From contig JBEKBH010000006.1 of the NCBI GenBank assembly GCA_050015495.1, forward strand, positions 67,661 to 131,660: a DNA stretch of 64,000 bases, in the 5' to 3' direction. Origin of the DNA: Verrucomicrobiia bacterium. GTDB taxonomy: Bacteria > Verrucomicrobiota > Verrucomicrobiia > Palsa-1439. The notes beneath the pieces are model-generated. The model did not search any database, was not told the DNA's origin, and saw nothing but the letters and a program-made list of their open reading frames with translations. The translations under genes and the position numbers were made by a program. Positions 1 through 64,000 of this stretch are shown here, in pieces (the stretch's first letter is position 1; each line of letters starts with the position of its first letter).

Positions 1-263
1 TGCTGCCGAAAGAAGTTTTGAAGCGAAAGAAGGCGGGATTTCCGGTGCCGTACGGGATGTGGCTGCGCAACGGGCTCAAAGACCGGGTCGGAGACATCCT
101 GCTGTCGGATCGTGCGGCATCCCGAGGCTATTTTCAGAAAGGCGAGATCCAGCGCCTGTTGCAGGCGGATTCGCGGTCCGGCCGGTTCGGCAAAGCGATT
201 TTTTCGCTGTTGGTGGTCGAGTTGTGGCATCGGGCGTTTGTGGACGGTGGCCGTGCCATCTGA
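1..263 (+). CDS. Asparagine synthetase (glutamine-hydrolysing) family amidotransferase, C-terminal fragment (gene starts upstream of the window). Resembles the exosortase-system-associated AsnB-like amidotransferase.
   Basis: ORF open to the window edge. The C-terminal ...FSLLVVELWHRAFVDGG motif is typical of AsnB C-termini. Confidence 0.65.
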   Translation, partial: LPKEVLKRKKAGFPVPYGMWLRNGLKDRVGDILLSDRAASRGYFQKGEIQRLLQADSRSGRFGKAIFSLLVVELWHRAFVDGGRAI

Positions 264-291
264 TGTCATTGGGGAAGAACCGGGTCGCCAG

Positions 292-1488
292 ATGAATCGC
301 GGAAGCAAACCAGTGCGGGTCCTGTACAGTTTCCCGCTCAAACTCGGCGCAAGCCGGATCTGCACCACCGCGTGGTACCAGGTGGATGGACTGGCAGCCG
401 CTGGCGCCGACGTCACGGCGTTCCCCGCGTCCATTATTCGCTCGCTGCCGGCCAACGTGAAGATCAGGCCGACGCTGGCCCGGGGCAAACTTCGGGTGCC
501 GCACAAATTACTGGGCCGGATGGCCTATGCCCGTCTGCACGACGGGATCGTGGCGCGACGAATCGAAGGAATGGCCGGCCAGATCGACATCATTCACGCC
601 TGGCCGTTAGGGTCGGTGGAAACGCTCCGAACCGCCGCGCGCCTGGGAATCCCGACGGTGCTGGAGCGGTGCAATGCGCACACCCGGTTCGCGTACGAGG
701 TTGTCGCGCAGGAATGCGATCGCCTCGGCGTGCCCCTACCGGCCGACCACGAGCACGCCTACAACGCCGAGTTCCTGGCCAGGGAAGAGGAGGAGTACCG
801 ACTCGCGTTCCGGCTTTTGTGCCCGTCGGATTTCGTCGTAAAAACATTCCTCGACCAGGGGTTCTCCCGCGAGAAACTGGTACGGCATATTTACGGATTC
901 GATGAGACCGTGTTTCATCCCGATACCAGCCCACGCGAGCCGAAGCGCGGGCTGACAATGTTGTCGGTGGGCGTCTGCGCGGTCCGCAAGGGGCTCCATT
1001 ACGCGTTGGAAGCGTGGCTCCAATCCCCCGCGTCCCGTGAAGGCAAGTTTCTGATCGCCGGCGAATTCCTGCCGGCCTACCAGCAAAAGCTCTCGGCCAT
1101 GCTGGCCCATCCAAGCGTCAAGGTGCTTGGCCATCGTCGTGACGTGCCTGATTTGATGCGTCACAGCGACATCCTTGTCCTCCCCACCATCGAGGAAGGG
1201 TCCCCGTTGGTGTGCATGGAGGCCATGGGGAGTGGGTGTGTCCCGGTTGTTTCGGATGTATGCTCCGGCATCTGTCGCCATATGGAAAACGCGTTGGTGC
1301 ATCCCGTGGGCGATGTGGCGACGTTGAGCGAGCACATCACGATGTTGCACAACGACCGCGGGCTTCACGAGAAGCTGCGGTGTACCGGGCTCCGCGGTGC
1401 GCCGGGGATCACATGGGCTGCAGCCGGGGTTCGATTGCTTCAGGTTTACGAGGAAGTCGTGCAACAGAATCAACCGTCTCGCAATTAA
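292..1488 (+). CDS. Glycosyltransferase family 1 (GT4-like)
   Basis: EX7E-type motif EEGSPLVCMEAMGSGCVPVVSD. ATG at 292 inside the longer 112.. ORF. Confidence 0.85.
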   Translation: MNRGSKPVRVLYSFPLKLGASRICTTAWYQVDGLAAAGADVTAFPASIIRSLPANVKIRPTLARGKLRVPHKLLGRMAYARLHDGIVARRIEGMAGQIDIIHAWPLGSVETLRTAARLGIPTVLERCNAHTRFAYEVVAQECDRLGVPLPADHEHAYNAEFLAREEEEYRLAFRLLCPSDFVVKTFLDQGFSREKLVRHIYGFDETVFHPDTSPREPKRGLTMLSVGVCAVRKGLHYALEAWLQSPASREGKFLIAGEFLPAYQQKLSAMLAHPSVKVLGHRRDVPDLMRHSDILVLPTIEEGSPLVCMEAMGSGCVPVVSDVCSGICRHMENALVHPVGDVATLSEHITMLHNDRGLHEKLRCTGLRGAPGITWAAAGVRLLQVYEEVVQQNQPSRN

Positions 1489-1497
1489 GGAAGTCGA

Positions 1498-2265
1498 ATG
1501 TTGCGGGCATTGCGCAAGATCCACCACTACCATTCGGTTCTCGGCCTCTCGGGGGTTGTGGCCTTCCTGTTCGCAAAGCTGTCAGGTATCCGGCCGCTGC
1601 TCTCCAAGAAGCTGGTCGGAATCCGATACCCCGTGTATGTCCGGGTTGGTACCACCGACATCTCGGTGCTGAAGCAGGTGTTTATCGAACGGCAGTATAG
1701 CCTGACAATCCCCATCGAGCCGAAAGTCATCGTCGACGCAGGGGCCAACATTGGCCTTTCCGCTGTTTTCTTTGCCAACCAGTATCCCGGCGCGGCCATT
1801 TTCGCGATTGAGCCCGAACGATCCAACTACGAGATGTTGAGGAAGAATGCGGCGGCGTACCCCCAGATCCAACCCTTGCACGCGGCGTTGTGGAGTGAGA
1901 GCAAAATGATCTGTTTGGTCGATCCTGGGAATGGTCATCATGGGTTCCAAACTCTAGAAGGAGACGCGGAGAACCCTGACAATCGCGTCATGATTCCGGC
2001 GATGAGCTTGGATGCTCTGATCCAGCAGAAGGGATTGAAGCGGATCGATCTGCTCAAGATCGACATTGAAGGCGCGGAAAAAGAGGTGTTTGAAAACTCT
2101 TCGTCATGGATCGGTGACGTCGGAGTGATTATGGCGGAATTGCATGAGCATTTGAAAGCCGGATGCAGTCGGGCGTTTTCCGATGCAACCCGGGGGTTTT
2201 CCGAGGCGGCCTCAAAGGGGGAGACGGTTGTGCGCGTGAGCAAGAGCGCCTCGTCAGTCACCTGA
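1498..2265 (+). CDS. FkbM-family SAM-dependent methyltransferase
   Basis: VDAGANIGLSAVFFA...AIEPERSNYEMLRKN motif. RBS aaggaag 6 nt upstream of the ATG. Confidence 0.8.
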   Translation: MLRALRKIHHYHSVLGLSGVVAFLFAKLSGIRPLLSKKLVGIRYPVYVRVGTTDISVLKQVFIERQYSLTIPIEPKVIVDAGANIGLSAVFFANQYPGAAIFAIEPERSNYEMLRKNAAAYPQIQPLHAALWSESKMICLVDPGNGHHGFQTLEGDAENPDNRVMIPAMSLDALIQQKGLKRIDLLKIDIEGAEKEVFENSSSWIGDVGVIMAELHEHLKAGCSRAFSDATRGFSEAASKGETVVRVSKSASSVT

Positions 2266-2434
2266 GCATCCCCGTGGTTGAAGAAGCATTAAGATCATCG
2301 GCGACAACAATGAATGCGCAGGGATTACACCCAGTGCCAGTGTCGCCTGAACCGCCGCATTCTGGCAGAGGGGTGCGTCGGGACGTAGATGAACGACGGT
2401 ATGGCAGCGGCGGCGTGACCCGGACAATTCTCCC

Positions 2435-3757
2435 ATGAATGCGATCGGGGCATCTATTCTGACGGCGGTGGCTCTCGTCGTACTGTTTGGTTCACGACGC
2501 TGGGCGATCATAGCACTGATGGTGGGCGTGGTGTACGTCCCGCAGTCGCAACATATTGAGGTCATGAACTTCAATATGTTCTCGGTCCGGTTTCTGGAAC
2601 TCGCGGGATTCATTCGCGTCCTGTCTCGTGGAGAGTATTCATTTTCGAAGCTCAACAAGATCGATCGAGCGCTGCTGCTCCTGTATGCATTCACCGCCAT
2701 CGTGTTTTCGCTGCGCTCCAGCGAGGGCCAGGCGTTTGTGATCGGCACCGCCGTGGACGCCTGGCTGTGCTATTTCACGTTTCGAGGGCTGGTGGTCGAC
2801 ATGGAGGACTTTCGATGGTTCCTGCAGGCGTTCGTTTTCCTGCTGGCGCCGTACGCCGTGTTGCTCGTGATCGAGACTTTGACAAGGTACAACGTGTTTT
2901 CCCTGCTGGGGGGAGGCATGTACGAGTGGGAACGCGAAGGCAGATTTCGTTGCGTGGGCAGTTTTCGGAATCCGGATTTGTTGGGGACACTGGGGGCGAG
3001 CTTCCTTCCTCTGTACATCGGGCTGGCCTGTGGAAAGACGGGCCGGATTCGGGCGTGCATCGCCGCCGGAGTGTGTTTGGTGATCGTCTGGTCCTCCAAC
3101 TCTGGCGGGCCGGCCTGCGCCGCGGCTGTTGGCCTGGTGGGCTGGATGTGTTGGAAAATCCGAACGAATATGCGGTTGGTGCGCTGGGGAATTGTCGGCA
3201 CGATCCTGCTGGCGGCCCTGCTGATGAAGGCCCCGGTGTGGTATTTACTGGCGCGCATCAGCGATATTACCGGGGGTGACGGTTACCACCGGGCCTATCT
3301 CATAGACGTGTCGTTCCGGCATCTCGGCCAGTGGTGGTTTGACGGCATCCCCATGAGCGACACGATGGACTGGTTCCCCTACAGTCTGATGACCGGGGCG
3401 GATATTACCAATCAGTTCATTTCGTTCGGGCTCAATGCCGGTATCGGAGCTGTCGGGTTGCTGATTCTGTTGTTGGTTCTGGCATATAGCGCCTTGGGCC
3501 GGGCCCTGGAAAGCGTCCGCTCCCACTTTCCTGAGTCGAGCGACAGCGAATACCTGTTGTGGGGGTTGGGGGTCATGCTGGCCGTACACATTATCAATTG
3601 GTTTGGAATCACCTACTTCGACCAGTTCTACGTAATCTGGTTCATGCAACTGGCGATCATCTCCTGCGTCACAGAGAATGCCGGGGAAACAGGACCGGCG
3701 CTCGAAGTGGATGAAGCGGGAGCCTGGCCCGAACACGAAGAGGCTCTCCGAACTTGA
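2435..3757 (+). CDS. O-antigen ligase / Wzy_C-domain polytopic membrane protein. Polysaccharide polymerase or O-glycosylation ligase candidate.
   Basis: About 10 predicted TM helices. SNSGGPACAAAVG loop typical of the Wzy_C/WaaL family. Confidence 0.6.
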   Translation: MNAIGASILTAVALVVLFGSRRWAIIALMVGVVYVPQSQHIEVMNFNMFSVRFLELAGFIRVLSRGEYSFSKLNKIDRALLLLYAFTAIVFSLRSSEGQAFVIGTAVDAWLCYFTFRGLVVDMEDFRWFLQAFVFLLAPYAVLLVIETLTRYNVFSLLGGGMYEWEREGRFRCVGSFRNPDLLGTLGASFLPLYIGLACGKTGRIRACIAAGVCLVIVWSSNSGGPACAAAVGLVGWMCWKIRTNMRLVRWGIVGTILLAALLMKAPVWYLLARISDITGGDGYHRAYLIDVSFRHLGQWWFDGIPMSDTMDWFPYSLMTGADITNQFISFGLNAGIGAVGLLILLLVLAYSALGRALESVRSHFPESSDSEYLLWGLGVMLAVHIINWFGITYFDQFYVIWFMQLAIISCVTENAGETGPALEVDEAGAWPEHEEALRT

Positions 3758-3828
3758 CACGGGGCCGGTGACTCGAAGTGTGGGCCGCAACGGCCCCCCG
3801 AGACATTCGCTACGTTGACTCCTGCAAC

Positions 3829-4740
3829 ATGTTGGTTAGCGCAATAATTCCGACCTACAACCGTGCTCGGACCATCGAGCGCGCGGTGAACAGCGTGCTA
3901 GGCCAGTCCTGGCAACCAATCGAAGTCATTGTTGTTGATGATGGTTCGACAGATCAGACGACGGACATCCTGGCACGATACGGCGACCGGATCCGGCTGA
4001 TTCGCCAGAAAAACCAAGGGCCAAGTGCCGCTAGAAATGCCGGTATCAAGGCTGCCCGGGGGGAGATCGTCACCTTTCTGGACTCGGACGATTCGTGGTT
4101 GCCCGACAAGGTCGAACGACAAGCGAAACTGCTCCAAGCCACCGAATCGCAGGGAGTCGCCTGCTGCGTGTGCAACGCGCGGATGGAGTTCCTGTCCGGG
4201 ACGAGGTATTCGTTCGCGGCGGCATCGCTCCATCCCCGGCACAAGGAAGGGATCTGGAGCAACCCGGCGGAGATACTCGTCACCCGGTTTTTATTTTTCA
4301 ATCAAGTGGCCGCCATCTGGCGCACCGCGTTGGAGGAGACGGGCTATTTCCGTCCGGGAATCATGGAAGATTATGACCTGGCGTTGCGACTATCCTTGGT
4401 CGGGCCCTGGGCGTTCATCGCCGATCCGTTGGTGGTGTGGTATGAGCAGAAGGGGGATAATCTTTCTCGCACCCATAGTCCGCGTGAGATCACGGAACGG
4501 GCCTTGAAGATTCTCCTCGACATACGCAGTTCATCCCGTTGGGGCACGCTCCTGCCTGACCGCTTGCTGCGGCGGCGAATTCGGGAACTGCAACGACAGG
4601 TTTTTGCCCAGCGCCTGTCTGTGGAGCATGGTTGGGCAGCCAAGGGGTTGGCGAAATGTCTAGTCGCGTATTTACGAATTCAGCGGCGTGTCCAATTGGA
4701 TTTGCGAGTGTATCCGTCAATGGTCACGCAAAAGCCGTAA
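3829..4740 (+). CDS. Glycosyltransferase family 2
   Basis: VSAIIPTYNRARTIERAVNSV...VIVVDDGSTD...LDSDD (DXD) motifs. Alternative upstream start at 3778. Confidence 0.85.
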   Translation: MLVSAIIPTYNRARTIERAVNSVLGQSWQPIEVIVVDDGSTDQTTDILARYGDRIRLIRQKNQGPSAARNAGIKAARGEIVTFLDSDDSWLPDKVERQAKLLQATESQGVACCVCNARMEFLSGTRYSFAAASLHPRHKEGIWSNPAEILVTRFLFFNQVAAIWRTALEETGYFRPGIMEDYDLALRLSLVGPWAFIADPLVVWYEQKGDNLSRTHSPREITERALKILLDIRSSSRWGTLLPDRLLRRRIRELQRQVFAQRLSVEHGWAAKGLAKCLVAYLRIQRRVQLDLRVYPSMVTQKP

Positions 4741-4904
4741 GCTGTGTCTGGTGTCAACCGGAAGAACCAATGGTTGCAGGCGACGAGACAATCGCAGGGT
4801 CGGTTCATAAATCTGCGATGACCATGGCCGAATGGCCGACAAACTTGAGAGGAACGACGAACAGTGCTGCGACACAACATTCGTATGTGTCTGGAAATGG
4901 GCGG

Positions 4905-4920
4905 TGGCACCGATACTGCT
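4905..4920 (+). promoter_or_regulatory. Candidate sigma-54 (-24/-12) promoter TGGCAC-N5-CTGCT for the downstream beta-helix/PKD protein gene
   Basis: Exact GG-N10-GC spacing (GG 4906-4907, GC 4918-4919). ATG at 4936 lies about 16 nt downstream of the -12 element. PrsR (sigma-54 activator) is encoded in the same locus. Confidence 0.5.
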
Positions 4921-4935
4921 GTCTTGGGCAGCCAC

Positions 4936-7900
4936 ATGAGTATAGTTGTACCGACACTGGAAAGCGTGTCGCTCCGGGATCGCTCTCCTTTCATCCGCCA
5001 TCCGGTCACTGTCTGCCTCGCTGTTCTCCTCATGGCATGTGTGAATGCCTTCGGAACCAGTTACTATGTGGACTATTCAAGCGGTGCCGACGGCAACTCC
5101 GGCACAAGCACGTCGTCGCCCTGGCAGCATTGTCCCGGCGATCCGGCGGCGACGGGCGCGGCGCTGGCGCACGTGCCGCAACCGGGCGACATTTTCAATT
5201 TCAGGGCCGGAACGACGTACACGCTGACGGGCGACGGCAGTACGCTGTACCAGACCGGCATCGGCCTGAACTGGTCGGGATCGAGCGCCGCGCCGATCAC
5301 CTATGCGTGCAGCGCGAACTGGAGCAACGGCAGCAACACCAACCGGGTGATTTTCACGGACGGTTATACCTCCAAGTACATCGCGGCGTTCTACGCGCCC
5401 GGCGCCGTGGCGAACATCGTGATCAGCAACCTGGAGATCGGGCCGATCGGTGGCAGCGCGACCTTGCCGGCGGATCCGGGCACCGGCGTCCCCTCCAAGA
5501 ACGGGTACGGCGTGTTTTGCGGCGGGACATTCCAGAATATCACCGTGGCGAGTTGTTACTTCCACAATCTCGGGTACGCGTTCAACACCATCCCGATGGA
5601 CGGGAACTCGCTGGGCCAGAGCGACGGGCGGCTCTCGAGCGCGGGCATCGAGCTCTACGGCAGCGGCAGCGGCGTGACCATCACCAACTGCGCGTTCACC
5701 CACATGCACACCGCGATTGACCTCGCGTGGCAGGCCGACACGTCGGACATCACGATCACGGCGAGCCGCTTCTACGATTTCATCGTCTGGGGCATCGACG
5801 TGGCCGGCATCGCTGGAAACCTGGACTACTTGACGATCAGCGGGAACAATTTTAGCGGCATGGGCTGGGCGTACTCGCCGCCGAACTGGACCGGCTACAA
5901 CAACATCCCGGCGACGTGTTCGACGTGTTGGGCGGGCAGTCCGCACCAGGACCCGATCTTCTTTCGGACCAGCGACCTGAGCGTCACCTGCGGCCTGCAC
6001 AACAACATTTACGGGAACGAGTTTCACACCACGCATCCGAACGAAGTGTTCACGGCGGACCTGTATCTGGAATATGCCCCGAGCGTGAACATCTACAACA
6101 ACCTGTTCGACAATCCGAATGCGGGCGTCTCGACGACGGGTCAGAATATTTACACCAACTCGACGGGCATCATCACCACGAACAGTTGGAGCGGCGGCGG
6201 CGCGCCGGCCGTGGAGATCTCCTACGAACTCAACCAGGGCGGCACAATCCGCATTCTCAACAACACCGCGATCGTCAACCTCCCCGGCTCGGCCCAGAGC
6301 GCGGCGCTATTGTGGGGCGCGTGCGGCTGTCTCACCCCGCCTCTGACATGGCCGAACAACGCCTACCTGCAGGTCGAGAACAACTTGGGTTACTCGTGGG
6401 CGACAACGGGCCAGCAAGGTTCGCTGCTCATACTCGGCGTGGTAACGAATCAATACCCCGTTGCGCAATGGACAGTGGATTACAACGACTGGCATTCGCC
6501 CCACGCCAGCGACCCCTACTTCTGGTGGAACAACCAGCCCGGGTTCAACCTCGACGGCGGCCTGGCCGTCGAGCAGAGCGTCGGCTTCGACGCCCACGGC
6601 ATCACCAACGACCCCGCCTTCGTGAGCTTGGCGTACGGCGCGACCACCAACAGCCCGGGGAATAGTTACCAATTGCAGTCCAGCTCGCCCGCGATTGGGG
6701 CGGGAGTCAATCTGAGCAGTCTTGGCTTGCCGGGCCTGAACACCGACAAAGACGGCAATCCCCGTCCGGCTTCGGGTCCGTGGGATATTGGAACTTACGA
6801 GTACAACACGAACAGCGTGGCGCCGTCCCCGCCTGTGGCCTCGTTCAGCGCGACGCCGACCAGCGGAACGGCACCCCTGACAGTGACGTTTGCCGATACA
6901 TCCAGCGGTACTATCACCGATCGCTTCTGGCAGTTTGGGGACGGTAATGTGACCAACACGATGGCGACGACGGTGATCTACCAATATACCGGAGCCGGCA
7001 CCGACACAGTCCAATTGATCGTGAGCGGCCCGGGCGGCTCCAGTACGAACGTGCAGGCCAATCTGATTACGGTCGGTTCAACTGGCAACACGAACAGCGT
7101 TCCGCCACCGGTGGCCGCGTTCACTGTCGCGCCGACCAATGGCACGGCTCCGTTGACGGTAACGTTCACGGACACATCGACCGGCTCGATCACGAACCGT
7201 CTGTGGCATTTTGGGGACGGGACTTTGACCAACACATTGGAAACCACAATGGTGCACCAGTATACGGCAGCGGGCACCAATACCGTGTATTTGCGTGTGT
7301 ATGGCTCTGGCGGTGAGAGCCTCGATCTAAAGCCCAATCTCGTTACGGTCAGTTCAGCCGGCAACACGAACAGCGTTCCGCCACCGGTGGCCGTGTTCAG
7401 TGCCGCGCCGACCAGCGGTACGGCTCCGTTGACGGTGACGTTCACCGATACATCCACCGGTGCCATCACCGATCGCTACTGGCAATTTGGCGACGGTAAT
7501 GTACTGGACACGACAGCGACAACGGTGATCTACCAATACACCGGGCCCGGTACGGACACGGTTCAGTTGGTGGTAAGCGGCCCGGGCGGATCCAGTACGA
7601 ACGTGCAGGCCAATCTGATTACGGTCGGTTCAGCTGGCAACACGAACAGCGTTCCGCCGCCGGTGGCCGCGTTCACCGCCGCGCCGACCCGTGGTACGGT
7701 CCCATTGATGGTGACGTTCACGGACACGTCGACCGGCTCGATCACGAACCGTCTGTGGCTTTTTGGGGATGGGACATCGGCCAATACGTTGAGCACCACG
7801 ACGGTACACCAATACACGACGCCGGGTACCGATACCGTGCAACTGGTTGTTACCGGTCCGGGAGGCGCGGGTGTCAGCACGCAGGGCAACCTGATCATCG

Positions 7901-7989
7901 TCAGCCCAAGTTCACAATCAGGCGGCGGTACCAACGGCGTCCCGCAGGTTGGCGGTCATTACCACTGGCGGTTCCTGACCGCTCATTAG
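4936..7989 (+). CDS. Large secreted protein. N-terminal signal peptide, right-handed beta-helix (pectate-lyase-like) region, and four C-terminal PKD-like domains.
   Basis: Signal peptide HPVTVCLAVLLMACVNAFG. NxT/GxT-rich beta-helix-like region. Four ~90-aa units with APLTVTFTDTSTG...FGDG... PKD signature. Maximal ORF begins at 4864. The 4936 start was chosen because of the sigma-54 promoter. Confidence 0.75.
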   Translation: MSIVVPTLESVSLRDRSPFIRHPVTVCLAVLLMACVNAFGTSYYVDYSSGADGNSGTSTSSPWQHCPGDPAATGAALAHVPQPGDIFNFRAGTTYTLTGDGSTLYQTGIGLNWSGSSAAPITYACSANWSNGSNTNRVIFTDGYTSKYIAAFYAPGAVANIVISNLEIGPIGGSATLPADPGTGVPSKNGYGVFCGGTFQNITVASCYFHNLGYAFNTIPMDGNSLGQSDGRLSSAGIELYGSGSGVTITNCAFTHMHTAIDLAWQADTSDITITASRFYDFIVWGIDVAGIAGNLDYLTISGNNFSGMGWAYSPPNWTGYNNIPATCSTCWAGSPHQDPIFFRTSDLSVTCGLHNNIYGNEFHTTHPNEVFTADLYLEYAPSVNIYNNLFDNPNAGVSTTGQNIYTNSTGIITTNSWSGGGAPAVEISYELNQGGTIRILNNTAIVNLPGSAQSAALLWGACGCLTPPLTWPNNAYLQVENNLGYSWATTGQQGSLLILGVVTNQYPVAQWTVDYNDWHSPHASDPYFWWNNQPGFNLDGGLAVEQSVGFDAHGITNDPAFVSLAYGATTNSPGNSYQLQSSSPAIGAGVNLSSLGLPGLNTDKDGNPRPASGPWDIGTYEYNTNSVAPSPPVASFSATPTSGTAPLTVTFADTSSGTITDRFWQFGDGNVTNTMATTVIYQYTGAGTDTVQLIVSGPGGSSTNVQANLITVGSTGNTNSVPPPVAAFTVAPTNGTAPLTVTFTDTSTGSITNRLWHFGDGTLTNTLETTMVHQYTAAGTNTVYLRVYGSGGESLDLKPNLVTVSSAGNTNSVPPPVAVFSAAPTSGTAPLTVTFTDTSTGAITDRYWQFGDGNVLDTTATTVIYQYTGPGTDTVQLVVSGPGGSSTNVQANLITVGSAGNTNSVPPPVAAFTAAPTRGTVPLMVTFTDTSTGSITNRLWLFGDGTSANTLSTTTVHQYTTPGTDTVQLVVTGPGGAGVSTQGNLIIVSPSSQSGGGTNGVPQVGGHYHWRFLTAH
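6806..7905. repeat. Tandem intragenic repeats: four PKD-domain units (~270-280 bp each) in ABAB order. The A/A' and B/B' copies are near-identical at DNA level.
   Basis: Motif ggcaacacgaacagcgttccgcc[ag]ccggtggccg recurs at 7086, 7366 and 7636. Protein units alternate between type A (..IYQYTG.GTDTVQL.VSGPGGSSTNVQANLITVGS) and type B (..VHQYT..GT.TV.L.V.G.GG). Confidence 0.7.
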
Positions 7990-8258
7990 CGCCCCTGACA
8001 GAACGCCGGGATCGTGGAAGGCCCGCTCCCGCATGGTCGAGAATATCCGGGGAATATCACGGTGGCGCAGAAACGCTACCCACCCAGAGAAGCCTTCGTA
8101 GGCGCGCGTAGTCTGTTCCAGAAACGGTCTCGGCAAGCAAATAATCTACATCGGTCTCGCCCACGGTGTTATCACAGCACCGCGCGGCGGCGGTGGGAGG
8201 GTGATTTGGAGATTCCCGTTGACAACGACGCGATGCTGAACCGGTTGATGAGGTAGCA

Positions 8259-8864
8259 ATGGGTATCGGAACGATAGAATGGCTTGACCACGCCCGGTCG
8301 CGGGTTGTGACGAGATTGTACACGCTGCTGTTCGCGAGCCAATTCAAGGAATTCGGCGCGGGATCCAGGATTGCGCCGCCGTTTCGCTATTACGGCTTGA
8401 ACCAGATCAGTGTGGGGGAAAAGGTAATCATCAACCGCGACTGTTGGATTCAGGTATTGGGTGGCCGTCAGGACGACACATCCGCGAAGATTGTCATCCG
8501 CGCGCACGCCGGGATTGGAATGGGCGCCAGCATTTCCGCCGCACAGCAGATTACCATTGGCGAGTACGTCCTCTTGGCCCGCAACGTGTACATCTCCGAC
8601 CACGCCCACGCGTACGAGAATCTGGACGTGCCGATCATGCGTCAGGGGATTGACGGTATCGCCCCCGTTTCCATCGGCCGCAATACGTGGCTGGGGGAGA
8701 ATGCGGTCGTCCTGCCCGGTGTCACCATCGGCGAGCATTGCGTCATTGGTGCCAACGCGGTGGTAAATACGTCCATCCCGGATTTTTCCGTCGCGGTCGG
8801 CGCGCCGGCGCGCGTGGTGAAGCAGTTCAATAAGAACAGCGGACGATGGGAACGCGTCGGTTGA
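8259..8864 (+). CDS. Hexapeptide-repeat (LbH) sugar O-acetyltransferase
   Basis: Left-handed beta-helix repeats IGENAVVLPGVTIGEHCVIGANAVV. Confidence 0.75.
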   Translation: MGIGTIEWLDHARSRVVTRLYTLLFASQFKEFGAGSRIAPPFRYYGLNQISVGEKVIINRDCWIQVLGGRQDDTSAKIVIRAHAGIGMGASISAAQQITIGEYVLLARNVYISDHAHAYENLDVPIMRQGIDGIAPVSIGRNTWLGENAVVLPGVTIGEHCVIGANAVVNTSIPDFSVAVGAPARVVKQFNKNSGRWERVG

Positions 8865-8938
8865 CAGCTCGGGGAGCGCCCCGAAATCGAGTGTGCGATC
8901 CGGATGTCTCCTGACAGGCACGACAGGGCGGAAGGCCA

Positions 8939-10390
8939 TTGAGCAAGACACTGAAATCGAGAGCGCTCGGCGCTGTGATGTGGAGCGCGGCCGAGCAATT
9001 CAGTTCGCAGGGCGTGCGGTTTGTCATTGGGATTTTTCTGGCCCGGCTTCTCCTTCCGGAACAGTTTGGTTTGCTGGGAATGATCGCCGTCTTCCTGGGA
9101 GTCGCCCAGGTGTTTGCGAGTTGCGGTTTTGGGCAGGCCCTGATCCAACGACAGGACGCCACCCAATTGGATGAAAGTTCCATCTTCTACGTAAACGTAT
9201 TCCTGGGATTGATCGCCGCACTCGGTCTGTTTCTGGCCGCGCCATGGGTCGCCGCGCTCTACAAGCAGCCTCCGCTGCTATCGCTGACCCGGATCATGGC
9301 GGCGGACGTCTTGATCAACGCGTTCGGGGTTGTGCAAACGGCGCTGCTCACGAAGAAAATGGACTTCAAAACCCAGCTCAAGATCAGCATAACGGCAAAT
9401 TCGGTGTCGGGAGTCGCGGCGGTGTTCCTGGCGATGCGCGGGATGGGTGTGATGAGCCTCGCGGCACAAATCTTAATTGCCGACACGTTGCGGACGGTGA
9501 TGTTGTGGACGTCGCATGTATGGCGGCCGTCGCCGGTGTTCAGCCTCGCTTCGGTTCGCCGGTTGTTTTCCTTCGGATCGCGCATGTTCGCCTCGGGCAT
9601 GCTGTACGTGGTGTTTCAAAATCTCTATCCCTTTACCATCGGCAAGCTGTTTGCTGCGGCGTCCCTCGGTTACTACACTCGGGCCAGTTCGACACAGGAA
9701 ATGGTGTCGTCCAACCTGGTCAACGTGGTGGGGCGGGTTTCGTTTCCGTTGTTTTCGGCGCTGCAACACGACGTGGCAAGCATGAAACGGGCGGTACGGA
9801 AGGCGTTGATGTCCATCGCGTTTGTCAGTTTTCCCGCCCTCATGGGTCTGGGGTGTACCGCGGTGCCGCTGGTGCGGGTGCTGATCACCGACAGGTGGCT
9901 GCCGTCGGCAGGGCTGATTCCCATCTTTTGCGTGGCGGGTGCGGTGACCGTGCTGGATTCCATCCATTTGAACGCGTTGATGGCCTTGGGAAGGTCTGAC
10001 CTGTTTTTCCGTTTGGAGATGATCAAGAAGGGCCTGATCATCTTGGCAATTATCACGACGTATCACTACGGCATTCTCGGACTGGTCTGGGGGCAGGCTT
10101 GCGTGGCTGTGCTCTGCTATTTCATCAACGCGTTCTACTCCGTCCGGCTGTTGTCATACTCGTGGCGAGAGCAATTCGTGGACCTGCTTCCCTATCTGAG
10201 CATCTCCGGGTTGATGGGACTGATCGTGGTGGCGACCAACGTGCTGCTCGGCATAAAGAGTCCCGCGGTATTGTTGTGCGTCCAAATTGCGCTGGGTGGC
10301 GTCGCGTACGCCACCGGGTCCGTCTTGTTGCGTGTCTCGGCGCTGGTCGACACGTGGAAGTTGGTCCAGGAGCGAATGGTTCTTTCGTGA
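8939..10390 (+). CDS. wzx: Wzx-type polysaccharide flippase (MOP superfamily)
   Basis: 12-14 TM helices. N-terminal ...LGAVMWSAAEQFSSQGVRFVIGIFLARLL typical of polysaccharide biosynthesis flippases. Apparent TTG start at 8939 with ggaagg RBS. First ATG is at 8978. Confidence 0.75.
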   Translation: MSKTLKSRALGAVMWSAAEQFSSQGVRFVIGIFLARLLLPEQFGLLGMIAVFLGVAQVFASCGFGQALIQRQDATQLDESSIFYVNVFLGLIAALGLFLAAPWVAALYKQPPLLSLTRIMAADVLINAFGVVQTALLTKKMDFKTQLKISITANSVSGVAAVFLAMRGMGVMSLAAQILIADTLRTVMLWTSHVWRPSPVFSLASVRRLFSFGSRMFASGMLYVVFQNLYPFTIGKLFAAASLGYYTRASSTQEMVSSNLVNVVGRVSFPLFSALQHDVASMKRAVRKALMSIAFVSFPALMGLGCTAVPLVRVLITDRWLPSAGLIPIFCVAGAVTVLDSIHLNALMALGRSDLFFRLEMIKKGLIILAIITTYHYGILGLVWGQACVAVLCYFINAFYSVRLLSYSWREQFVDLLPYLSISGLMGLIVVATNVLLGIKSPAVLLCVQIALGGVAYATGSVLLRVSALVDTWKLVQERMVLS

Positions 10391-10443
10391 CCGCATAACG
10401 CGGTGGGGCGTAACGCGACAAATCGATTGCTTTGGCAGGACAA

Positions 10444-11286
10444 ATGAACGTGGTGGGTCGTCTGGTGAAACTTTCGGTAAGTATCGTGGTCGCGGCGGGT
10501 GACATGGTGATCAGGGGATTGCGCGTTGGCCGGGTGCCAGGGTATTGCGTGGTCATTAACTATCATTCGGTCTCCGACAAGTCCGCACCGTTGTTGCGCA
10601 AGCAATTGGACGCACTATCGCAAATGGCGCGGCCCCTGCGGGCGGCCGTCCCGTCGACTCTGGAAATCGGGGCGCGTTACGTGGCCATAACGGCTGACGA
10701 TGCGTTCTGCAGTTTCACGGAGAACGCCTTACCAGAGCTTTGCACGCGCGGGATACCGGTGACAGTGTTCGTTCCGACGGGGTATGTGGGACGTAAATCA
10801 GCCTGGGACGATTATGGCGGCGAAAACCGCGTCGGGGAATGGGTGGCCACCGCGGAGGACCTCCGTCGTCTGGCCAGTTGGGAAACCGTGGATTTCGGTT
10901 CGCATTGTGCGTCGCACCCGGACCTGCCACGGCTATCGGAGGTGGAAGCCGCCCGAGAACTGCGGGAATCGAAGGCCGCGCTGGAAGCGATGGTGGGACG
11001 CAAAGTTGTCGCCGTGAGCTTCCCCTATGGAAACTATGGTTCGCGGGAATTGAAGCTCGCGGCCGAAGCGGGATACGAATTCTTTTTTGATTCCACGCCG
11101 CAGAGCGTGTCGTCGGCAATGCGGGGAGGTCTCATGGGACGGGTGTCCGTGCAGCCAACCGACTGGGGTATCGAATTCCGGCTCAAGTTGTTGGGCGCAT
11201 ATCGGTGGGTGAGATGGGGCTCGGCCGTCAAGCGGCGCGTGTTGACGTCGCTCGGTCGCCAGCCGATACCGGTGGTGAGAAACTAG
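10444..11286 (+). CDS. Polysaccharide deacetylase (CE4/NodB-homology domain)
   Basis: ...AITADDAF..., HCASHPDL, FPYGNYG motifs. First ATG at 10444 (ORF track start 10432 is TTG). Confidence 0.75.
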   Translation: MNVVGRLVKLSVSIVVAAGDMVIRGLRVGRVPGYCVVINYHSVSDKSAPLLRKQLDALSQMARPLRAAVPSTLEIGARYVAITADDAFCSFTENALPELCTRGIPVTVFVPTGYVGRKSAWDDYGGENRVGEWVATAEDLRRLASWETVDFGSHCASHPDLPRLSEVEAARELRESKAALEAMVGRKVVAVSFPYGNYGSRELKLAAEAGYEFFFDSTPQSVSSAMRGGLMGRVSVQPTDWGIEFRLKLLGAYRWVRWGSAVKRRVLTSLGRQPIPVVRN

Positions 11287-11293
11287 GGGTTCC

Positions 11294-12400
11294 ATGCGCA
11301 GTCAGGTGGAAATTGATCGGGTGACGGCGGCGGAATGGGCCGAACTGTTGGAATTGTTTGTCGACGCCAATGTGTACCAGACCTGGAGTTTCGCCGCGAT
11401 TCGCTGGGGTGAGGGCAATCTGAGCCATGTCGTGCTCAAGCAGGGCGGCGATGTGGTCGGGATTGCGCAGGTCCGGATCGCTTGTGTGCCGGTGGTGGGC
11501 TGTGGAATCGCCTATCTCCGCTGGGGGCCGTTGTGCCACCGGCGGGGACGGGAACTTGATCCCGAAGTTCTGCGAGACATGGGACAGGCGCTCCAGACGG
11601 AATACGTCGAGCGTCGGAGGTTGTTTCTGCGGGTTCTGCCGAATGCATTCATCGGATCGCCCCGTGCCGAATTGTTCCAGACCGAATTCTCCCAGTTCAA
11701 GGCAGAACCCGCCAACAAGGTCAACACGTACCACACCATCGTCGTCGACCTGTCGGGCACGCTCGACGAGTTGCGCAAGCGGCTCGATCAGAAGTGGAGA
11801 AACCAATTGAACCGGGCCGAGAAAAACGGCCTGCAGATCGCCGAGGGGACCGGTATCGAGGAATACCGGGTATTCGCGGCAGTCTACAAGGAAATGTGGG
11901 AACGCAAACGGTTTGATACGTCGGTGGACGTGGACGAGTTTGGCTGCATTCAGGAAGGACTGCCCGAAAGCCAGCGGATGAGGGTGTTGATCTGTCGTCA
12001 GGGCGACACCCCTGTCGCCGGGATTGTTTGTTCCGCCATGGGCGACACCGGAATCTACTTGCTCGGGGCGACCAGCGATGACGGCTTGCAGTCCAAAGGC
12101 GCTTACCTTCTTCAATGGACCATGATCCGCTGGCTCAAAGAACACGGATTTCGCTATTACGATCTGGGGGGAATCGATTCCGCGTCCAATCCAGGTGTCT
12201 ACCATTTCAAGAGCGGCCTTTCGGGAAGCGACGTTCGCCACATGGCCCCATTTGCGGCGTGCAACAGCCTCCTGGGATCCGCGTTCGTGAAGGCGGTCGA
12301 CCTCGTGCGCCAGCGGCGGGGCGGAGATCGTCATGTGGCCCAAAGTCGACCCCAACGCCCGAAGTCGGAACCCCTGCCCGGAACAGAACCTGTCCGCTAG
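11294..12400 (+). CDS. FemAB-related protein (Acetyltransf_6/FemAB fold). Resembles the PEP-CTERM-system-associated FemAB family.
   Basis: C-terminal GIYLLGATSDD...YLLQWTMIRWLKEHGFRYYDLGGI pattern of the FemAB/GNAT-like family. Position right after the deacetylase in the EPS locus. Confidence 0.65.
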   Translation: MRSQVEIDRVTAAEWAELLELFVDANVYQTWSFAAIRWGEGNLSHVVLKQGGDVVGIAQVRIACVPVVGCGIAYLRWGPLCHRRGRELDPEVLRDMGQALQTEYVERRRLFLRVLPNAFIGSPRAELFQTEFSQFKAEPANKVNTYHTIVVDLSGTLDELRKRLDQKWRNQLNRAEKNGLQIAEGTGIEEYRVFAAVYKEMWERKRFDTSVDVDEFGCIQEGLPESQRMRVLICRQGDTPVAGIVCSAMGDTGIYLLGATSDDGLQSKGAYLLQWTMIRWLKEHGFRYYDLGGIDSASNPGVYHFKSGLSGSDVRHMAPFAACNSLLGSAFVKAVDLVRQRRGGDRHVAQSRPQRPKSEPLPGTEPVR

Positions 12401-12443
12401 GCCGGCGAGAAGAATTGAACCTCGGAGTTTCGTCATAGCTGTC

Positions 12444-13409
12444 ATGGATGTATCGGTCATCATTGTGAATTGGAACGCCCGGCGGTATTTGGAGGAATGC
12501 CTGGCCAGCGTGTACGAATCGAGTGCGCCGTCGGTGCCGGAAGTGATTGTCGTGGACAACGCCTCGACGGATGGGTCGCCGGAAATGGTGGAAGAGCGCT
12601 TCCCGGACGTGAAGCTGGTGCGATGTCGAGAGAACCTCGGGTTTGCCAGGGCCAACAATATCGGGATCAAAGAGAGCCAGGGGCGCCATATCGCGTTGGT
12701 CAACTCGGATGTGAAGCTGTTGGGACGGTGTTTGGACACGCTGGCGACGTTTCTGGATCAGAATCCAAAGATCGGGCTGGTGGGTCCGCGGATTCTCAAC
12801 GCGGATTTGACGTTGCAGAGCAGTTGCCGACAATTTCCCAACCCGTGGAACACCTTGTGTTCGGCAACCGGCCTAGCGCGGTTGACGAGCCGCCACAAAG
12901 TTCTCAGCGGCGAACACATGCTGTATTTCCGACATGATCGGGTTCGCCCCGTGGACGTGCTGGTGGGCTGCTTCTGGATGATGCGCCGCGAAGCGTGGGG
13001 GACGGTGGGGGTGCTCGACGAGCAATTCTTCATCTTCGCGGAAGATGTGGACTGGTGCCGACGCTGTTGGAACGCCGGATGGGAGATTGTTTTCTGCCCC
13101 GACGCGCAGGCGATCCATCACCGCGGAGGCAGTTCGGTGAACGACCCCGTCCGGTTCGCGGTGGAACAACAGCGCGCCGTGCTGCGTTACTGGCGGAAAC
13201 ATCACGGGATTCTGGGCCGCCTGTACATGGTGGCCCTCTTGGGTTTCGGACAGCTCCTGCGATATCTCTCGGCGTTCGTCTCGACACTCGTGCGACGGTC
13301 GGCACCGTCAGACGGTCGGCTGCGCATGCGCAAAGCCAGCGCGTGCTTGCGGGCTTCTTTTGGCAGGGATTGCTCCCGGGCGTCGGGGGGCGTGGGAGCA
13401 TCCGGGTGA
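12444..13409 (+). CDS. Glycosyltransferase family 2 (rhamnosyltransferase-like)
   Basis: MDVSVIIVNWNARRYLEECL...VIVVDNASTDGS...VNSDV motifs. ATG 12444 inside the longer 12333 ORF. Confidence 0.8.
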   Translation: MDVSVIIVNWNARRYLEECLASVYESSAPSVPEVIVVDNASTDGSPEMVEERFPDVKLVRCRENLGFARANNIGIKESQGRHIALVNSDVKLLGRCLDTLATFLDQNPKIGLVGPRILNADLTLQSSCRQFPNPWNTLCSATGLARLTSRHKVLSGEHMLYFRHDRVRPVDVLVGCFWMMRREAWGTVGVLDEQFFIFAEDVDWCRRCWNAGWEIVFCPDAQAIHHRGGSSVNDPVRFAVEQQRAVLRYWRKHHGILGRLYMVALLGFGQLLRYLSAFVSTLVRRSAPSDGRLRMRKASACLRASFGRDCSRASGGVGASG

Positions 13410-13420
13410 GCGTGGCTCGA

Positions 13421-14119
13421 ATGAGATTTCAGGATCCGATGAATCGCGCTCTCTCGTATTGGCAGCGACATGGCGTCGCGGCGACCCTCCGCCGCGCGTG
13501 GCTGGGGCTGGGCCGGGTGGTCTGCGGCAATGGGCTCATTCTATTCTCCTGTGATTTGGCGGTGTTGCCGGCGCGGAAGAATGGCCCGATGGATGATCTC
13601 AAATTCGAGCGCAAAACCCGGGAGGCGGACCTGGACGCGCGTGACCGGGAACAGATCGTCAATTTCTGGAACCCGGACGCCACCGGGCGACAGATCACGG
13701 AACGGTTTGCAAAGGGGGCGTCTCTCTGGCTGGTCCGGGCCGAGGGCCAGTTGGCCGGATACGGCTGGACGCTCGTCGCCGACACGATGGAACCCCACTA
13801 CGTTTCGCTGGGACCGGAGGACGTGCATCTTTTCGATTTCCTCGTGTTCCCAGATTTCCGCGGGCGGGGAATCAACCCCGCTCTCGTCGTCCATGTCTTG
13901 GAAACGGTTGCCGGCGAGGGAAAACGCCGGGCGTTGATCGAAGCCGCCGAGTGGAACACCGCGCAATTGTCATCCCTGCGCCGGACACCATTTCAGAAGT
14001 TGGGTGTGGTACGGAAGCGCGGTTTGTTTGGCAAACCGTCGGTGGTGTGGAGTAGCCAGGACCTGCCTCGGCGCGCGGTTGATGATGCGGCGATGAACAA
14101 CGGGAAGGGCCGATCATGA
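13421..14119 (+). CDS. GNAT-family N-acetyltransferase
   Basis: Acetyl-CoA-binding-type segment FDFLVFPDFRGRGINPALVVHVLE. ATG 13421 chosen because the longer 12995 ORF overlaps the upstream GT2. Confidence 0.55.
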   Translation: MRFQDPMNRALSYWQRHGVAATLRRAWLGLGRVVCGNGLILFSCDLAVLPARKNGPMDDLKFERKTREADLDARDREQIVNFWNPDATGRQITERFAKGASLWLVRAEGQLAGYGWTLVADTMEPHYVSLGPEDVHLFDFLVFPDFRGRGINPALVVHVLETVAGEGKRRALIEAAEWNTAQLSSLRRTPFQKLGVVRKRGLFGKPSVVWSSQDLPRRAVDDAAMNNGKGRS

Positions 14120-15039
14120 CGAAACCCCGATTCAGTGTGGTGGTTCCCGTGTACAACCGCGAGCGGCTCGTCGGTCCAACCATTGATTCGGTGCTGGCGC
14201 AGACGTTCACGGATTACGAACTGATCGTGGTTGACGACGGATCGACCGACGGCACGCCTGAGGTGCTGCGATCGTATGGAACGAAGATCAAAGCCGTTCG
14301 TCAGGCGAACCAGGGACCGGAAGTCGCCCGCGGCCGGGGCATCGCCCTGGCGACCGGAGAGTACGTGGCGTTGCTGGACAGCGACGACCTTCTCTGGCCC
14401 CACGCGTTGGAGATCTACGATCGAATCATTCGCGCCTGCCAGTCACCGGGGTTGATCCTGGGCGCCACGACGTACTTCGAAGATGGACAGATCCCGCATC
14501 CCGACGGAGACGGAGCCGGCGACATCGAGGTCTTCCAGTACCGCGACTACATGGCAAAGGACGTGCCGGTCGGCCTGTACGGCAGCAGCGTGGTGACGAA
14601 GAAGTCGGTCTTCGACCAGGCGGGCGGACTGCGCCAGAGTACGCCCACAACATTTCACATGGACATGCTGGATACCATGCTGCGCATCGGGGTTTACGGG
14701 CCGTGCGTGGTGGTGAAGCGGCCCGCGACCATCGCGTATCGGGTGCACAAGACGAATTCCATCCGCGATATCCAGGGAGTGGCCAACGGCGTTTTCCCGA
14801 TTATTGACGCCGAGCGGCGCGGACAGTACCCGGGCGGTCCGTCTCGGCGATTCGAGCGGTACGCGTGCATTGGCGGCGTAGCGTGGTGTTGGTTCAAGTA
14901 CGCGCTGGCGGATCGCCAGATCCGCATTGTTGGCAAATACATGATCCATTGCAGCCCGATGATCGCGGCGGGTGCCCTCAAGAAACTTTGGGGACGCGTA
15001 CGCGGGGCGAGTCGCCCTGTGTGCGTGCCTCGTGGCTAG
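14116..15039 (+). CDS. Glycosyltransferase family 2 (paralog A)
   Basis: FSVVVPVYNRERLVGPTIDSVLAQTFTDYELIVVDDGSTDGT...LDSDD. ATGA start/stop overlap with the upstream GNAT gene. Confidence 0.85.
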   Translation: MTKPRFSVVVPVYNRERLVGPTIDSVLAQTFTDYELIVVDDGSTDGTPEVLRSYGTKIKAVRQANQGPEVARGRGIALATGEYVALLDSDDLLWPHALEIYDRIIRACQSPGLILGATTYFEDGQIPHPDGDGAGDIEVFQYRDYMAKDVPVGLYGSSVVTKKSVFDQAGGLRQSTPTTFHMDMLDTMLRIGVYGPCVVVKRPATIAYRVHKTNSIRDIQGVANGVFPIIDAERRGQYPGGPSRRFERYACIGGVAWCWFKYALADRQIRIVGKYMIHCSPMIAAGALKKLWGRVRGASRPVCVPRG

Positions 15040-15160
15040 AAGACGCAACACAGGGAAACCGGGGTCAGCGAAGTTATGAGCAGCTCATCAGGAAAATTGC
15101 GTCCCGGCGATGTTGTCGAAGTGCGACCGTGGCCGGAGATTCGCGCGACGCTGCATCAGG
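14735..15160. repeat. Copy 1 of a diverged (~85-90% identity) ~425-bp segmental duplication. Covers the GT2-A 3' end, the intergenic region and the start of the downstream gene.
   Basis: Direct alignment by eye with 17478..17910 (e.g. ttcgagcggtacgcgtgcattggcggcgtagcgtggtgttggttcaagtacgcgctgg versus tttgagcgctacgcgtgcattggtggagttgcttggtgttggttcaagtacgcgctgg). Confidence 0.7.
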
Positions 15161-15222
15161 GCCAGGGACAACATAGGGACATAAACACCGGCAATTCCGA
15201 TGCAAAAAGTGAGCCCAGGTAG
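15076..15222 (+). pseudogene. 48-codon remnant of the 5' end of a paralog of the 17825..19183 gene
   Basis: MSSSSGKLRPGDVVEVRPWPEIRATL is near-identical to the N-terminus of the 17825 protein (MSSSLEKLRPGDVVEVRPWPEIRATL). It then diverges and stops. Confidence 0.5.
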
Positions 15223-15231
15223 GACAAGGCA

Positions 15232-16230
15232 ATGAAACCACGGTTCAGTGTGGTGATCCCGGCCTACAACCGGCAGAAGCTCGTCGGTGCAACGATTGAT
15301 TCCGTGCTGGCGCAGACGTTCACGGATTACGAGTTGATCGTGGTGGACGACGGATCGACGGACGGCACGACCGAAGTGCTTCGATCCTACGGGGCGAGAA
15401 TCAGCGTCATCCAGCAAGCAAATCAGGGGCCGGAAGTCGCCCGCAACACGGGAGCCTCCGCGGCGAATGGCGAATACCTCGCGTTTCTGGACAGCGACGA
15501 CCTTCTGCTTCCCTGCGCTTTGGCGACCTACGAGCGCGTCATCCAGGAGTTAGGTTCGCCAGCATTGGTGATTGGAACCGTGACCCATTTCGAGGATGGG
15601 CAGGCCGTGCATGCGGACGCCAGCGCTACCAAGGCCATCGAGTTACTGCGATTTCGTGACTACTTGGCCAAAGATGTGGCCATCAGTCTGTACGGCAGCA
15701 ACGTAGTGATAAAGAGGTCCATTCTCGACCAAGCAGGCGGATTGCGAACAAGCACGCCCACGACGTTTTATTTGGATATCTGGGATATGATGCTCCGCTT
15801 GGGAACCTACGGACCTTGCGTGTTGGTGAGACGGCCGGCGACGGTGGCTTATCGGTTTCACAACACGAACGCCGTTCGCAACGTGGAAGCGATGGTCAAA
15901 GGCATGTCGCGTTTGATCGAGGCCGAGCGGAGAGGACAATACCCGGGCGGGCGATCCCGCAGGTTTGTCCGATATGCCTGCCTTGGTGGCATGTCTTGGA
16001 GTTTGTTCAGCTATGCGCTGAAAAGCCGTCGTCCCAGATTGGGGTTTGGAGCCCTTCTCCGGAACAGTCCGGTGATCTTGGCCGGCGTGATGAAGAAATT
16101 ATGGTGTCGACTTCGCCGAACCAGCTCGGTGTTGCGGCTGCCGGAAGCCTGCGAAACAGAGAGAACGATGAAGAGTGAGAACCCTCCCGGGGGCGGCTTT
16201 GATTCCGTGAAAGTTGCGGACGGGCGCTGA
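15232..16230 (+). CDS. Glycosyltransferase family 2 (paralog B of the 14116 gene)
   Basis: MKPRFSVVIPAYNRQKLVGATIDSVLAQTFTDYELIVVDDGSTDGT. Same architecture and about 65% identity to GT2-A. Confidence 0.85.
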   Translation: MKPRFSVVIPAYNRQKLVGATIDSVLAQTFTDYELIVVDDGSTDGTTEVLRSYGARISVIQQANQGPEVARNTGASAANGEYLAFLDSDDLLLPCALATYERVIQELGSPALVIGTVTHFEDGQAVHADASATKAIELLRFRDYLAKDVAISLYGSNVVIKRSILDQAGGLRTSTPTTFYLDIWDMMLRLGTYGPCVLVRRPATVAYRFHNTNAVRNVEAMVKGMSRLIEAERRGQYPGGRSRRFVRYACLGGMSWSLFSYALKSRRPRLGFGALLRNSPVILAGVMKKLWCRLRRTSSVLRLPEACETERTMKSENPPGGGFDSVKVADGR

Positions 16231-16285
16231 TGATGGGCCGGAAACCGCGTTTTGGCTGCTGCCAATGACAACATCCTGCGCAAAC

Positions 16286-17437
16286 ATGACTGTCTCGGGC
16301 GTGGAATTGATCCAATCGAACCTGAAGAGTCGGTATGTGTTAGTGTGCTCTCGGAAGATTGATGGACGTGTGGCGGCCGGTTGGATGTCGCGTGAACTGG
16401 AAGACTCCGTCTGGGACAACTTTCTTCAGGGGACTCCACTGGGGCATTTTGAGCAGTCGAGCTGGTGGGCACGAGCCAAGCGCATCGAAGGCTGGCGGCC
16501 AATTCGGATGATACTCACGGTGGATGACCAAATCGCCGGGGGCTTCCAAATACTGGCGCGGGACACTCGCTTTGGCGGTGTTGGGCACATTTATAAGGGG
16601 CCTGTGGTTGCGCCCGAAGAACCCGCTTTGCTTGATTTTCTGATCGAACTTGTTGCCTCGGCCTCCAAAGCCAACCATCTGCGGGCGCTGGTAGTCCAAC
16701 CTGCGGACGGGAGCACGATTGAAGGGGCGCGGTTGGCGTACCATCGGTTTTTGCCCAACTATCTTGCCACTGTCATTTCCGCCACGCTGGTTGTGGATCT
16801 CTCTGGTGGGCTGGACGAGATCAAAGGGCGAATGCGTCGAGCCACTTGGTCGCAGATCAGACAAGCCGAGGAGAGAGGGATCACGATACGTGAGGGCGGT
16901 GAACAGGATATCGGGACATTCTTCTCGTTGATGGCAGCGACGTGCCAGCGGCAGCGGACCAGGCCCGCTCCGGCGACAGAATCGGCCATACTGGAGATTT
17001 GGAAGGCGTTTCACCCCCATGATTGTATTCGGCTTTCTTTCGCTCAGTTCGAAGGAAAGTCTATTGCCGGTGCGCTCTGTCTCTGCTTTGGTCAGAGGGT
17101 TGTCGCTTGGAAAAGAGGATGGTCAGGAGAGCATCGCGAGCGGCGTCCCAACCAACTATTGATGTTTGAAGCGATTGAGTGGTCCCATCGTCATGGCTAC
17201 AAGGTATTCGATTTTGGCGGACTAAGCCGTGAGATCGCCGTGACACTGTCGCATGGTGAACCTCTTTCAGAAAGCCAAAAGAATAGCGGTGACTTCTTTC
17301 ATCTTGGTTACGGGGGCAGGCCGGTGTTGTTCTCGAAATCACAGGTCTACATCGACAATTCCTTCGCCCGATTCGCCTATAAGACTGCAGGTACTAACGC
17401 ATGGCTTCGGGCGCTGGTGGGGAACGCGTTGAAATGA
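16286..17437 (+). CDS. FemAB/Acetyltransf_6-like (GNAT-fold) protein
   Basis: C-terminal ...IAGALCLCFGQRVVAWKRGWS...NQLLMFEAIEWSHRHGYKVFDFGGL matches the FemAB/BioF2-like acetyltransferase pattern. Alternative starts at 16265 and 16214. Confidence 0.6.
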   Translation: MTVSGVELIQSNLKSRYVLVCSRKIDGRVAAGWMSRELEDSVWDNFLQGTPLGHFEQSSWWARAKRIEGWRPIRMILTVDDQIAGGFQILARDTRFGGVGHIYKGPVVAPEEPALLDFLIELVASASKANHLRALVVQPADGSTIEGARLAYHRFLPNYLATVISATLVVDLSGGLDEIKGRMRRATWSQIRQAEERGITIREGGEQDIGTFFSLMAATCQRQRTRPAPATESAILEIWKAFHPHDCIRLSFAQFEGKSIAGALCLCFGQRVVAWKRGWSGEHRERRPNQLLMFEAIEWSHRHGYKVFDFGGLSREIAVTLSHGEPLSESQKNSGDFFHLGYGGRPVLFSKSQVYIDNSFARFAYKTAGTNAWLRALVGNALK

Positions 17438-17461
17438 AGACATTCACAGGGATCCAGAGTC

Positions 17462-17797
17462 GTGGCAAAACGGGAGGCCTTTGCCTATCGGGTGCACCAG
17501 ACCAATTTGATCTGTGACATCTCGGGAGTGGCCAACGGTGTGTTCCCGATTATTCGTGCGAAACGGCAAGGGCAATACCCGGGTGGTTCATCACGGCGAT
17601 TTGAGCGCTACGCGTGCATTGGTGGAGTTGCTTGGTGTTGGTTCAAGTACGCGCTGGGAGTGCGCCAGATGCGCGTTATTGGCAAGTACATACTCCATTG
17701 TGGACCAATGATTGTGGCGGGTGCACTGAAGAAAATGTGGGGGCGCATACGCGGGGCCAGTCGCCCCGTGTGCGTGCCTCGTGATTGGGAAACATAA
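17462..17797 (+). pseudogene. C-terminal fragment (last ~105 aa) of a GT2 paralog. Gene remnant.
   Basis: Aligns to residues ~205-307 of GT2-A (GVANGVFPII.A.R.GQYPGG.SRRFERYACIGGVAWCWFKYAL). There is no N-terminal catalytic domain. Confidence 0.55.
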
Positions 17798-17910
17798 CAC
17801 AGGGAAACTGGGGTCAGCGAAGTTATGAGCAGCTCATTAGAAAAATTGCGTCCCGGCGATGTGGTCGAAGTGCGACCGTGGCCGGAGATTCGTGCGACGC
17901 TGGACGAGAA
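17478..17910. repeat. Copy 2 of the ~425-bp segmental duplication (see 14735..15160)
   Basis: See copy 1. Confidence 0.7.
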
Positions 17911-19183
17911 CGGCCTGTCCGAGGGCCTCACGTTCATGCCGGAAATGTTGAAGCATTGCGGTCAACGATTCGTGGTCAGTAAACGAATCACCGGCGCGTA
18001 CGAGAGCGCATTCGGCGGCTCACAAGCCATTCGGGATGTGGTTCTCCTGCGCAACGCGCGATGCGACGGATCCGGCCACAACGCATGTGCGAAAGCATGC
18101 ATCCTGTGCTGGAAACAATCCTGGTTGAAACGGGTGGACAGAAGCGCCGTGGAACAGGCGATTGCCCCGCTGCTCGATCAATCGCCGACAGCGTTTCCTT
18201 ATCAGCTTGCGGACGGACGTTATCGCTGCCAATACGAATTCCCGGCAGCGCTGGGGAGCAGTGTTGTTCAACCCAAAGCGCGCGCGGAAGGGACGGGCCG
18301 GCTCTATCGAATGTCGGTGGATGAGTATGCGGGTTTGCAGCAGGCGGTCGGCGAAACACTCGTCTGCGTGGATGGGCACTGGTGGCGGCGGGTGCGGGCG
18401 TGTTTCTATCGGCCCTTGCTGCCATTTCAAGAATTCCCAGCCAGCTCACGAGCGATTCCGTGGGCGGCCTGGTGGGGAGTCGCGCAGCATGCCGTGCCGT
18501 GCGGCCAACAAGCCAACTCGACGATGAGTTTTCTGATGTTCATCGATGGCGCGGATTATTCCATCGACGCGCTTCGAAAGAAGCCGCGCCAACAGGTGCG
18601 CTGGGCCGAAAGAAAGTTTGTCGTCCACGATCTCGCCGACCGTGACGAATTCAAACGGCAAGCCTTTCCAGTGTACACGGAATTCTATGCCCGGACTCAA
18701 TACTATTACCTGGCGGGACGGTCGAAACGGGAGAATTTCGACCGCTGGGCCGACGCAATTTACGACTACAAGTCTTCGCTCATTCTTGGAGCGTATCGAG
18801 GGCCGCAACTTTGCGCGGTCAGCATTGCGCAGGCGGTTGAGAACACCTTGATTTACTCGACCATCTTTGCCACCGCCGAGGGGTTGCGGGATCACGTATC
18901 GAGTCTTTTATTGCACACCGTAAGAGGCAGGGCGAGGGATGATGGAGGTATCACCCAGGTGTACGCGGGAATGCCCAAGACATCCGAGGCGCACGGGATC
19001 GATGAATTTTCGATGCGGCGCGGGTGCCAGTTGGTGACCAAGCCCGCGTTCATGTGGTTAAATCCCGCCAGCAAGCTGCTGTTGCGCAGCCTGTTTTGGG
19101 GCCAATACGCGCGTTTGCGTGGCGACCAGAACGGGTCGGAGCCGGACTCGGTGAGCTCCGGCGAATCGTCATTAGCGGAATAG
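17825..19183 (+). CDS. Two-domain hypothetical protein. Cys-rich N-terminal domain of unknown function plus a C-terminal Acetyltransf_6/FemAB-like domain.
   Basis: N-terminal KLRPGDVVEVRPWPEI...CDGSGHNACAKACILCW has no family I recognise. C-terminal half has a GNAT/FemAB-like profile (..YYLAGRSKREN..LILGAY...DDGGI..). Confidence 0.5.
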   Translation: MSSSLEKLRPGDVVEVRPWPEIRATLDENGLSEGLTFMPEMLKHCGQRFVVSKRITGAYESAFGGSQAIRDVVLLRNARCDGSGHNACAKACILCWKQSWLKRVDRSAVEQAIAPLLDQSPTAFPYQLADGRYRCQYEFPAALGSSVVQPKARAEGTGRLYRMSVDEYAGLQQAVGETLVCVDGHWWRRVRACFYRPLLPFQEFPASSRAIPWAAWWGVAQHAVPCGQQANSTMSFLMFIDGADYSIDALRKKPRQQVRWAERKFVVHDLADRDEFKRQAFPVYTEFYARTQYYYLAGRSKRENFDRWADAIYDYKSSLILGAYRGPQLCAVSIAQAVENTLIYSTIFATAEGLRDHVSSLLLHTVRGRARDDGGITQVYAGMPKTSEAHGIDEFSMRRGCQLVTKPAFMWLNPASKLLLRSLFWGQYARLRGDQNGSEPDSVSSGESSLAE

Positions 19184-19278
19184 CTTCATCGTAGGCCATC
19201 ACAGAAGAACTACGGGCAATTCCCGAGATCACACCGAATTGTTAGCGCACCCGCTCAAGTAACGAGCAACAAACCTTC

Positions 19279-20289
19279 ATGATACTGCTACTGGGAGCCA
19301 GCGGTTATATCGGGCAGGCGTTTGCTGCGGAGCTGCGGCGGCGGCGCTATCCGTTCGTCCCGCTCACGCGGATGGCGATTGATTACACCCAGTTCGACAT
19401 CCTGTTCGATTACGTGCGCAAGATGAGGCCGAGCTTCATCATCAACGCGGCGGGATACACCGGCAAACCGAATGTCGACGGGTGCGAATCCGCCCGAGCC
19501 GAGACGCTGGCGGCCAACGCGCTGCTTCCCCAAACCATTGCGCGTGTCTGCCTGGTGACGAACACGCCGTGGGGACACGTGTCCTCGGGATCGATTTACA
19601 ATGGGGCGAAGGTGCTCGATAACGGGGGCACCCGAATCGAAAGCGACCTGAGCCGGCCGGAGACTCGCTGGCTGTTCGAACAGCACCCCGAGAGGTTCTC
19701 CGGGTTTACGGAGTTGGACGAGCCGAACTGTTCGTTCTTAAGGCCGCCCTGCAGTTTCTACAGCGGCACCATTGCCTTGGCGGAAGAAGCGTTGCGGACG
19801 GTCAGGGAATGCTATGTCTGGCGCTGCCGCATCCCGTTCAACGAAGACGATCAGCCGCGGAACTTTCTATCGAAAATCCAGTATTATCCCAAAGTCCACG
19901 ACAGCGTGAACTCGCTTTCCCACCTGGACGATTTCGCGCAAACCTGTCTGAATCTCTGGGAGCGGGGAGCGCCGTTTGGCATCTACAACGTGACCAACCC
20001 CGGCGCGGTCACGACGCGCCAGGTGGTCTCTTTGATTGAGCGGATCTTGAAACCCGGCCGAACGTTCTCGTTTTGGAAGGATGACGACGAATTCTACCGC
20101 GACGGTGCCACGGCGCCTCGCTCCAATTGCATCCTGGATGTCTCGAAAGTCCAGGCCACCGGGGTGCGGATGCGCTCCGTGCACGAGGCTCTTGAAGAAT
20201 CGCTGCGGAGGTGGCACGTCAGCAGCCCCATGACGTGGCCGGTCCGCCGTCCGTTGCAACCTGTTCGCCATCAACCTGTTCACCGCTAA
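19279..20289 (+). CDS. NAD(P)-dependent sugar-nucleotide epimerase/reductase (RmlD-like substrate-binding domain)
   Basis: Rossmann N-terminus MILLLGASGYIGQAF. The YxxxK-type catalytic region could not be fully confirmed. Family-level call only. Confidence 0.7.
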   Translation: MILLLGASGYIGQAFAAELRRRRYPFVPLTRMAIDYTQFDILFDYVRKMRPSFIINAAGYTGKPNVDGCESARAETLAANALLPQTIARVCLVTNTPWGHVSSGSIYNGAKVLDNGGTRIESDLSRPETRWLFEQHPERFSGFTELDEPNCSFLRPPCSFYSGTIALAEEALRTVRECYVWRCRIPFNEDDQPRNFLSKIQYYPKVHDSVNSLSHLDDFAQTCLNLWERGAPFGIYNVTNPGAVTTRQVVSLIERILKPGRTFSFWKDDDEFYRDGATAPRSNCILDVSKVQATGVRMRSVHEALEESLRRWHVSSPMTWPVRRPLQPVRHQPVHR

Positions 20290-20337
20290 AATAAAGTGAT
20301 AGAATCAATGACTGGAATACGATCGGAACGGATTATC

Positions 20338-21615
20338 ATGGTTGGCAAAAGATGGATTCTAAGCGGGTGGTTCGGGGGAGCGTTGTTTTGCCAGTTGACC
20401 CTCGTTGGCGGCACACAAGGGCAAGAGGTACTGACCCCGCGCCCGGTGATCTCAACGACACCACCGGCGGTCGAGGACGTCCAGACCAACAGCGCGGGGT
20501 TCATCGACTTCGGAAATGCGGTTCCCGCCGCCGCTCTTCAACAACAACCGTTTCAAGTGGGTCCGTTGGATCTGCACCCGCATTTTTTTTATCAGTTTCT
20601 GTACGCGACCGGGATCCAGTCCGCGCCGGGTTCGCCTCACGATTCGGTCATTCAGGACGTTTCCCCGGGCTTGCTGGTGGATCTCGGAGAACACTGGACC
20701 TTGGATTACACGCCGACGTGGACATTCTATTCCAACAGCCAGTCTCATAACACCAACCTGTTTCAGAACACCCTCGACCACGCGGTCACATTGAACGGCG
20801 GGCTTGCGTACGGCGACTGGCTGCTCGGATTCAACCAAACGTACACTCGATCGGACACGCCCTTGATTGCGACCGGCGCGCAGACCCTGCAAGAGACGTT
20901 CGGCACCGCCTTGACGGGGTCGTATCGGTTCAACACCGTCATATCCATGGATTTGAGCGCCAACCAAAACTTCACGTACACCGACAAGCTGACCAACTCG
21001 CGCGAGTGGTCGTCGCTCGATTGGTTGAATTACCAGTTCTGGCCCCGGCTGGATGGGAGCCTGGGCTTGGGTGGCGGCTATGACGCCGTGAGCGCGGGCG
21101 TCGACTCGGTCTTCGAACAGTACCAGGCACGGGTGAACTGGCGGGCGACGGACGTTACCAGTTTCCTGGTCCATGGCGGTCTGGAAGACCGGCAATTCGT
21201 CGATACCAGCGTGGGCGATCTGATCAATCCCATCTTCGATGCGCAGGTCAAATACGCGCCGTTCGCGGTTACGGCGATCGTGTTGGATGCCGATCGCGTC
21301 GTGTCTACGTCGCCATTTGAGAATCAAATCGTCGAAAGCACTGATGTCACGGCGACTCTGAGTCAGCGGCTCTTAAAGAAGCTCTTTTTGAGCGCCGGCG
21401 GCGGGTACCATTGGGACACGTATGTGTCCACGTCAAGCACCCTGAACACGAGTCGCCGTGACCAGAATTATTCGATCAATGCCAGTCTAACCTGCGTATT
21501 TCTCAAACACGGCACGGCGGCGGCAACGTACCAGCACAGCGAGAACTGGTCGACGCAGTCCGTCTTCGGATACAGCAGCAATCAATACGGGTTCCAGCTT
21601 GGATTCCAATATTAA
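20338..21615 (+). CDS. Predicted outer-membrane beta-barrel protein (EPS-locus associated)
   Basis: Signal peptide MVGKRWILSGWFGGALFCQLTLVGG. Alternating amphipathic strands. C-terminal aromatic residue (..QLGFQY). ORF could start at GTG 20296. Confidence 0.5.
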   Translation: MVGKRWILSGWFGGALFCQLTLVGGTQGQEVLTPRPVISTTPPAVEDVQTNSAGFIDFGNAVPAAALQQQPFQVGPLDLHPHFFYQFLYATGIQSAPGSPHDSVIQDVSPGLLVDLGEHWTLDYTPTWTFYSNSQSHNTNLFQNTLDHAVTLNGGLAYGDWLLGFNQTYTRSDTPLIATGAQTLQETFGTALTGSYRFNTVISMDLSANQNFTYTDKLTNSREWSSLDWLNYQFWPRLDGSLGLGGGYDAVSAGVDSVFEQYQARVNWRATDVTSFLVHGGLEDRQFVDTSVGDLINPIFDAQVKYAPFAVTAIVLDADRVVSTSPFENQIVESTDVTATLSQRLLKKLFLSAGGGYHWDTYVSTSSTLNTSRRDQNYSINASLTCVFLKHGTAAATYQHSENWSTQSVFGYSSNQYGFQLGFQY

Positions 21616-22558
21616 AACGGTTCCCTCATTGGAGGCGACGTCGGCGGCGGAGCAACACCCGGTGTCACTCGACCGCCCGGGATGGCCGAAGAATCTTGTC
21701 TGGGCGACGATCGTTCTCGTGGCCTGTTTCAGCGTGCCGTTGTTCCGTCTGGTGTGGTTCGCGGCAACCAGTGAGTTGTATTCCCAGTGCTTGTTGGTGC
21801 CGTTCGTGAGCGCGTACCTGGCGTGGTTGAACCGGGGCAACGTGTGGGGCTCTTCCGGGCCGAACCGGCGATTCGCCGTGTTCGCATGGTCCGCCGGGTC
21901 AGTTTTGCTGGCCGGATACTGGCTGGCCATTTGGTCCCGTTGGCCCATCACCAATCAGGATGGCCTGGCATGGACAATCTCGGCCTTCGTCTGCCTCTTT
22001 TTCGGCATGTGCGGCTGGTTCGCCGGCCGGGAAAGACTCCGCACCATGCGGTTTCCCTTGTGTTTCCTGGTGTTCATGGTGCCGTTTCCGATGGTGGTAC
22101 ACAATTGGCTGGAAGGCTTTCTCCAGCGAGGATCGGCGCTGACGGCCTATGGGTTCTTTCAGTTATTCGGGACGCCGGTCTTTTACAGCAACTTGAATTT
22201 CCAATTGCCGGGCTTTGCGTTGCAGGTGGCGCCGGAATGCAGCGGCATCCATTCCAGCCTGGTGTTGTTCCTGACCAGTCTGGTCGCGGGCCACCTTTTC
22301 TTGCGATCGCCATGGAAGGGGGGAATCCTGGCGCTGGCCGTGCTTCCACTCGGACTGTTGCGAAACGGGTTTCGCATTTTCGTGATCGGCCAACTATGCA
22401 TGCATATCGGGCCCCAGATGATCCATTCCGTGTTTCACCGGGACGGCGGCCCCGTCTTTTTTGCGCTGTCCCTGGTGCCGTTCTTTCTTCTCTTGCTTCT
22501 CCTGCGGCGATCCGAACAGGCGCCGGCGGGATCGACAGACCAACAACGGAGTTCTTGA
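21599..22558 (+). CDS. Exosortase (EpsH/Xrt family transmembrane transpeptidase)
   Basis: Multi-pass membrane protein with the conserved exosortase motifs QVAPECSGIHSSLVL and LRNGFRIFVIGQ. Start uncertain (TTG 21599 or GTG 21662). Confidence 0.85.
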   Translation: MDSNIKTVPSLEATSAAEQHPVSLDRPGWPKNLVWATIVLVACFSVPLFRLVWFAATSELYSQCLLVPFVSAYLAWLNRGNVWGSSGPNRRFAVFAWSAGSVLLAGYWLAIWSRWPITNQDGLAWTISAFVCLFFGMCGWFAGRERLRTMRFPLCFLVFMVPFPMVVHNWLEGFLQRGSALTAYGFFQLFGTPVFYSNLNFQLPGFALQVAPECSGIHSSLVLFLTSLVAGHLFLRSPWKGGILALAVLPLGLLRNGFRIFVIGQLCMHIGPQMIHSVFHRDGGPVFFALSLVPFFLLLLLLRRSEQAPAGSTDQQRSS

Positions 22559-22571
22559 CCCACACCCGTCC

Positions 22572-24173
22572 ATGACCACGACACACCCGAACACGCTTTG
22601 CTCCGGTTTCTTGCAGTCGGTCGAGAGGGTTCCGGACCGCCCGGCCCTGGAGGTCTCCGGCCAGTGCCTCACCTACGCGCAACTGTTCGACAACGCCGCG
22701 TCGCTGTCGGCCACGCTGGCCGCGCTCGACACGGCCAACGACCCGCCGTTGACCGCCGTCTTCGCGTATCGCTCGGTGACGGCATTCGCCGGTGTGTTGG
22801 GCGCGTTACTCCGGGGCCATGGATACGTGCCTCTCAATCGCACCTTTCCCCCGGACCGCACCCGAACCATGCTGCAACGCTCCGGTTGCCAGGCCGTGAT
22901 CGTCGATGCCCAATCGGAGAGCCAGTTGACCCAGGTGTTGGAGGGAGTTGACCAGACCCTGGTCATCGTGCTGCCGGAACGGGACGACGTGCGCGCGCTG
23001 GCCGCGCGCTGGCCAAACCATCGATTCATTGGCGCCCGTCAGCTGGCGTCAAGTGATCAGTGGCGCCCGGTGGAGACGTCCCCGAATTCCATTGCGTATC
23101 TTCTGTTCACTTCGGGCAGCACGGGTGTGCCCAAAGGAGTCATGGTCGCGCACCGCAACGCGAACCATTATGTGGAGTTCATCGCCAATCGTTTTTCGAT
23201 CACCCACGAGGACCGGTTTTCGCAGACGTTCGACATGACGTTCGACCTGTCGGTGGCGGACATGTTCGTGGCCTGGGAACGGGGAGCCTGTGTGTGCTGC
23301 CCGTCGGAGAAGACGCTCATCAACCCCGGGCGGTTCATCAACGACTCGCGCCTGACCATTTGGTTTTCCGTTCCATCCACGGCCGTGTTCATGAAACGGC
23401 TGGGGACCCTGAAACCGGGCCTGTATCCGCGGTTGCGGGCCAGCCTGTTTTGCGGCGAGGCGCTCCCGGCCGAGGTGGCGAGGGCCTGGTCGGAAGCCAC
23501 TCCCCATTCGATCGTGGAAAATCTGTATGGCCCGACGGAACTGGCCATCGCCTGTATGTTTTACCGGTGGGACCCGGCGCGGTCGGCCGCCGAGGCGGAA
23601 AACGGGATTGTCCCTATCGGCGAACCGTTCCCCGGCATGATCGCGCTGGTGGCCGATGAGACCTTTCGCGAAGTCGCGCCGGGCGAGGACGGCGAATTGC
23701 TCATGACGGGTCCACAGATGTCGCTCGGATACTGGCGCGATCCGGAAAAGACCGCGGCCAGCTTTGTCACGCCGCCGGGCCGGAGCGAGGTGTATTACCG
23801 CACCGGTGATCGCGTTCGCCGACCCGTGGACGGCCAACCGATGGTGTACTTGGGGCGAGTGGACAACCAGATCAAGGTCTTGGGCCACCGCGTCGAGCTG
23901 GGCGAGGTGGAGGCCGCGCTGCGCGAGCTGTCGGGCATCGATGGCGTGGCGGCATTTGGATGGCCGCTGGTGTCGGGTGGGGCCAGCGGAATTGAAGCGT
24001 TTATGCAGACCGAGAGCGTGGAAGCGGACGAACTCCTGAAAAAGGTCAGCTTGCGGCTTCCGCTATACATGGTGCCGCGGAAGATCCATTGCCTGCCGGT
24101 GTTCCCGTTGAACCCGAACGGAAAGATCGACCGGAAGGCTCTCCGGAAAGTGTTGGAGACTACCAATGACTGA
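22572..24173 (+). CDS. AMP-dependent synthetase/ligase (acyl-CoA/acyl-ACP ligase). Resembles the exosortase-system-associated acyl ligase.
   Basis: AMP-binding motif LLFTSGSTGVPKGVMVAHRN. YRTGD and GR..DNQIKVLGHRVELGEVE motifs. Confidence 0.85.
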   Translation: MTTTHPNTLCSGFLQSVERVPDRPALEVSGQCLTYAQLFDNAASLSATLAALDTANDPPLTAVFAYRSVTAFAGVLGALLRGHGYVPLNRTFPPDRTRTMLQRSGCQAVIVDAQSESQLTQVLEGVDQTLVIVLPERDDVRALAARWPNHRFIGARQLASSDQWRPVETSPNSIAYLLFTSGSTGVPKGVMVAHRNANHYVEFIANRFSITHEDRFSQTFDMTFDLSVADMFVAWERGACVCCPSEKTLINPGRFINDSRLTIWFSVPSTAVFMKRLGTLKPGLYPRLRASLFCGEALPAEVARAWSEATPHSIVENLYGPTELAIACMFYRWDPARSAAEAENGIVPIGEPFPGMIALVADETFREVAPGEDGELLMTGPQMSLGYWRDPEKTAASFVTPPGRSEVYYRTGDRVRRPVDGQPMVYLGRVDNQIKVLGHRVELGEVEAALRELSGIDGVAAFGWPLVSGGASGIEAFMQTESVEADELLKKVSLRLPLYMVPRKIHCLPVFPLNPNGKIDRKALRKVLETTND

Positions 24174-24483
24174 GATCCGTTCCGAACACGTGCGCGCGTT
24201 TCTGGTGGCGCAATATGCCGACCAGATCCAGGGAAAAGGGTTTGACCCCGACGTCTTGCCGGACGATTTCGATTTCTTGCTGAAGGGGGTCATCGATTCG
24301 CTGGGCGTGCTCCAGATGGTCGGCGAATTGGAAAAGAAGTTTCAAATTGAGCTGGATATGAGCAGCCTGGACCCGGAGCAATTGACCGTGCTCGGCCCGC
24401 TCAGCCGGTATGTTGCCGAGGCGGCCGGCCGCGACGGCAAAGGCGGTGCGCGCCCGGGCAACCAACACACGGGAGCGTCCTGA
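24166..24483 (+). CDS. Acyl carrier protein (phosphopantetheine attachment site)
   Basis: GVIDSLGVLQMVGELEKKF, the DSL motif of ACPs. ATGA overlap with the ligase stop. Confidence 0.7.
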   Translation: MTEIRSEHVRAFLVAQYADQIQGKGFDPDVLPDDFDFLLKGVIDSLGVLQMVGELEKKFQIELDMSSLDPEQLTVLGPLSRYVAEAAGRDGKGGARPGNQHTGAS

Positions 24484-24517
24484 AGGCGGCTTTCCCGTCC
24501 GTCCAAGGTATCGCACA

Positions 24518-25480
24518 ATGATTGTCCGTTATCCAACTCCCGGTGTGTTCCTCTGGGGACTGACCCAGAAGCTCGGGTCCGTCCGTCGGGATTTGTCCGA
24601 GTTGAAGGCGTCCGATCTGATCGGCAACCCGGTCGAAGAGCTGGCGAAAAACGGCTACCAGTTCAACCGCGGGGCCGGCAAGACCGAGGACCTGCTGTCC
24701 CTGGCGGCGGGGCCATTCGGGTTTCTGTTGAAGTGCTGTACGAACCCGAGCGCGGTTGTCGTTCACCACTCGTATGGGGAGAACGCGTCGCTCCCCAGGG
24801 AATCGGAAGACCGGGATTTGATGTCTCGGGCGACGTATTTCCCCGCGCTCCTGCTCCGGCAATTTGATGTGGATGACGTCCCGTACTTCGGTTCGTTTGC
24901 CAGCGGCTGCACCGGTTTTTTGTCGCTGGTGACGATGGGGGCCGGATTGCTGGGATCGGCCGAAGACCCGCCGGTCATCTGTCTCACCGCCGACGTGCGG
25001 CCCAAGGGAATGTGGTTTGACGCGGGGCGGGAGAAGATCCTGACATCGGATGCGGCGTCGGGTTTCCTCATGGGCCGTGAGCGAAGAGGTTTCCAGGTTC
25101 TCGGGGTCAATCACTATTCGACGGGTCGACGGCTGGTCCCGCTGGTGGAAATCGTCAAGCGCACCGTGCACATGACCCGGGAGTTGGCGGACCGAGTGGG
25201 GGTAGGCGGGCGGCTCGGCGAAGCCGTGGTTCATTACCCGAATATTTTCCCGCAGGCCTGGGACATGGTCAGCGGCTACCTCAAGGTCAGCCCCGAGCGA
25301 CATATTCTCGACCAGTTGGCCGAGCGGGCCCACTGCCTGAGTTCGGATTCGGTCATCTCGTTGGGAAAACTTCACTCCGGCAACGAGGGTCGGCTTCACG
25401 TGGTGGTGAATTTCGGCAGCGGGGTGCATCTGGGAATCTGCATTTTGAGCGAGGTCAAGGCACATGCACGCGCCGATTGA
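24518..25480 (+). CDS. FabH-like 3-oxoacyl-ACP synthase III family condensing enzyme
   Basis: Active-site Cys context FASGCTGF. Downstream HYPN and VNFGSG (His/Asn triad positions). About 320 aa. Confidence 0.65.
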   Translation: MIVRYPTPGVFLWGLTQKLGSVRRDLSELKASDLIGNPVEELAKNGYQFNRGAGKTEDLLSLAAGPFGFLLKCCTNPSAVVVHHSYGENASLPRESEDRDLMSRATYFPALLLRQFDVDDVPYFGSFASGCTGFLSLVTMGAGLLGSAEDPPVICLTADVRPKGMWFDAGREKILTSDAASGFLMGRERRGFQVLGVNHYSTGRRLVPLVEIVKRTVHMTRELADRVGVGGRLGEAVVHYPNIFPQAWDMVSGYLKVSPERHILDQLAERAHCLSSDSVISLGKLHSGNEGRLHVVVNFGSGVHLGICILSEVKAHARAD

Positions 25481-27311
25481 CGCCATGCTCCTGCGGGTGC
25501 CGGAGTCGGCCCGTCCCGCGGTGTCGGAAGCGCTGGGGGAGACGCCGACGTGGGTGAAACTGCGCCGGGCGAATGCCGCGCTGGAGAGGACCGAAGCCGG
25601 GCTTCGGGGACCCGAGGTGGCGGTCAATCTTCTGGCCAGCTTCAACCTGGAACCGATCGAGCCCGCGTTGCGTTTGGGATTGCAGTGTATTCCCTGCCGG
25701 CCACAATTGCGGATTGCGCCGCTGAACACCATCGAGCAAACCTTGCTCGACAAGGGGTCGCCAGTCTATCAGGAGAGCAGTTTGGCCACGGTGATCCTGT
25801 GGCGGATCGAGGAACTGCTGCCAGAGGTATTGCTTCCGTTCTCGTCCGGTGGCGCCGACGTCTTGAAGGGTCAGGTCGAACTCCTGTGGTCGAGAATCGA
25901 ACGAGTGTGCCGCGCCCATCGGGAGACGGGGAAATCACTCCTGTTTGTGTCGACGTTTCCGTCGCCACGCGTGGTCTCCGGGCTGGTGTTGAACTCCCCG
26001 TCGGTTCCGGGACCCACGAGCGCGGTCGCGGAACTCAATCGTAAACTGTATGAACTGGCCGCATCGGCACCGGGGATTCACGTATTGGATCTGAACTGGT
26101 GGGCCGGGCAGGAAGGGGCCAGCGCCTTCGACCCGTTGATGGAGCACATGGCCCGGCAACCGCTGAGCCTGCGGGGAGCGTTGTCGTTGGGGTTGTTCGT
26201 GGCGCGTCATCTGCGGCCGTTGCTGGTGCCCCGGCGAAAGGTGCTGGCGTTGGACCTGGACAATACCTTGTGGGGCGGGATCCTCGGCGAGGACGGCATT
26301 CATCATCTCAAACTAGGGCACGATTTTCCCGGGAACATTTTCCTGCGCATCCAGCGCGAAGCCCGCGAACTCAAGAGCCAGGGTGTGCTCCTGGCCTTGC
26401 TATCCAAAAATGACGAGACTGAGGTGCGGCAGGCATTCCGGGAATTGCCGGACATGGAGCTAAAGTGGGAGGACTTCGTTAGCCGACGGGTCAATTTCAA
26501 CCACAAACACGAGAGCCTCCGCGAGATGGCGGAGGAATTGGGGTTGGGGATCGACAGTTTCGCGGTGTTGGACGATTCCGACTACGAACGGGAACAGATC
26601 CGCATGTTTCATCCGGAAGTGCTCGTCATCAACCAACGGAGCGACCCGCTCCACATGCTTCAGGCGCTGCAATCCACCGACGCCTTCGACGCCTACGCGG
26701 TGACCGCGGAAGACCGGGGACGACATCGGGAATATGAGTTGCGGGAAATGCGCCGCACGCAGGGACGCGAAACGAACCTGGAAGAGTTTCTCCGGTCCCT
26801 GCATCTCCAGGCGACAATCGAATCCATCCACGACGGGAATGTGGACCGCGTGGTCCAGATGCTGTCGAAGACGAACCAGTTCAATCTGACCACGCGAAGA
26901 CATCGACTGGAAGAGTTGAAAGCGCTGGTGGCGATACCCGGCAGCGTCAGCCTGACACTGCGGTTGTCCGACAAATTCGGCGACCAGGGGATCGTCGGCG
27001 TGTTACTGGCGGTTCCCGCCGATGATGGACGGCGGCTGCGAATCGACAGCTATCTGGTCAGTTGCCGGGCGTTGGGCCGCGGGGTGGAGGAGTTTCTCTG
27101 GGCCGAACTGGCGAGACAGGCGCTGGACCACAAGATTCACGGGATCCTGGGCGAGTACATTCCCACGCCAAAAAACGGTCTGGCGAAGGGATTCTATGAC
27201 AAGCTGGGGTTCACGCGGGTCGAGGAAAACGCGTCGATGACCCGATACCTCATAGAACCGCTGACACCGGTCGAGCCACCGGTCTGGTTGGCCAGCAACG
27301 GAGGACAATGA
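25464..27311 (+). CDS. FkbH-like protein (HAD-superfamily IIIC phosphatase domain plus C-terminal acyltransferase-like domain). Glyceryl-ACP-forming enzyme family.
   Basis: HAD motif I LALDLDNTLWGG. Motif ...LLSKNDE.... FkbH-like C-terminal region NQFNLTTRR...DKFGDQGIVGVL. Confidence 0.7.
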   Translation: MHAPIDAMLLRVPESARPAVSEALGETPTWVKLRRANAALERTEAGLRGPEVAVNLLASFNLEPIEPALRLGLQCIPCRPQLRIAPLNTIEQTLLDKGSPVYQESSLATVILWRIEELLPEVLLPFSSGGADVLKGQVELLWSRIERVCRAHRETGKSLLFVSTFPSPRVVSGLVLNSPSVPGPTSAVAELNRKLYELAASAPGIHVLDLNWWAGQEGASAFDPLMEHMARQPLSLRGALSLGLFVARHLRPLLVPRRKVLALDLDNTLWGGILGEDGIHHLKLGHDFPGNIFLRIQREARELKSQGVLLALLSKNDETEVRQAFRELPDMELKWEDFVSRRVNFNHKHESLREMAEELGLGIDSFAVLDDSDYEREQIRMFHPEVLVINQRSDPLHMLQALQSTDAFDAYAVTAEDRGRHREYELREMRRTQGRETNLEEFLRSLHLQATIESIHDGNVDRVVQMLSKTNQFNLTTRRHRLEELKALVAIPGSVSLTLRLSDKFGDQGIVGVLLAVPADDGRRLRIDSYLVSCRALGRGVEEFLWAELARQALDHKIHGILGEYIPTPKNGLAKGFYDKLGFTRVEENASMTRYLIEPLTPVEPPVWLASNGGQ

Positions 27312-27556
27312 ACGCGGAGACGGATCGATTGCGGGACCTGTTGATTGAATTTTTTGAGCTTCCCCCGGATACGATGGCGTCGGACATCGTGCAGGAGCGG
27401 ATTGCGAAATGGGACTCGCTGGCCATGGTACAATTGATCGCGGAGCTACAAACGGTATTCGGCGTGGAATTTGACGTGGACGAAATCGACCGGCTTACGA
27501 GCTGCTCGCAGATCGGTGAGGCGCTCGGCCGCAAAGGGGTGAAGGTCTCACGATGA
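27308..27556 (+). CDS. Acyl carrier protein (second ACP)
   Basis: KWDSLAMVQLIAELQTVFGVEF, the DSL phosphopantetheinylation motif. 82 aa. ATGA overlap with the FkbH-like stop. Confidence 0.7.
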   Translation: MNAETDRLRDLLIEFFELPPDTMASDIVQERIAKWDSLAMVQLIAELQTVFGVEFDVDEIDRLTSCSQIGEALGRKGVKVSR

Positions 27557-28026
27557 GAATTGTTCTGCTATCGGGATTGAAGAATCGAATCCTGCAAATC
27601 CTCGCGAGAGTATCGCCGGGGGCCAGCAGTATTCGCGTCTGGCTGCATCGGTGGCGCGGCGTGAAAATGGGCAAACGCGTGTGGATCGGCTACGATGCGA
27701 TCATCGAAACTGAACATCCGTATCTGGTGGAGATCCGTGACGACGCCGTGGTCGGGATTCGGGCAACCATTATCGCCCATTTTCGAGAATCAAAAGGGGT
27801 CGTTATTGAGGAGGGCGCGGTGCTCGGGCCGGGAGTGATTGTGTTGCAGGGAGTCACCGTCGGCAAGGGCGCGGTGGTGGCCGCCGGCAGCGTGGTGACC
27901 CGGTCGGTGCCGCCGATGACGATGGTGCAGGGCAATCCCGCCAAGCCCATCGCCAAGCTCGGGCAGATGTTGACCCGGACCACAACCCTCAAGGCATTCT
28001 CCACGAGTCTTCGGCCACTGTCGTAA
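27553..28026 (+). CDS. Hexapeptide-repeat (LbH) acetyltransferase (WcaF/MAT-like)
   Basis: GAVLGPGVIVLQGVTVGKGAVVAAGSVV hexapeptide repeats. RBS gaagg. Confidence 0.75.
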   Translation: MRIVLLSGLKNRILQILARVSPGASSIRVWLHRWRGVKMGKRVWIGYDAIIETEHPYLVEIRDDAVVGIRATIIAHFRESKGVVIEEGAVLGPGVIVLQGVTVGKGAVVAAGSVVTRSVPPMTMVQGNPAKPIAKLGQMLTRTTTLKAFSTSLRPLS

Positions 28027-28043
28027 CCCGCCTGGCTATTCCC

Positions 28044-29843
28044 ATGGAAGGATTTACCAAAGAGCCCCGTCTCGTTGTGCTTTCGTCCGAACCCTCGGCC
28101 GTTTCGGACCGGGCACTGGCCAAGTTTGCCGGGTTTTTGGGTGTGACAGCGCCGCTGGTACCGGTCCACGCTGAACTTGCCGGGCCTCCACCGGAAGCTC
28201 TGATGGCGCCCGCGACCGAACGCTGCCTGGCGCTGAGTCTGGCCACTTTCCGAATTCTCAAATCACAGTCGTGGTTTCCGAGCCTGTTGCCGCAAGCGAA
28301 GGCCATCCTCATCTATGGATTTGGCGTGACGGAAACGGAATGCGGCGACTTGAAAGAACTGACGCGGGGGGCACTGGCTTCTGTGGTCGCAGTCGACGCG
28401 AAAACATTCGAGTATCACATTCATGGGGACGGCAAACACAAGGCGTTTCCAATTTCCGGCAGGTCGTACACGGTCGAGTTACCTGCAGTTCCTCTGGCAT
28501 TTGGTTCCCCGTCTGTTCGGGATGGCGTTGACACCCTGATCTCGGTGAACCACCAGCCCTGCTTCGTATCGGTGCCGAGCGGCCGGGGCACACTCTATCT
28601 GTTGTCCAGCCCCACGTTGGTGGACATTGACGTTCCCCTCCCATCGAATTGCCCGTCGCGGCAATGGTATGCCGAACTGCTGGGCTTATCCATTTTCCTT
28701 CGCTCGGTGTTCGGCCGGTGGTGCTGGACCGCTCCGGCCCGAACGGCGACGATCGTGATTGATGATCCCTATCTCAAAAAGCGATACGGTTTCCTGCGTT
28801 ACGAATCGCTGGCCCGTGAACTCCAGCAAACGGGTTGTTCCCTGACGGTGGGATTCATTCCGTACAATTATTGGCGCAGCGACCGGCGCGTTACGAACAT
28901 GTTGCGCGGCCAGCGGGATCGTTTTTCCATCGCGGTCCACGGTTGCGACCACACGACTGCCGAATTCGCCAGTCGGGACGAAATGTGGCTGAATCAAAAG
29001 GCCCGGTGGGCCTTGGAACGCATGGACACCCACACCAAACTGACCCAGATGCCGTATGACGAGGTCATGGTGTTTCCACAAGGGCGATTCTCCACAAAAG
29101 CCATTCAGGCCTTGAAGGAGTGCCGGTATCTGGCGGCCGTGAACACGACCGTGTGGCCCGTGGATGCCGCGGAGAACCCGCTGACGCTCCGGGACATTCT
29201 GGATGTCGCGGTCACAAAGTACGACAACTTCCCGATCTTTGGTCGGAGGTATCCGCAGGATGTTTTCGACTTCGCGGTTGACGCCTTGTTTCAGAAGCCG
29301 TTGTTGATCGGGGAACACCATGCGTTTTTCAAGTCCGGGTTCGAGCCGCTACGGCGGGTCGCGCGCGAACTGGCGACGCTCGATACGCCGCCGGTGTGGA
29401 TGCCGCTTCAGGGAGCGCTGACATCGACCTTTGTCGTCAAGCGCGCGGGGTCCGGTCATTACGATGCCAGGTTCTTCACGTCCCTGTTGAGATTGCGGAA
29501 TGCCACGGGTGAGCCATGTCTCTACTCGCTGACGAAGCCCGAGGCACCCGGGCTGGTGGAAGCGGTGACGGTGGGGGGCAAGAGCGTGCCGTTTGAATGT
29601 CGGTCGGGCTTCTTAAAGTGCGACGTTCAGCTTGGTCCGGAGGACGAGCGTGACGTGAAGGTGTTGTACCGTGCCGCGGAACACAGGAGCAATCACTACC
29701 GGCGCTCTTGGAACTTTCGCTCGCGGGTTTTTGCCAGAAGGATGTTGTCCGACATGAGGGACAATTATTTGTCAAAAAGCGACCGGCTGTTGGCCGCCGC
29801 GGAGAAGGTAAAGGATCGCTTGTTCAAAGACGGCATCGTCTAG
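28044..29843 (+). CDS. Hypothetical 599-aa protein. Possible divergent CE4-like (polysaccharide-deacetylase-like) core.
   Basis: No signal peptide. Motifs IVIDDPYL and SIAVHGCDHT are reminiscent of NodB motifs 1 and 2. Otherwise no family I can name. Confidence 0.45.
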   Translation: MEGFTKEPRLVVLSSEPSAVSDRALAKFAGFLGVTAPLVPVHAELAGPPPEALMAPATERCLALSLATFRILKSQSWFPSLLPQAKAILIYGFGVTETECGDLKELTRGALASVVAVDAKTFEYHIHGDGKHKAFPISGRSYTVELPAVPLAFGSPSVRDGVDTLISVNHQPCFVSVPSGRGTLYLLSSPTLVDIDVPLPSNCPSRQWYAELLGLSIFLRSVFGRWCWTAPARTATIVIDDPYLKKRYGFLRYESLARELQQTGCSLTVGFIPYNYWRSDRRVTNMLRGQRDRFSIAVHGCDHTTAEFASRDEMWLNQKARWALERMDTHTKLTQMPYDEVMVFPQGRFSTKAIQALKECRYLAAVNTTVWPVDAAENPLTLRDILDVAVTKYDNFPIFGRRYPQDVFDFAVDALFQKPLLIGEHHAFFKSGFEPLRRVARELATLDTPPVWMPLQGALTSTFVVKRAGSGHYDARFFTSLLRLRNATGEPCLYSLTKPEAPGLVEAVTVGGKSVPFECRSGFLKCDVQLGPEDERDVKVLYRAAEHRSNHYRRSWNFRSRVFARRMLSDMRDNYLSKSDRLLAAAEKVKDRLFKDGIV

Positions 29844-30004
29844 ATGCATCCGCGATTGCGCCACGATTCGAGCGGACGCGGATGGGTTGACGCGTCTGAC
29901 ATGGACATGGCACAATGCACGATGTGATTCCCCGCTTATCGAGGACGCGCATACATTCCGTTGAGCCGGGGGAATCCGGTACCACAAACCGATGAGGGCA
30001 TTTC

Positions 30005-33000
30005 ATGCGACAGTTTCTGTTTAGAATTCTTGCGTTGGCGGCGTTGTTTCTAACCGTCATAGCCGGAAGCGGTTGCACACAAGCAGCCAGACGAGCCCGG
30101 CACTTGGCCCGTGCCAATCAGTACTTCGATTCCGGCGAGCTGGACAAGGCCGAGATCGAGTACTTGATCGTCCTCAAAACGGATCGGACGAATCCCCGGG
30201 CCATCGGTCGACTCGGCATCATTTATTACGAACAGGGGCGATATGGGCGCGCGATTCCGTTCCTGATCAAGGGGAAGGAGCTCGCGCCGGAAGACCTGGA
30301 CCTGCGACGGAGGCTGGCCGCCGTCTATTTGTCAGCGGGCAAGACAAAGGATGCAAGGGATGAGGCCATCTTCGTTCTCGATCGAAATCCGCGCGACGAT
30401 GAGGCGCCGCTGTTATTGGCCGAGGCATCGGCAGCCACAAACGCCGTGGCCGAGGCACAGGCGAGATTGAAGGCGGCGGTGCAGAAGGCGGGTGAGACCG
30501 CGGCATTGGATGTGGCCCTGGCGCATCTGGAACAGAACCGCGGAGATTTTCAGGCAGCAGCAGCCGATCTGGAACGGGCCAAGGCTCTCGACCCAAAATC
30601 GAGTTCGGTGTTTTGGGCGTACGGGAACCTGTATTTCGCGCAAAACGACCAGAAGCAAGCCGGGGAGGCATTCCAGACGGCGGCCAAACTGTCTCCTCCC
30701 CGATCTCCGAGGCGATTGCGATATGCCGAGTACAAAATCCGGGCCGGGGATCTGGCAGACGGCAAACAGCTCTTGCAGGACATCACCCGGAAGACTCCGG
30801 ACTATTTGCCCGCATGGAGGTGGCTGGCGGAGATTGCCCTGGCCGAAACGAACTATGACCAGAGCGCGGACCTTGTCGGCAAAATGCTCGCGCGGGATTC
30901 GCTCAACTACGACGCGCTGCTGTTGAATGGCCGGATCTATCTGGCGAAAGGGAACGTGGACAGGGCGATCGGAGAGTTCAAGAAGGCGGTGACGGCATAT
31001 CCACAGGCGCCCGAGACGCATTATCAACTTGCCGTCAGCTATCTGGTGAAAAATGAAGTCGGTCAGGCGGTGATCAGCTTGAATCAGGCGTTGAGCGTGG
31101 CGCCGAATTTTGCGGAGGCCACGGTATTGCTGGCGGGAATCAAAATGAGAACCGGCGAAGTGGGTGCGGCCATCGCTTCGCTGAAGCCGCTGGTGGAGAA
31201 GCGACCGCACTTTGTTCAGGCCCAGCTTCTTCTGGCCGACGGGTATCGCGCCCAGGGCGATTTCGAGTCCGCGATCGAGATCTACCGCGCCATGGAGAAG
31301 TTGGCTCCAAAGAATCCCGATGCGCCGCTCCTCATGGGGATGACATTTCTCCAGGAGGAAAAACGGGATGAAGCCCGCGCGGCATTCGGCAAGGCCGTGG
31401 AATTATCTCCCGATTACCTGGCCGGGGTGGAGCAGTTGGTGGACATGGATATCGCGGACAAACAGTATGAAACGGCCCTGCAGCGGGTCCAGCCGCTCCT
31501 CGATCGAAACCCCAAGTCGGCAGAAGCGCGGCTGGTCCAGGCGAAGATTTTCCTGGCGCAACAAGACGCGAAAGGGGCGGAAGCCGCGCTGGTGAAGGCC
31601 ATCGAGTTGAAGCCGGAATCCCGGGCCGCCCATCTCATGCTCGCGCGGTTGTACGTCGACACTCACCAGCAACAGAAGGCGTTGGATGATCTCCGGCCGT
31701 TCGTCGAGAAAAATCCAAAGGACGCCGGGGCGTGGCTGTTCATCGGCATGATCCAGGAACAGCAGAAGGATTACGATGCCGTCCGCGACACCTACGAGAA
31801 ATTGCTGGCCGCCAATCCGCAGTACACGCCGGCCATGAACAATCTGGCGTGGTTGTATGCGGAAGATCTTGGACAGACGGACAAGGCATATGAGATCGCC
31901 AGCAAGGCTAGGGAATTGCAGCCATACGACCCGTTTGCCGCCGATACGCTGGGTTGGATCCTCTATCGGATGAAGCAGTATCCGAAGGCCCTGAGTTTGT
32001 TGCAAGAAAGCGCCGGCAAGATCGGCAAGCAGGCCGACGTCCAGGTTCATTTGGGGCTGACGTATTACATGTTGGACGAGGAAGAACCGGCCCGAACGGC
32101 GCTGCAACGCGCCAAGGAATTAAAGAAGGATGTTACCGGCCACGAGGAAGCTGATCAATGCCTGGCCATTCTAGCCATCGATCCCGCGTCGGCAGGGCCC
32201 GAAGCACGAACCATGTTGGACAAACGACTGGCGGCGACAGCGGATGACCCGGTGGCCCGAGCGCGGCTGGCGGCCATTGACGAACGCGAAGGGAAATTTG
32301 ACAAGGCGACCGAGGGGTATCAGACGATACTGACCTCCAATCCTGACGACGTCAGGGCGTTGGTCAGTCTCGCCCGGCTCTACTCATCGCATGGGAATGA
32401 CCCGCACAAGGCCATCGAATTTGCCAAGAACGCGTACAAACTTGCGCCGAACGATCCTGCCATCCCCCTGATCCTTGGTCGGCTGGCGTTTCAAACCGGT
32501 GATTACAAATGGGCGGCGAGCCTGCTCCAACAGGCGTCGAGCCAACAACCGCAGAATCCCGAGGTGCTCTTTGATTTTGCGCTGGCCTCCTACAGCGTTG
32601 GCCAGGTGTCTGATGCCGCAGCCAATGCGAAAAACGCCTTGCAAGCCGGGGCTGGGTTCTCGCGCGCGGATGCCGCGACGCGGTTTCTCGACATGATCGC
32701 ACTGGCGGGTGACCCGGAGCGGGCGGTGACGTCGTCGTCACGCGTTCAGGAGATATTGAAATCGCAACCAGATTATGTGCCCGCGCTCATGGCGATGGGA
32801 GCGATTGAAGACCAAAAAGCGGATCTTCGCGCGGCGGAGCAGGTCTATGAAAAAGCGCTGTCGCTGTATCCTGACTTTGGACCAGCGAAGAGGCGACTGG
32901 CCATCCTGTACGCGGCGGACCAACCCGCTGACAATCAGCGGGCGCTACAACTCGCCATGCAGGCCCGAGAGGCATATCCAGTCGATCCAGAAGTTGCGAA

Positions 33001-33235
33001 AGCTTTTGGCATCGAGGCGTATCGGCAAGGGGACTACGCGAGGGCAGCCGGACTCTTGAAGGAGAGCGCCAACAGTCTGACGGCGGATGCGACTTTGATG
33101 TACTACCTGGGGATGGCGCAATATCGGAATAACGACCCGGCAGCCTGCAAGCTCTCGCTACGACGAGCTCTCGAATTGAATCTGAACGGTGAATTGAGTT
33201 CGGCGGCGAAACAAACGCTGGTGGGATTGAAGTGA
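30005..33235 (+). CDS. prsT: PEP-CTERM system TPR-repeat lipoprotein PrsT
   Basis: Lipoprotein signal LFLTVIAGSGC. About 1070 aa of TPR repeats throughout. Immediately upstream of prsK/prsR. Confidence 0.8.
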   Translation: MRQFLFRILALAALFLTVIAGSGCTQAARRARHLARANQYFDSGELDKAEIEYLIVLKTDRTNPRAIGRLGIIYYEQGRYGRAIPFLIKGKELAPEDLDLRRRLAAVYLSAGKTKDARDEAIFVLDRNPRDDEAPLLLAEASAATNAVAEAQARLKAAVQKAGETAALDVALAHLEQNRGDFQAAAADLERAKALDPKSSSVFWAYGNLYFAQNDQKQAGEAFQTAAKLSPPRSPRRLRYAEYKIRAGDLADGKQLLQDITRKTPDYLPAWRWLAEIALAETNYDQSADLVGKMLARDSLNYDALLLNGRIYLAKGNVDRAIGEFKKAVTAYPQAPETHYQLAVSYLVKNEVGQAVISLNQALSVAPNFAEATVLLAGIKMRTGEVGAAIASLKPLVEKRPHFVQAQLLLADGYRAQGDFESAIEIYRAMEKLAPKNPDAPLLMGMTFLQEEKRDEARAAFGKAVELSPDYLAGVEQLVDMDIADKQYETALQRVQPLLDRNPKSAEARLVQAKIFLAQQDAKGAEAALVKAIELKPESRAAHLMLARLYVDTHQQQKALDDLRPFVEKNPKDAGAWLFIGMIQEQQKDYDAVRDTYEKLLAANPQYTPAMNNLAWLYAEDLGQTDKAYEIASKARELQPYDPFAADTLGWILYRMKQYPKALSLLQESAGKIGKQADVQVHLGLTYYMLDEEEPARTALQRAKELKKDVTGHEEADQCLAILAIDPASAGPEARTMLDKRLAATADDPVARARLAAIDEREGKFDKATEGYQTILTSNPDDVRALVSLARLYSSHGNDPHKAIEFAKNAYKLAPNDPAIPLILGRLAFQTGDYKWAASLLQQASSQQPQNPEVLFDFALASYSVGQVSDAAANAKNALQAGAGFSRADAATRFLDMIALAGDPERAVTSSSRVQEILKSQPDYVPALMAMGAIEDQKADLRAAEQVYEKALSLYPDFGPAKRRLAILYAADQPADNQRALQLAMQAREAYPVDPEVAKAFGIEAYRQGDYARAAGLLKESANSLTADATLMYYLGMAQYRNNDPAACKLSLRRALELNLNGELSSAAKQTLVGLK

Positions 33236-33479
33236 CGAGCAAAACAACTGGGCTTTGCGAGTGGGACAGATCGCAAGTTGCGGGTCAAACGTGACCCGGT
33301 TGTGATATCTGGAATATGGCCGCAATTCAGTTTCGGGAGACTCCGGCGGGCCAGTGCTTGCCGCACCGTCATTCCCCCTGCAAGGGAGAGTGTAGTAAGC
33401 TATCTGCGGCCCGACTGACCGTGAACCGAACAGAAAGGCGCGGCGGGACACGATTCCGACCGTGAACCAGCGATAGACC

Positions 33480-35594
33480 ATGGGCTTGGCCATCACACTG
33501 GCCCTCACCAGCGCAATTCTTGCGTTTGGGATGGGAGTGACTGTTGCCGTCCGGGAGCGAATCTCCCTGGCATCCTGGACGTTCTTCGTCGGGATGACCG
33601 TATTGGCCGCCGAAGGCTTGCTGGCCGGACTGGCCGCGCAGGCGACCGTGCCGGACGAAATGGTCTACTGGGAGCAATGGAAACTTGTCGCAACATCCGT
33701 TCTTCCAGGCATCTGGCTGTTGTTCAGTGTGAGCTACTCGCGGGGTGATGTTCGAGAGACCCTGGTGAAATGGTGGTGGCTGATCGTCGGAGCGTTTGTC
33801 CTGCCGATCGGCCTTGCGGTGTTGTTTCGCGGGAACCTGATTACGGTCGCACGTCAGGCGTCCCCGCCGGACCATTGGATGCTCCATCTGGGCTGGCCGG
33901 GCGTGGCGTTGAACCTTCTGTTCTTGCTGGGCTGCATCCTGGTCCTGGCGAACATCGAGCGCACCCTCCGCGCGTCCGTGGGAACGATGCGGTGGCGCAT
34001 CAAGTTCATGATCGTCGGCTTGGGGATCCTGTTCGCCGTTCGGGCGTACACGAGCAGCCAGAATCTGTTGTTTGGGATGGTGGATCTTTCCTGGGGAAGC
34101 GTGGACTCGGGAGCGCTCCTGCTGGCGGCTCTGCTGATCTTGCGTTCGCTGTTGCGGGCCGGACATTTCGACGTCAGCGTCTATCCGTCACAGTCGGTCG
34201 TGTACAATTCACTGACCGTGCTGTTGGCGGGGATCTACCTGTTTCTGGTCGGGGTGTTCGCCAGGGTGGTCACGTTTCTTGGCGGCGACGCGACGTTTAC
34301 CGTCAAGGCGTTCGTGATCCTGCTCGCGCTGGTCTTGCTGACGGTCCTGTTGTTGTCCGAGCGGGTGCGGCTGCTTACCAAGCAGTTTGTCAGCCGTCAC
34401 CTTCAACGGCCGTTGCATGACTATCGTCTGGTCTGGCGAAAGTTCACCGAGGGCACCGCCTCGCGCGTCGACCAGACGGAACTGTGCCGGGCGACGGTCA
34501 AACTCATCGCGGAAATCTTCCAGGCGCTCTCCGTGACCATCTGGCTCGTCGACGACACCAAAGAGCGCCTGACGTTTGCGGCCTCCACGTCGTTGTCGGA
34601 TACCGCGGGCACGAATCTCAGCCCGCACGGCGCGGAGGTGGTGGAAGTCGTTCGTGGCTTGCTCGAGCAGACGATGCCGGTGGACATCGACACATCGAAG
34701 GAACGGTGGGCCGCGCTGCTGAGGCAGTGGCATCCAGACGAATTTCGCAAGGGAGGGAACCGCATTGCCGTGCCGATGATCACCAACGGAGAACTGCTCG
34801 GGCTGATCACGCTGGGTGATCGCGTTGGCGGGGTTCCCTTCTCGCAACAGGATTTTGATTTGCTCAAGTGCATGGGCGACCAGGCAGCCGCCAGCCTGCG
34901 CAATGTCGAGTTGTCACAGAAGCTTCTCCAGGCAAGGGAACTCGAAGCGTTCCAGACCATGTCGGTATTTTTCATCCACGACCTGAAGAACACCGCCTCG
35001 ACGCTCAACCTGATGCTGCGCAACCTGCCCGTCCACTTTGACAAGCCCGCCTTTCGTGAAGACACGTTGCGCGGGATTTCCAAGAGCGTGGATCACATCA
35101 ATCAACTGATCGAGCGGTTGAGCCTGTTGCGTCACGAATTGGAAATGCAGCCGACGGAAACGGACCTGAACGAGGTGGTCTCCCAGGCCGTCGGCGGCTG
35201 GGCCAAAACCGGCGACGTTGATCTGGTACAAGACCTGCATCCGCTGCCAAGGTTGTCTCTGGATCGGGAGCAAATACTCAAAGTGGTGACAAATCTGGTA
35301 CTGAACGCGACGCAAGCGGTTTCCGGCAAGGGCCGGGTGGGCATCGAGACGACCCACCGAAACGGCTGGGTTGTGCTCGCGGTGACGGATAACGGCTGTG
35401 GCATGAGCGCGGAGTTCCGGAATCGATCACTGTTTCGCCCGTTCCAGACCACCAAGAAACAGGGCTTGGGCATCGGCGTGTTCCAGAGCAAGATGATCGT
35501 GGAGGCGCACGGAGGAAGGATCGAGGTGGAAAGTGAACTGGGCAAGGGTACGACGTTTCGTGTATTGTTGCCCGTCCGAAGGCCAGGTGAATGA
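33480..35594 (+). CDS. prsK: PEP-CTERM system sensor histidine kinase PrsK
   Basis: About 8 N-terminal TM helices, GAF-like region, HisKA (FIHDLKNTAST) and HATPase_c (DNGCGM...GLGIGVF) motifs. Confidence 0.85.
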   Translation: MGLAITLALTSAILAFGMGVTVAVRERISLASWTFFVGMTVLAAEGLLAGLAAQATVPDEMVYWEQWKLVATSVLPGIWLLFSVSYSRGDVRETLVKWWWLIVGAFVLPIGLAVLFRGNLITVARQASPPDHWMLHLGWPGVALNLLFLLGCILVLANIERTLRASVGTMRWRIKFMIVGLGILFAVRAYTSSQNLLFGMVDLSWGSVDSGALLLAALLILRSLLRAGHFDVSVYPSQSVVYNSLTVLLAGIYLFLVGVFARVVTFLGGDATFTVKAFVILLALVLLTVLLLSERVRLLTKQFVSRHLQRPLHDYRLVWRKFTEGTASRVDQTELCRATVKLIAEIFQALSVTIWLVDDTKERLTFAASTSLSDTAGTNLSPHGAEVVEVVRGLLEQTMPVDIDTSKERWAALLRQWHPDEFRKGGNRIAVPMITNGELLGLITLGDRVGGVPFSQQDFDLLKCMGDQAAASLRNVELSQKLLQARELEAFQTMSVFFIHDLKNTASTLNLMLRNLPVHFDKPAFREDTLRGISKSVDHINQLIERLSLLRHELEMQPTETDLNEVVSQAVGGWAKTGDVDLVQDLHPLPRLSLDREQILKVVTNLVLNATQAVSGKGRVGIETTHRNGWVVLAVTDNGCGMSAEFRNRSLFRPFQTTKKQGLGIGVFQSKMIVEAHGGRIEVESELGKGTTFRVLLPVRRPGE

Positions 35595-36958
35595 ATCCAA
35601 AACTACTGATTGTTGACGACGACGAAGAAATCCGCACCCAGATGAAGTGGGCGCTGGCGCAGGATTACGAGGTGTTGCTGGCGGAGGACCGGGCCAGCGC
35701 GGTCGAATGTTTCAAGTTCGATCGACCATCGGTGGTGTTGATGGATCTGGGCCTGCCGCCCCAACCGAACAGTCCTGACGAGGGGTTGGCGGCGATGGCG
35801 GAGTTGGTCGCGCTGGATCGGTTGGTCAAGGTCGTGGTCATCACCGGACAGGAAGAGAAAGAGGTGGCGCTGAATGCGGTGGGGGCCGGGGCCTACGATT
35901 TTCTCTGCAAGCCGGTGGACGCGGAGGAACTGAAGCTTCTGCTGAAGCGTTGTTTCCACGTCGCGCGGCTGGAGCGGGAGTACCGCGAGATGCAGCAACA
36001 ACTTCAGGGGGATGCTTTCGAGAGCATGCTGGGCACGAGCCCCTCGATGCAGACCGCGTTCGCCTCGATTCGCAAGGTGGCCGTGACGGAAGCCCCTGTC
36101 CTGATTCTGGGGGAAAGCGGAACGGGAAAAGAAATGGCCGCGATGGCGATCCACCGGCGGAGCGCGCGAAGGGACGGTCCCTTTATCGCGATCAATTGCA
36201 GCGCGATCCCGGAAACGCTCCTGGAGAGCGAACTATTCGGGCATGAAAAGGGCGCGTTTACCGGCGCGCACATGCAACGGAAGGGGCGGATCGAAAGCGC
36301 CAGCGGCGGCACGCTGTTTTTGGACGAGATTGGAGAGATCCCATTGCCGTTGCAGGTGAAGTTGCTTCGATTTTTGCAGGAACAACGCATTGAACGGGTC
36401 GGTGGCCGGCAGGAGATCCGGGTGGATGCGCGCATTACGGCCGCGACCAACTCCGATCTCAAGAAGGGGATGGCCAACGGCAGCTTTCGGGAAGACCTGT
36501 ACTATCGGTTGGCCGTGGTGCAGATGACGTTGCCGCCGCTTCGTGACCGGGAAGGGGATATTCGCCTGCTGGCGCAGGCGTTCCTGCAGCGATTTATGCG
36601 GGAGATCGGAAAACAGGGCCTGGCCTTCGATCGCGAAGCGGTGTCGGCGATGCGTGGTCACATGTGGCCGGGCAACGTGCGGGAATTGGAAAACCGCGTC
36701 AAACGAGCGGTGATTATGGCCGAGGGCAAGTGGTTGACAGTACAAGACCTCGAGCTGGCCGAATCCAAGGATTCCACACGCGCCACCACATTAAAGGAAG
36801 CCCGGGAGAACCTGGAGCGAGAGATGATTCTTCAGGGCTTGCGGAAACATTCCTGGAAGATCGCCGCGGCGGCCGCCGAACTCGATGTGAGCCGCCCCAC
36901 GTTGTACGAGCTGATGGAGAAGCTGAAGATCCAACGGCCCGCGCAGGAGCCGCAGTAA
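35591..36958 (+). CDS. prsR: PEP-CTERM system sigma-54-dependent response regulator PrsR (NtrC family)
   Basis: Receiver domain (LIVDDDEEIR..D), AAA+ sigma-54 activation domain (GESGTGKE, GAFTGA, ESELFGHEKGAFTGA) and C-terminal HTH. ATGA overlap with prsK. Confidence 0.9.
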   Translation: MNPKLLIVDDDEEIRTQMKWALAQDYEVLLAEDRASAVECFKFDRPSVVLMDLGLPPQPNSPDEGLAAMAELVALDRLVKVVVITGQEEKEVALNAVGAGAYDFLCKPVDAEELKLLLKRCFHVARLEREYREMQQQLQGDAFESMLGTSPSMQTAFASIRKVAVTEAPVLILGESGTGKEMAAMAIHRRSARRDGPFIAINCSAIPETLLESELFGHEKGAFTGAHMQRKGRIESASGGTLFLDEIGEIPLPLQVKLLRFLQEQRIERVGGRQEIRVDARITAATNSDLKKGMANGSFREDLYYRLAVVQMTLPPLRDREGDIRLLAQAFLQRFMREIGKQGLAFDREAVSAMRGHMWPGNVRELENRVKRAVIMAEGKWLTVQDLELAESKDSTRATTLKEARENLEREMILQGLRKHSWKIAAAAAELDVSRPTLYELMEKLKIQRPAQEPQ

Positions 36959-36961
36959 TAC

Positions 36962-37046
36962 CGCCCGCAGTGTCCCCCCACCCGTCATCACGGCCGGCAA
37001 CCGCCGCCGTGAGACATCGGAAGCATCCCGCCTCCGGCCGCCGCTC
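36962..37046. repeat. Copy 1 of an ~80-bp near-identical direct repeat containing a 7-bp-stem hairpin (TCACGGC-N11-GCCGTGA)
   Basis: ccgcagtgtccc..cccgtcatcacggccggcaaccgccgccgtgagacatcggaagcatcccgcctccggccgccgct is found again at 39707..39787. Confidence 0.7.
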
Positions 37047-37205
37047 GTCTTGTGGAACCGTAACATCCCCGAACTCGGTCTGCGTGACTCATCGATCTTG
37101 AACCAACCCCGGAACCCCTGAATTGGTTGGACAGGAGGATCGGCTTGGTGATATTTTTCCAATGGTGAGGGGCATGTAGTCAGGACGCTCGTCTGCCCAG
37201 TCTCG

Positions 37206-37238
37206 GGTTCGAGTCGGTGCGAGAATGGATTCGAACCA
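37206..37238 (-). other. tRNA 3'-end-like fragment (canonical T-arm GGTTCGAATCC plus acceptor-like 3' strand) with no matching 5' half. Possible remnant att site.
   Basis: The minus strand reads ..catGGTTCGAATCCattctcgcacc. No complementary acceptor 5' strand was found within 90 nt. Confidence 0.3.
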
Positions 37239-37263
37239 TGGTTCCGTCATCACGGGCGTGTTC

Positions 37264-37277
37264 GGTACCGAACGCGT
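37264..37277. promoter_or_regulatory. 14-bp perfect palindrome GTTCGGTACCGAAC about 115 bp upstream of the LRR gene start. Candidate dimeric regulator binding site.
   Basis: Exact reverse-complement symmetry seen in the sequence. Confidence 0.3.
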
Positions 37278-37389
37278 CCCGAAGTTCTGTAACCTTTTAG
37301 TGAAGGCGAACGTGCGCCGCCAGCGCTCGCTACCCAGTTATCCATCCACGAAGTCCAACAGCCTGCCTCGCTGCGCGGAGAACACCATC

Positions 37390-39666
37390 ATGAAAACATG
37401 GACCCCGAACACGATGGCCGGGCATTTCAGAACTGCCTACACGGCGAAGCTGCTGCCACTGCTGCTGCTCCTCTTGCTTCCACCGGCCGCCGTACAAGCC
37501 CAATACTCTTACAAAACCAACAATAACACGATCACCATTGTACAACCCTCCTGTGGCACCGGTGCTCTGACCATCCCAAGCACAATTAATGACCTGCCGG
37601 TCACCAGCATCGGGGAGGATGCGTTGTACGGCTGCACCGTCTTGACCAGCGTCACGATTCCAGCCAGCGTTACCAGCATCGGGGACGGGGCGTTTTCCGG
37701 CTGCTTCAGGCTGACTGCGATCATGGTGGACACAAACAATCTCATCTATAGCAGCGTGGATGGGGTGTTGTTCGACCAGAGCCAGACCACACTTATTCAA
37801 TACCCGGGAGGCCAAGCTGGCAGCTACTCGATTCCCTCCAGCGTCACCAGGATCGAGGACGATGCGTTCTATGGCTGCGCCAGCCTGACCAATGTCACGA
37901 TTGGGACCAGCGTCACCAACATTGGGAACTATGCGTTCGCGGACTGCACCAGCCTGACTGGCGTGACGATCCCCAACGGCGTCACTAGCATCGGGGACGA
38001 TGCGTTCTTCAACTGCGCCAGCCTGGCGAACGTTACGATTCCCGCCAGCGTCGTTTACATTGGGTACAATGCGTTCGCGAACTGCACCAACCTGACAGCA
38101 GTGTATTTCCAAGGGAACGCCCCCGACCTTGATGGTTGTTGTGTGTTCTCAACTGACACCGGCACGTATGTGGGCTTTGACCCGGCGATGGTCTATTACC
38201 TGCCGGGGACCACGGGCTGGGGCACAACGTTTGGCGGTCTACCGACTGTTGACATGGCCTTCACTTACACGACCGCTAACGGTACGGCCACCATTACCGG
38301 GTACTTATGTCCCACCAACGGCACTGCGTTGACCATCCCCAGCGTGCTCGGTGGCTTGCCGGTCACCAGCATCGGGGACGATGCGTTCTATGGGTGCGCC
38401 AGCCTGACCAACGTCACGATCCCCGCCAGCGTCACCAACATTGGGGACAATGCGTTCGCGAACTGCACCGACCTGACAGCAATCGATTTCCAAGGGAACG
38501 CCCCCAGCATCGGGACGAATTCGACGGTGTTCTCCGGTGACACCAATGCGATGGTCTATTACATGCCGAGGACCACGGGCTGGGGCACAACGTTTGGCGG
38601 GCTGCCGACTGTTGATGTCGCCTTCACCTACACGACCACTAACGGTACGATCACCATCACCGGCTACACCGGTCCCGGTGGGGCGTTGACCATCCCCAGC
38701 GCGCTCGGCGGTTTGCCGGTCACCAGCATTGGGAGCGATGCGTTCTACTATACTGGCCTGACGGGCGTCACGATTCCCGCCAGCGTTACCAGCATCGCGA
38801 GCAATGCGTTCGCGGATTGCAGAAGCCTGATCAGCGTCACCATCCCCAACAGCGTCACCAGCATTGGGGACGGTGCGTTCGCGGATTGCGGAAGCCTGAT
38901 CAGCATCTTGTTCCTGGGGAACGCTCCAAGCGTTGGTTCGGATGTCTTCGGTGGTGACAGTGCGACCGCCGTTTACTTGCCGGAGGCCACAGGTTTTGGC
39001 GCAATGTTTGGCGGTTTGCCGACGGCCGCAGAGTGGTCGTCGCCGCAGGATGAGGTGAAACTCACGGAGGCTTGCCAGGATAAACTCTTTTGCGATGACC
39101 TAGGCAATGTTGACGTTGATCCGACCGGCTCGTTCACCGTCCACGCCGTTTTGTTCACCAGTGCCGGACTTAACGCCACCAACCTCAATCCGAACACAGT
39201 GGTCGGAATCATTATCGGCGATTGGGCGTACCACGGTACATTGGGTGACAATCCCAAGTACAAGGACATGGCCACTAAGGCGACGTTGCGGCTGACTTAC
39301 CAATATTATCCTTCTTCACTTAGCGATGATCCCATGACGAAGTCCGCCGGTGCCGTGACCCTCGGTTTTGGCAAGACGAACACGACGTTGGCGATCACTT
39401 CCAGGGCCGGTGACGCCATTAACAGGGACGGAGAGGATAACACCATTCAGAACTTCATTGCTGCCGATACTCTGACTGGCCAAGCCGCGCCCGGCAAATC
39501 AGTAGTCGTCAGCAATACGATCAGTGCGATCATTATCATTGACGACAACGCGGAGATGTTTACCAACATTGTCATAACCGGCACCGTTGCCGAGAAACTC
39601 TCGAAACGTACACGCGGTGGCCAGTGGTTCTTGGACACGGTGAAGATCAACGGCACGTCGCCGTAG
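37390..39666 (+). CDS. Cell-surface leucine-rich-repeat protein (BspA-type LRR_5 repeats) with signal peptide
   Basis: Signal peptide KLLPLLLLLLLPPAAVQA. Many repeats of the pattern ..IP.SVTSIGD.AF..C..LT.VTIP.. . Confidence 0.75.
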   Translation: MKTWTPNTMAGHFRTAYTAKLLPLLLLLLLPPAAVQAQYSYKTNNNTITIVQPSCGTGALTIPSTINDLPVTSIGEDALYGCTVLTSVTIPASVTSIGDGAFSGCFRLTAIMVDTNNLIYSSVDGVLFDQSQTTLIQYPGGQAGSYSIPSSVTRIEDDAFYGCASLTNVTIGTSVTNIGNYAFADCTSLTGVTIPNGVTSIGDDAFFNCASLANVTIPASVVYIGYNAFANCTNLTAVYFQGNAPDLDGCCVFSTDTGTYVGFDPAMVYYLPGTTGWGTTFGGLPTVDMAFTYTTANGTATITGYLCPTNGTALTIPSVLGGLPVTSIGDDAFYGCASLTNVTIPASVTNIGDNAFANCTDLTAIDFQGNAPSIGTNSTVFSGDTNAMVYYMPRTTGWGTTFGGLPTVDVAFTYTTTNGTITITGYTGPGGALTIPSALGGLPVTSIGSDAFYYTGLTGVTIPASVTSIASNAFADCRSLISVTIPNSVTSIGDGAFADCGSLISILFLGNAPSVGSDVFGGDSATAVYLPEATGFGAMFGGLPTAAEWSSPQDEVKLTEACQDKLFCDDLGNVDVDPTGSFTVHAVLFTSAGLNATNLNPNTVVGIIIGDWAYHGTLGDNPKYKDMATKATLRLTYQYYPSSLSDDPMTKSAGAVTLGFGKTNTTLAITSRAGDAINRDGEDNTIQNFIAADTLTGQAAPGKSVVVSNTISAIIIIDDNAEMFTNIVITGTVAEKLSKRTRGGQWFLDTVKINGTSP

Positions 39667-39706
39667 CGAGAATCCAGGCGTACTCCGTCAGCCAAATACA
39701 TACGAT

Positions 39707-39787
39707 CCGCAGTGTCCCACCCGTCATCACGGCCGGCAACCGCCGCCGTGAGACATCGGAAGCATCCCGCCTCCGGCCGCCGCTAGA
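39707..39787. repeat. Copy 2 of the ~80-bp direct repeat (see 36962..37046). It overlaps the stop codon of the minus-strand export gene.
   Basis: See copy 1. Confidence 0.7.
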
Positions 39788-40460
39788 ACCAGGAGAATTT
39801 CTCCGGCACGTACACGATGTCCGAGGGCTTCAGGTAGAAGGGCGTGCTCTGCTTGGCCTCGAGGGCCTCTTTCAGGTTCAGCGTGTAGTTCTTCGTCCCG
39901 TCCTTCTCGTTGCGGACCACTCGGACATGACCGAGGTTGGCTTTCGTGTAGTCGAAGCCGCCCGCTTCCATGATGGCTTCCAGCGCGGTGATCGGGTGGT
40001 CGGACATGATCTTGCCCGGCCGGATCACAGCCCCGGTCACGAAAACGGGAAACGAGGAAGACGTCACGGTCACCGTGACTTCCTTGGTGACCAACTGGGA
40101 CGAGTAGAGTTTGAGAATCTCTTTCTCCAAATCGGCCGGCGTCAGCCCGGCGGCGACGACTTCCCCGACCATGGACAAGACAATCTTGCCGTCTCTTCGG
40201 ATCTGCTGCGAGTCATTGAGATTCGGGGCGCCGGGAAAGGTGATCTTCAACACGTCGCCCTCGCGCAGGATGATCGCATTCGACTGTTCGGCGGCGGTAT
40301 CGACGGGAGCGTTTGTCTGGGTGGTCTGACAGCCGGCCATGGCGGTCAGGATTGCGACCACCAGGGTCGCGAGCATCGTTCGCGAACGGCCGCCAACGAA
40401 CACGCCTCTGTTGTTTGGCAAGCGGTCGAGATCAGTTCGAATCGTTGAACCCTTGGTCAT
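39783..40460 (-). CDS. Polysaccharide export protein (Wza/GumB-like periplasmic lipoprotein). Resembles the PEP-CTERM-system-associated export protein.
   Basis: Lipobox LTAMAGCQ. Poly_export-type region ILREGDVLKITF...RRDGKIVLSMVGEVVAAGLTPADLEKEI and SLBB-like C-terminus. Alternative start M29 at 40376. Confidence 0.8.
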   Translation of the reverse strand: MTKGSTIRTDLDRLPNNRGVFVGGRSRTMLATLVVAILTAMAGCQTTQTNAPVDTAAEQSNAIILREGDVLKITFPGAPNLNDSQQIRRDGKIVLSMVGEVVAAGLTPADLEKEILKLYSSQLVTKEVTVTVTSSSFPVFVTGAVIRPGKIMSDHPITALEAIMEAGGFDYTKANLGHVRVVRNEKDGTKNYTLNLKEALEAKQSTPFYLKPSDIVYVPEKFSWF

Positions 40461-40503
40461 TCGTCAGTCTCCTTCGGATGTTATACGCGGCTCGCACGGG
40501 AAT

Positions 40504-40520
40504 GTGTGGCAAGTCCCGTG
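40504..40520 (+). promoter_or_regulatory. Weak candidate sigma-54 promoter (TGGCAA-N5-GTGCC, GG-N10-GC) about 350 bp upstream of the PEP-CTERM protein gene
   Basis: GG-N10-GC spacing is present. The -12 element and the distance to the start codon are imperfect. Confidence 0.25.
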
Positions 40521-40875
40521 CCTCTCATGCGCGGGTCATTCTATTCGTGTGCGGTCACGGCGACAACATTAAAGCCGAGCTTCCGGGCACGCATCGTAGT
40601 ACAGCGAGAGGCTGTACAGCGGGTCAACCCAAGCGTAATCCAACGGTCAGCATTGTGTAAATTGGCGTCGGAATACCTTACACTTATTGGCAAACTCTCG
40701 GAATCTCACGAACGAGAGTGTGATTTATAATAGCGTTATTACCAAGCACTTGGCGTGGTAACCCAGCCTGAATTTTGTCCTCGCGGCATGGGTAGTGCTA
40801 GGTAAGTGATTGATTCTGCAACGGGTGCCGTCGTTTGGTTCGACGGCAAGCAGAAGGGGAAGAAAGGGTATAGGG

Positions 40876-41640
40876 ATGAAAGGGAAAATGTTGTTCTCGC
40901 CCCGGGTGGGGCTCTGTTTGGCGGCCATCGGGCTGGCCATTATCACCACGTCAGCCAGTGCTGTTCAATACACGTTTGAGGGTGAAACTGGCGGCGGGCT
41001 GGTGATGCGGATTCAGACGTCCGAAGGGGATATGAATGCTTTGGTGGGTCAATTGATCATGACCACTTCGGCACCCGGCTGGCAATCTCCATTGTTGACG
41101 TATTGCACCGATGTCGATGCGACCCTCGCCTCGACGTTCAACTACAGCCCGTACGCGTTTACGGCTCCACAAGCGACCGGGGTGGATCCGAAGTGGGTTT
41201 CGAACGGTATTCAGGATGCCGCCGCGATCTGGTACGCCTTCAGCGCGACCGCGGGAATGGACGCGACCGGCGTGAAGGAGGCGGGGCTCCAACTCGCGAT
41301 CTGGGAAGCGTTGTATAACAACCAAGCCACCTACACGAGTAGCAGCTTCTTCAATTCGTCAAACGGCGGTTTTTACATTACGTCATATGATTCAGGGGAC
41401 ATCGCCTTGGCGGCGAATGACGCCGCGGCCTGGCTGAACAGCCTGGACAGTCTCCCTGCGGCCCCGGATGGCGATTGGCTGGCTCCGGTTGACTCCGACG
41501 ACGTGATTTGCGGATCTCAGGGGCTGCTTTATCCAATTGCGGCACCCTGTGAAGTGCCCGAAGGAACATCGACGCTGATGTTACTCGGCGCGGCCCTCAC
41601 GACGCTGAGCTTGGCAGGCCGTAAACTCCACTCGAAGTAA
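40876..41640 (+). CDS. PEP-CTERM-anchored secreted protein (exosortase substrate)
   Basis: N-terminal signal peptide MLFSPRVGLCLAAIGLAIITTSASA. C-terminal sorting signal ..CEVPEGTSTLMLLGAALTTLSLAGRKLHSK (PEP-like VPEG, TM helix, basic tail). Confidence 0.75.
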   Translation: MKGKMLFSPRVGLCLAAIGLAIITTSASAVQYTFEGETGGGLVMRIQTSEGDMNALVGQLIMTTSAPGWQSPLLTYCTDVDATLASTFNYSPYAFTAPQATGVDPKWVSNGIQDAAAIWYAFSATAGMDATGVKEAGLQLAIWEALYNNQATYTSSSFFNSSNGGFYITSYDSGDIALAANDAAAWLNSLDSLPAAPDGDWLAPVDSDDVICGSQGLLYPIAAPCEVPEGTSTLMLLGAALTTLSLAGRKLHSK

Positions 41641-41670
41641 GCGGGGATTCAGCCGAGCGCTACGCGCGGG

Positions 41671-41705
41671 GCGGTTCTGACTGGACATCGTCCAATCGGA
41701 ACCGC
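41671..41705. terminator. Possible bidirectional hairpin between convergent genes (GCGGTTC-N21-GAACCGC)
   Basis: 7-bp perfect stem. The loop is long and there is no U-tract. Confidence 0.2.
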
Positions 41706-41785
41706 CTTGAAGCATGGGGAACGACTGCGGGCGGTCGAGCGAGCGGACAGGGCCCGGAAGCTTCTCTCGGGGTGTTTGCCGGGGA

Positions 41786-42469
41786 TTAGCTGAGCTGGCC
41801 GGTGAAGGTCAGATGGCCCGTGGGAACCAGCACCGTGTTCGTTTGACCATTCGAGATCACGTCGAGCACACCCATGAAATGCGCTTGTCCGGAGCGCTGG
41901 GTAATGCCTTTGTGGTTCCCCGGAGTCAGCTTGACGATGTCCTCGTCCCCCATCGCCTTGTCGAGAGGATCGCGATCCTGGGCCGCCAACACAGCCGTGG
42001 CGCAGCCATTGGTGTCCAGATGCAGACGACCGGCAACCGTCAAATAACCTCCTGCGAGATTCCCGACCGGTTGAACATCAAAAATGGCCACAAACCGCTC
42101 CAGATTCGTCATTCCAGTCGTGAGGTCTGCTTCCTGCACGGTGTCGAAGCTCGTGGTCTGCGCAATCGTCGTTATATTCGAGTTGACCGTGTCGTAGACG
42201 ACCAAGAGACCCACCGAGCTGTCGCAATTGATCGCGAGGGCCAGTACCTGGTTGTTCGTGGGTTGCGCGCCCGACGCGAGTGCGACGATGTCTGGTCCCC
42301 ACCAGGACTGAATGTCATACCGGGGAATACCCCCGTCACTTGTCTGCGAAACCGCGATTGTGTAGGCCGCCGAGCCAACCGAAAGGAAGCCCGATGATCC
42401 GCCCCACACAGAGGCTACAGCCGCAACGAGCGATCCCACTCCCAGAACAGTCCACTTCTTCACATTCAC
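41786..42469 (-). CDS. Secreted hypothetical protein (signal peptide, Thr/Gly-rich, beta-rich). No PEP-CTERM tail.
   Basis: Signal peptide MNVKKWTVLGVGSLVAAVASVWG. No recognisable family. Confidence 0.45.
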   Translation of the reverse strand: MNVKKWTVLGVGSLVAAVASVWGGSSGFLSVGSAAYTIAVSQTSDGGIPRYDIQSWWGPDIVALASGAQPTNNQVLALAINCDSSVGLLVVYDTVNSNITTIAQTTSFDTVQEADLTTGMTNLERFVAIFDVQPVGNLAGGYLTVAGRLHLDTNGCATAVLAAQDRDPLDKAMGDEDIVKLTPGNHKGITQRSGQAHFMGVLDVISNGQTNTVLVPTGHLTFTGQLS

Positions 42470-43053
42470 TGCGCAACTCCTTTCACTACGTTACTTTCGC
42501 CCGAATGAATCATCGACTGGCGAGATTCAACTACATCATGATAGGCGAGCGTCTCGGCGCATCCGGTGCCAACCTGCTGGCGCGTTCGGTCTCAGGCACC
42601 ACAATCCGGAATGGGGTGGGAGAGTGGTGGGATTGAGACTTATGAGCAACCGAGAGAACAACATAATTCAACATCGAGAATGGGTTTGAGCAGCTAACGT
42701 ACCAGTAGCGGTCCGGCGGCTTTTCTGGCAGCTTTACATGGAAAATCCGACCCGATGGTTCTCAAGCGAGGGCAATCTTTCGTAGGATAGATACCCGTTT
42801 CTCTTTGCTGAGTGGGCTGATTCTCTCTGGTGCGGACAGCTGGGTCGCCGACTGTTCCGGCGGCAAGAAAACGCACGTCGCGAGGTTTAATGGCGCAACT
42901 CTGGCTTCCCTATGGACTTACCGCTATTCGAGGGGTTGAACGCAAGGCGGGCACGGCATGGCTATTATCTTGATAAGGAGGATGTTGAGATTGGGCCGTG
43001 ACAAACGGGAAAAATCACTACCGTGTGCTTGTGACCGCTGCATCGGGAGCGGG

Positions 43054-44001
43054 TCAGACCCGGGGAAGGGCTGGTGGCATCGGCGCGTTGACTGACCACG
43101 CGTCGAGGGGGTTTACTTGCCCGCAATCGACACATCGGGTGACATCGAACCGTGCCCCGCAGTGGGGACATGCGGCATGCGTCACGAACGTGTCGAATAC
43201 AGTCCCGCACTGGCCGCACTTCCAGAGCGCGCCCTGTGGCGGAGCCGCGTGGCAGGACGGGCAGGCAAACCCTTCATGACGGGGCGCCGCCGCCAGCCGG
43301 GCGAGCACACGGGCCTGTTGCAGGCCGCGCCAACAATTCATGAGGATGAACGCCGCCATAATGCCGAACCAGATCGATTGAGCCCGCAACGCCAGCACCA
43401 CCAATCCTGCTACGCCGACGAAGCCGATGATCACCGCTGCCATCAAACTGCGCGCCCGGCCCATGACAAACCATAGCAACGCGCGCAGAATCTGCCCGCC
43501 ATCGAGCGGATATACCGGCAATACATTGAAGATCAAGAGCACGAGATTGATGACCCAGACGGCGTACAGCAGTCCATACACGTCGGGCGCGGAATTCGGC
43601 CAGCCCCAGGAGGTCGCCGCCACACGCGCGATCGTAAGCACTGGGAACAGCACAACGTTGACCAGCGGCCCGGCGGCGATGCTCCACAGAACGGCGCCGG
43701 GACGGGGCGGAGGATCCACGTACGCCACGCCTCCGAGGGGCCAGAGCACGATTTGATTGGCGCGCCCGCCAACGCTACGGCAGGCCAGCGCGTGGCCGAA
43801 CTCGTGCACCGTGACGATCACGAACAGCGCCAGATATTCCAGGCCGTTCCACAGCAGCGAGGAGTAGTCATGCCCGCGGTTGCTGATTTCGTATGCGGCC
43901 ACGATGAACCACGACCAGTGCAGGAACACGGTGATGCCCGCCACTTGGAAGAGGCGGATGGAACCCTGCCGGGTCGGCATCATTTGTTCTGATCCCCGCA
44001 C
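43054..44001 (-). CDS. Site-2-protease-type M50 family zinc metallopeptidase with a C-terminal double zinc-ribbon
   Basis: HEFGHAL (HExxH) within a TM helix. Later ..LDGG motif. C-terminal CPSCH...CGQCG...CPHCG...CVDCG. Confidence 0.75.
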   Translation of the reverse strand: MRGSEQMMPTRQGSIRLFQVAGITVFLHWSWFIVAAYEISNRGHDYSSLLWNGLEYLALFVIVTVHEFGHALACRSVGGRANQIVLWPLGGVAYVDPPPRPGAVLWSIAAGPLVNVVLFPVLTIARVAATSWGWPNSAPDVYGLLYAVWVINLVLLIFNVLPVYPLDGGQILRALLWFVMGRARSLMAAVIIGFVGVAGLVVLALRAQSIWFGIMAAFILMNCWRGLQQARVLARLAAAPRHEGFACPSCHAAPPQGALWKCGQCGTVFDTFVTHAACPHCGARFDVTRCVDCGQVNPLDAWSVNAPMPPALPRV

Positions 44002-44168
44002 AAGGGCCCGTCCGTCATCGAAGCAAAATTCACGGCGCGGTTATAACATAGTCGTGGCCCACCACAAGCGTATTGCGGTCGCGTGTCTTCCATCAAAGGT
44101 GCTCCTGTCCGTTGAAACAATTGGCGTTGGAGCTTGTGGCTTCGCTGGAACGCAATGCGATGAATGAA

Positions 44169-45326
44169 TCAGATGGCGGCGGGTTTTCCACCCGGCGCGC
44201 AGACGCGGCGATACAACGCTTCGTAGCGGGGCACGATGGCCTCCGCGGAAAATAGCTCGCGGGCGCGGTGTTGCGCCGCGCGCCCGAGCGTGGACCGGCG
44301 GACCGGGTCGTTGATCAGACTCTCGACCGCACGGGCAAGGACATCGGCATCGCCCGAGGCTACCAGCAGTCCAGACACGCCGTCTTCGACCACCTCCGGA
44401 ATGCCGCCGGCGCGCCGGGCGACACTGGGACAGGCAAAACACATCGCCTCGAGAATGCTCAGACAAAAGCTTTCCGATTCAGAAGTGAACAATCCGAGGT
44501 CAGCCGCCTGCAGATAATCTTCGATGTCATTGACCCGTTCGCGTACGACCACCCGATCCTCAATGCCCAGCCGGCGCACGTCGGCGGCGAATGGCGCGAA
44601 ATCCCCGCCGGCGAGAATAACGAGTTTGAACGCGGCGCGGGGACGGATGCGCGCGACGGTTTCGAGCAGTAGATCGATGCGTTTCAGCGGACGAAGATTC
44701 GAGGAATGCAGCACAACCACTTCATCGCGCACACCCAGGTCGCGCCGCACCTCTTCCCGCGTGCGCCGAGTCGGGCGAGGCGCAAAGAAACTGTGAATCA
44801 CTTCGATGGGACGATCCACCGCGAGCAACTGTTGGGTCTCCTGTTGCAGAAATGCGGACACAGTCGTAATGGCATCCGAGCGGGCGAGAGCGTGGCGGAT
44901 CGCCGGCCCATAGCCCGGATCACGGCCCAGCAACGTGGTGTCCGTGCCGTGCAGCGTCGTGACGACCCGCGGCTGTTGCTCTGGTGGAAGCATCGCCCGC
45001 GCAAGGATGGCCGCGGTCGCGTGGGGCACGGCGTAGTGAACATGCAGCACATCGAGCCGGTGGTCGCGGCTTACCTCCGCCATCTTGACGGAAAGCGGCA
45101 GCGTGTAGTCGGGGTATTTGAACAAATCGTAATCGTTGATGATCACCGGGTGGAAATGAATCCGTGGCGCGTCCACCGGCAGACGGAACGGACGTTCGTA
45201 GCTGATGAAATGCACCTCGTGGCCGCGACGCGCCAACTCCTCGCCCAATGCGGTGGCGAGGATGCCGCTCCCTCCCACCGAGGGATAACAGGTGATGCCG
45301 ATCTTCAGTGGGCGCCCGGTCGTCAT
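44169..45326 (-). CDS. bshA: N-acetyl-alpha-D-glucosaminyl L-malate synthase BshA (GT4)
   Basis: N-terminal LKIGITCYPSVGGSGILATALGEELARRGHEVHFIS closely matches the BshA signature. C-terminal GT1 EX7E region. Confidence 0.7.
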   Translation of the reverse strand: MTTGRPLKIGITCYPSVGGSGILATALGEELARRGHEVHFISYERPFRLPVDAPRIHFHPVIINDYDLFKYPDYTLPLSVKMAEVSRDHRLDVLHVHYAVPHATAAILARAMLPPEQQPRVVTTLHGTDTTLLGRDPGYGPAIRHALARSDAITTVSAFLQQETQQLLAVDRPIEVIHSFFAPRPTRRTREEVRRDLGVRDEVVVLHSSNLRPLKRIDLLLETVARIRPRAAFKLVILAGGDFAPFAADVRRLGIEDRVVVRERVNDIEDYLQAADLGLFTSESESFCLSILEAMCFACPSVARRAGGIPEVVEDGVSGLLVASGDADVLARAVESLINDPVRRSTLGRAAQHRARELFSAEAIVPRYEALYRRVCAPGGKPAAI

Positions 45327-45332
45327 GGCAGC

Positions 45333-46082
45333 TCAAAAATGACGCGCACCCCGGCTCGCTTGTGCGAGCGAATCGAGAACGAGCGGATCGTTTGGGAACA
45401 GGGCCATGGCATGACCAATGCCGGCGCGCAGTCCCCACAACCGCGCGCGCGTGAGTTGCAACTCGACGTAGTTGCGGGTACGAGATTGCGACGCATGCGT
45501 TTCCATCGCGGCGGTCCACGCGGCGACGATTTCCGGCGCGGAGATGTCGATGAGCACCGGCGTGGCACCGGACGGTTCCGCTTCGGGTGTTATCGCGTAG
45601 AAAAAGAGTTGGTCGATCCCATGTGGAGGCAAGGCGCGCAATTCCTTCAAGCCGCCGTAACGAGCCAGCCGCGCCGCGTCCCGCACCAAATGTCCGAGCC
45701 GCGCATGGTCGGGGTGCTGATTTCCCACCAGGCTCGGTGCGAGCACAATGCCCGGCCGCACGCGTCGGAGAATGCCGGCCAGGTGAATGGCGTGAGCCGC
45801 GCGGACCTCCAGGCGGGCATCACCGCCGAGTTCGATAAACTCCACTGACGCGCCGAGGAGCGCGGCGGATTTTTTCGCCTCGGCGATCCGTTGCGCGGGC
45901 GAGCCGTGCGTGGCCGCCTCGCCGCGGGAGCAGACAACAAAGTGCGCCTCCCGGCCGGCGCGGACCTCACGCGCAACAACGCCACCGCACCCGAACTCAA
46001 TGTCATCGGGATGCGCGCCAAAGGCGAGCAGCGGCGGGAGTTTACGAAGCGATTTCGGTGTAGGCTTCATCGGAACGGTCAA
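45333..46082 (-). CDS. bshB: PIG-L/LmbE-family deacetylase, BshB-like
   Basis: LAFGAHPDDIEFGCGG signature. Adjacent to bshA. Confidence 0.65.
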   Translation of the reverse strand: MTVPMKPTPKSLRKLPPLLAFGAHPDDIEFGCGGVVAREVRAGREAHFVVCSRGEAATHGSPAQRIAEAKKSAALLGASVEFIELGGDARLEVRAAHAIHLAGILRRVRPGIVLAPSLVGNQHPDHARLGHLVRDAARLARYGGLKELRALPPHGIDQLFFYAITPEAEPSGATPVLIDISAPEIVAAWTAAMETHASQSRTRNYVELQLTRARLWGLRAGIGHAMALFPNDPLVLDSLAQASRGARHF

Positions 46083-46818
46083 TTATATCACGATTCACGC
46101 AGGTAATCTCCGGTGCTTGTTCCTTGTGCAGGTATGCCTGTTCGCCGGCGCCAGCGACGTAATGGGTACAATGCACGACGGACTGCATCCATCGCAGCCG
46201 CGTGTCGCGCGTCGGACTGATTTGCTCTTTGGTAAAGGTCTTTCCCGTCAGAGTCACGAAGCGGTCTCCACCCTCGTGCAGTGTTAGAACGTCGTTGTTG
46301 TGGCGGGCCCGCACAATTTCGCCCTCATGCGGGACATCGACGAAGAAGTCCTCGACATCGCAAGCCGCGCGGCGGAACGAAGGGTCGCTGGAGCGCGCCA
46401 CGGAGATTCCGTCGAGCAGGCCCATGTGGCGATACATCTCCAGGCAAAAGTTGGCCACAGTACCGGCGGAAGTTTTCTGGAAGACATCGAGGCAACGGCG
46501 CTCGACATAGTTGGGCAATTGGAGAGCAGTCCGGGCGTGCCAATCAGCGGGAATGCGTTTGAGGTAGAGCGGGCAGAATTTTCGTTGGAGCCTGTTCTCG
46601 AACGTAAAGTTGAGCGCCGCCGATTCGCCGGTCTTGCGATGGCGGAGGATGGTCTTCGTTTCGCGCGGGTCATGATCGCTGTCATGATAGAAGAACACAA
46701 TCTCGCCGCCGATCTCAGATTGCAGGCGGCGGGCTGTCCGGATCTTGGCGACAAGGAATCGTTTCGGGAAGAACCCGCACGGTTGCTGGCCGAAACAGAT
46801 GACAGGCGCGCCGGTCAT
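46042..46818 (-). CDS. Conserved hypothetical protein (possibly bacillithiol-pathway related)
   Basis: ATGA coupling to the symporter stop. No recognisable family. GQQP.G motif only weakly reminiscent of the BshC N-terminus. Confidence 0.4.
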   Translation of the reverse strand: MTGAPVICFGQQPCGFFPKRFLVAKIRTARRLQSEIGGEIVFFYHDSDHDPRETKTILRHRKTGESAALNFTFENRLQRKFCPLYLKRIPADWHARTALQLPNYVERRCLDVFQKTSAGTVANFCLEMYRHMGLLDGISVARSSDPSFRRAACDVEDFFVDVPHEGEIVRARHNNDVLTLHEGGDRFVTLTGKTFTKEQISPTRDTRLRWMQSVVHCTHYVAGAGEQAYLHKEQAPEITCVNRDIIDRSDEAYTEIAS

Positions 46819-48530
46819 GGAGTGGTCAAGGCCCTGGCGGGCTTGACGGTGGGGCCGAGAGCGGCCTGGATGAGCAGACTGAACAACACGCAGGCGGCGC
46901 ACCCGATGAAGTTGTACCAGAGATAGCTGATGTTAAGTGAAAAATAGAGGATGAAAACGAGCGCTTGGGCTGCCAGCGCTGCCCAGAAAACAGAGGTGCC
47001 GCCCACCCGTCGGATAAAGAACGCCACCAGAAACAGTGCCAGCACCACGCCGTAAAAAACAGACCCCACGATATTGACGGCCTGGATCAGGTTCTCTACC
47101 AGGTTCGCGAACAGAGCAAAAGCGAGCGCCACCAGACCCCAAAGAAACGTGAACCACTTCGACGCGGTCACGTAGTGCGCGTCGGTCGCTTCCCGTTTGA
47201 GCACGTGCCGGTAGAAATCGATGGTGGTCGTCGACCCAAGCGCGTTGAGTTCGGCGGCTTTCGATGACAGCGCCGCAGCGAAGAACGCGGCGACCAACAG
47301 CCCGATCAACCCATGCGGCAGATGATCCAGCACGAAAGTAATGAACACGTAATCGGCGTCGTTGGCCTTCGCCACCGGGTCCGCAGCCAGCAGTGCCGTC
47401 CTGGCCTCGGCGCGCACGGCCTCGCTGCGGTTAAGTGCCGCCTGCGCTTGGGCGTGGGCCTCGGCCTCAGCCGTGTGGTTGCCTGCGTGTTTGGCATCGA
47501 TCCATGTGTGAATCAATTGTTCCTTTTGTTCGTGGATCGCGGTGAATTTCTGCTCGATGGAATGGAGTTGTCCGCCCGGGTCGTGTTGGGCCGCCAGGTT
47601 CCAAGCGGCCCTGTTGAAGAATACCGGTGGCCGTTCGAACTGATAGAATACAAAGACCAGCACACCGAGCAGGAGAATAAAGAACTGCATGGGGATCTTG
47701 AACACGGCATTGAACATAAGACCGAGCCGGCTCTCGCGCAACGAGGCCCCGGAAATATAGCGTTGCACCTGGGATTGATCCGTGCCGAAGTATGACAGCG
47801 ACAGGAAGAGGCCGCCGAGCAAACCCGACCAGAGAGTATAACGCCGCTTGACATCGAGCGAAAAATCCACCGCCTGAAGTTTTTGGAAGCCGCCCGCCAC
47901 GGTGAGGGCGTCGGTCAACGAGAAATTCGCCGGCAACCTCATCAACAGAACGACGAACGCGGTCACCATTCCACCGAAGATGACAGCCAACTGGTATTTC
48001 TGGGTGAGGGTCACCGCCTCGCTGCCGCCGGCTACGGTGTAAATGATGACCAGCAGCCCGCTGAGGATGATGGTGAGATCCAATCGCCAGCCGAGCATGG
48101 TGGAGAGGATGATGGCGGGCGCGTAAATGGTAATTCCGGCGGCGAGCCCGCGCTGGAGGAGGAACAGTGCCGCCCCGAGCAGGCGGGTCTTGTTATCAAA
48201 CCGGTGACCCAAGAACTCATAGGCGGTGTAGACATTCAGCCGGCGGTACATTGGCAGGAACACCGCCGCGATGATGATCAGCGCCAGCGGCATCCCGAAG
48301 TAATTTTGCACGAACCCCAGCCCGTCCTGATAGCCCTGGCCGGGAGTGGAAATGAACGTGATGGCGCTCGCCTGGGTTGCCATGACCGAAATACCGATGG
48401 CGGCCCATCTCACGTTCGGGTCGCCCTTGAGATAGGCGTTGAGGTCCCGTTGGCCGCGCGTGCGCCACATGCCGTAGACGGCAATTCCGACCATGCTGCC
48501 GATCAAGACTACGAAATCGAGCGGGCTCAT
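46815..48530 (-). CDS. Sodium:solute symporter family (SSF) transporter
   Basis: 13-14 TM helices. SSF-like N-terminus ...WAAIGISVMATQASAITFISTPGQGY. Start chosen at M28 (48530), coupled to the upstream small ORF. Confidence 0.8.
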   Translation of the reverse strand: MSPLDFVVLIGSMVGIAVYGMWRTRGQRDLNAYLKGDPNVRWAAIGISVMATQASAITFISTPGQGYQDGLGFVQNYFGMPLALIIIAAVFLPMYRRLNVYTAYEFLGHRFDNKTRLLGAALFLLQRGLAAGITIYAPAIILSTMLGWRLDLTIILSGLLVIIYTVAGGSEAVTLTQKYQLAVIFGGMVTAFVVLLMRLPANFSLTDALTVAGGFQKLQAVDFSLDVKRRYTLWSGLLGGLFLSLSYFGTDQSQVQRYISGASLRESRLGLMFNAVFKIPMQFFILLLGVLVFVFYQFERPPVFFNRAAWNLAAQHDPGGQLHSIEQKFTAIHEQKEQLIHTWIDAKHAGNHTAEAEAHAQAQAALNRSEAVRAEARTALLAADPVAKANDADYVFITFVLDHLPHGLIGLLVAAFFAAALSSKAAELNALGSTTTIDFYRHVLKREATDAHYVTASKWFTFLWGLVALAFALFANLVENLIQAVNIVGSVFYGVVLALFLVAFFIRRVGGTSVFWAALAAQALVFILYFSLNISYLWYNFIGCAACVLFSLLIQAALGPTVKPARALTTP

Positions 48531-48709
48531 GAAAACATAACCGTCAGTGCGGCAAGCAACCCGACCCAAATGACAAAGGAAATGAATACGAAGACGTAGA
48601 CACCGCGCCACGTGGCAAGGCCCGGCAATCCGGTCGTTTGGTCGCTGTCGGCACCCGCCGGCCCGGGCGGCCCGGCGTGGGAATTGGCGGTGTCGTTCTG
48701 CGGCTTCAT
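48527..48709 (-). CDS. Small membrane protein (putative SSF small subunit, DUF4212-like)
   Basis: 60 aa with one C-terminal TM helix (VYVFVFISFVIWVGLLAALTVMF). Start and stop overlaps with both neighbours. Confidence 0.4.
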   Translation of the reverse strand: MKPQNDTANSHAGPPGPAGADSDQTTGLPGLATWRGVYVFVFISFVIWVGLLAALTVMFS

Positions 48710-51234
48710 TTTCCCAGCGAAATCAGGTTGGCAAACAGCCGGTAGGCGCCGGGCACGCCCTCGGGCAACTCACGGAACCATGATAGCCCGGTATAAACGA
48801 AATACCCGCGACCGTAGCGGGCCACCAAGAGGCTCCCCGTTTTGGGTGACTCGCCGGGGTCGTTGCACGCCAGTAGCGGCGTGAAATGGTCGTCCCATTC
48901 GCTGGCAAAATACAGTCCGCGCTCCTGCACCCAGCCATCGAAATCGGCGGGAACAATGCGGTTGGGTGTTGTAAAGGCCGGATGGTCCGGCGCGAGCAGT
49001 GTCATCGGCGCGGTTGCGTCCGTGACGCGGTCGTGCGAGAGCTTCAAATCGTAGGGGGCGAGACGCGTGTTCTGCAATCCATCGGATGTGTTGTACTGGA
49101 CGATGACGGTGCCGCCGGCTACGACGTATGCGAAAAGCCCCGGCAAATTTTGGGTGAGGTCCGTGCGGGTATTGAAGGCCCGAATGCCGATCACCACCGC
49201 GTCAAGGCCGCGCAGGTGTTCCGCTGTCAGGTCGGTGTCGGTCAGGAACGTGACCGCATAACCCATCCGTTGGAGGCACTCGGCGACCGAGTCGCCGGCG
49301 CCCGGCAGATAACCGATCTGATGACCGCGAATCGCCAGGTCGACACTCAGGGCCTTCAGACGCGCGGGCGGCTGTAACAAGATCGTGGGGATATGGTCGT
49401 GGTGGATTTCGACGTGTCGATTGTGGTAGCTCTTGCCGTCGATCTCGGCGGTAGCCAGGATGTTTGCGGTCGTTGTGTTCGTCGGGGCCGTGACGGTGAA
49501 GGTGAACCGCGCAAGTTCATTGTAGTTGGTCATGGCGAAAGCGTACGTCGCGGGCGTCACCTTCCACTCGGCGGGCGCGTCCAGATGCAGTGTACCGGTC
49601 GCTCCGGCGCGAGCTGAAGTAACCTCGACCGCTATGGGACGGGACGAACCCGGAGCGAACAGCTCCAGGTTTTCGGGAAAATTGAGGGAAACCGGCGGGG
49701 TCACATCCAGACGCCGACGAATCTCGCCTTTCACGCGGTCGCCGATGACTTGCACGGGTTCGTCCGGGATGACCAACGTTTGGCCGCCGACCTCGAAAAC
49801 AAACTCAACCGGAAAAGCAGGCGGATTCTCGGGACGACCGATGAGTGATGGATCGTCCACCCGGAACATTCCGATCGTGCCCTCTTCGCGCAACCAATAC
49901 GGTTGGGTGAACGGCGTGGTGGCGGGGAGAATCCGGGGCGATTCGTGAGTCACACTTTGGTTTGGCTTCAGGTCGGTGTTGATACCAAGTTCGTCTCCGC
50001 CTGCCGGGTAGCGCACGGCAGTCCAGCGCACCGGGACATCGGCCCGCACGATGGCGACATGATGCATTTTGAGCGTTTCGCCCGGCACGGCTTCGGCCAG
50101 CGGTATGGTCGTCTCGACAAACAACCCGAGACAGCCCTGCAAAATGTGGTCGAGCTGTCGGCGTTTGTCTGCGATCACGCTGTCTGCGGGCAGGGCGGCG
50201 AGGCGGCTCCGCAATGCGAGCAATGCCGGCACACTGGCGGCCGGATTCTGCGGATTGAATTGCGCAATGACGTCATCGGCCAACCGCCCGATCTCGGCGC
50301 CGCCGGGGACGCGGCCCCAGGTTGTATCAACGCCGTCGAGAATGTCCTTGGTGGCGGGCTCGCCACCGAGGAGTTGAAAGGTCTCGTTGGCCGTCCCGCG
50401 CGTACCGACGCTGCCAAAGCCCTGCGTCTTGTGCATGCTTCGGCTGAGCGCGGCGATTTCACCGTAGGACTGGCCAAGGACCGGGTTGTAACCGCCGACA
50501 TCGATCTGCAGGCTTGGCGCGTTCGTCTCGCTGTCCGGACCGCGTCCGAATCCTCTCGGGAAACCATTCCAGAGGACGCGTTTTGGTTGCCACGGCTTCA
50601 ACTCGCTGAGTTGCTCGGGAAAAGCGTTGGTGTCCCCGGCGAGCTTGAAGGCTTCGACCGCGAGGATGGCGGACGCCGTGTGGTGACCGTGAGTCCCGCC
50701 GGGCACGGTGGAAAAGCGCGTGATGAGCACATCCGGTCGGAACTCGCGGATGACACGCACAACATCGGCCAGCACCTGATCGCGGTCCCAGATACGAAAC
50801 GTTTCACGGTAATCCTTGGAGAATCCGAAGTCGGTGGCCCGCGTGAAAAACTGCTGGCCGCCGTCAACCCGCCGGGCGGCCAGTAACTCCTGGGTGCGGA
50901 CCACACCCAGTTCTGAGCCCAGCTCGGGACCGATCAAGTTTTGGCCGCCATCGCCACGGGTCAGCGAAAGATAGCCGGTGCGGTAGCCCCGACCGCGGGA
51001 CAGATAGGCAATGAGACGGGTGTTTTCGTCGTCGGGATGTGCGGCGATGTACAGCACGCTGCCCATTTCGCGGAAACCACGGAGTTCCTGCAAGATCGCC
51101 GATGTTGATTGAGGTTCGGCGGCGTAGATGTCGATGGGGAATAGGGTCAGCGCACAGCCGGCGGCGGCGAGGAAGCTGAGGAGCCAGCGGATGTGGCGGG
51201 AGGCAGACCTCTTAAATCGAATTCTGGCATGCAT
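48706..51234 (-). CDS. Multidomain PIG-L/LmbE-family deacetylase (842 aa) with signal peptide and C-terminal GATase1/ThuA-like domain
   Basis: YIAAHPDDENTRLIAYL...HGHHTAS PIG-L motifs. C-terminal ..LDAVVIGIRAFNTR...YVVAGGTVIVQYN. Confidence 0.7.
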   Translation of the reverse strand: MHARIRFKRSASRHIRWLLSFLAAAGCALTLFPIDIYAAEPQSTSAILQELRGFREMGSVLYIAAHPDDENTRLIAYLSRGRGYRTGYLSLTRGDGGQNLIGPELGSELGVVRTQELLAARRVDGGQQFFTRATDFGFSKDYRETFRIWDRDQVLADVVRVIREFRPDVLITRFSTVPGGTHGHHTASAILAVEAFKLAGDTNAFPEQLSELKPWQPKRVLWNGFPRGFGRGPDSETNAPSLQIDVGGYNPVLGQSYGEIAALSRSMHKTQGFGSVGTRGTANETFQLLGGEPATKDILDGVDTTWGRVPGGAEIGRLADDVIAQFNPQNPAASVPALLALRSRLAALPADSVIADKRRQLDHILQGCLGLFVETTIPLAEAVPGETLKMHHVAIVRADVPVRWTAVRYPAGGDELGINTDLKPNQSVTHESPRILPATTPFTQPYWLREEGTIGMFRVDDPSLIGRPENPPAFPVEFVFEVGGQTLVIPDEPVQVIGDRVKGEIRRRLDVTPPVSLNFPENLELFAPGSSRPIAVEVTSARAGATGTLHLDAPAEWKVTPATYAFAMTNYNELARFTFTVTAPTNTTTANILATAEIDGKSYHNRHVEIHHDHIPTILLQPPARLKALSVDLAIRGHQIGYLPGAGDSVAECLQRMGYAVTFLTDTDLTAEHLRGLDAVVIGIRAFNTRTDLTQNLPGLFAYVVAGGTVIVQYNTSDGLQNTRLAPYDLKLSHDRVTDATAPMTLLAPDHPAFTTPNRIVPADFDGWVQERGLYFASEWDDHFTPLLACNDPGESPKTGSLLVARYGRGYFVYTGLSWFRELPEGVPGAYRLFANLISLGK

Positions 51235-51333
51235 GCGCGATACTCATTTGTCTGAGAACTTCACAAGAGCGACCCGAACAACAACCCACGAAGACGACCG
51301 CATTTTGCGCTGAGGAACGACCTGTGCCGCCGG

Positions 51334-51903
51334 CTATTTCTTGACCGTGAACGGCACGGAGAACTGTGTGCTTTCCCACATCATTTTCAGCACACCGCCT
51401 CCGGCCGGGTTCTTTTCGACGGCAATCGTGAACTGATCCACCGGCTTGTCCAACGCGTCCTTCTTCAAATCAATCCGCGCCACATCCAGAGCCTCGTCGT
51501 ACACCTGCTTCGAGTCACGCGGGCTAACACCCCATTGACCGATCTGTTTGTTGACGATCAGTTTGGCCGTGCCACCTTCATTGGGCAGGGTCCACAAGGT
51601 GAAAGCGCCCGCCGGGATCGTTGTCTCGCCAAAGGCGATGGGTTTCTGCGTGATGAGGAGTGTGGCTTCGTCGGCCCCGGTGCGCCAGACCTTGCCGTAG
51701 GGCACGAGGCCACCCCAGATTTTTCGTTCCTCACCCGTCCGGGGATCCTTGGTATATGGACGCCCGTATACAATCGTGACTCGATTGCCGTCGATGACCG
51801 TGCTGATCGTCTCGTGCGGGCTGAAACGCTTTTGCTGGGCCATGAGCGGCGATGCGCTGAGGATGACTGCGGCAACAACGAGCATGGATTTGAACTGGTT
51901 CAT
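51334..51903 (-). CDS. DUF2911-family secreted protein
   Basis: Signal peptide. GGLVPYGKVWRTGADEAT signature of DUF2911. Confidence 0.65.
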   Translation of the reverse strand: MNQFKSMLVVAAVILSASPLMAQQKRFSPHETISTVIDGNRVTIVYGRPYTKDPRTGEERKIWGGLVPYGKVWRTGADEATLLITQKPIAFGETTIPAGAFTLWTLPNEGGTAKLIVNKQIGQWGVSPRDSKQVYDEALDVARIDLKKDALDKPVDQFTIAVEKNPAGGGVLKMMWESTQFSVPFTVKK

Positions 51904-51969
51904 GCTATCTCCCGTGCGTTGGGGTTATTCTGGACTGAAATCCCATTTCCTCGAAATCCATCGCCACCA

Positions 51970-52848
51970 TCAATGGAGGCTGGAGATCAAATCCTGATTC
52001 ATCTTCACGAATGAGCTGTTGGGGCCTTCCGCCTGGACCGCCAACTCGCTGGACTGTTTGGCGGCGGCAATCGCGCCGTCTTTGTCTCCCTGTTTCGCCA
52101 GAATCCTGGCCTTCAGGTTCAGCAGTTCGTACGCGATCCTGGGCTTGTCAGCGAGCCCGGTATCCAGCCAGGCGAGGGCCTTTTTCAGATCCAGATCGTG
52201 GTTGAAATAGAACGTCGCCGCCTGAAAGTAAAACTGCGGCTGCTTCTTGTCGGGCGACGCCAGGGCGGCCTCGATCTGCGGCACCACCTTGCTGACGACG
52301 TCAAGTTCGAGTTTGATGGGGACGACCGTCTTGTCCCAAGACAGGTTGATGATGGCCGATTCGTCGCGGATATGATTGAACTCGATCACGAATGTTTCGA
52401 TGGACGTGTCCGCAAGTTGTACAGGCGTGACCTTGAAGCGCACCAGATCGTTCTCCTGCTTGTAACCGAAGGCCCCAAACGAGTTCGTGTCCTTGGAGAT
52501 GATCACGGTCCATTCTTTTTCACCCGGTATCGTGTAGAGCGCATATTTGCCCGCGGGAACCTCGTTGCCGTTGAGCTTCACGGCGGTCGAAAAGGAAATC
52601 TTCGTGGATGCGTTCGCGCCGGTGCGCCAGACCACATCGTAGGGAACGATACCGCCAAAGATTGTCCGCCCTTTGACACTAGGTCGTGAATATACGATTT
52701 CAATGTCCGTAAGACCGACGTGCTGCTTCAGGGTCGCGGTGGGGCTGGCCGCGGGGAAATCGACTTTGGGTGCTTGCGCGAGGAGCCCCGTGGTGAAGAC
52801 CGACCCGAGAGCAAACACAATAGAAAACCAACGTGCCGTTGTGTTCAT
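51970..52848 (-). CDS. DUF2911 domain protein with C-terminal TPR-like helical domain, secreted
   Basis: GGIVPYDVVWRTGANASTKISF. C-terminal helical repeats. Start at M85 of the longer ORF, giving signal peptide MNTTARWFSIVFALGSV. Confidence 0.6.
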   Translation of the reverse strand: MNTTARWFSIVFALGSVFTTGLLAQAPKVDFPAASPTATLKQHVGLTDIEIVYSRPSVKGRTIFGGIVPYDVVWRTGANASTKISFSTAVKLNGNEVPAGKYALYTIPGEKEWTVIISKDTNSFGAFGYKQENDLVRFKVTPVQLADTSIETFVIEFNHIRDESAIINLSWDKTVVPIKLELDVVSKVVPQIEAALASPDKKQPQFYFQAATFYFNHDLDLKKALAWLDTGLADKPRIAYELLNLKARILAKQGDKDGAIAAAKQSSELAVQAEGPNSSFVKMNQDLISSLH

Positions 52849-53124
52849 GATCGGAAAAACTAGCACAATCGAGGCGAAAGGAAAGCGGGAAGTGGTGGGT
52901 ATGAGACGGCAACGCAAGTGGGACATTGGCGCCATTTCCGATACGCACTGGCTGCGGCGTCCCGAAGGCGTCGATGCTCTCCAATCCGTCGCCAGCCACG
53001 AGGCCACGATAGACGCCGGGAAGTTGCTTCGGGATGCGCGGCGAATTGTCTTCCTTTGATGCCGGGGAGAACCTGTATGCTCAAACAACTCGTCACCCAT
53101 TCCAAAAGCACATTCCCAGCGCCC

Positions 53125-54459
53125 TCAAGCCCACACGCCGGCAATCCTGGTCTGGCAGTACTTGCACTTCCCGTCGGCGATGTCCAGTCGCGTAACGGCG
53201 AAGATGTCGCGCTCGACAATGGCCCGATGACAATTCGGGCAGAACGTTGTCTCGGCATCCGGCAACCCGCGGACGTTCCCCACATAGGCATAACGCAGAC
53301 CCGCCCGGCGCGCGATGTCGCGGGCGGCCACCAGCGTGTCCACCGGCGTTGGCGGCAAATGCTCCAGCTTATGCGCCGGGTGAAAACGCGAGAAATGCAG
53401 CGGGTGATCCGGTCCGATGTTGCTGACCAGCCACTCGCACATGCGTTTGATTGTGTCCAGATCGTCCGTGTACGTCGGCACCACCAGGTTGATGACCTCG
53501 AACCACACATCCATCTCCTGTAACGTGACCAGCGTGTCGAGAATCGGCTGCAGATGGCCCGAGTTGAGCCTCTTGTAAACTTCGTCATCGAACCCTTTCA
53601 AATCCACGTGCGCGGCGTCAAGGTGCGTGGCCAGATCCCGTAGCGGCGTCTCATTGATGAAACCGCAGGTGACGAAGATATTCTTCAGATTGTGCGCGTG
53701 GGCGAGCCGAGCCGTGTCCGTTACGTACTCGTAGTAGTCCGTCGGCTCGGAATAGGTGTAGGCAATCGACGGGCACCCCAACGCCTCGGTCACGGCCACG
53801 ACGTCTTCGGGCAACATTGTCAGCCGCTGCGTGTCGTCCAGCGTGAGTGATTCCGGCAACGGCGGGCGCAGTCGCCGTGAGGGGCCGGTCGGGTCCTTGG
53901 TTTCTTCCGGTTGTTTCTGCGAGATTTCCCAGTTCTGACAATTCAAGCAGCGGAAACCGCAGCCGGAAGTGGCCAGCGAAAAACTCGTCGTGCCCGGATG
54001 AAAATGGAACAGCGGCTTCTTCTCGACGGGATCGACGTGAAAAGTGCACGGATCGGCATAGGCCATCGTATAGAGCGTGCCGCCCCGATTGACTTTGTTA
54101 CGGCAATGGCTGCGGTCGCCGGGCGCGAGCAGGCAGTTGTTCGGGCAGATTTTGCACTGGACGTTGTCGCCGAGTTTGAGATAGTGCGCCGCTTCCTTCA
54201 CCCATCCACGCTGTTGCCAGAGCGCCCACACCTTGTCACTCGGTCCACCGCCCCGGAACGCGCCGGTGAGCGCGATCTCCTCGCGGGCCTGCCGGAACAG
54301 ATACCACGCCAGCCCGCTGACACCAGCGGCACACGCCAGCCCGCTGACACCATAACGGATCGCTTCCCGCCGCGTTATGGGTCGCTGCGGAGCGCCCAGC
54401 AGTGCAGCATCGAGTCCATCCTCTCTCTCCGGTCCCGTCGGTTTCACCACCGGATCCAT
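53125..54459 (-). CDS. AmmeMemoRadiSam-system radical SAM enzyme (PFL-activase-like), with N-terminal Tat-like RR motif
   Basis: CGFRCLNCQNWEIS (CxxxCxxC) cluster. Genomic pairing with the Memo-AMMECR1 protein. N-terminal ITRREAIRYGVSGLACAAGVSGLA. Confidence 0.8.
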   Translation of the reverse strand: MDPVVKPTGPEREDGLDAALLGAPQRPITRREAIRYGVSGLACAAGVSGLAWYLFRQAREEIALTGAFRGGGPSDKVWALWQQRGWVKEAAHYLKLGDNVQCKICPNNCLLAPGDRSHCRNKVNRGGTLYTMAYADPCTFHVDPVEKKPLFHFHPGTTSFSLATSGCGFRCLNCQNWEISQKQPEETKDPTGPSRRLRPPLPESLTLDDTQRLTMLPEDVVAVTEALGCPSIAYTYSEPTDYYEYVTDTARLAHAHNLKNIFVTCGFINETPLRDLATHLDAAHVDLKGFDDEVYKRLNSGHLQPILDTLVTLQEMDVWFEVINLVVPTYTDDLDTIKRMCEWLVSNIGPDHPLHFSRFHPAHKLEHLPPTPVDTLVAARDIARRAGLRYAYVGNVRGLPDAETTFCPNCHRAIVERDIFAVTRLDIADGKCKYCQTRIAGVWA

Positions 54460-54713
54460 CGCTTCCTTCGCATCGCGAGGTAAATGCCACCCAGCGCGTG
54501 CAGCCCAAACATTACCAGCAGCGGCACGTGCAGCAGGCGGTGAATGGCGAGCGCCATCCTCGGGTTGGCCCGACCGCCGAGCGTGAACTGGCCGCTCATC
54601 ACATACCCCGTTGTGATATAGGTTAGCACCAACGCCAGCAAAAACCAACTCGTAAACCGCAGCGTGCGGATGACTATGTAGCCCGTCCGAATTCGCCGGC
54701 GCGGCTGGTTCAT
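54444..54713 (-). CDS. Small 2-TM membrane protein (89 aa), translationally coupled
   Basis: Two hydrophobic helices (FTSWFLLALVLTYITTGYV and LLHVPLLVMFGLHALGGIYLA). ATGA overlap with the upstream gene stop. Confidence 0.35.
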   Translation of the reverse strand: MNQPRRRIRTGYIVIRTLRFTSWFLLALVLTYITTGYVMSGQFTLGGRANPRMALAIHRLLHVPLLVMFGLHALGGIYLAMRRKRWIRW

Positions 54714-56830
54714 CGAGTTCCTCCCGCCAACAGCCACACCGCGCTCGCGGCATTCAAACCCCCCGCCAACAGGCACGTTACCGTCACCCCCAGAAGTGGA
54801 ATGAGAAGTGTGCTGGCCAGCAGTGCGCCGAGGCACGCGCCGGTGAAGTCCGCAGTGTACAATCTCGACGCCGTTCCGGTCACATCGCGGAAGCTCGTCC
54901 GCGTCGCCAGGGGAAACTCCATGCCGACCATGGACGCCAACGCGAGCGTGAGCAGGGCGATCACCGCGTGGATGATCGGTAAGGGAGCGTGCTCGAGCGA
55001 TTTCAATCCAGCCGGGAGTATCGCCGCGAGAAGCGCGATCCCCAACGCGAGTCCCGCCAACGGAATACGGTTGCCGATGGGGCGATACCGCGTCGCCGCG
55101 GACGCCCCCACCGCCAAGCCAGCCATGAACATCGTGACGATCACACCAACTTGACGATACACGGAGCCGCACAGAATTTGGAAGCCCAGGAGCAGTACAA
55201 CCTCCAACGCCGAGGCCGCAAACCCGGAAGCGAAAATCGCAAACGGTACGGCCTGCATCCGCGCAAGGTACGCCGCGAAGCCGGAGACCAACACGATCGC
55301 CCACAGGCCGTAGCGCTCACGGAACTGGCTCATCCAATGCAGGAGGTGATAGTAGTATAGCACCGGGTTGAAGTCGGTGTTCACTGTCGCCCGCGCCGCA
55401 GTGGCTCGCTGCATGTCCGCCAGCCGGTCGGGCGTCAACACCGCGCTGAGATAATGCCGGTTCACCAGGTGAGTTGACACGCCCGACTGCTCGATGCGCG
55501 TGGAGATGTCTGCGTAGAGTTCGCCGTCCGAGGCCAGGAAGAATACCCGCCCGCCGGGAATCACGAGTTGGTGGCGAAACGTCCGCTGCAAGGTCGCGGA
55601 TGCCGAGGCCAGGACGCGCGCCAGTTCGGGACTGACGAAGTTTTCATAGTGGCCCAGCGAGAAGGCGAACACACCCCCCGGCGCGAGCACCCGCTTCGCC
55701 TCGTCAAAGAACTCGGAAGTGAAGAACCGGTTGATCTGCGACGTGGATGGCGGCGGCACATCCACAATCACCACGTCAAATGTCTCCCGCGTGCGCTTCA
55801 CGAACAACCGGCCGTCGGTGTTCAACACCCGGATCCGCGGGTCGGCGAGGCTATCCGGAAGGAAGCGACGGCCCACTGTGATGATCAGGGGGTCGAGTTC
55901 CACGTACGTCACCTCCGCGACGCCGTACTTGAGAATCTCACGCGCCGTGCCAGACACGCCGCCGGCAATCAGCAAGACACGCTGGGCGCGGGGTCGTTGC
56001 GACATCGCGTAATGCACGGTCTCCTCGACCTCCTCGACGTTGTGCGTCGCAATCACCGGGACGCCGTTCTCGATAAAGTTCAACTGGCCGGCGGATTCGG
56101 TCACGACCAGTTTACCGTAGGGCGAGTTGCCGCGAAACACGACGCGCTGGCTGGAAAACAGCCGCGCGGTGGAGGCACCGTCCACGTCCATCGCGACCAA
56201 CGCCGGCACCAATCCCGCGGCCATGATACCCGCCACCGCCGCAACCCAGTATTGCCGTTCATGCCAGGCGAGCCACCCGGCAACCAGCAGACAGACAAGC
56301 GCCGGTAGGCTCAGGAGCGCGAAATGGTCGAACCGCCGCACCAGGACATAGGTAAATAACGCTCCACCGAGGACGCTGCCAACACTGTCAGTAACGTACA
56401 CGGTGCCGATGGCGCCGCTGCCTTGGGGCGTCGCGAGCGCGCCGCAGGCCAGCGTCAGCATATAGCCGGACACAATGCAGAACGGTGCCAGCCACAACAG
56501 ACTCGCGATCACGGTTTCCGACAGGCCAATCGCTGCGCCCCGGACAAAGACCACGTTGCGCAGTTCGCGCAGCATGAACACTTGGGCCAACGGCAGGAGA
56601 GCGACGAACACGAGCAGGAGCGCCAGTGTGCGTTGCGGGTGACGCACGCGACCGGCCGTCCGTCCGAGCCAGGAGCCAAGTCCCGTCAACAACAACCAGT
56701 TGCCGAGGATCACGCCAAGAGCCAGTTCATTGCCGCTGAACACGCACAGCATCTCGCGCATGAGCGCCAGTTGCGTCATCGCCGCCATGACGCCCAGCGC
56801 GCAGACTGCGAGCCCCACGCGGCGGTTCAC
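54710..56830 (-). CDS. Fused polytopic-membrane / spermidine-synthase-like (polyamine aminopropyltransferase fold) protein
   Basis: Spermidine synthase motifs VLLIAGGVSGTAREILKYG..EVTYVELD and FDVVIVDVPPP between N- and C-terminal multi-TM blocks. GTG start at 56830 overlaps the upstream TGA. Confidence 0.7.
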   Translation of the reverse strand: MNRRVGLAVCALGVMAAMTQLALMREMLCVFSGNELALGVILGNWLLLTGLGSWLGRTAGRVRHPQRTLALLLVFVALLPLAQVFMLRELRNVVFVRGAAIGLSETVIASLLWLAPFCIVSGYMLTLACGALATPQGSGAIGTVYVTDSVGSVLGGALFTYVLVRRFDHFALLSLPALVCLLVAGWLAWHERQYWVAAVAGIMAAGLVPALVAMDVDGASTARLFSSQRVVFRGNSPYGKLVVTESAGQLNFIENGVPVIATHNVEEVEETVHYAMSQRPRAQRVLLIAGGVSGTAREILKYGVAEVTYVELDPLIITVGRRFLPDSLADPRIRVLNTDGRLFVKRTRETFDVVIVDVPPPSTSQINRFFTSEFFDEAKRVLAPGGVFAFSLGHYENFVSPELARVLASASATLQRTFRHQLVIPGGRVFFLASDGELYADISTRIEQSGVSTHLVNRHYLSAVLTPDRLADMQRATAARATVNTDFNPVLYYYHLLHWMSQFRERYGLWAIVLVSGFAAYLARMQAVPFAIFASGFAASALEVVLLLGFQILCGSVYRQVGVIVTMFMAGLAVGASAATRYRPIGNRIPLAGLALGIALLAAILPAGLKSLEHAPLPIIHAVIALLTLALASMVGMEFPLATRTSFRDVTGTASRLYTADFTGACLGALLASTLLIPLLGVTVTCLLAGGLNAASAVWLLAGGTR

Positions 56831-58464
56831 TTCTCCGATTCCTTGAAGGATTCTACGCGGTAGATGAACACCTGCGTGCCCGGTGCGCGCCAGTCGTCCG
56901 CGGCTGCGCCCGCCTTTTCCGCGAGCGTGTCCAGAAACCGCGTCTTGTCTGGTATCTGCTCCCAAACCTGCGGCAGGTACGTCGCCGTTCTACCGTCCAT
57001 CCGCAGGACGACGCCATCGCGATATGGCTGCAATTTGGCCAGCAGGTCTTCCGGCGAACTGAACGCCAGTGGCTCCGGCACCGTGAGCACGCTGATTTCG
57101 ATCTCGACCTTGTCGAGTTCGTCCGGCCGGACGGGCTGGAATCGGGGGTCACGCGTTGCGGCGTTCAGGGAGTTGTCCATCACCGCCTTGTAGAGCGGCT
57201 CCTGGGGTTGGATGTGGCCGATGCACCCGCGCAGGCGACCCTGTTCGGTGAGCGTGACGAAGCATCCTTTTACATCCGCGAACTTCCGCGGAAAAGCGTT
57301 GGTCTTCACTTCCGGCAGTTTGTCGTTGGTGACAACCTCCGTGAGGCTCTGTCGGGCCAGTCGCAGCAGTTGTTCCCGCTCTTCATGGCTGAACGCCTGC
57401 AGCGATGGGGAGCAAAAGGCGATGGCGGCGTAACCGACAACGCTGTCCTTCCGTCCGGCTGTGTCGCCGCTGTTACGAGCATCGAGCAATGTGGCTTTCC
57501 AGCCTTTTGCTCGTGCCAATGAAAGCAACGTCAGCACGCCGGTCTTGCCGCAGGCCTCCTCAGCCTTCATCCGGTCAACATCAAGATCGCAGATGGCGGA
57601 CACGCAACGCGCATCCTTCTCGCGCGCGATGTCATATGGATAGTAGTGACTCAGGTCCGTGCTGACCACCAGTAGCGTGTTGTTGTCGAGACGGTCCGCC
57701 AACGCCTGCGCAAGCTTCGCGGGGTCAACCTCGCCGGTAATGATCGAGACGAGCGAGAAATTCGTCAGCGTCTTCTGCAGGAATGGCACCTCCACTTCCG
57801 CCGAATGCTCCCACGTCTCCGGAGTATCCTCACCGAATTCCGGCTCCGGATGCGAGGCCTGCTTCGACCACGGAGGACGCTGCACCAGACACTTCGGTTC
57901 GGGCACGAAGGGCCCGGCTTCCGCCCATTGCCTGGCCTTGGGCGATACGGACACAAGCCCAAGCGGTGTCCGATACGCGTCCGCGGCGATCACTGACGCG
58001 CCTCGAAACAACGCGTAGTGACTCGGCGCTAGGATGACGACGGTATCGTACACGCGCCCCGCCAGCAGCCGGTAGGCTTCGGCAGCGACCGGGCCGGAAA
58101 ACTCGTAACCGGCGTGCGGACACAAGATGGCGCGCAACTCGCCTTCAATCACCCGCGGTTTCGCGCCCGCCAGAAGGGCGTCAATTGTCTGCGACAGTTG
58201 TGCCGCATCCCGGGGATAGAACAACCCGGCTACGGCCGGTTCTCTCACGACCAGCGGCGCCTTGAGATTCTCAGACGATCCGGTCGTGCTGCCACCGGAT
58301 TGCGCAGTACGTTGAATGTTGGTCGCGACCGCGCTGGCGCTCAGACCGACCGCTTCCACCGGAGACGCGACCGCGATGACCGTCAGGATCGAGGCCACAA
58401 AGAGGACGGTACGGCAGAAGGATCCAGGCGAAGTGTAGTGCTTACGGCCGCGCGGCATTTTCAT
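56827..58464 (-). CDS. Memo-family / AMMECR1 fusion protein (AmmeMemoRadiSam system proteins B and A fused) with N-terminal signal peptide
   Basis: Memo region ..RAILCPHAGYEFSGPVAAEAY... C-terminal AMMECR1 region ..GCFVTLTEQGRLRGCIGHI... N-terminal hydrophobic TVLFVASILTVIAVASPVEA. Confidence 0.75.
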   Translation of the reverse strand: MKMPRGRKHYTSPGSFCRTVLFVASILTVIAVASPVEAVGLSASAVATNIQRTAQSGGSTTGSSENLKAPLVVREPAVAGLFYPRDAAQLSQTIDALLAGAKPRVIEGELRAILCPHAGYEFSGPVAAEAYRLLAGRVYDTVVILAPSHYALFRGASVIAADAYRTPLGLVSVSPKARQWAEAGPFVPEPKCLVQRPPWSKQASHPEPEFGEDTPETWEHSAEVEVPFLQKTLTNFSLVSIITGEVDPAKLAQALADRLDNNTLLVVSTDLSHYYPYDIAREKDARCVSAICDLDVDRMKAEEACGKTGVLTLLSLARAKGWKATLLDARNSGDTAGRKDSVVGYAAIAFCSPSLQAFSHEEREQLLRLARQSLTEVVTNDKLPEVKTNAFPRKFADVKGCFVTLTEQGRLRGCIGHIQPQEPLYKAVMDNSLNAATRDPRFQPVRPDELDKVEIEISVLTVPEPLAFSSPEDLLAKLQPYRDGVVLRMDGRTATYLPQVWEQIPDKTRFLDTLAEKAGAAADDWRAPGTQVFIYRVESFKESEK

Positions 58465-58579
58465 TTCCGATCAACTCCCACGCGACCCGAAGGCGTTTGC
58501 GCCGACCGCACACGCCCACCGACTTGGCAGAATTTTCGCCCCGTGCCCGACCCTTGGTCAAGTCGGAAATCCGCCTCAG

Positions 58580-59866
58580 TCAGGGCGGTAGAGGTTTGCC
58601 CTTGGTCTCGGGAGCGAACGGCAAGATCAGAAGGCCGACCAGATAGACCACCGCCACCGCGCTGGCGGCGCGGCCAAAGCTACCCAGCGCTGTGACGAGA
58701 CAGCCGGTCAGAAACGGGCCGGTCGACGCCAGCGCCCGCCCGACGTTGAAACAAAAGCCCGCGCCGGTCGCGCGAAGCCCCGTTGGGTACAATTCCGGCA
58801 GGTAAATCGGAAAACCGCTGAAGATCCCGTTGTTGAAAAAACCCAGCAACGGCAGCAACAGCAGCACGTGAACGTAGGATCGCGGCGTCAGAAACGTGAT
58901 CGGGAGCATCACCAGGCTACCCACGCACATCGACGCGAATACCGGGCGTCTACCCAAACGGTCGGCCAACGGACCGAAGCTCAGATAACCGAATACTGCT
59001 CCCACGTTGAGCACCATCGTCGCGTAGCTGACCCGGCCTGTGAGCTCCGAGGGACTCAAATCTCGGAGATCGGGCAATGCGCGGATGAGTGTCGGCGTCC
59101 AATTTGTCGCCCCCCACAGGCCAAACACGGCGACAAACGCCAGTCCGGACCCGACCATGGTGGAGCGCACCAACCCCGGCGCGAACAATTCCGCCAGTCT
59201 TTGTCGGCCCCGAGTGCGAGACTGTCGTTCCTCGGCGCGGGCGTTGATCCATCGCTCCGGCTCCTTGACCCACAGGCGCACGAGGAGTGCCACGGCGGCC
59301 GGCACGATGCCGACCACAAACACCGGCCGCCACCCATGGTGGCGCAGGAGCAGGGCGATAATTGCTGCCACCAGGAATCCCGCAGCCCAGGCTGACTGCA
59401 GCAGACCCGCAGCTTGGGCCCGCTTTTCTTCGGGAAATACTTCGGCCACGAGTGACGCGCCGGCCGCCCACTCCCCACCGATGCCCAGCGCCGTCAGGAA
59501 CCGAAACAGCGCCAGCTGCCACCAGGTCCTCGATAGAGCTGCCATGCCCGTGAACACCGCATAAATGAGGATCGTGAGAACCAGTACCTTGGTCCGTCCG
59601 AAATTGTCCGCAACGACGCCGAAGAAGACGCCCCCGATGGCCCAACCGATCAGGAAAACCGAAAAGATGATACCGCCGTACCAGCCGATGACGTCAGCAT
59701 TGACGGGCCCGACTCCCGGCGCGCGCAACAGGTCGTGAAGTGCCGGCTGCATGACCAGCGCGTAGATCGTCGCGTCCATCGAGTCGAACACCCAGCCGAG
59801 CCACGCCACGAACAGCACCAGCCATTGGTAGCGTGTGACGCCGTCGCGCCACGAAGTGGGTCTCAC
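58580..59866 (-). CDS. MFS transporter
   Basis: 12 TM helices. MFS motif ...GRTKVLVL. Confidence 0.8.
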   Translation of the reverse strand: MRPTSWRDGVTRYQWLVLFVAWLGWVFDSMDATIYALVMQPALHDLLRAPGVGPVNADVIGWYGGIIFSVFLIGWAIGGVFFGVVADNFGRTKVLVLTILIYAVFTGMAALSRTWWQLALFRFLTALGIGGEWAAGASLVAEVFPEEKRAQAAGLLQSAWAAGFLVAAIIALLLRHHGWRPVFVVGIVPAAVALLVRLWVKEPERWINARAEERQSRTRGRQRLAELFAPGLVRSTMVGSGLAFVAVFGLWGATNWTPTLIRALPDLRDLSPSELTGRVSYATMVLNVGAVFGYLSFGPLADRLGRRPVFASMCVGSLVMLPITFLTPRSYVHVLLLLPLLGFFNNGIFSGFPIYLPELYPTGLRATGAGFCFNVGRALASTGPFLTGCLVTALGSFGRAASAVAVVYLVGLLILPFAPETKGKPLPP

Positions 59867-59966
59867 AAGGTTGGAATCTAGCTTCCGCGACGGGAAGCTT
59901 CAACATCGATTCCTCGTGTCGGCCGGTGCCAAACCCGGCCAGCACCATCCCGTGCGGAACCGGCAT

Positions 59967-60767
59967 CTATGGTTTCGCGGTCTCGTCGCCGGCCTTCTTC
60001 ATGAACGGCGTGAACAGGTCCATCGGGATCGGGATAAACGTCGTCGTGTTGTGCTCGCTGGCGATTTCCGACATCGTTTGCAGGTAGCGCAACTGCAGCG
60101 CGATGGGCTGGGCTGAAATCATGCCCGCCGCCTGGACGAGTTTTTCGGCCGCCTGAAATTCGCCTTCCGCATTGATGATCTTCGCGCGGCGCTCCCGCTC
60201 GCTTTCCGCTTGTTTGGCCATCGCGCGCTTCATCGAGTCCGGCAGGACCACGTCGCGAACTTCGACGGAGGTGACCTTGACACCCCACGGCTCGGTGTGA
60301 CGGTCGATGATTTCCTGGAGCTGCTGGTTGATCTTGTCGCGCTGGGCCAGCAACTCGTCGAGTTGCGACTGGCCAAGCACACTGCGGAGTGTCGTCTGGG
60401 CGATCAGCGAACTGGCTTTGAGGAAATTCTCTACCTTGACCACCGCTGCCTGGGGATCAACGACGCGGAAGTAAACGACAGCGTCCACCGTCGCGGGCAC
60501 GTTGTCGCGCGTCATGACCTCCTGCTTGGGAACGTCGATGGTGATAACGCGAAGGTCCATCTTCACCATGCGGTCCACAACCGGGATGAGCAGGATCAGC
60601 CCGGGCCCTTTTGCGCCGAGCAGTTTGCCCAATCGAAAAATCACCCCGCGCTCGTACTCGCGGAGGATGCGGATCATCTGGGGTAGCACGACCGCGCCCA
60701 ACACGAACAACACCACAATCCAAGGGATCAGACCAAACGATTTTTCCGCGGCGTCCATGATACGCAC
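59967..60767 (-). CDS. SPFH/Band-7 (stomatin-like) protein
   Basis: N-terminal TM anchor plus PHB domain (YERGVIFRLGK...DLRVITIDVPKQEVMTRDNV). Confidence 0.85.
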   Translation of the reverse strand: MRIMDAAEKSFGLIPWIVVLFVLGAVVLPQMIRILREYERGVIFRLGKLLGAKGPGLILLIPVVDRMVKMDLRVITIDVPKQEVMTRDNVPATVDAVVYFRVVDPQAAVVKVENFLKASSLIAQTTLRSVLGQSQLDELLAQRDKINQQLQEIIDRHTEPWGVKVTSVEVRDVVLPDSMKRAMAKQAESERERRAKIINAEGEFQAAEKLVQAAGMISAQPIALQLRYLQTMSEIASEHNTTTFIPIPMDLFTPFMKKAGDETAKP

Positions 60768-60771
60768 TCCT

Positions 60772-62070
60772 TTAGATGAGTTTGGGTTTCACTTTCAACG
60801 TCAGTCCCTGCATCTCGACAATCTCAACGCGCTGGCCTTGCGCCACGGGCACGTCACTGACCGCCTGCCAGTATTCTCCTTCGACAAACACTTTGCCGCC
60901 CCGCCCGTCAATGTCTGTCAACGCCGTCACCACCGTGCCGCGCATCGTCTCCGCCCCGGCCTTGACGGGCATCCGTTGCGCCCGCAAGCCGCTGCCGACC
61001 ACGAAAATGAAAAACAATGCCGTCACCACCGTGGCCGGTACCACCCAGGTCAGCGACAGCCTCAAGTACGGATCGGAACGGTCAAACAGCATGAGCGCGC
61101 CGAGGAAAAACGCCACGATACCGCCGGCCGTCAACACCCCGTGCGTCGGGGCAAACGCATCGATGAGAAACAGCGCGATCGCCACGCCGAACAACACCAG
61201 TCCGGCGACGTTCATCGGCAGCGCCGTCGCCAGATACAGCAACAACACCAGCGCGATCACGCCTGCCACACCGGGCAGAATCGCGCCGGGGCTGGTCAGT
61301 TCCCCAATGATCCCGTACATCACGATCAACGTCAGCACCAGCATCATCTGCGGATGCGCGATGGCCTGAAAAACCCTTTCGCGCAGGGACAGCGGAATCT
61401 CCACCACCGTCGCCGTAGCCGTCTTCAGCTTCTTGCCATTCCCCTCGCGTCCGTCAAGTTGCCTCAACAGGTCGTCGCGGTCCTTCGCGATGAAATCGAT
61501 GACTTTCATCTGCAGTGCCTTTTCCGCGCTGGTCGCCGCGCTCTCGCGCACCGACGACCGCGCCCACTCCGCGTTCCGTTTTCGTTTGACGGCGATGCCC
61601 TCGATGTAACTGCTGTAAAAATTCTCCAGCTTCTCCTTCATCGTTTTGTCGATCTCGTCGCCGCCCATCTCGACGGGGTGCGCCGCGCCGATGGCGGTTG
61701 CCGGCGCCATCGCGGCTACATCAGCCGCCAGCGTGATGAAACAGCCGGCGCTGCCGGCCTGCGCCCCTTGTGGCGCGACGTAGACGACCGTCGGCACCGT
61801 CGAGGCAAGGAACTTCTGCACGATCTCCTTGGTTGGATCGAGCAGTCCGCCGGGGGTGTCGAGTTGGATGAGCAAACATTGCGCGCCTCGCGACGCCGCC
61901 TCATCGACGGCGCGGGAAATATAGCTGGCCGTTGCCGGTCCGATCACGCCGTTAACTGTAATAAAGCACACGATCTCTGCGTGCCCGGTCCCCTGACCAG
62001 TCCCACGAAGGGTTGGGATTGCCGCGAGAAGAACGATGCAGGCGGCTACAATTGCCCCCCGGCGTTTCAT
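60772..62070 (-). CDS. NfeD-family membrane-bound ClpP-class serine protease (stomatin operon partner)
   Basis: ClpP-like N-terminal domain (TPGGLLD, GAAHPV). Central TM helices. C-terminal OB-fold. Confidence 0.8.
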   Translation of the reverse strand: MKRRGAIVAACIVLLAAIPTLRGTGQGTGHAEIVCFITVNGVIGPATASYISRAVDEAASRGAQCLLIQLDTPGGLLDPTKEIVQKFLASTVPTVVYVAPQGAQAGSAGCFITLAADVAAMAPATAIGAAHPVEMGGDEIDKTMKEKLENFYSSYIEGIAVKRKRNAEWARSSVRESAATSAEKALQMKVIDFIAKDRDDLLRQLDGREGNGKKLKTATATVVEIPLSLRERVFQAIAHPQMMLVLTLIVMYGIIGELTSPGAILPGVAGVIALVLLLYLATALPMNVAGLVLFGVAIALFLIDAFAPTHGVLTAGGIVAFFLGALMLFDRSDPYLRLSLTWVVPATVVTALFFIFVVGSGLRAQRMPVKAGAETMRGTVVTALTDIDGRGGKVFVEGEYWQAVSDVPVAQGQRVEIVEMQGLTLKVKPKLI

Positions 62071-62180
62071 GGCTGCCTCAACCTATCACATCCCCCGCCT
62101 TGGGCAACGCAGAAAGTGCACCGCTGAGAGAGATTGTGAATTCGGTGCGATCACAACAACAGGCTCAAGCCGATCGGTGG

Positions 62181-62642
62181 CTACCGGCCGTGCGCCGCGG
62201 GTGGCGTCCACTCCTCCTTGTGGCCGAAGCTGATTCGATTGTCGATCAACCGGATCCATGTCGTGTCGATTCGCCACATCGCGGTGTTCGCCAACTCTCG
62301 CGTCAGGATTGCGCTGGGCTGTTGCAGGAAGGGGAACCGGGCGCTGTAAATCTCCCACGCCCGCGTCCGCTCCGTGCTTTCGAGTTGGCGACAGATGCCG
62401 CGGAACTGGATGCCCTGAATCTCGTGCCAATGTTGACGGTCGAGTTGGATTGTGCCCGCAACGGACGGATTTGCCAGCATCGCCTTCCCGTGGCGTGTTG
62501 TCGGATCCGTCACCACATGGAAACGCAATTCGTCGTCGACGGCATAGAACAGCGCAGCCGCGTAAGGGGTACCGTCCTCTTCGGTGACCGCCAGCGTCAG
62601 CACCTGATGTTCGTGCAGGAACTTCAGCAATCGTTCGCGCAC
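62181..62642 (-). CDS. Pyridoxamine 5'-phosphate oxidase-like FMN-binding split-barrel protein
   Basis: ..HQVLTLAVTEEDGTPYAAALFYA pattern. Confidence 0.6.
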   Translation of the reverse strand: MRERLLKFLHEHQVLTLAVTEEDGTPYAAALFYAVDDELRFHVVTDPTTRHGKAMLANPSVAGTIQLDRQHWHEIQGIQFRGICRQLESTERTRAWEIYSARFPFLQQPSAILTRELANTAMWRIDTTWIRLIDNRISFGHKEEWTPPAAHGR

Positions 62643-62678
62643 CTCAACCTCAGTAGTTCGCTGAGTCGTGCCCTGCTA

Positions 62679-63104
62679 TCAGGACAAATTCTTCACGGTG
62701 CGAATGGCTTTCTCGGCATCCTCAACCGTGTCCAGCGCCAGATAGCAAACGAACTTCTTGCCGATGGCGGCGGCTGAAAGTCCCCTCAGGTTGATTCCCG
62801 CATCGGCCAGTGCCTTGGCCATCATCATGCCCAGCCCCGGCCGGTCGGGTCCCTCGATGCGAACCGAGTGCAGGCTGTCAGCCGGCAGGAAGCCGGCATC
62901 CGTGGCGCCCTTGACCTGCTCGGTGCCCGCCAACGGAGCGACGAATACCACTCCCTTGCCTGGCTGCTCGGGCGCCCGGCGGGCGATGACGAATTCTAGG
63001 TTGGCCCCGGCCGCGGACAACGGCGCCAGCTTATGCACCAAGCCGCCGACGTGATCCTCGATGGTTGCGGCCCACACCTCCACCTTGTTCACCTTGAGTC
63101 CCAT
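62679..63104 (-). CDS. Small ACT-like / regulatory domain protein
   Basis: Two ~65-aa halves with a beta-alpha-beta-beta-alpha-beta-like pattern. Weak call. Confidence 0.4.
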   Translation of the reverse strand: MGLKVNKVEVWAATIEDHVGGLVHKLAPLSAAGANLEFVIARRAPEQPGKGVVFVAPLAGTEQVKGATDAGFLPADSLHSVRIEGPDRPGLGMMMAKALADAGINLRGLSAAAIGKKFVCYLALDTVEDAEKAIRTVKNLS

Positions 63105-63143
63105 GATGACCTCCTCGTGGTTGGTTTCGTGTCTTTTGAACGA

Positions 63144-63605
63144 TCATGCTTCGTCTGTCGACGACTGCTGTGACAAATGCGATTGCGATTTCCACACCTT
63201 CCCCAGTATCTGCAGCGTTTCGAGTTGGAGCGCTTTCTCGATCAGGGGAAACACGGTCCGTTCCTCCTCGCTGAAGTGAGCGCGACAGGCGTTCAAGGCC
63301 GCCTTCAGTCGGGTGCGGGCTTTTTGAAGATCCTTGATCCCTTCCACTCTTTTCAGGAGCCCATCGATTTCCTCATGATCGTGGTGCAGACGGGTCAGGT
63401 GGTTCTGCTGATGCAGGATGTGATCCAAGGCGATATAGGCCAAATCCGTTTCCGCCCCGCCGTGGTCGCGAAGTGGCGCCTCTAGGAGGCGGCACATCAA
63501 CGCGATTTCGTCCACGGTCTTGACGCCGGGCAAAGCGCGTTCAACCTGGTCGAAAAGCGTCAGGAACACGCGGTGCTCAGCCACCAAGCCATCGATAATG
63601 GTCAT
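63144..63605 (-). CDS. Hemerythrin-like (HHE cation-binding) domain protein
   Basis: H..xxxE / HxxxE spacing (AEHRVFLTLF..., HHDHEEID...). Confidence 0.6.
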   Translation of the reverse strand: MTIIDGLVAEHRVFLTLFDQVERALPGVKTVDEIALMCRLLEAPLRDHGGAETDLAYIALDHILHQQNHLTRLHHDHEEIDGLLKRVEGIKDLQKARTRLKAALNACRAHFSEEERTVFPLIEKALQLETLQILGKVWKSQSHLSQQSSTDEA

Positions 63606-63658
63606 GGCAAGTGAATCCTAGTCCTCGCACGCGCCAAGTCAACTCCGACCTCTCGCTG

Positions 63659-63883
63659 CTATTTCTTCTGCGCCGCTTTCAGTGCCTTCCACCGCGCCCG
63701 CTGCGCTGCGGCGATCCGAGCCAGACCCGCCTTGGTAAATACCGGTTTGCGTCTGACTGCCGGCGCGGATGTTTCATCGAGTGACGCAAGGGCCTTTATC
63801 GCCAGATCCAGCTTTTCGAGTTCGCGCTGGGTAAGTTTACGCTGTGTTTCCAACTGATGGACGATGTTGCTGATCGTAGGCAT
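63659..63883 (-). CDS. Small basic hypothetical protein (74 aa)
   Basis: ORF with Lys/Arg-rich C-terminus. No family recognised. Confidence 0.3.
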   Translation of the reverse strand: MPTISNIVHQLETQRKLTQRELEKLDLAIKALASLDETSAPAVRRKPVFTKAGLARIAAAQRARWKALKAAQKK

Positions 63884-64000
63884 GGATCCTCCCGGATTGT
63901 TGAACGTTTAACACCTCTCGCCAATTGCCAACATGATAGCAGGGCGGTGGGTCTACTTCAACTGTTTCCCCTCGGGTCGCGAGAGCAACAATTGAGTGGA

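Follow-up and report, generated by a model that had tools for sequence, protein, structure and literature searches.

The window analysed here, the whole stretch of 64,000 nucleotides, carries an exopolysaccharide cluster in which all genes from 112 to 36958 share one strand and are separated by short gaps. A GT2 gene is followed by a non-coding gap (4741-4935, from the GT2 stop to ATG 4936) and by the gene of a giant secreted protein, whose domain matches are Pfam PKD_4, PKD and Beta_helix and NCBIfam choice_anch_Q. No terminator is present between the GT2 gene and the giant gene, nor after the giant gene. The coordinates of all features are collected in Table 1.

Table 1. Features of the promoter cassette, the giant gene and the prs genes, with positions in the window
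Feature	Coordinates	Strand	Description
Presumed activator-binding (UAS) region	4797..4904	+	conserved upstream half of the cassette; role of the blocks putative
Invariant block TTCATAAATCTGCGATGA	4804-4821	+	within the imperfect dyad GGTC-N18-GACC at 4798-4823, centred at ~-120
Invariant block CGACAAACTTGAGAG	4837-4851	+	same in 9 distinct copies
Invariant block CAGTGCTGCGACA	4862-4874	+	same in 9 distinct copies
Invariant block CGTATGTGTCTGGAAA	4882-4897	+	same in 9 distinct copies
Sigma-54 -24 element TGGCAC	4905..4910	+	GG 4906-4907; same in 9/9 distinct related copies
Sigma-54 -12 element CTGCT	4916..4920	+	GC 4918-4919; TGCT invariant
Melting region and very short leader	4921..4935	+	predicted transcription start ~4930-4931, C4919 taken as -12
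Secreted protein gene, 1017 aa	4936..7989	+	right-handed beta-helix, choice-of-anchor Q domain, four PKD repeats
Predicted signal peptide, 40 aa	4936-5055	+	cleavage between MSIVVPTLESVSLRDRSPFIRHPVTVCLAVLLMACVNAFG and TSYY
prsT, TPR protein	30005..33235	+	TIGR02917 392.6 bits, cut-off 312.2
prsK, histidine kinase	33480..35594	+	TIGR02916 399 bits, cut-off 300
prsR, sigma-54-dependent response regulator	35591..36958	+	TIGR02915 597.9 bits, cut-off 502.6
Candidate PrsR box GTCGGAATACCTTACA	40667-40682	+	pattern GTCGG-N5-YTTACR; sole one in the window; alignment A6
Sigma-54 site GCGGCATGGGTAGTGCT	40783-40799	+	conserved; box 100 nt upstream; VPDSG-CTERM gene 76 nt downstream
VPDSG-CTERM protein gene	40876-41640		tail VPEGTSTLMLLGAALTTLSLAGRKLHSK; homologs carry PF18205

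The signal peptide of the giant protein, called clean in an earlier reading of this DNA made from the letters alone (the sequence-only reading), is indeed present, but it is long, and its hydrophobic core begins only ~23 residues past ATG 4936. The cleavage site was placed by the A-F-G motif and the conserved mature N-terminus [TA]SYYVDY of the paralogs. The C-terminus (...GGTNGVPQVGGHYHWRFLTAH) contains no PEP or VPD motif, hydrophobic span or basic cluster, and the protein has neither a PEP-CTERM-type nor a VPDSG-CTERM tail. The products of prsT, prsK and prsR all score above their NCBIfam cut-offs. PrsR consists of a receiver domain, an AAA+ domain with an intact GAFTGA motif, and a C-terminal HTH (both ESELFGHEKGAFTGA and GESGTGKE are found), in agreement with its earlier description as a sigma-54-dependent activator at this locus. 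Among the ORFs examined in the 64-kb window there is no rpoN.

The motif TGGCAC-CGATA-CTGCT is located in the non-coding gap (4905-4920), on the strand of the giant gene. Its GG and GC dinucleotides are separated by exactly 10 nt, and 15 nt lie between the last base of the motif and ATG 4936; the TGGCAC-N5-CTGCT arrangement with GG-N10-GC spacing was thus read correctly from the letters. The single departure from the classical sigma-54 consensus is C4916 (C for T), and T4920 fits the W. Within 4600-5150 no sigma-70-like promoter and no terminator were found, and the same region shows no match to an Rfam family and no stable RNA fold.

By sequence score alone, the motif is not beyond chance in 64 kb. 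The pattern TGGCACN5YTGCW matches exactly once in the window, at this site, with 0.18 matches expected, and at least one exact match occurs in 17 of 100 shuffled windows; with one mismatch allowed, the matches number 6 against 4.5 expected. A rough sigma-54 PWM, built from the Barrios consensus, gives the site 14.5 bits, close to the median of the best scores in the shuffled windows. With a second PWM, trained on the conserved sites of the lineage with the 4905 site left out, the value is 13.6 bits (the range of the shuffles is 12.2-20.8), and the site at 4904 is the top non-training match in the window. The motif score (pattern counts and both PWMs) was therefore kept out of the evidence for a promoter. 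What raises the motif above chance is its position (intergenic, on the right strand and just 5' of the gene) together with its conservation.

The conservation was followed in nine distinct related copies, eight from orthologous loci and one from a paralogous duplicate, which were found through protein homology or leader patterns at 4936-4971 and none through the promoter motif. The relatives with the conserved motif are uncultured peat and soil Verrucomicrobia. TGGCAC and TGCT are kept in all nine copies, which answers the question, raised by the sequence-only reading, of conservation in orthologous loci. All 10 columns of this core are invariant, and in the rest of the cassette 49% of the columns are (naive P ~8e-4). 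In the spacer (4911-4916) four of the six positions vary, and none of the 12 columns at 4921-4932 is invariant. No other part of the cassette is so variable, and this is what a sequence-nonspecific stretch from -12 to +1 should show. The length of 4921-4935 is fixed at 15 nt, with no indels among the copies. The footprint is suggestive and not decisive, since little divergence separates the copies (mean column identity 86-88%) and roughly half of the cassette shows no variation in any case. Near prsKR, three further sigma-54-like sites of the form yTGGCAy-N5-sTGCT have been retained in relatives that are more diverged, and the other conserved sigma-54 sites of the lineage have the same CTGCT or GTGCT form of the -12 element. 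The agreement with these sites, the invariant -24 and -12 blocks, the variable spacer and following 12 nt, and the lack of a sigma-70-like promoter all speak for the sigma-54 promoter that had been proposed.

The conserved cassette is ~140 bp long (~4797-4935) and portable. A duplicate precedes the paralog P0023 (L001, ~11860-12003); there the homology starts at about window position 4795-4798, and the sequence upstream of this point is unrelated, giving a sharp 5' boundary. The cassette moves as a module with the signal peptide and the first ~30 mature residues; this module is found also before a syntenic gene with a central domain only ~30% identical and before another paralog of the same contig. 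Two beta-helix paralogs that are more distant, P0005 and P0016, are located within operons, carry no sigma-54 sites, and are uninformative here.

In the automatic annotation of the relatives, the start codon is placed at three different positions. ATG 4936-4938 is invariant among the copies and in frame with GTG 4864. If GTG 4864 were the start, the motif would lie within the coding sequence and its conservation would reflect the amino acids GGTDTAV. This frame is open in the window, and one automatic annotation (P0015) begins at the equivalent codon, but in three orthologs (L007, L014, L015) a TAA stands in frame between 4864 and 4936. The variable sites of 4864-4935 fall evenly on the three codon positions (11, 10 and 10, of 24 each), and the substitutions are mostly non-synonymous, turning TDTAVLGSH into TVGAVQSAH or TVTAAPDTH. 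A coding origin of the conservation is thus hardly credible, and the comparison of the copies identifies 4864-4935 as non-coding and ATG 4936 as the start codon. The earlier preference for ATG 4936 over GTG 4864 is in this way borne out independently of the promoter, and the start codon is fixed where the annotations of the relatives disagreed. Two further codons were rejected: ATG 5032, replaced by CTG in L007 and by ACG in L014, and GTG 4966, which is GAG in the P0023 copy, has an SD-like sequence at too short a spacing, and is situated inside an inverted repeat. As a start, GTG 4966 would be preceded by a 35-nt leader with the SD-like sequence GGAAAG and would leave a signal peptide of 30 aa.

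By standard sigma-54 geometry, the transcript is predicted to begin ~5 nt before the AUG, a point that the sequence-only reading passed over. At the other sigma-54 sites of the lineage the distance from the motif to the start codon is ~76, ~115-121 and ~220 nt, and the 15 nt found here require an mRNA that is, unusually, almost leaderless. ATG 4936 is not preceded by a Shine-Dalgarno sequence, the best anti-SD pairing being -2.7 kcal/mol; for many other genes of the window the values are between -6 and -12 kcal/mol. Compared with shuffled sequences, the first 81 nt of the predicted mRNA show no excess of structure (z = +1.1), which is compatible with SD-independent initiation. Leaderless and short-leader mRNAs are established in Actinobacteria, Deinococcus and archaea, where a start within ~5 nt of the AUG, no Shine-Dalgarno and an unstructured 5' end are shared with the transcript predicted here. 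Known leaderless genes are typically under housekeeping-type -10 promoters, whereas here the promoter is of the sigma-54 type and the start site is predicted from geometry. No account of a sigma-54-driven case turned up in a literature search on sigma-54 and leaderless transcripts. For sigma-54, ~5 nt of leader without a Shine-Dalgarno is unusual, and, if the predicted start site is right, sigma-54-dependent near-leaderless expression is a small but real oddity.

The upstream half of the cassette contains the four invariant blocks listed in Table 1. The search for direct and inverted repeats in the cassette returned the imperfect dyad of the 5' end alone, seen in L003, and nothing convincing. 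The conserved blocks have no second copy elsewhere in the window, no IHF site or dyad-symmetric activator site is recognisable in the cassette, and no activator-binding dyad common to another promoter was found. In local alignments of the upstream cassette with the regions upstream of two other sigma-54 sites, the best P is 0.086, at positions that do not correspond. The likeness GGGTCGG...AAA.CTGC, noticed by eye between upstream regions, failed this local-alignment test.

The VPDSG-CTERM genes present a different picture in respect to the upstream sequence. The pattern GTCGG-N5-YTTACR occurs at 6 sites in 286 kb (0.55 expected), and all six belong to sigma-54 promoters whose VPDSG-CTERM genes flank prsKR, either in the window or in L018-L020, with 98-110 nt between the box and the sigma-54 site. 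In the window, the box PWM gives 35.1 bits at 40667-40682, and the next best value is 11.0. True boxes score 26-35 bits, against background values of at most 1.3 bits in every copy of the cassette on either strand, and the pattern itself has no match in any cassette copy. A PEP-CTERM pattern search over all frames of the window returned only out-of-frame noise; the VPDSG-CTERM gene was found from the ORF translations. A literature search on VPDSG-CTERM gave nothing relevant. The box was derived from the syntenic loci and likened to motif 1 of Haft et al. by its description in the text, not by its logo; it is a candidate for the PrsR box on the basis of that study (PMC1569441) and of its position beside prsKR. 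The earlier remark that direct PrsR targets are poorly defined needs qualifying. A computational definition of the cis-regulatory "PEP-CTERM box" dates from 2006 (PMC1569441), and work in Zoogloea and Aquincola has shown that PEP-CTERM genes depend on RpoN and PrsK-PrsR (PMC9012009, PMC9850573). When prsK or prsR is mutated in Zoogloea, expression of the PEP-CTERM genes is lost and exopolysaccharide synthesis is kept (PMC9012009).

These observations bear on the proposal that the giant gene is a likely direct target of PrsR, bound within 4700-4860 and co-activated with the PEP-CTERM-type genes. The proposal draws on the location of the three prs genes 25-32 kb downstream, on the same strand and in the same polysaccharide cluster, on the intact GAFTGA motif and HTH of PrsR, and on -24 and -12 hexamers equal to those of a PrsK/PrsR-system promoter of Aquincola (PMC9850573). 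A GTCGG at 4799-4803, 105 nt before the motif, may be added; it is about one helical turn nearer than in the true boxes, where GTCGG stands at 114-125 nt. However, this GTCGG is not followed by TTTACA and is not conserved, the relatives having GATCGA, GGTCAG, GGTCGA or GGCCGG. The box is found at all six VPDSG-CTERM sigma-54 promoters and nowhere else in the 286 kb, its score stays at background in the cassette, and the sequences that lie upstream of the other sigma-54 sites are not significantly similar to the cassette. The giant protein lacks both types of tail, its promoter stands nearer to the start codon than the minimum of 23 nt reported for PEP-CTERM boxes, and the exopolysaccharide synthesis retained in the Zoogloea mutants points the same way (PMC9012009). 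As far as it can be read from sequence, the cis evidence argues against PrsR working through its usual box, and direct control by PrsR, put forward in the sequence-only reading, appears quite unlikely. The locus holds two sets of sigma-54 promoters: that of the VPDSG-CTERM genes with the candidate PrsR box, and that of the giant gene without it. This narrows the likely scope of PrsR control and calls for caution, as a sigma-54 site near prsR is not automatically a site of PrsR.

It may also be asked whether the motif is a promoter at all. The giant gene could be transcribed by read-through from the GT2 operon or from an unrecognised promoter, with the cassette kept for another reason (protein sites, a 5'-UTR) and TGGCAC...TGCT present by chance or as a part of it. 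The chance-level score, the missing terminator after GT2, the run of closely spaced genes on one strand, and the invariance of about half of the cassette columns would all be accommodated in this way, as would the 5-nt leader, which is atypical of sigma-54 promoters (PMC1569441). What such an origin does not predict is the geometry of the conservation, in which two invariant blocks at GG-N10-GC enclose a variable spacer and border the most variable stretch, as is specific for sigma-54. The cassette moreover follows the gene into a different upstream context in the case of P0023, as is expected of a gene's own promoter. A long read-through leader would not provide a ribosome-binding site either, as no Shine-Dalgarno is present, and a conserved 5'-UTR is countered by the lack of an Rfam match and of a stable fold. 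We consider a non-promoter role of the motif unlikely, and the motif is best explained as a functional -24/-12 sigma-54 (RpoN) promoter that drives the beta-helix/PKD gene from ATG 4936 in an activator-bound, near-leaderless arrangement (probability about 0.6). It probably functions as a promoter, though one of an ordinary kind. The gene of a conserved secreted beta-helix/PKD protein, part of the exopolysaccharide cluster in uncultured Verrucomicrobia of peat and soil, gains a concrete promoter that can be tested; the general understanding of sigma-54 promoters is unchanged by these results.

In such a promoter, an activator of the enhancer-binding-protein class is presumed to bind ~30-135 bp ahead of the start site, within 4797-4904, and would remodel the closed complex of the sigma-54 holoenzyme at TGGCAC-N5-CTGCT, making the gene dependent on RpoN. 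Transcription from ~4930-4931 would give an mRNA that has ~5 nt ahead of its AUG and lacks a Shine-Dalgarno, and translation would begin much as on a leaderless message. The downstream EPS genes may be driven as well, because no terminator follows the giant gene. A more detailed form of this model is tentative: the leader would be of at most 6 nt and without a Shine-Dalgarno, the promoter, AUG and signal peptide would travel intact as one portable module behind which the catalytic beta-helix domain is swapped, and the activator would be an enhancer-binding protein other than PrsR, despite the location in a PrsKRT polysaccharide locus.

Generic enhancer-dependent sigma-54 promoters, such as glnAp2 and nifH, have the consensus TGGCAC-N5-TTGCW. 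They share with the promoter described here the GG-N10-GC spacing, a region 30-135 bp upstream (conserved here) that could hold activator sites, and the lack of a sigma-70 promoter. The -12 element is CTGCT, the usual form of the lineage, instead of the generic TTGCA; the leader is extremely short, and the dyad-symmetric activator or IHF site of the generic promoters is not recognised.

The pepA promoter of Aquincola tertiaricarbonis RN12, which is RpoN1-dependent and has a mapped start, carries the identical hexamers TGGCAC and CTGCT(T) (PMC9850573). Its product is a PEP-CTERM protein and an upstream enhancer is predicted, whereas the giant gene has neither, and the two organisms belong to different phyla (PMC9850573). 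In the case of the PEP-CTERM box promoters (Haft et al. 2006, PMC1569441), the likeness consists of -24/-12 elements in a large non-coding gap in or near an exopolysaccharide cluster, a genome with PrsK, PrsR and PrsT, and a secreted downstream product. These promoters include motif 1 (17 nt, ending in TTTACA) and their genes encode a PEP-CTERM-type tail, both of which are missing from the giant gene. In 99 of them the motif-to-start distance is 23-221 nt with a mean of 71 nt (PMC1569441), and the 15 nt of the giant gene is shorter than all. One genuine promoter of the box type is present elsewhere in the window, at 40667-40799; for such promoters, the 98-110 nt between the box and the sigma-54 site in this Verrucomicrobial lineage exceed the 63 +/- 11 nt of Proteobacteria.

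The window reads ...GGCGG TGGCAC CGATA CTGCT GTCTTGGGCAGCCAC ATG... at the start of the giant gene (4936-7989, + strand), with exactly 10 nt between the GG (4906-4907) and the GC (4918-4919) of the motif. The ATG at 4936 lies 15 nt past the motif end, in the same frame as the GTG at 4864 and the 1041-codon open reading frame ending at 7989. The motif, its GG-N10-GC spacing and the position of the ATG are correct in the sequence-only reading. The score of the motif by itself is unremarkable. Chance alone would give 0.18 exact matches to TGGCACN5YTGCW per window, and 17 of 100 shuffles contain at least one; with one mismatch allowed, there are 6 matches in the window versus 4.5 expected. A rough sigma-54 PWM (frequencies approximating the published consensus) gives 14.5 bits, about the median best score of shuffled windows. 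With a lineage-trained PWM the site is the top non-training match in the window (13.6 bits), still inside the shuffle range. The top match of the generic PWM, CTGGTACAAGACCTGCA, is found at 35223-35239 (+), within prsK and ~350 nt before the prsR start; it is kept in the related prsKR loci L018-L021, which is uninformative because the match is inside coding sequence.

The related loci of the giant gene were gathered without use of the promoter sequence: L001-L004 are syntenic loci reached via protein homologs, L005-L008 come from GTDB genomes via a 21-nt leader pattern (4951-4971), and L014-L017 from metagenomes via a pattern at 4936-4964. In L001 the region is duplicated, with the second copy before the paralog P0023. 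Across the promoter region, 4797-4935, the alignment of 11 sequences comprises 9 different versions, 8 orthologous and 1 paralogous (L003, L016 and L017 are identical there); over its full length it has 10 distinct rows. Among the 9 versions, TGGCAC and TGCT are without any change, while 4 of the 6 spacer positions and all 12 positions of 4921-4932 vary; in the rest of the cassette 49% of columns are invariant. The naive probability of all ten core columns being invariant is about 8e-4. From motif to ATG the alignment is free of indels. A sigma-54 promoter would be expected to show just this: two constant blocks in GG-N10-GC arrangement and, directly after them, the most variable part of the region. 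The earlier proposal of such a promoter is supported by conservation in orthologous loci. Scans of the promoter region gave neither a sigma-70-like promoter nor a terminator, and no Rfam family or stable RNA fold was matched there. A true sigma-54 promoter at 4905-4920 is probable (confidence about 0.6). In the P0023 copy the homology starts abruptly at about 4795-4798, which defines a ~140-bp portable cassette moving with the gene.

In respect to the start codon, the frame of GTG 4864 is interrupted by an in-frame TAA in L007, L014 and L015, and the variable sites in 4864-4935 are spread evenly over the codon positions (11, 10, 10), so this start was rejected. In place of ATG 5032, L007 has CTG and L014 has ACG; in place of GTG 4966, the P0023 copy has GAG. 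The ATG at 4936 is unchanged in all aligned copies and is therefore the right start, as had been argued against 4864.

The main internal argument against function is the short motif-ATG distance. If C4919 is taken as -12, the geometry places the start site at about 4930-4931 (8 of 9 copies have a purine at 4930), and the predicted leader would be about 5 nt. In Haft's 99 box promoters at least 23 nt separate the sigma-54 motif from the start codon (PMC1569441), so the arrangement is unusual. No Shine-Dalgarno sequence precedes ATG 4936 (best pairing -2.7 kcal/mol, versus clear ones at many other window genes), which the short predicted leader explains. This consequence of the promoter position was not pointed out in the sequence-only reading. 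The giant-gene promoter belongs to an already known class; its unusual features are limited to the predicted near-leaderless transcript and the modular conservation of promoter and signal peptide before a swappable beta-helix domain. Immediately past the ATG, 36 nt show hardly any variation at the DNA level, even at third codon positions, partly through ascertainment via the search patterns. They overlap a perfect inverted repeat, CGACAC-N8-GTGTCG (4952-4971, within codons 6-12), which might serve as an operator or as a 5' mRNA element; CGACA recurs at 4837 and 4870. The 5'-end fold of the giant-gene mRNA is not significant.

The PEP-CTERM box combines motif 1 (17 nt, with TTTACA at its end), a spacer and a sigma-54 motif before PEP-CTERM genes; PrsK, PrsR and PrsT share its phylogenetic profile, and box and PrsKRT have been reported from Proteobacteria alone, where the spacer measures about 63 nt (PMC1569441). 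A similar architecture is found in the window lineage, differing in the Verrucomicrobial host and in a box-to-sigma-54 distance of 98-110 nt, before VPDSG-CTERM genes flanking prsKR. The product of 40876-41640 (+) ends in VPEGTSTLMLLGAALTTLSLAGRKLHSK, and related proteins have either the Pfam domain PF18205 (VPDSG-CTERM) or tails of evident homology, for example VPDASSTLALLG...RKLR; its sigma-54 site lies 76 nt before the ATG, where a good Shine-Dalgarno sequence is present. In L018, L019 and L020, box and sigma-54 site are also found before the small gene that separates prsT from prsK. Part of the box falls within an inverted repeat, GTGTAA...TTACAC. Its strict pattern has 6 matches in the 286 kb searched, only at VPDSG-CTERM-type promoters, versus 0.55 expected; the seven instances used to build the box PWM score 26-35 bits, and the next best anywhere in the window 11.0 bits. 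Haft's profile argument and the position beside prsKR suggest that the box is linked to PrsR.

The giant gene had been read as a likely PrsR target, and this was not upheld. In its cassette the best box score is at most 1.3 bits in any copy on either strand, and the GTCGG opening the window's cassette is not conserved in relatives and has no TTTACA after it. Of five features that define a PEP-CTERM-box promoter, three proved on testing to be missing or aberrant (no box, no sorting tail, an aberrant motif-ATG distance), which leaves PrsR control unsupported. PrsR could act on this promoter via some different site; PrsR itself has its Walker A motif, GAFTGA and C-terminal HTH.

Coordinates of promoter elements and neighboring genes (window positions unless a related locus is named)
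Feature	Position	Strand	Remark
sigma-54-type motif, giant gene	TGGCAC 4905-4910; CTGCT 4916-4920	+	
candidate PrsR box GTCGG-N5-YTTACR	40667-40682	+	conserved in upstream alignment
sigma-54 site of VPDSG-CTERM gene	40783-40799	+	100 nt past box; GGCA and TGCT invariant, spacer variable
box/sigma-54 architecture	window 40655-40799; L018 4183-4324, 9792-9924; L019 4237-4367, 9781-9912; L020 4339-4479, 9960-10092		
CTGGTACGTTAGCTGCT	42689-42705	-	~220 nt upstream of secreted 227-aa protein gene 41786-42469 (-)
TTGGCGCAATTTGTGCT sites of beta-helix paralogs	L009 4870-4886; L010 1222-1238		
polysaccharide cluster	112-30000		GT4 and GT2 glycosyltransferases, FkbM methyltransferase, Wzx-type flippase, deacetylase, FemAB-like proteins, adenylation and FkbH domains
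prsT	30005-33235		downstream of polysaccharide cluster; above NCBIfam cut-off
prsK	33480-35594		above NCBIfam cut-off
prsR	35591-36958		above NCBIfam cut-off

Other sigma-54-like sites recur in the lineage. The CTGGTACGTTAGCTGCT site is kept in L018-L020, even in the diverged L019; its gene has a good Shine-Dalgarno sequence (AAAGGAG), and no PrsR box is present in its promoter region. A conserved block, GTCCGCAC..GAGAGAATC...AAAGAGAAA, separates it from a divergent ATGGCACAAGTCTGGCT site, which precedes an 800-890-aa DUF3466-like gene in L018-L021. In the window this site is a degraded copy, ATGGCGCAACTCTGGCT (42890-42906, +), the DUF3466-like gene is missing, and an M50 peptidase gene (43054-44001, -) comes directly next. 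In the case of P0012 and P0009, giant-protein paralogs that have a long signal peptide (~40 aa) and lie in unrelated genomic surroundings, TTGGCGCAATTTGTGCT with GG-N10-GC spacing lies 115-121 nt before the ATG, and the homology of their loci to each other begins right at this site. Control by sigma-54 may be common in the beta-helix protein family. The conserved lineage sites combine to a consensus yTGGCAy-N5-sTGCT, which the 4905 site fits.

The giant protein consists of a right-handed beta-helix, a choice-of-anchor Q domain and four PKD repeats, and its C-terminus (...HYHWRFLTAH) has no PEP-CTERM-type tail. The tail SSQSGGGTNGVPQVGGHYHWRFLTAH (7930-7989) after the last PKD repeat is conserved at the C-termini of the homologs P0003 and P0015, lacks a hydrophobic span and resembles no known sorting signal that we recognised. 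With P0015 (L001 6001-8721), in syntenic position, the protein forms a mosaic: similarity is high over residues 1-70 and over the last ~440 residues (pre-PKD stretch, repeats and tail), whereas identity drops to about 30% in the beta-helix region at the centre. What is exchanged is the central domain; the promoter, the signal peptide and the PKD frame are retained.

The window has a G+C content of 60%, and the closest relatives of its proteins are found in Verrucomicrobiia MAGs of peat and soil metagenomes. The polysaccharide cluster lies entirely on one strand. The gene order in L018-L021 is prsT, a small VPDSG-CTERM-type gene, prsK, prsR, a wza-like gene (minus), the 40876-41640 homolog, the 227-aa gene (minus) and the DUF3466-like gene. 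In the window only a 245-bp gap (33235-33480) separates prsT from prsK, the small VPDSG-CTERM gene being absent, and an 813-aa leucine-rich-repeat, adhesin-like gene (37225-39666) is added between prsR and the wza-like gene (36958-39783). Three long open reading frames are probably spurious: 39624-40448 (+), opposite the Pfam-confirmed wza-like gene (39783-40460, -); 41714-42397 (+), opposite the 227-aa gene, which is syntenic in L018-L021; and 8172-8951 (-), opposite a 201-aa hexapeptide transferase (8259-8864, +) that is probably real, judging by synteny with L003.

Follow-up and report, generated by a model that had tools for sequence, protein, structure and literature searches.

A probable recombination scar of diverged glycosyltransferase/D junctions in an exopolysaccharide operon of the PEP-CTERM/exosortase type in a soil Verrucomicrobiae bacterium

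The closest described counterparts of the locus considered here are surface-polysaccharide loci, the junctions of which often bear gene fragments. Among these, the cps locus is a recombination hotspot producing new serotypes (PMC5850285), and the K locus is an exchangeable unit (PMC13043062). We present the analysis of a comparable region in an uncultured soil Verrucomicrobiae bacterium, in which two versions of the junction between a family-2 glycosyltransferase (GT2) gene and a downstream gene, D, bracket a second GT2 gene, GT2-B, and a FemAB-like gene, FemAB2. The window (the whole stretch of 64,000 nucleotides that was analysed) was compared with 11 related loci, designated below by L and a number, and all genomes compared are metagenome-derived. 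We propose that the structure is very probably a recombination scar, formed by the joining of diverged GT2/D junctions in the variable part of an exopolysaccharide (EPS) operon.

The operon and its intact genes

The locus is a PEP-CTERM/exosortase EPS operon carried on a single strand, which includes genes for a flippase, a deacetylase, FemAB1, the GT2s, D, an RmlD-like protein, BBP2_2 and the exosortase EpsH. Its assignment follows from the presence in the same operon of an exosortase (PF09721, Exosortase_EpsH) and the associated outer-membrane protein (PF10082, BBP2_2), both immediately 3' of D and the RmlD-like gene; the TIGR03014/03016 matches at the locus are weak. A scan of positions 13900-18100 recovered neither sigma-70-type promoter-like sites nor plus-strand terminator-like sites between genes, and tRNA and Rfam scans of the whole window were empty. 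A single weak minus-strand terminator-like match lies inside GT2-A. The GT2-B/FemAB2 region is the variable, glycosyltransferase-rich part of this operon (Table 1).

Table 1. Coordinates of the genes, remnants and repeat copies of the region in the window
Feature	Position	Strand	Description
GT2-A	14116..15039	+	Intact family-2 glycosyltransferase, 307 aa; PF00535 E 2e-29
Repeat copy 1	14729..15155	+	GT2-A codons ~205-307, 36-bp spacer, D codons 1-26
D remnant (pseudogene)	15076..15222	+	48-codon ORF, D-like at first 26-28 codons only
GT2-B	15232..16230	+	Intact GT2 paralogue, 332 aa, first cassette gene; PF00535 E 6e-33
FemAB2	16286..17437	+	FemAB/Acetyltransf_6-type (FemX-like) transferase, second cassette gene; PF13480 E 9e-20, PF02388 E 4e-18
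Spacer after FemAB2	17438..17477	+	Common to L007 and L044
Repeat copy 2	17478..17904	+	GT2 C-terminal fragment, spacer, start of intact D
GT2 C-terminal fragment (pseudogene)	17478..17797, in open frame 17462-17797	+	Equivalent to GT2-A aa ~205-307
Gene-conversion tract, window lineage	17728..17904	+	Fragment end, spacer and D codons 1-26, copy-1-type
Gene D	17825..19183	+	Intact, 452 aa; N-terminal beta-rich domain and C-terminal tandem-GNAT domain predicted by model

GT2-A and GT2-B are both members of the GT2 family (103 and 115 bits, respectively, against a PF00535 cutoff of 23.3). GT2-A is of the type found directly upstream of D in relatives without the cassette (A-type), and shares 94% amino-acid identity with its counterpart in L007 (omega 0.056-0.09) and 86% with the D-adjoining GT2 of L037. 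GT2-B is 92% identical at the protein level to its counterparts in L007 and L041, and FemAB2 is 88-93% identical to those in L007, L041, L020 and L044. FemAB2 belongs to the families defined by PF13480 (71.8 bits, cutoff 22) and PF02388 (65.7 bits, cutoff 24). Against the TIGR03019 equivalog (FemAB family, XrtA/PEP-CTERM), for which the cutoff is 260, FemAB2 scores 40.9 bits and FemAB1 30.7; the two are related to this family but lie outside the equivalog.

Gene D has no match in Pfam or NCBIfam, and a search of its sequence against the PDB found nothing. Foldseek comparison of its AlphaFold model (pLDDT 81, with values >90 over most of residues 160-436) with the PDB recovered Sbb17 (E 1.5e-8), the MprF C-terminal domain, FemX and ATE1, with a probability of 1.00 and E values of 1.5e-8 to 1e-6 against 9wqw, 5vrv, 6snr and 7z6a. 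These confident matches to solved members of the tandem-GNAT aminoacyl-transferase fold point to a FemX/MprF-like C-terminal domain in D, its tie to FemX being by predicted structure only. PF13480 is matched by 4 of 25 D family members, and profile-profile comparison of the D and FemAB2 families yielded an hhalign probability of 0.3%, with a D alignment that mixed N-terminal-only and C-terminal-only homologues. Thus, FemAB2 by its Pfam matches and D by its model resemble the FemX/FemAB and MprF transferases; however, both fall far under the equivalog thresholds for FemX and TIGR03019, and D has an extra, uncharacterised N-terminal domain. Given a FemX/MprF-like C-terminal domain in D, GT2-A/D and GT2-B/FemAB2 would be parallel modules, and we flag D as a candidate unannotated family of FemX-fold enzymes.

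Repeated junctions, stubs and gene conversion

MAFFT alignment and ungapped comparison identified a direct repeat of 427 bp, co-linear and free of indels at an offset of 2749, with 356/427 identical positions (83%); the repeat finder reported the portion 14729-15028 versus 17478-17777 (81%, spacing 2749). Identity is 80% in the GT2 C-terminal coding part (250/311), rises to 86% across the 36-bp spacer and to 94% over D codons 1-26 (75/80), and drops to ~25% beyond the block. The two copies of a ~425-bp block claimed in an earlier note on this DNA are therefore real and run without gaps through non-coding DNA into D, but their identity is lower than the 85-90% given there. Being highest outside the GT2 coding part, the similarity is not confined to the conserved glycosyltransferase domain; it is such a confinement that the note had named as overturning its reading. 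The GT2 and FemAB-like genes that it placed between the copies are confirmed by their Pfam matches (PF00535; PF13480/PF02388); the decayed remnant of D at copy 1 is present as well. The GT2 fragment devoid of an N-terminal half also exists, although it belongs to copy 2 and does not lie ahead of it, as had been stated.

The tail of the D remnant (15156-15222) bears no relation to D; from about 15177 onward L007 has it too, read in a different frame. In L007, the D stub retains D aa 1-44 and aa ~296-319 ahead of this shared tail, as against aa 1-26 in the window, which lacks 117 bp corresponding to L007 5092-5208; repeat copy 1 itself is orthologous to L007 4644-5091 at about 91%. The GT2 fragment, 79% identical in amino acids to the GT2-A C-terminus, lacks the catalytic N-terminal half, and its open frame yields no match in Pfam. 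It covers aa ~127-307 in L007, L041 and L020, of which the last two carry it frameshifted, and aa ~205-307 in the window, where a 267-bp deletion starts at the 3' end of the spacer after FemAB2; in L044 it is entirely deleted. Because the lengths of the stubs vary among relatives, the fragment is frameshifted or deleted, and the frame of the D-stub tail differs, both stubs act as pseudogenes. A functional GT2 fragment was considered and rejected: frameshift or deletion in relatives counts against it, and its 111-codon open frame is no sign of function, as spurious ORFs of 100-200 codons abound on both strands at 60% GC. Between orthologues of the fragment, omega is 0.40-0.70, which does not stand clearly above the 0.38-0.63 of the intact cassette genes, and therefore selection statistics alone do not prove the fragment dead. 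Likewise, the low GC3 of the stubs (0.59 versus 0.68-0.78) is ambiguous, since the intact FemAB2 is also low (0.60). The original repeat spanned at least 700 bp plus a further part of D, and its size of 427 bp is secondary, with the ends in the window set by later lineage-specific deletions.

Neither a mobile element nor target-site duplication accounts for the insert. The only family-matching ORFs in it are GT2-B and FemAB2, and the repeat finder recovered no inverted repeats at its boundaries, which speaks against a transposon-, IS- or integron-borne cassette; the flanking repeat consists of 427 bp of gene sequence and not of a duplicated target site.

Identities of blocks along the repeat and site patterns in the quartet formed by the two window copies and the two L007 copies show that the copies have exchanged patches by gene conversion, and that in the window the spacer and D codons 1-26 were replaced by sequence from the dead D stub. 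In the tract 17728-17904, 23 sites differ in L007 copy 2 only and 0 show the orthology pattern, a pattern displayed by 19 sites in the block just before it; window-L007 identity is 77-79% in the tract as against 96-99% in its flanks, and L044 has an L007-type D start. Such patches account for the unevenness of identity between the copies. No more than two tracts were detected, measuring about 80-180 bp.

Relatives, divergence and origin

The plain arrangement of a GT2 gene followed by D was observed in six relatives, in three distinct arrangements (L037, L008/L017, L009/L018 and L019), and GT2-B with FemAB2 lies between GT2 and D in L007, L041, L020 and L044. The insert is hence variably present between conserved flanks, as is typical of cassette exchange. 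Between the window and L007, dS is 0.089 for GT2-B, 0.056 for FemAB2 and 0.090 for D, versus 0.28 for GT2-A, 0.24 for RmlD and 0.30 for BBP2; between the window and L041, it is 0.13 for GT2-B and 0.17 for FemAB2, versus 0.42-0.65 for the backbone. Thus, in the same genome pairs, cassette dS (0.06-0.17) is discordant with backbone dS (0.19-0.65) over a few genes in three genomes, and the lower values fit a lateral exchange of the cassette between related lineages. L041 combines the cassette and the right-hand fragment with GT2X (53% identical in amino acids) where GT2-A sits, and with no D stub; its fragment matches copy 1 of the window (86%) better than it does copy 2 (77%). The older arrangement could be either the L041 type or the window/L007 type, with extra conversions required under either. 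Among the related loci we found no full-length copy-2-type GT2 adjoining FemAB2 and no donor of the cassette: outside the clade, the closest homologues of FemAB2 share 56-61% identity with it and lie in different EPS loci, and the two whose context was examined (L042 and L043) have no GT2-B neighbor.

Most differences between the two copies are synonymous, with a dS of 0.72 (0.95 in the unconverted block) and an omega of 0.165 (0.10); the copies therefore diverged as functional genes before they were joined. This dS equals or exceeds that between GT2-A and its L037 orthologue (0.63-0.66); with the copies as deeply separated as the orthologues of single-copy genomes, and at such low omega, a recent in-place segmental duplication was rejected. 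In the phylogenetic tree, the window and L007 fragments group together at 100% within the A-type GT2s, while GT2-B falls in a separate clade (100% bootstrap) as an older paralogue. The earlier note had asked for this phylogeny and for the presence of the insert in relatives as checks on an old recombination or duplication that brought in an extra module. Both agree with that proposal, as does the co-linearity of the two blocks, for which the note had asked for a self-comparison, and the dS and omega between the copies favor recombination over duplication.

The comparisons show the anatomy of the repeat, the presence or absence of the insert among relatives, the successive erosion of the stubs, the conversion tracts and a divergence older than the joining; how and in what order the founding events took place, and any effect on EPS structure, we infer as follows. 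Ancestrally, one A-type GT2 gene would have been followed directly by D, a predicted FemX-fold transferase, a state that persists in several relatives. In the window clade, the GT2-B/FemAB2 cassette lies between two versions of this junction, the left one retaining GT2 in full (GT2-A) and D in truncated form, and the right one a truncated GT2 and all of D. At joining, these versions were already ~20% diverged, nearly all of it synonymous, pointing to different locus variants (homeologues) that may have been brought together by illegitimate or unequal recombination, or by single-crossover integration. The redundant halves would then have become pseudogenes and shrunk through independent deletions in each lineage, with the repeat copies trading short patches by gene conversion, including that from the dead D stub into the spacer and the live gene. 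As a result, the locus would gain a second 'sugar transferase + FemX-like transferase' module, which presumably adds or modifies one polysaccharide residue, and the serotype-like EPS diversification suggested in the earlier note would be a plausible outcome.

We consider it unlikely that the GT2-D pair was instead duplicated in place, in tandem, in an ancestor, with both pairs functional for long before GT2-B/FemAB2 arrived and a GT2 and a D were lost. Long functional coexistence would also produce the low omega between the copies, and L007 shows that the repeated unit once covered at least GT2 aa 127-307 and D to aa ~319, such that the whole pair is possible; yet two intact GT2-D pairs occur in none of the 11 related loci. 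Moreover, the between-copy dS is at least as large as that between GT2-A and L037, although L037 and remoter relatives have single pairs, which would entail several independent losses, and a duplication node before the L037 split lacks support in the tree (22-57% at the relevant nodes). The direct orientation of the repeats, the exact-match runs of 29, 28 and 25 bp between the copies and the at least two conversions, one from the stub into the live D, raise the prospect of a working device, wherein RecA-mediated crossover pops out the cassette to leave a hybrid intact GT2-A/D, exactly the L037-type arrangement, and the D stub is a silent donor for the D N-terminus. This is very improbable: every contig with the exact D or GT2-A protein either has the cassette or is too short to tell, and the pop-out junction was not seen among them; the repeats shrink by deletion, with one side gone in L044, the opposite of a maintained device; and two conversions over such divergence fit passive concerted evolution. 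We hold it to be a long shot that the repeats and stubs constitute a low-frequency switch, with cassette excision restoring GT2-A/D and the stub rewriting the D N-terminus, which if true would let a single locus supply a population with two EPS chemotypes as well as variant alleles of D.

The source organism is uncultured, and in one sample (SRR33405628) the region is split over two contigs (L003 and L006), as might be expected had two strain variants been joined through shared GT2 sequence during metagenome assembly. However, the contigs break within GT2-B and FemAB2 and not at the repeat; positions 14000-18200 are 100.000% identical in ERZ27249977 and SRR7027980, independent metagenome assemblies from different projects; and the same architecture with orthologous junctions recurs in L007 (a separately assembled MAG, on an 808-kb contig), L041 and L020, rendering mis-assembly extremely improbable. 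There is next to no chance that the similarity is simply that of the conserved GT2 domain of paralogues, without any duplication event: GT2-A and GT2-B are indeed paralogous (60% amino-acid and 73% nucleotide identity), but the repeat crosses the stop codon and then the 36-bp spacer without a gap and enters D, where identity peaks, and the fragment is devoid of the catalytic N-terminal half.

Comparison with other recombining systems

A scar of joined junctions has the topology of Campbell-type single-crossover integration, namely a complete left and a truncated right part, the insert, and a truncated left and a complete right part, with direct, co-linear repeats. In contrast to such integration, we see no evidence here of a circular donor, an integrase or an att site, and of the two halves of the structure L041 has just the right one; unequal crossover of two locus variants yields the same topology. 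The patchy, lineage-specific homogenisation of the copies, including that of a live gene by a dead copy, is reminiscent of concerted evolution and pseudogene-templated conversion, but nothing points to a dedicated variation system like those of pilE/pilS and vlsE.

Like the pneumococcal cps, the Klebsiella K locus and the E. coli capsule/O-antigen loci, this operon has conserved flanks around a variable block of glycosyltransferase and modifying-enzyme genes, modules gained and lost by recombination between related strains, and discordant divergence along the locus. It differs from them in its host, an uncultured soil Verrucomicrobiae bacterium with an exosortase/PEP-CTERM locus known from sequence alone, in having no IS elements or other mobile genes, and in that its scar is a homeologous junction pair with gene conversion ongoing. 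The scar is an ordinary trace of the diversification of EPS clusters by recombination and involves no new mechanism. Nevertheless, it documents a series of scar erosion across relatives along with conversion from a pseudogene into a live paralogue, and would provide an example, from an uncultured soil phylum, of an EPS operon gaining a putative 'sugar + amino-acyl' decoration module. By analogy, these parallels suggest that the diversification seen in the capsule loci of pathogens is also at work in the exosortase-type EPS loci of environmental Verrucomicrobia.

Repeat anatomy and the genes of the operon

The region is part of a long plus-strand operon (see the table), in which the genes 3' of that for an RmlD-like reductase code for a BBP2_2 outer-membrane protein, the exosortase EpsH, an acyl-CoA ligase-like protein and a carrier protein; it is a PEP-CTERM/exosortase-type EPS locus. 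The nearest genome match is an uncultured Verrucomicrobiae MAG. Upstream of the operon, a 1041-aa protein with a beta-helix region (4864-7989) contains four tandem 276-nt (92-aa) PKD-domain repeats at 6829-7956. Elsewhere in the window, an 813-aa BspA-type leucine-rich-repeat protein (37225-39666) has internal DNA repeats on a 69-nt unit (37600-38928).

Genes and gene remnants of the region (window coordinates)
Feature	Position	Strand	Description
Polysaccharide deacetylase	10432-11286	+	
FemAB1	11294-12400	+	
GT2 upstream of GNAT	about 12444-13409	+	
GNAT	about 13439-14119	+	
GT2-A	14116-15039	+	family-2 glycosyltransferase
D stub	15076-15222	+	48-codon ORF
GT2-B	15232-16230	+	family-2 glycosyltransferase
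FemAB2	16286-17437	+	FemAB/Acetyltransf_6 protein
GT2 fragment	17462-17797	+	111-codon ORF
Gene D	17825-19183	+	
RmlD-like reductase	19279-20289	+	

The cassette of GT2-B and FemAB2 lies between two direct repeats, copy 1 joining the 3' end of GT2-A to the D stub and copy 2 joining the GT2 fragment to live D. A repeat finder paired 14729-15028 with 17478-17777, which alignment and ungapped comparison at an offset of 2749 enlarged to 14729-15155 versus 17478-17904. The earlier note had described a block running from the GT2 gene through the spacer into D, and this is correct (co-linear, ungapped, 427 bp) except for its identity, put slightly optimistically at 85-90%: 356 of 427 positions are identical (83%), with zero indels. 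From 80% in the GT2 coding part, identity rises to 86% over the 36-bp spacer and 94% over the first 26 codons of D, the contrast between the GT2 coding part and the rest being significant (Fisher p = 0.006); beyond both ends it falls to background. Local mis-assembly is ruled out, since two independent assemblies agree at 100% of the positions in 14000-18200. In ORF, repeat and Pfam scans, neither transposase nor integrase genes, nor terminal inverted repeats, were found in association with the insert.

Related loci with and without the cassette

Eleven informative loci (labeled L), obtained by searching with D and looking up its homologues, differ in whether they carry the insert, a comparison that the earlier note had proposed. 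The cassette is absent in L037, L008/L017, L009/L018 and L019, where one A-type GT2 of 305-306 aa (in L037, 86% aa identical to GT2-A) is directly followed by D, and present in L007, L041, L020 and L044. In L019, a 32-aa GT2 C-terminal scrap (6814-6909) lies upstream of the complete GT2, and D (8001-9312) has an apparent frameshift near aa 217; this scar suggests that recombination has recurred at the GT2/D junction.

L007 displays the order GT2-A, D stub, GT2-B, FemAB2, GT2 fragment (aa 129-306) and D, the last with 93% identity to the window's D; its stub comprises aa 1-44, then aa ~296-319, and then a tail as in the window. In this locus GT2-B and FemAB2 are fused in a single 694-aa open reading frame (5264-7348) because 112 bp flanked by two GCTGCC microhomologies (window equivalent 16143-16254) have been deleted, and with them the C-terminal tail of GT2-B and the spacer between the two genes. 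L041 lacks the D stub and has the order GT2X, GT2-B, FemAB2, a frameshifted GT2 fragment (aa 127-307) and D. GT2X (6185-7195), which occupies the GT2-A position and overlaps GT2-B by 4 bp, is a third GT2 paralogue that shares 53% aa identity with each of GT2-A and GT2-B. The right half of L020 is as in L041. In L044, whose D has 95% identity to that of the window, the GT2 fragment is wholly gone and FemAB2 is separated from D by 37 bp (1106-1142), in which a strong Shine-Dalgarno-like AAGGAGG closely precedes the start of D.

Junction alignment with L007 shows that the window has lost 267 bp from the GT2 fragment (L007 7388-7654) and, from the D stub, 117 bp (L007 5092-5208). Given these losses, the repeat was at first larger, with at least about 700 bp and a large part of D, and its 427-bp extent today is the outcome of later lineage-specific deletions. 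The tail of the D stub encodes no conserved peptide, since its reading frame in the window is not that in L007.

Divergence, conversion and exchange

Over the 102 GT2 codons common to the copies, the Nei-Gojobori method gave a dS of 0.72 and omega of 0.165 between copies 1 and 2 (0.95 and 0.10 in the conversion-free block), against 0.43 and 0.056 for GT2-A between the window and L007, and 0.66 and 0.11 between GT2-A and its L037 orthologue. The inter-copy divergence is thus as deep as that from single-copy genomes, and these values imply that most of it arose while both copies were functional GT2 genes. In a neighbor-joining tree, the A-type group contains a 100% clade of the GT2 fragments from the window and L007, and the GT2-B sequences cluster apart from that group, also at 100%. 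A union of two locus variants that had diverged beforehand fits better than a duplication in place that later decayed; a duplication far back in time, with the two copies coexisting for long, appears quite unlikely. The earlier reading of a recombination or duplication is thus supported, with dS, omega and the tree favoring homeologous recombination over a fresh duplication. That reading is further refined in that the repeat size is secondary and gene-conversion patches are present.

These patches emerge from site patterns in the quartet formed by copies 1 and 2 of the window (w1, w2) and of L007 (L7_1, L7_2), which fall into three sharply distinct blocks. In 17478-17650, 19 sites reflect orthology (w1 = L7_1, w2 = L7_2) and 0 within-genome similarity. 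The next ~77 bp have 13 sites peculiar to w2, L007 copy 2 having turned copy-1-like, and from about 17728 to 17904, 23 sites are peculiar to L7_2, the window's copy 2 having turned copy-1-like. Block identities are consistent with this, and window-L007 identity is 77-79% across precisely this last block and 96-99% in the flanks. Since the D start of L044 is of the L007 type, the change is polarized to the window lineage: there, live D took over the spacer and codons 1-26 from the dead D stub, which accounts for the two copies being most alike beyond the GT2 coding part.

Between the window and L007, dS is 0.089 for GT2-B, 0.056 for FemAB2 and 0.090 for D, against backbone values of 0.28 for GT2-A, 0.24 for RmlD, 0.30 for BBP2 and 0.19-0.26 further downstream; between the window and L041, it is 0.13 for GT2-B and 0.17 for FemAB2, against 0.42-0.65 for the backbone. 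From this small sample, the cassette therefore seems to have been shared more recently than the genes around it, as would be expected under lateral exchange among related lineages. The left flank (10386-14119) is mosaic too: L007 is without the deacetylase, FemAB1 and GNAT genes, L041 has all three, and the upstream GT2 common to the window and L007 is only 79% identical in nucleotides. FemAB2 homologues did not lead to an origin of the cassette: the next are 56-61% identical, and the two with inspected neighborhoods, L042 and L043, belong to different EPS loci in which GT2-B is not adjacent. In these two distant loci (L042 7001-10335; L043 7001-11449), the genes after a FemAB2-like gene are another FemAB gene and one for a ~312-aa protein with zero Pfam matches. 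In length and contig the L043 protein agrees with P0030, which is homologous to the C-terminal domain of D; for the L042 protein, length is the sole basis for assuming a link to D. These loci hint at a recurrent partnership between such FemX-fold enzymes.

Gene products and comparison with known loci

By sequence, GT2-A and GT2-B are ordinary family-2 glycosyltransferases, and FemAB2 falls far short of the equivalog cutoffs of TIGR03019 and FemX. Gene D, which matches no Pfam or NCBIfam family, belongs to an unannotated family, 4 of 25 members of which match PF13480. Its AlphaFold model (pLDDT 81) matches the tandem-GNAT aminoacyl-tRNA-dependent transferases Sbb17, the MprF C-terminal domain, FemX and ATE1, and predicts a two-domain protein with a FemX/MprF-like tandem GNAT at the C-terminus. 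The N-terminal domain (~105 aa, beta-rich, with conserved Cys/His residues) is likewise N-terminal in 300-370-aa proteins of Actinomycetes, Bradyrhizobium, Pirellulaceae and Vicinamibacteria. The fold matches of D and the family of FemAB2 suggest that GT2-A/D and GT2-B/FemAB2 are parallel pairs of a glycosyltransferase and a FemX-like transferase; we infer that a second such decoration step on the polymer may have been gained via the cassette.

Junction remnants such as the two stubs are common in capsule and O-antigen loci. The topology of the scar is the same as that of a single-crossover integration product, and unequal crossover between locus variants yields the same topology; with L041 having the right half alone, both are candidate founding mechanisms. 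The repeat alignment, the two assemblies and the relatives bear out the earlier observation overall, and the feature is real, but ordinary in kind: conserved flanks around a variable module, along with discordant divergence, make up the pattern known for capsule and O-antigen loci (PMC5850285; PMC13043062).

Follow-up and report, generated by a model that had tools for sequence, protein, structure and literature searches.

A candidate carrier-protein-dependent acylation cassette for exopolysaccharide, inserted beside an XrtC-type exosortase in a Verrucomicrobiia bacterium

Results

Between an XrtC-type exosortase and the PrsT/PrsK/PrsR genes, the stretch of DNA analysed here (64,000 nucleotides of an uncultured soil bacterium, referred to as the window) carries seven plus-strand reading frames, whose positions in an earlier note on this DNA were confirmed (Table 1). 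With moderate confidence, we interpret them as a cytoplasmic, carrier-protein-dependent module for the aminoacyl/glyceroyl acylation of exopolysaccharide, and of the readings proposed in the earlier note, it is the first, a glyceryl or acyl decoration of the polysaccharide, that the evidence favours. The cassette is surrounded by a Wzx-type exopolysaccharide locus and includes a KAS III-like enzyme family that was not previously filed.

Table 1. Features of the cassette and its immediate neighbours in the window
Feature	Position	Strand	Basis
XrtC-type exosortase, directly 5' of the cassette	21599-22558	+	TIGR04151, 304.2 bits (cutoff 300)
Stand-alone NRPS-type amino-acid adenylation enzyme (A-domain, CP1 loader)	22572-24173	+	TIGR01733, 322.9 bits (cutoff 317.4); Pfam AMP-binding
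Carrier protein CP1 (aminoacyl carrier, KAS III-like partner)	24166-24483	+	PF00550, 23.3 bits; DSL site at Ser44
KAS III-fold enzyme, Pfam-orphan family, predicted Cys-His-Asp acyltransferase (Cys131, His272, Asp277)	24518-25480	+	
FkbH-type glyceryl-S-ACP synthase, long form	25464-27311	+	TIGR01686, 268.8 bits (cutoff 146.65), residues 258-584; HAD-IIIC, 56.9 bits
ACP2, dedicated FkbH carrier	27308-27556	+	PF00550, 27.1 bits; DSL site at Ser37
Short left-handed beta-helix (hexapeptide) acyl/acetyltransferase	27553-28026	+	PF00132, 38.9 bits
Predicted cytoplasmic polysaccharide deacetylase, 599 aa	28044-29843	+	AF2/Foldseek; CE4 motif
PrsT	30005-33235	+	TIGR02917, 392.6 bits (above cutoff)
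PrsK	33480-35594	+	TIGR02916, 399 bits (above cutoff)
PrsR	35591-36958	+	TIGR02915, 597.9 bits (above cutoff)

The gapless ATGA couplings described earlier hold for two junctions only, FkbH/ACP2 and ACP2/hexapeptide transferase; the A-domain/CP1 and KAS III-like/FkbH genes overlap by 8 and 17 nt, and gaps of 34 and 17 nt separate CP1 from the KAS III-like gene and the hexapeptide gene from that of the 599-aa protein. The GC content shows no anomaly. The active-site motifs FASGCTGF (KAS III-like) and LDLDNTLWGG (FkbH) were recovered in the translations, inspection of which revealed neither a signal peptide nor a membrane acyltransferase in the cassette proteins, and no PKS or KS-AT gene was found among the large reading frames of the window. 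The same locus contains two FemAB-like genes, and a protein encoded at 40810-41640 ends in a PEP-CTERM-like tail.

The premise of an exosortase-A locus did not survive the profile searches. The exosortase passes the XrtC model, whereas its XrtA score of 98.8 bits falls below the cutoff of 208, and an XrtA identity was rejected. In other XrtC-like loci, PrsT usually starts within about 100 bp of the exosortase end; in metagenomic loci of this type it normally follows directly, and cassette genes occur in 1 of 80, or in 1 of 14 if only loci that extend at least 5 kb on both sides are counted. The share of XrtC loci bearing the cassette is about 1 in 14 to 25. Since XrtC normally abuts PrsT and only one of 80 loci carries cassette genes, the 7.3-kb block is an insertion, in line with the earlier description of a pathway grafted into a PEP-CTERM locus. 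Because XrtC is normally followed by PrsTKR with no cassette between them, the adjacency of the cassette to PrsK and PrsR is a product of the insertion site.

Two loader-carrier pairs are encoded. The first enzyme had been taken for an exosortase-A-type acyl ligase, an identity rejected by its score of 220.7 bits against the XrtA-associated ligase model TIGR03098 (cutoff 592); the model it does pass is that of amino-acid adenylation domains. DltA models also remain below cutoff (NF003417, 244.5 bits versus 476; TIGR01734, 241.7 bits versus 559.85), and the closest single-domain relatives in the PDB are the stand-alone A domains 8k4r, 6akd and 4oxi. Asp235 (FDLSV) and Lys517 (NGKIDR) are invariant across 18 orthologues. 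The specificity code, derived by hand, reads DLATLCLIAK, for which we know of no matching code. CP1, with weak matches to DltC and OlsHI ACP, usually adjoins the KAS III-like or A-domain gene, lies directly upstream of the KAS III-like gene in most loci and is fused in-frame to it in three protein clusters (P0080, P0073, P0103). The FkbH identity proposed earlier was borne out by its score, by the DLDNT motif and by a conserved Cys in LVSCRALGRG; the protein matches PDB 3slr (BF1531) with an E-value of 2.6e-28 and is 30-35% identical to genes annotated 'HAD-IIIC family phosphatase' in Streptomyces, Sinorhizobium and others. Its N-terminal 257 residues, which precede the TIGR01686 region, have no family assignment. 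ACP2 is encoded directly downstream of FkbH in every complete FkbH-bearing locus.

The KAS III-like protein has no Pfam or NCBIfam match at threshold, and its fold is evident from structure prediction (pLDDT 91) and profile bridging, with ChlB3 and NatS as the best structural matches. Its family is tight and separate, with about 225 detectable members and no Pfam entry. Of the FabH-like condensing enzyme that had been proposed, the KAS III fold and the active-site Cys stand: Cys131 aligns with FabH Cys112. The condensing Asn does not, and lack of the Cys-His-Asn triad had been named beforehand as refuting the pathway then proposed; the position of FabH Asn274 is taken by an invariant His (His272), followed five residues on by Asp277. 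This GHxxxxD pattern also occurs in Pfam-positive KAS III relatives. The first His is ambiguous: opposite FabH His244, hhalign puts His239, with very low confidence, and MAFFT puts Pro241. The acyltransferases ChlB3 (Cys113/His296/Asp301) and CerJ carry a Cys/His/Asp triad; the acceptor is a sugar hydroxyl for CerJ and another carrier for ChlB3 (PMC9573744). By its sequence, the KAS III-like enzyme is therefore predicted to be a Cys-His-Asp acyltransferase of this kind.

The hexapeptide transferase is the most conserved cassette protein (60-65% identity across lineages, present in 27 lineages). It weakly matches sugar acetyltransferases of the WcaF, NeuD and WbbJ types and, in the PDB, DapH, QdtC and WlbB-like proteins. 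For the 599-aa protein, no family matched at threshold, with Polysacc_deac_1 and DUF2334 below it. Its AF2 model (pLDDT 89.9) retrieved PelA, NDST1, Agd3, chitin deacetylases and ArnD in Foldseek, and D240-D241, H299 and H303, a CE4 metal motif, are invariant. The model predicts a PelA/Agd3/NDST-like polysaccharide deacetylase with a CE4-like catalytic and an N-terminal GATase1-like domain. The gene is lineage-restricted and lies 3' of the hexapeptide gene, in the same order, in L006-L010, L045 and L046.

About 30 lineages, all uncultured and represented by Verrucomicrobiota and Acidobacteriota MAGs, carry the cassette, always in glycan loci with glycosyltransferases, flippases or ABC exporters, and sugar-nucleotide enzymes; neighbours and inserts include GT2 genes inside the cassette, Wzx or Wzm/Wzt exporters, an NDP-sugar dehydrogenase and aminotransferases. 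Its core consists of a carrier protein, the KAS III-like enzyme and the hexapeptide transferase. Around this core, the A-domain/CP1 and FkbH/ACP2 pairs are optional, interchangeable loaders: some loci have A-domain/CP1 only (L001, L024, L025), others FkbH/ACP2 without the A-domain (L017, L027, L037, L038, L040; in L038 also without CP1 within 10 kb), and L003 and L035 have neither. The KAS III-like and hexapeptide genes are kept in all these variants. Of about 25 informative lineages, about 17 (about two thirds) have an XrtC-like exosortase no more than 10 kb away; in at least seven of these it directly adjoins the cassette despite shuffled gene order, next to the hexapeptide gene or, in the window, next to that of the A-domain. 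Wzm/Wzt O-antigen-like loci (L001, L005, L045, L046) carry the cassette without an exosortase nearby.

Discussion

How might these proteins act together? In the decoration we favour, the A-domain, assigned at the family level, would adenylate an alpha-amino acid and load it onto CP1, while FkbH, judging by its family, would convert 1,3-bisphosphoglycerate to glyceryl-S-ACP2. The KAS III-like enzyme would take the carrier-bound acyl group onto Cys131 and, using the CerJ/ChlB3-like His272/Asp277 pair, transfer it to a sugar hydroxyl or amino group, at the level of either the nucleotide sugar or the undecaprenyl-linked repeat unit; the acceptor amine may be exposed by the 599-aa deacetylase. The hexapeptide transferase may add an acetyl cap or perform a second transfer, before the decorated unit would be flipped, polymerised and exported. 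By analogy with ChlB3, the acceptor could also be a second carrier and not a sugar. N-glyceroyl sugars such as Pse5Am7Gra exist; which genes underlie them has been described as unresolved (PMC5378307).

A carrier-to-carrier role of the KAS III-like enzyme is the centre of an alternative that we consider possible though unlikely: the two carrier-bound units would first be joined into one pendant group, as N-glyceroyl-aminoacyl-S-CP1 or O-aminoacyl-glyceryl-S-ACP2, which the hexapeptide transferase would then load onto the sugar from an acyl-carrier donor, like LpxA and LpxD. This would suit the two different carriers of the full cassette, the CP1 fusions, the invariance and high conservation of the hexapeptide transferase, and the structural likeness to ChlB3 and NatS, both KAS III-like acyltransferases, the former acting between carriers. 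However, the hexapeptide protein resembles short acetyl-CoA-dependent sugar acetyltransferases rather than LpxA/LpxD, and joining cannot be the universal role, because the one-loader, one-carrier loci L001 and L038 keep both genes.

The frequent proximity to XrtC raises a less probable option, in which the cassette puts an amine-bearing group (aminoacyl, possibly glyceroyl-linked) on the polysaccharide as the XrtC acceptor. XrtC would join the cleaved C-terminus of VPDSG/PEP-CTERM substrates to it, comparable to a sortase and a Fem-built glycine bridge. To our knowledge, the exosortase acceptor has been defined in no system. The neighbouring exosortases in about two thirds of informative lineages, the FemAB-like genes and the protein with the PEP-CTERM-like tail speak for this option; the Wzm/Wzt loci devoid of a nearby exosortase speak against it, and since most XrtC-like loci lack the cassette, it is not generally required for XrtC function.

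We give little credence to a lipid or other envelope molecule as the target, for instance an aminoacylated glycerate-containing lipid, by analogy with the AlmEFG system, which adds glycine to lipid A, or with ornithine-lipid ACP systems. The A-domain does resemble stand-alone loaders such as AlmE (4oxi), and CP1 weakly matches OlsHI ACP (E 2e-5), but LPLAT, MBOAT or other membrane acyltransferases are neither in the cassette nor conserved beside it, and GT2 genes inside the cassette and the co-inherited polysaccharide-deacetylase-like protein tell against it as well. Hardly credible, finally, is the other product suggested in the earlier note, a diffusible acyl-tetronate or butenolide signal built by the FkbH/ACP/FabH-like trio and tied to PrsK/PrsR: this reading is not supported because neither a PKS or FAS nor any other source of beta-ketoacyl groups was found in the window or the 10-kb flanks of the related loci examined and because His-x4-Asp stands in place of the condensing Asn, as it does in acyltransferases; moreover, the donor enzyme is an amino-acid adenylation domain, with Asp235 and Lys517 kept, that would place an alpha-amino acid and not a beta-ketoacyl thioester on the carrier, FkbH-less variants retain the KAS III-like enzyme, the context is always glycan assembly, and the PrsK/PrsR adjacency is an insertion-site effect.

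Finally, we would like to compare the proposed polysaccharide decoration with known systems. CerJ, ChlB3, ChlB6 and NatS share with the KAS III-like family the thiolase/KAS III fold, a Cys with His-x4-Asp, and as donor a thioester bound to CoA or a carrier protein. Identity to them is only 12-16%, and the family described here has no Pfam ACP_syn_III match at threshold. CerJ-type enzymes belong to actinomycete antibiotic clusters and use malonyl or aromatic acyl donors, whereas members of this family come from Verrucomicrobiota and Acidobacteriota, where they lie in primary polysaccharide loci, with aminoacyl and glyceroyl groups as predicted donors. The FkbH/OzmB glyceryl-S-ACP synthases have in common with the cassette enzyme TIGR01686, DxDxT, the conserved Cys and a dedicated ACP encoded beside them. 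Their methoxymalonyl-ACP route continues with dehydrogenases and an O-methyltransferase, and their tetronate route with a PKS or condensing enzyme, all of which are missing from the cassette, which sits in an EPS locus.

A likeness in gene content is seen in the flagellin-glycosylation island cj1299-cj1304 of Campylobacter jejuni (acpP2, the FkbH-domain gene cj1302, fabH2 cj1303, acpP3), where FkbH, a KAS III homologue and two ACPs likewise occur in a glycan-modification locus. An FkbH gene also lies beside pseB and NeuB-like genes in a pseudaminic-acid locus on a Maritalea plasmid. Glyceroyl sugars are known in such organisms; unlike the cassette, these loci have no A-domain and no exosortase, and no functional characterisation of their genes was found in the literature searched.

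The XrtA accessory set comprises a TIGR03098 ligase, an ACP, a decarboxylase and hydrolases. It resembles the cassette in placing an AMP-forming enzyme and a carrier protein beside an exosortase; the decarboxylase and hydrolase partners are absent here, and few XrtC-like loci carry the cassette. Dlt (DltA/DltC) and AlmEFG use a stand-alone A-domain to charge a small carrier with an amino acid for an envelope polymer, as is proposed for the cassette, and FDLSV and LFCGE of the window A-domain are motifs of DltA as well. Dlt, however, relies on DltB/DltD and Alm on an AlmG-type membrane transferase, whereas the cassette has neither, its transferase being a soluble KAS III-fold enzyme.

Organization of the cassette

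The seven open reading frames that an earlier note had placed between an exosortase gene and the prs genes are present as described. Closely packed on the + strand, they encode an adenylation enzyme (A-domain), a carrier protein (CP1), a KAS III-like protein, an FkbH protein, a second carrier protein (ACP2), a short hexapeptide acyltransferase of 157 aa that is closest to sugar acetyltransferases, and a protein of 599 aa; the motifs FASGCTGF and LDLDNTLWGG both occur in the translations. The gapless ATGA coupling ascribed to the block holds at two junctions, FkbH/ACP2, where the ACP2 start overlaps the FkbH stop codon, and ACP2/hexapeptide transferase, but of the others, two overlap by 8 and 17 nt and two are separated by 34 and 17 nt. 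The exosortase gene lies on one side of the cassette, and PrsT, PrsK and PrsR, each above its own curated cutoff, lie on the other. A publicly available protein with an identical sequence assigns the window to an uncultured Verrucomicrobiia MAG. GC content is flat and gives no signal of foreign origin in the window, so horizontal transfer from a composition anomaly was rejected. A promoter and terminator scan of 17-34 kb gave no signal exceeding shuffled expectation. Among the other genes of the window, the BshA/BshB1-like pair may, judging by its family matches, represent bacillithiol-type biosynthesis genes in a Verrucomicrobiia genome.

Coordinates of features in the window and in comparison loci (L numbers) from other genomes and metagenomes
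Stretch	Positions	Strand	Feature
Window	11294-12400	+	FemAB-like gene, EPS locus
Window	16214-17437	+	FemAB-like gene, EPS locus
Window	17825-19183	+	452-aa ORF inside EPS locus; no Pfam or NCBIfam match
Window	21599-22558		Exosortase
Window	22572-29843	+	Cassette, seven genes
Window	22572-24173	+	A-domain
Window	24166-24483	+	CP1
Window	27308-27556	+	ACP2
Window	30005-36958		PrsT, PrsK, PrsR
Window	40810-41640	+	276-aa secreted protein
Window	44169-46082	-	BshA gene, above curated cutoff; BshB1-like deacetylase gene, below its cutoff
Window	53125-58464	-	AmmeMemoRadiSam system: radical SAM enzyme and fused B/A protein
Window	54710-56965		Fused membrane/spermidine-synthase-like gene, flanked by AmmeMemoRadiSam genes
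L003	8449-10948		Hexapeptide transferase between two KAS III-like paralogues
L035	5766-8201		Hexapeptide transferase between two KAS III-like paralogues
L044	7188-9647		819-aa FkbH-like 'HAD-IIIC family phosphatase'
L054	10001-19000		Metagenomic XrtC-like locus, default gene order

A KAS III-fold family with a predicted acyltransferase-type active site

The KAS III-like protein is predicted to adopt a thiolase-type KAS III fold (pLDDT 90.9; model built from a 38-sequence alignment). Foldseek matched the model best to the acyltransferase ChlB3 and then to FabH structures, with NatS ranking beside ChlB3 at the head of the structural matches. Nothing in Pfam or NCBIfam reached threshold (ACP_syn_III 14.0 bits versus 24, ACP_syn_III_C 12.6 versus 26.6), a sequence-profile search of the PDB with the family returned marginal FabH matches only and a spurious match to I-MsoI, and tblastn against 72,556 plasmids gave no match. 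When 1.84 billion representative proteins were searched by profile, 225 matched at E<=1e-3, among them a second tier of ~310-aa proteins that are Pfam-positive KAS III members; the tie between the family and these members comes from profile search only. Judged by their sequences, the KAS III-like enzymes are a small separate family outside the Pfam and NCBIfam models.

In a MAFFT alignment of both tiers with E. coli FabH, Cys131, which is invariant in the family, aligns with Cys112 of FabH. The position of FabH Asn274 is occupied by an invariant His272, never by Asn, in the 38 family members, and Asp277, five residues further on, is likewise invariant; the pattern GHxxxxD is common to the family and the Pfam-positive second tier. 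The equivalent of FabH His244 is ambiguous, being His239 by hhalign and Pro241 by MAFFT, and the hhalign comparison of the family with E. coli FabH (probability 1.3%) was used cautiously, to place nothing beyond the Cys and first His. ChlB3 (C113/H296/D301), and likewise CerJ, carries a Cys/His-x4-Asp arrangement and performs acyl transfer instead of condensation (PMC9573744), and the spacing of His272 and Asp277 equals that of H296 and D301. With Cys131 and His272-x4-Asp277 on a KAS III fold, the protein is predicted to fit the CerJ/ChlB3 acyltransferase pattern. The name 'FabH-like' is apt for the fold and the active-site Cys131 but not for the Cys-His-Asn triad, since His272 takes the place of Asn274. 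Loss of this triad was among the findings that the earlier note had named as refuting its proposal, and the replacement of Asn by His-x4-Asp is such a loss.

Predicted loading enzymes and a putative deacetylase

The A-domain is not the XrtA-associated acyl-CoA ligase it had been taken for: it remains below the cutoff of TIGR03098 (220.7 bits versus 592.35) but exceeds that of TIGR01733, the model for NRPS-type adenylation of amino acids (322.9 versus 317.4). It is also below the DltA cutoffs (NF003417, 244.5 versus 476; TIGR01734, 241.7 versus 559.85), and the cassette proteins reach 23.5 bits on the DltC model, below its cutoff of 68. Its closest solved single-domain relatives are the stand-alone loaders 8k4r, IdnL7 (6akd) and AlmE (4oxi); LgrA, the top PDB match, is an artefact of two summed A-domains and was not used for glycine specificity. 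In an alignment made by hand to GrsA numbering, Asp235 (FDLSV) and Lys517 (NGKIDR) are invariant in 18/18 orthologues, and their retention indicates an alpha-amino acid as the probable substrate class. The ten-residue code of the window clade reads DLATLCLIAK, that of most lineages DLHTLC[IL]IAK; neither is known to match a described specificity code. CP1 and ACP2 are both carrier proteins with a DSL phosphopantetheine site.

The FkbH identity proposed earlier was borne out. The 615-aa protein scores 268.8 bits on TIGR01686 (cutoff 146.65; residues 258-584), and HAD motif I (DxDxT) appears around residues 264-268 as DLDNT. The Cys conserved near the C-terminus, which, following the OzmB literature, we take to be the carrier of the glyceryl intermediate, lies in LVSCRALGRG. 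By these features it is a genuine member of the FkbH family and a predicted glyceryl-S-ACP synthase. A methoxymalonyl-ACP pathway was rejected, as the cassette contains neither dehydrogenases nor an O-methyltransferase.

The 599-aa protein has 147 homologues, all unnamed, and its translation shows no signal peptide. Its model (pLDDT 89.9) was matched by Foldseek to PelA, NDST1, Agd3, chitin deacetylases and ArnD (E 1e-10 to 1e-4), with an N-terminal domain similar to class I glutamine amidotransferases. Across 36 sequences, D240, D241, H299 and H303 do not vary, in agreement with the CE4 metal motif (Asp-Asp...His-x3-His), and the score on Pfam Polysacc_deac_1 is below threshold (12.7 bits versus 23.1). 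The gene follows the hexapeptide transferase gene on its 3' side, an order that the window clade shares with L045 and L046, two lineages further removed. The protein is best read as a putative cytoplasmic glycan deacetylase.

Distribution and variants of the cassette

For homologues of the KAS III-like protein, we gathered 46 surrounding loci and compared them by tblastn and ORF clustering; Verrucomicrobiota, Acidobacteriota and a few other MAGs are their sources, with no cultured organism among them. With the window clade counted once, and with absences partly uninformative as many contigs are short, the KAS III-like enzyme was found in 32 lineages, the hexapeptide transferase in 27, CP1 in 23, FkbH and ACP2 in 20 each, the exosortase in 17 and the A-domain in 15. 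Gene order differs between lineages, but ACP2 directly follows FkbH in every complete FkbH-bearing locus. CP1 is usually encoded beside the KAS III-like enzyme or the A-domain, and natural in-frame fusions of CP1 to the KAS III-like enzyme form three protein clusters (P0080, P0073 and P0103; 391-403 aa). Three loci have the A-domain and CP1 without FkbH and ACP2 (L001, L024, L025), and five have FkbH and ACP2 without the A-domain (L017, L027, L037, L038, L040), L038 also lacking CP1 within 10 kb. L003 and L035 have neither loader and two KAS III-like paralogues; there, a giant protein of 1,700-1,850 aa adjoins on the opposite strand. Read most simply, the module has an invariant core for transfer, made up of carrier, KAS III-like enzyme and hexapeptide transferase, and two optional loaders. 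A GT2 glycosyltransferase is often found inside the cassette, and its neighbours include flippases or Wzm/Wzt exporters, Poly_export proteins, NDP-sugar dehydrogenases and aminotransferases.

A full cassette with 55-67% identity to that of the window also occurs in a 'Bifidobacteriaceae' MAG (L011, contig CAYVGC010000029.1). This assignment looks like a binning error, since Verrucomicrobiota and Acidobacteriota account for every other carrier. The cassette is real, conserved and not previously catalogued; in the searchable literature, whose coverage is incomplete, we found no description of it.

Association with XrtC-type exosortases

The locus had been described as an exosortase-A locus. The window exosortase instead passes the XrtC model TIGR04151 (VPDSG-CTERM exosortase; 304.2 bits versus 300) and reaches only 99 bits on the XrtA model, whose cutoff is 208. 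Across the lineages, an exosortase lies within 10 kb of the cassette in ~17 of ~25 informative ones and directly abuts it in at least seven; of the exosortases scanned from outside the window, 8/8 have XrtC as their best NCBIfam model, at 226-262 bits, below cutoff. Nor is the cassette an already annotated standard accessory set of exosortases, and NCBIfam has no models for it. Metagenomic XrtC-like loci (L049-L126, for example L054, L063 and L085) have the default order XrtC-PrsT-(genes)-PrsK-PrsR, with PrsT starting within ~100 bp of the exosortase, and cassette genes occur in one of the 80 best such loci, or one of 14 where both flanks are at least 5 kb; in this one, L109, the exosortase is preceded by CP1 and the hexapeptide transferase. 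Given that XrtC and PrsT are usually contiguous and the cassette so rarely present, it is an optional insertion, recruited preferentially, not exclusively, to XrtC loci, and in the window clade it has come between XrtC and PrsT.

A regular-expression search for PEP-CTERM tails found none. Reading of C-termini brought up a 276-aa secreted protein ending in ...CEVPEGTSTLMLLGAALTTLSLAGRKLHSK, without an NCBIfam match; this C-terminus resembles a VPDSG/PEP-CTERM sorting signal, which makes the protein a likely XrtC substrate. In the EPS locus of the window, two FemAB-like genes (weak TIGR03019 and FemX matches) suggest that tRNA-dependent addition of amino acids to the glycan may exist alongside the carrier-protein route. 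A literature search, with incomplete coverage, returned nothing on XrtC or VPDSG-CTERM biology.

Proposed function

What, then, might the cassette make? The reading we favour, with about even confidence, is that the repeat unit of an exopolysaccharide is decorated in the cytoplasm with aminoacyl and glyceroyl substituents. Going by family membership, the A-domain would load an amino acid on a carrier, and FkbH would load its ACP with D-glycerate drawn from 1,3-bisphosphoglycerate. The KAS III-like enzyme would then move the acyl group to a sugar hydroxyl or amine, a role suggested by its active-site pattern, its presence across all variants and the glycan context. The deacetylase could free an acceptor amine for re-acylation, and the hexapeptide transferase may likewise take part in the decoration. 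Glyceryl or acyl decoration of the polysaccharide was one of the outcomes foreseen in the earlier note, and the glycan context, the acyltransferase-type active site and the loader families support it.

That the two carrier-bound units are first joined, carrier to carrier, into a combined pendant group is unlikely. We give a rather small probability to the idea that the cassette makes the acceptor for exosortase anchoring, placing an amine handle, perhaps via a glyceroyl linker, on the repeat unit, onto which XrtC would transpeptidate VPDSG/PEP-CTERM proteins; if true, this would raise the interest of the cassette substantially. A lipid as the target is very improbable. The tetronate or butenolide signal proposed earlier is hardly credible: the FabH-like enzyme has no condensing active site and a beta-ketoacyl donor is missing, as no KS, AT or PKS was found among the annotated ORFs of the window, where the absence of a PKS had been noted before, or of related loci.

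To our knowledge, little has been established on the route by which bacterial surface glycans acquire glyceroyl and aminoacyl groups. The cassette offers a complete candidate enzyme set: two loaders (A-domain and FkbH), each with its carrier protein, a transferase of the CerJ/ChlB3 type and a deacetylase. It also defines a KAS III-fold family not captured by Pfam or NCBIfam. Exosortase targets are still undefined, and the repeated occurrence of the cassette right next to exosortases of the XrtC type gives a genomic lead to them of a rare kind; the cassette also bears on the matrix chemistry of abundant uncultured Verrucomicrobiota and Acidobacteriota of peat and soil.

Comparison with known systems

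N-glyceroyl sugars are chemically established, while their genetics was described as unresolved, the genetic basis of N-glyceroyl substitution being called a major challenge in a 2017 Tannerella study (PMC5378307). The searchable literature gave nothing relevant on FkbH together with O-antigen or exopolysaccharide. FkbH genes are also found in pseudaminic-acid loci, and FkbH was matched in S. meliloti, in a record without annotation. On a plasmid of Maritalea myrionectae (L044, NZ_CP021332.1), an FkbH-like gene sits among pseB, an SDR gene and genes for a DUF4910 protein and a NeuB-like synthase, a context that fits a putative FkbH-dependent acylation of nonulosonic acid in a cultured bacterium. 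The nearest precedent in a glycan context is the flagellin glycosylation island of C. jejuni with its uncharacterised FkbH/FabH2/ACP genes. In contrast to Dlt D-alanylation, the cassette has no DltA or DltC at cutoff and no DltB (MBOAT) or DltD; a Dlt-like extracytoplasmic route was rejected on the absence of DltB/DltD-like genes. An acceptor handle for XrtC would, if true, make the cassette a Gram-negative counterpart of the Fem-bridge/sortase system. In its proposed enzyme logic, the cassette combines four known elements: FkbH/ACP glyceryl loading, stand-alone aminoacyl loading of the Dlt/Alm type, KAS III-like transfer of the CerJ/ChlB type and an NDST/PelA-like deacetylase.
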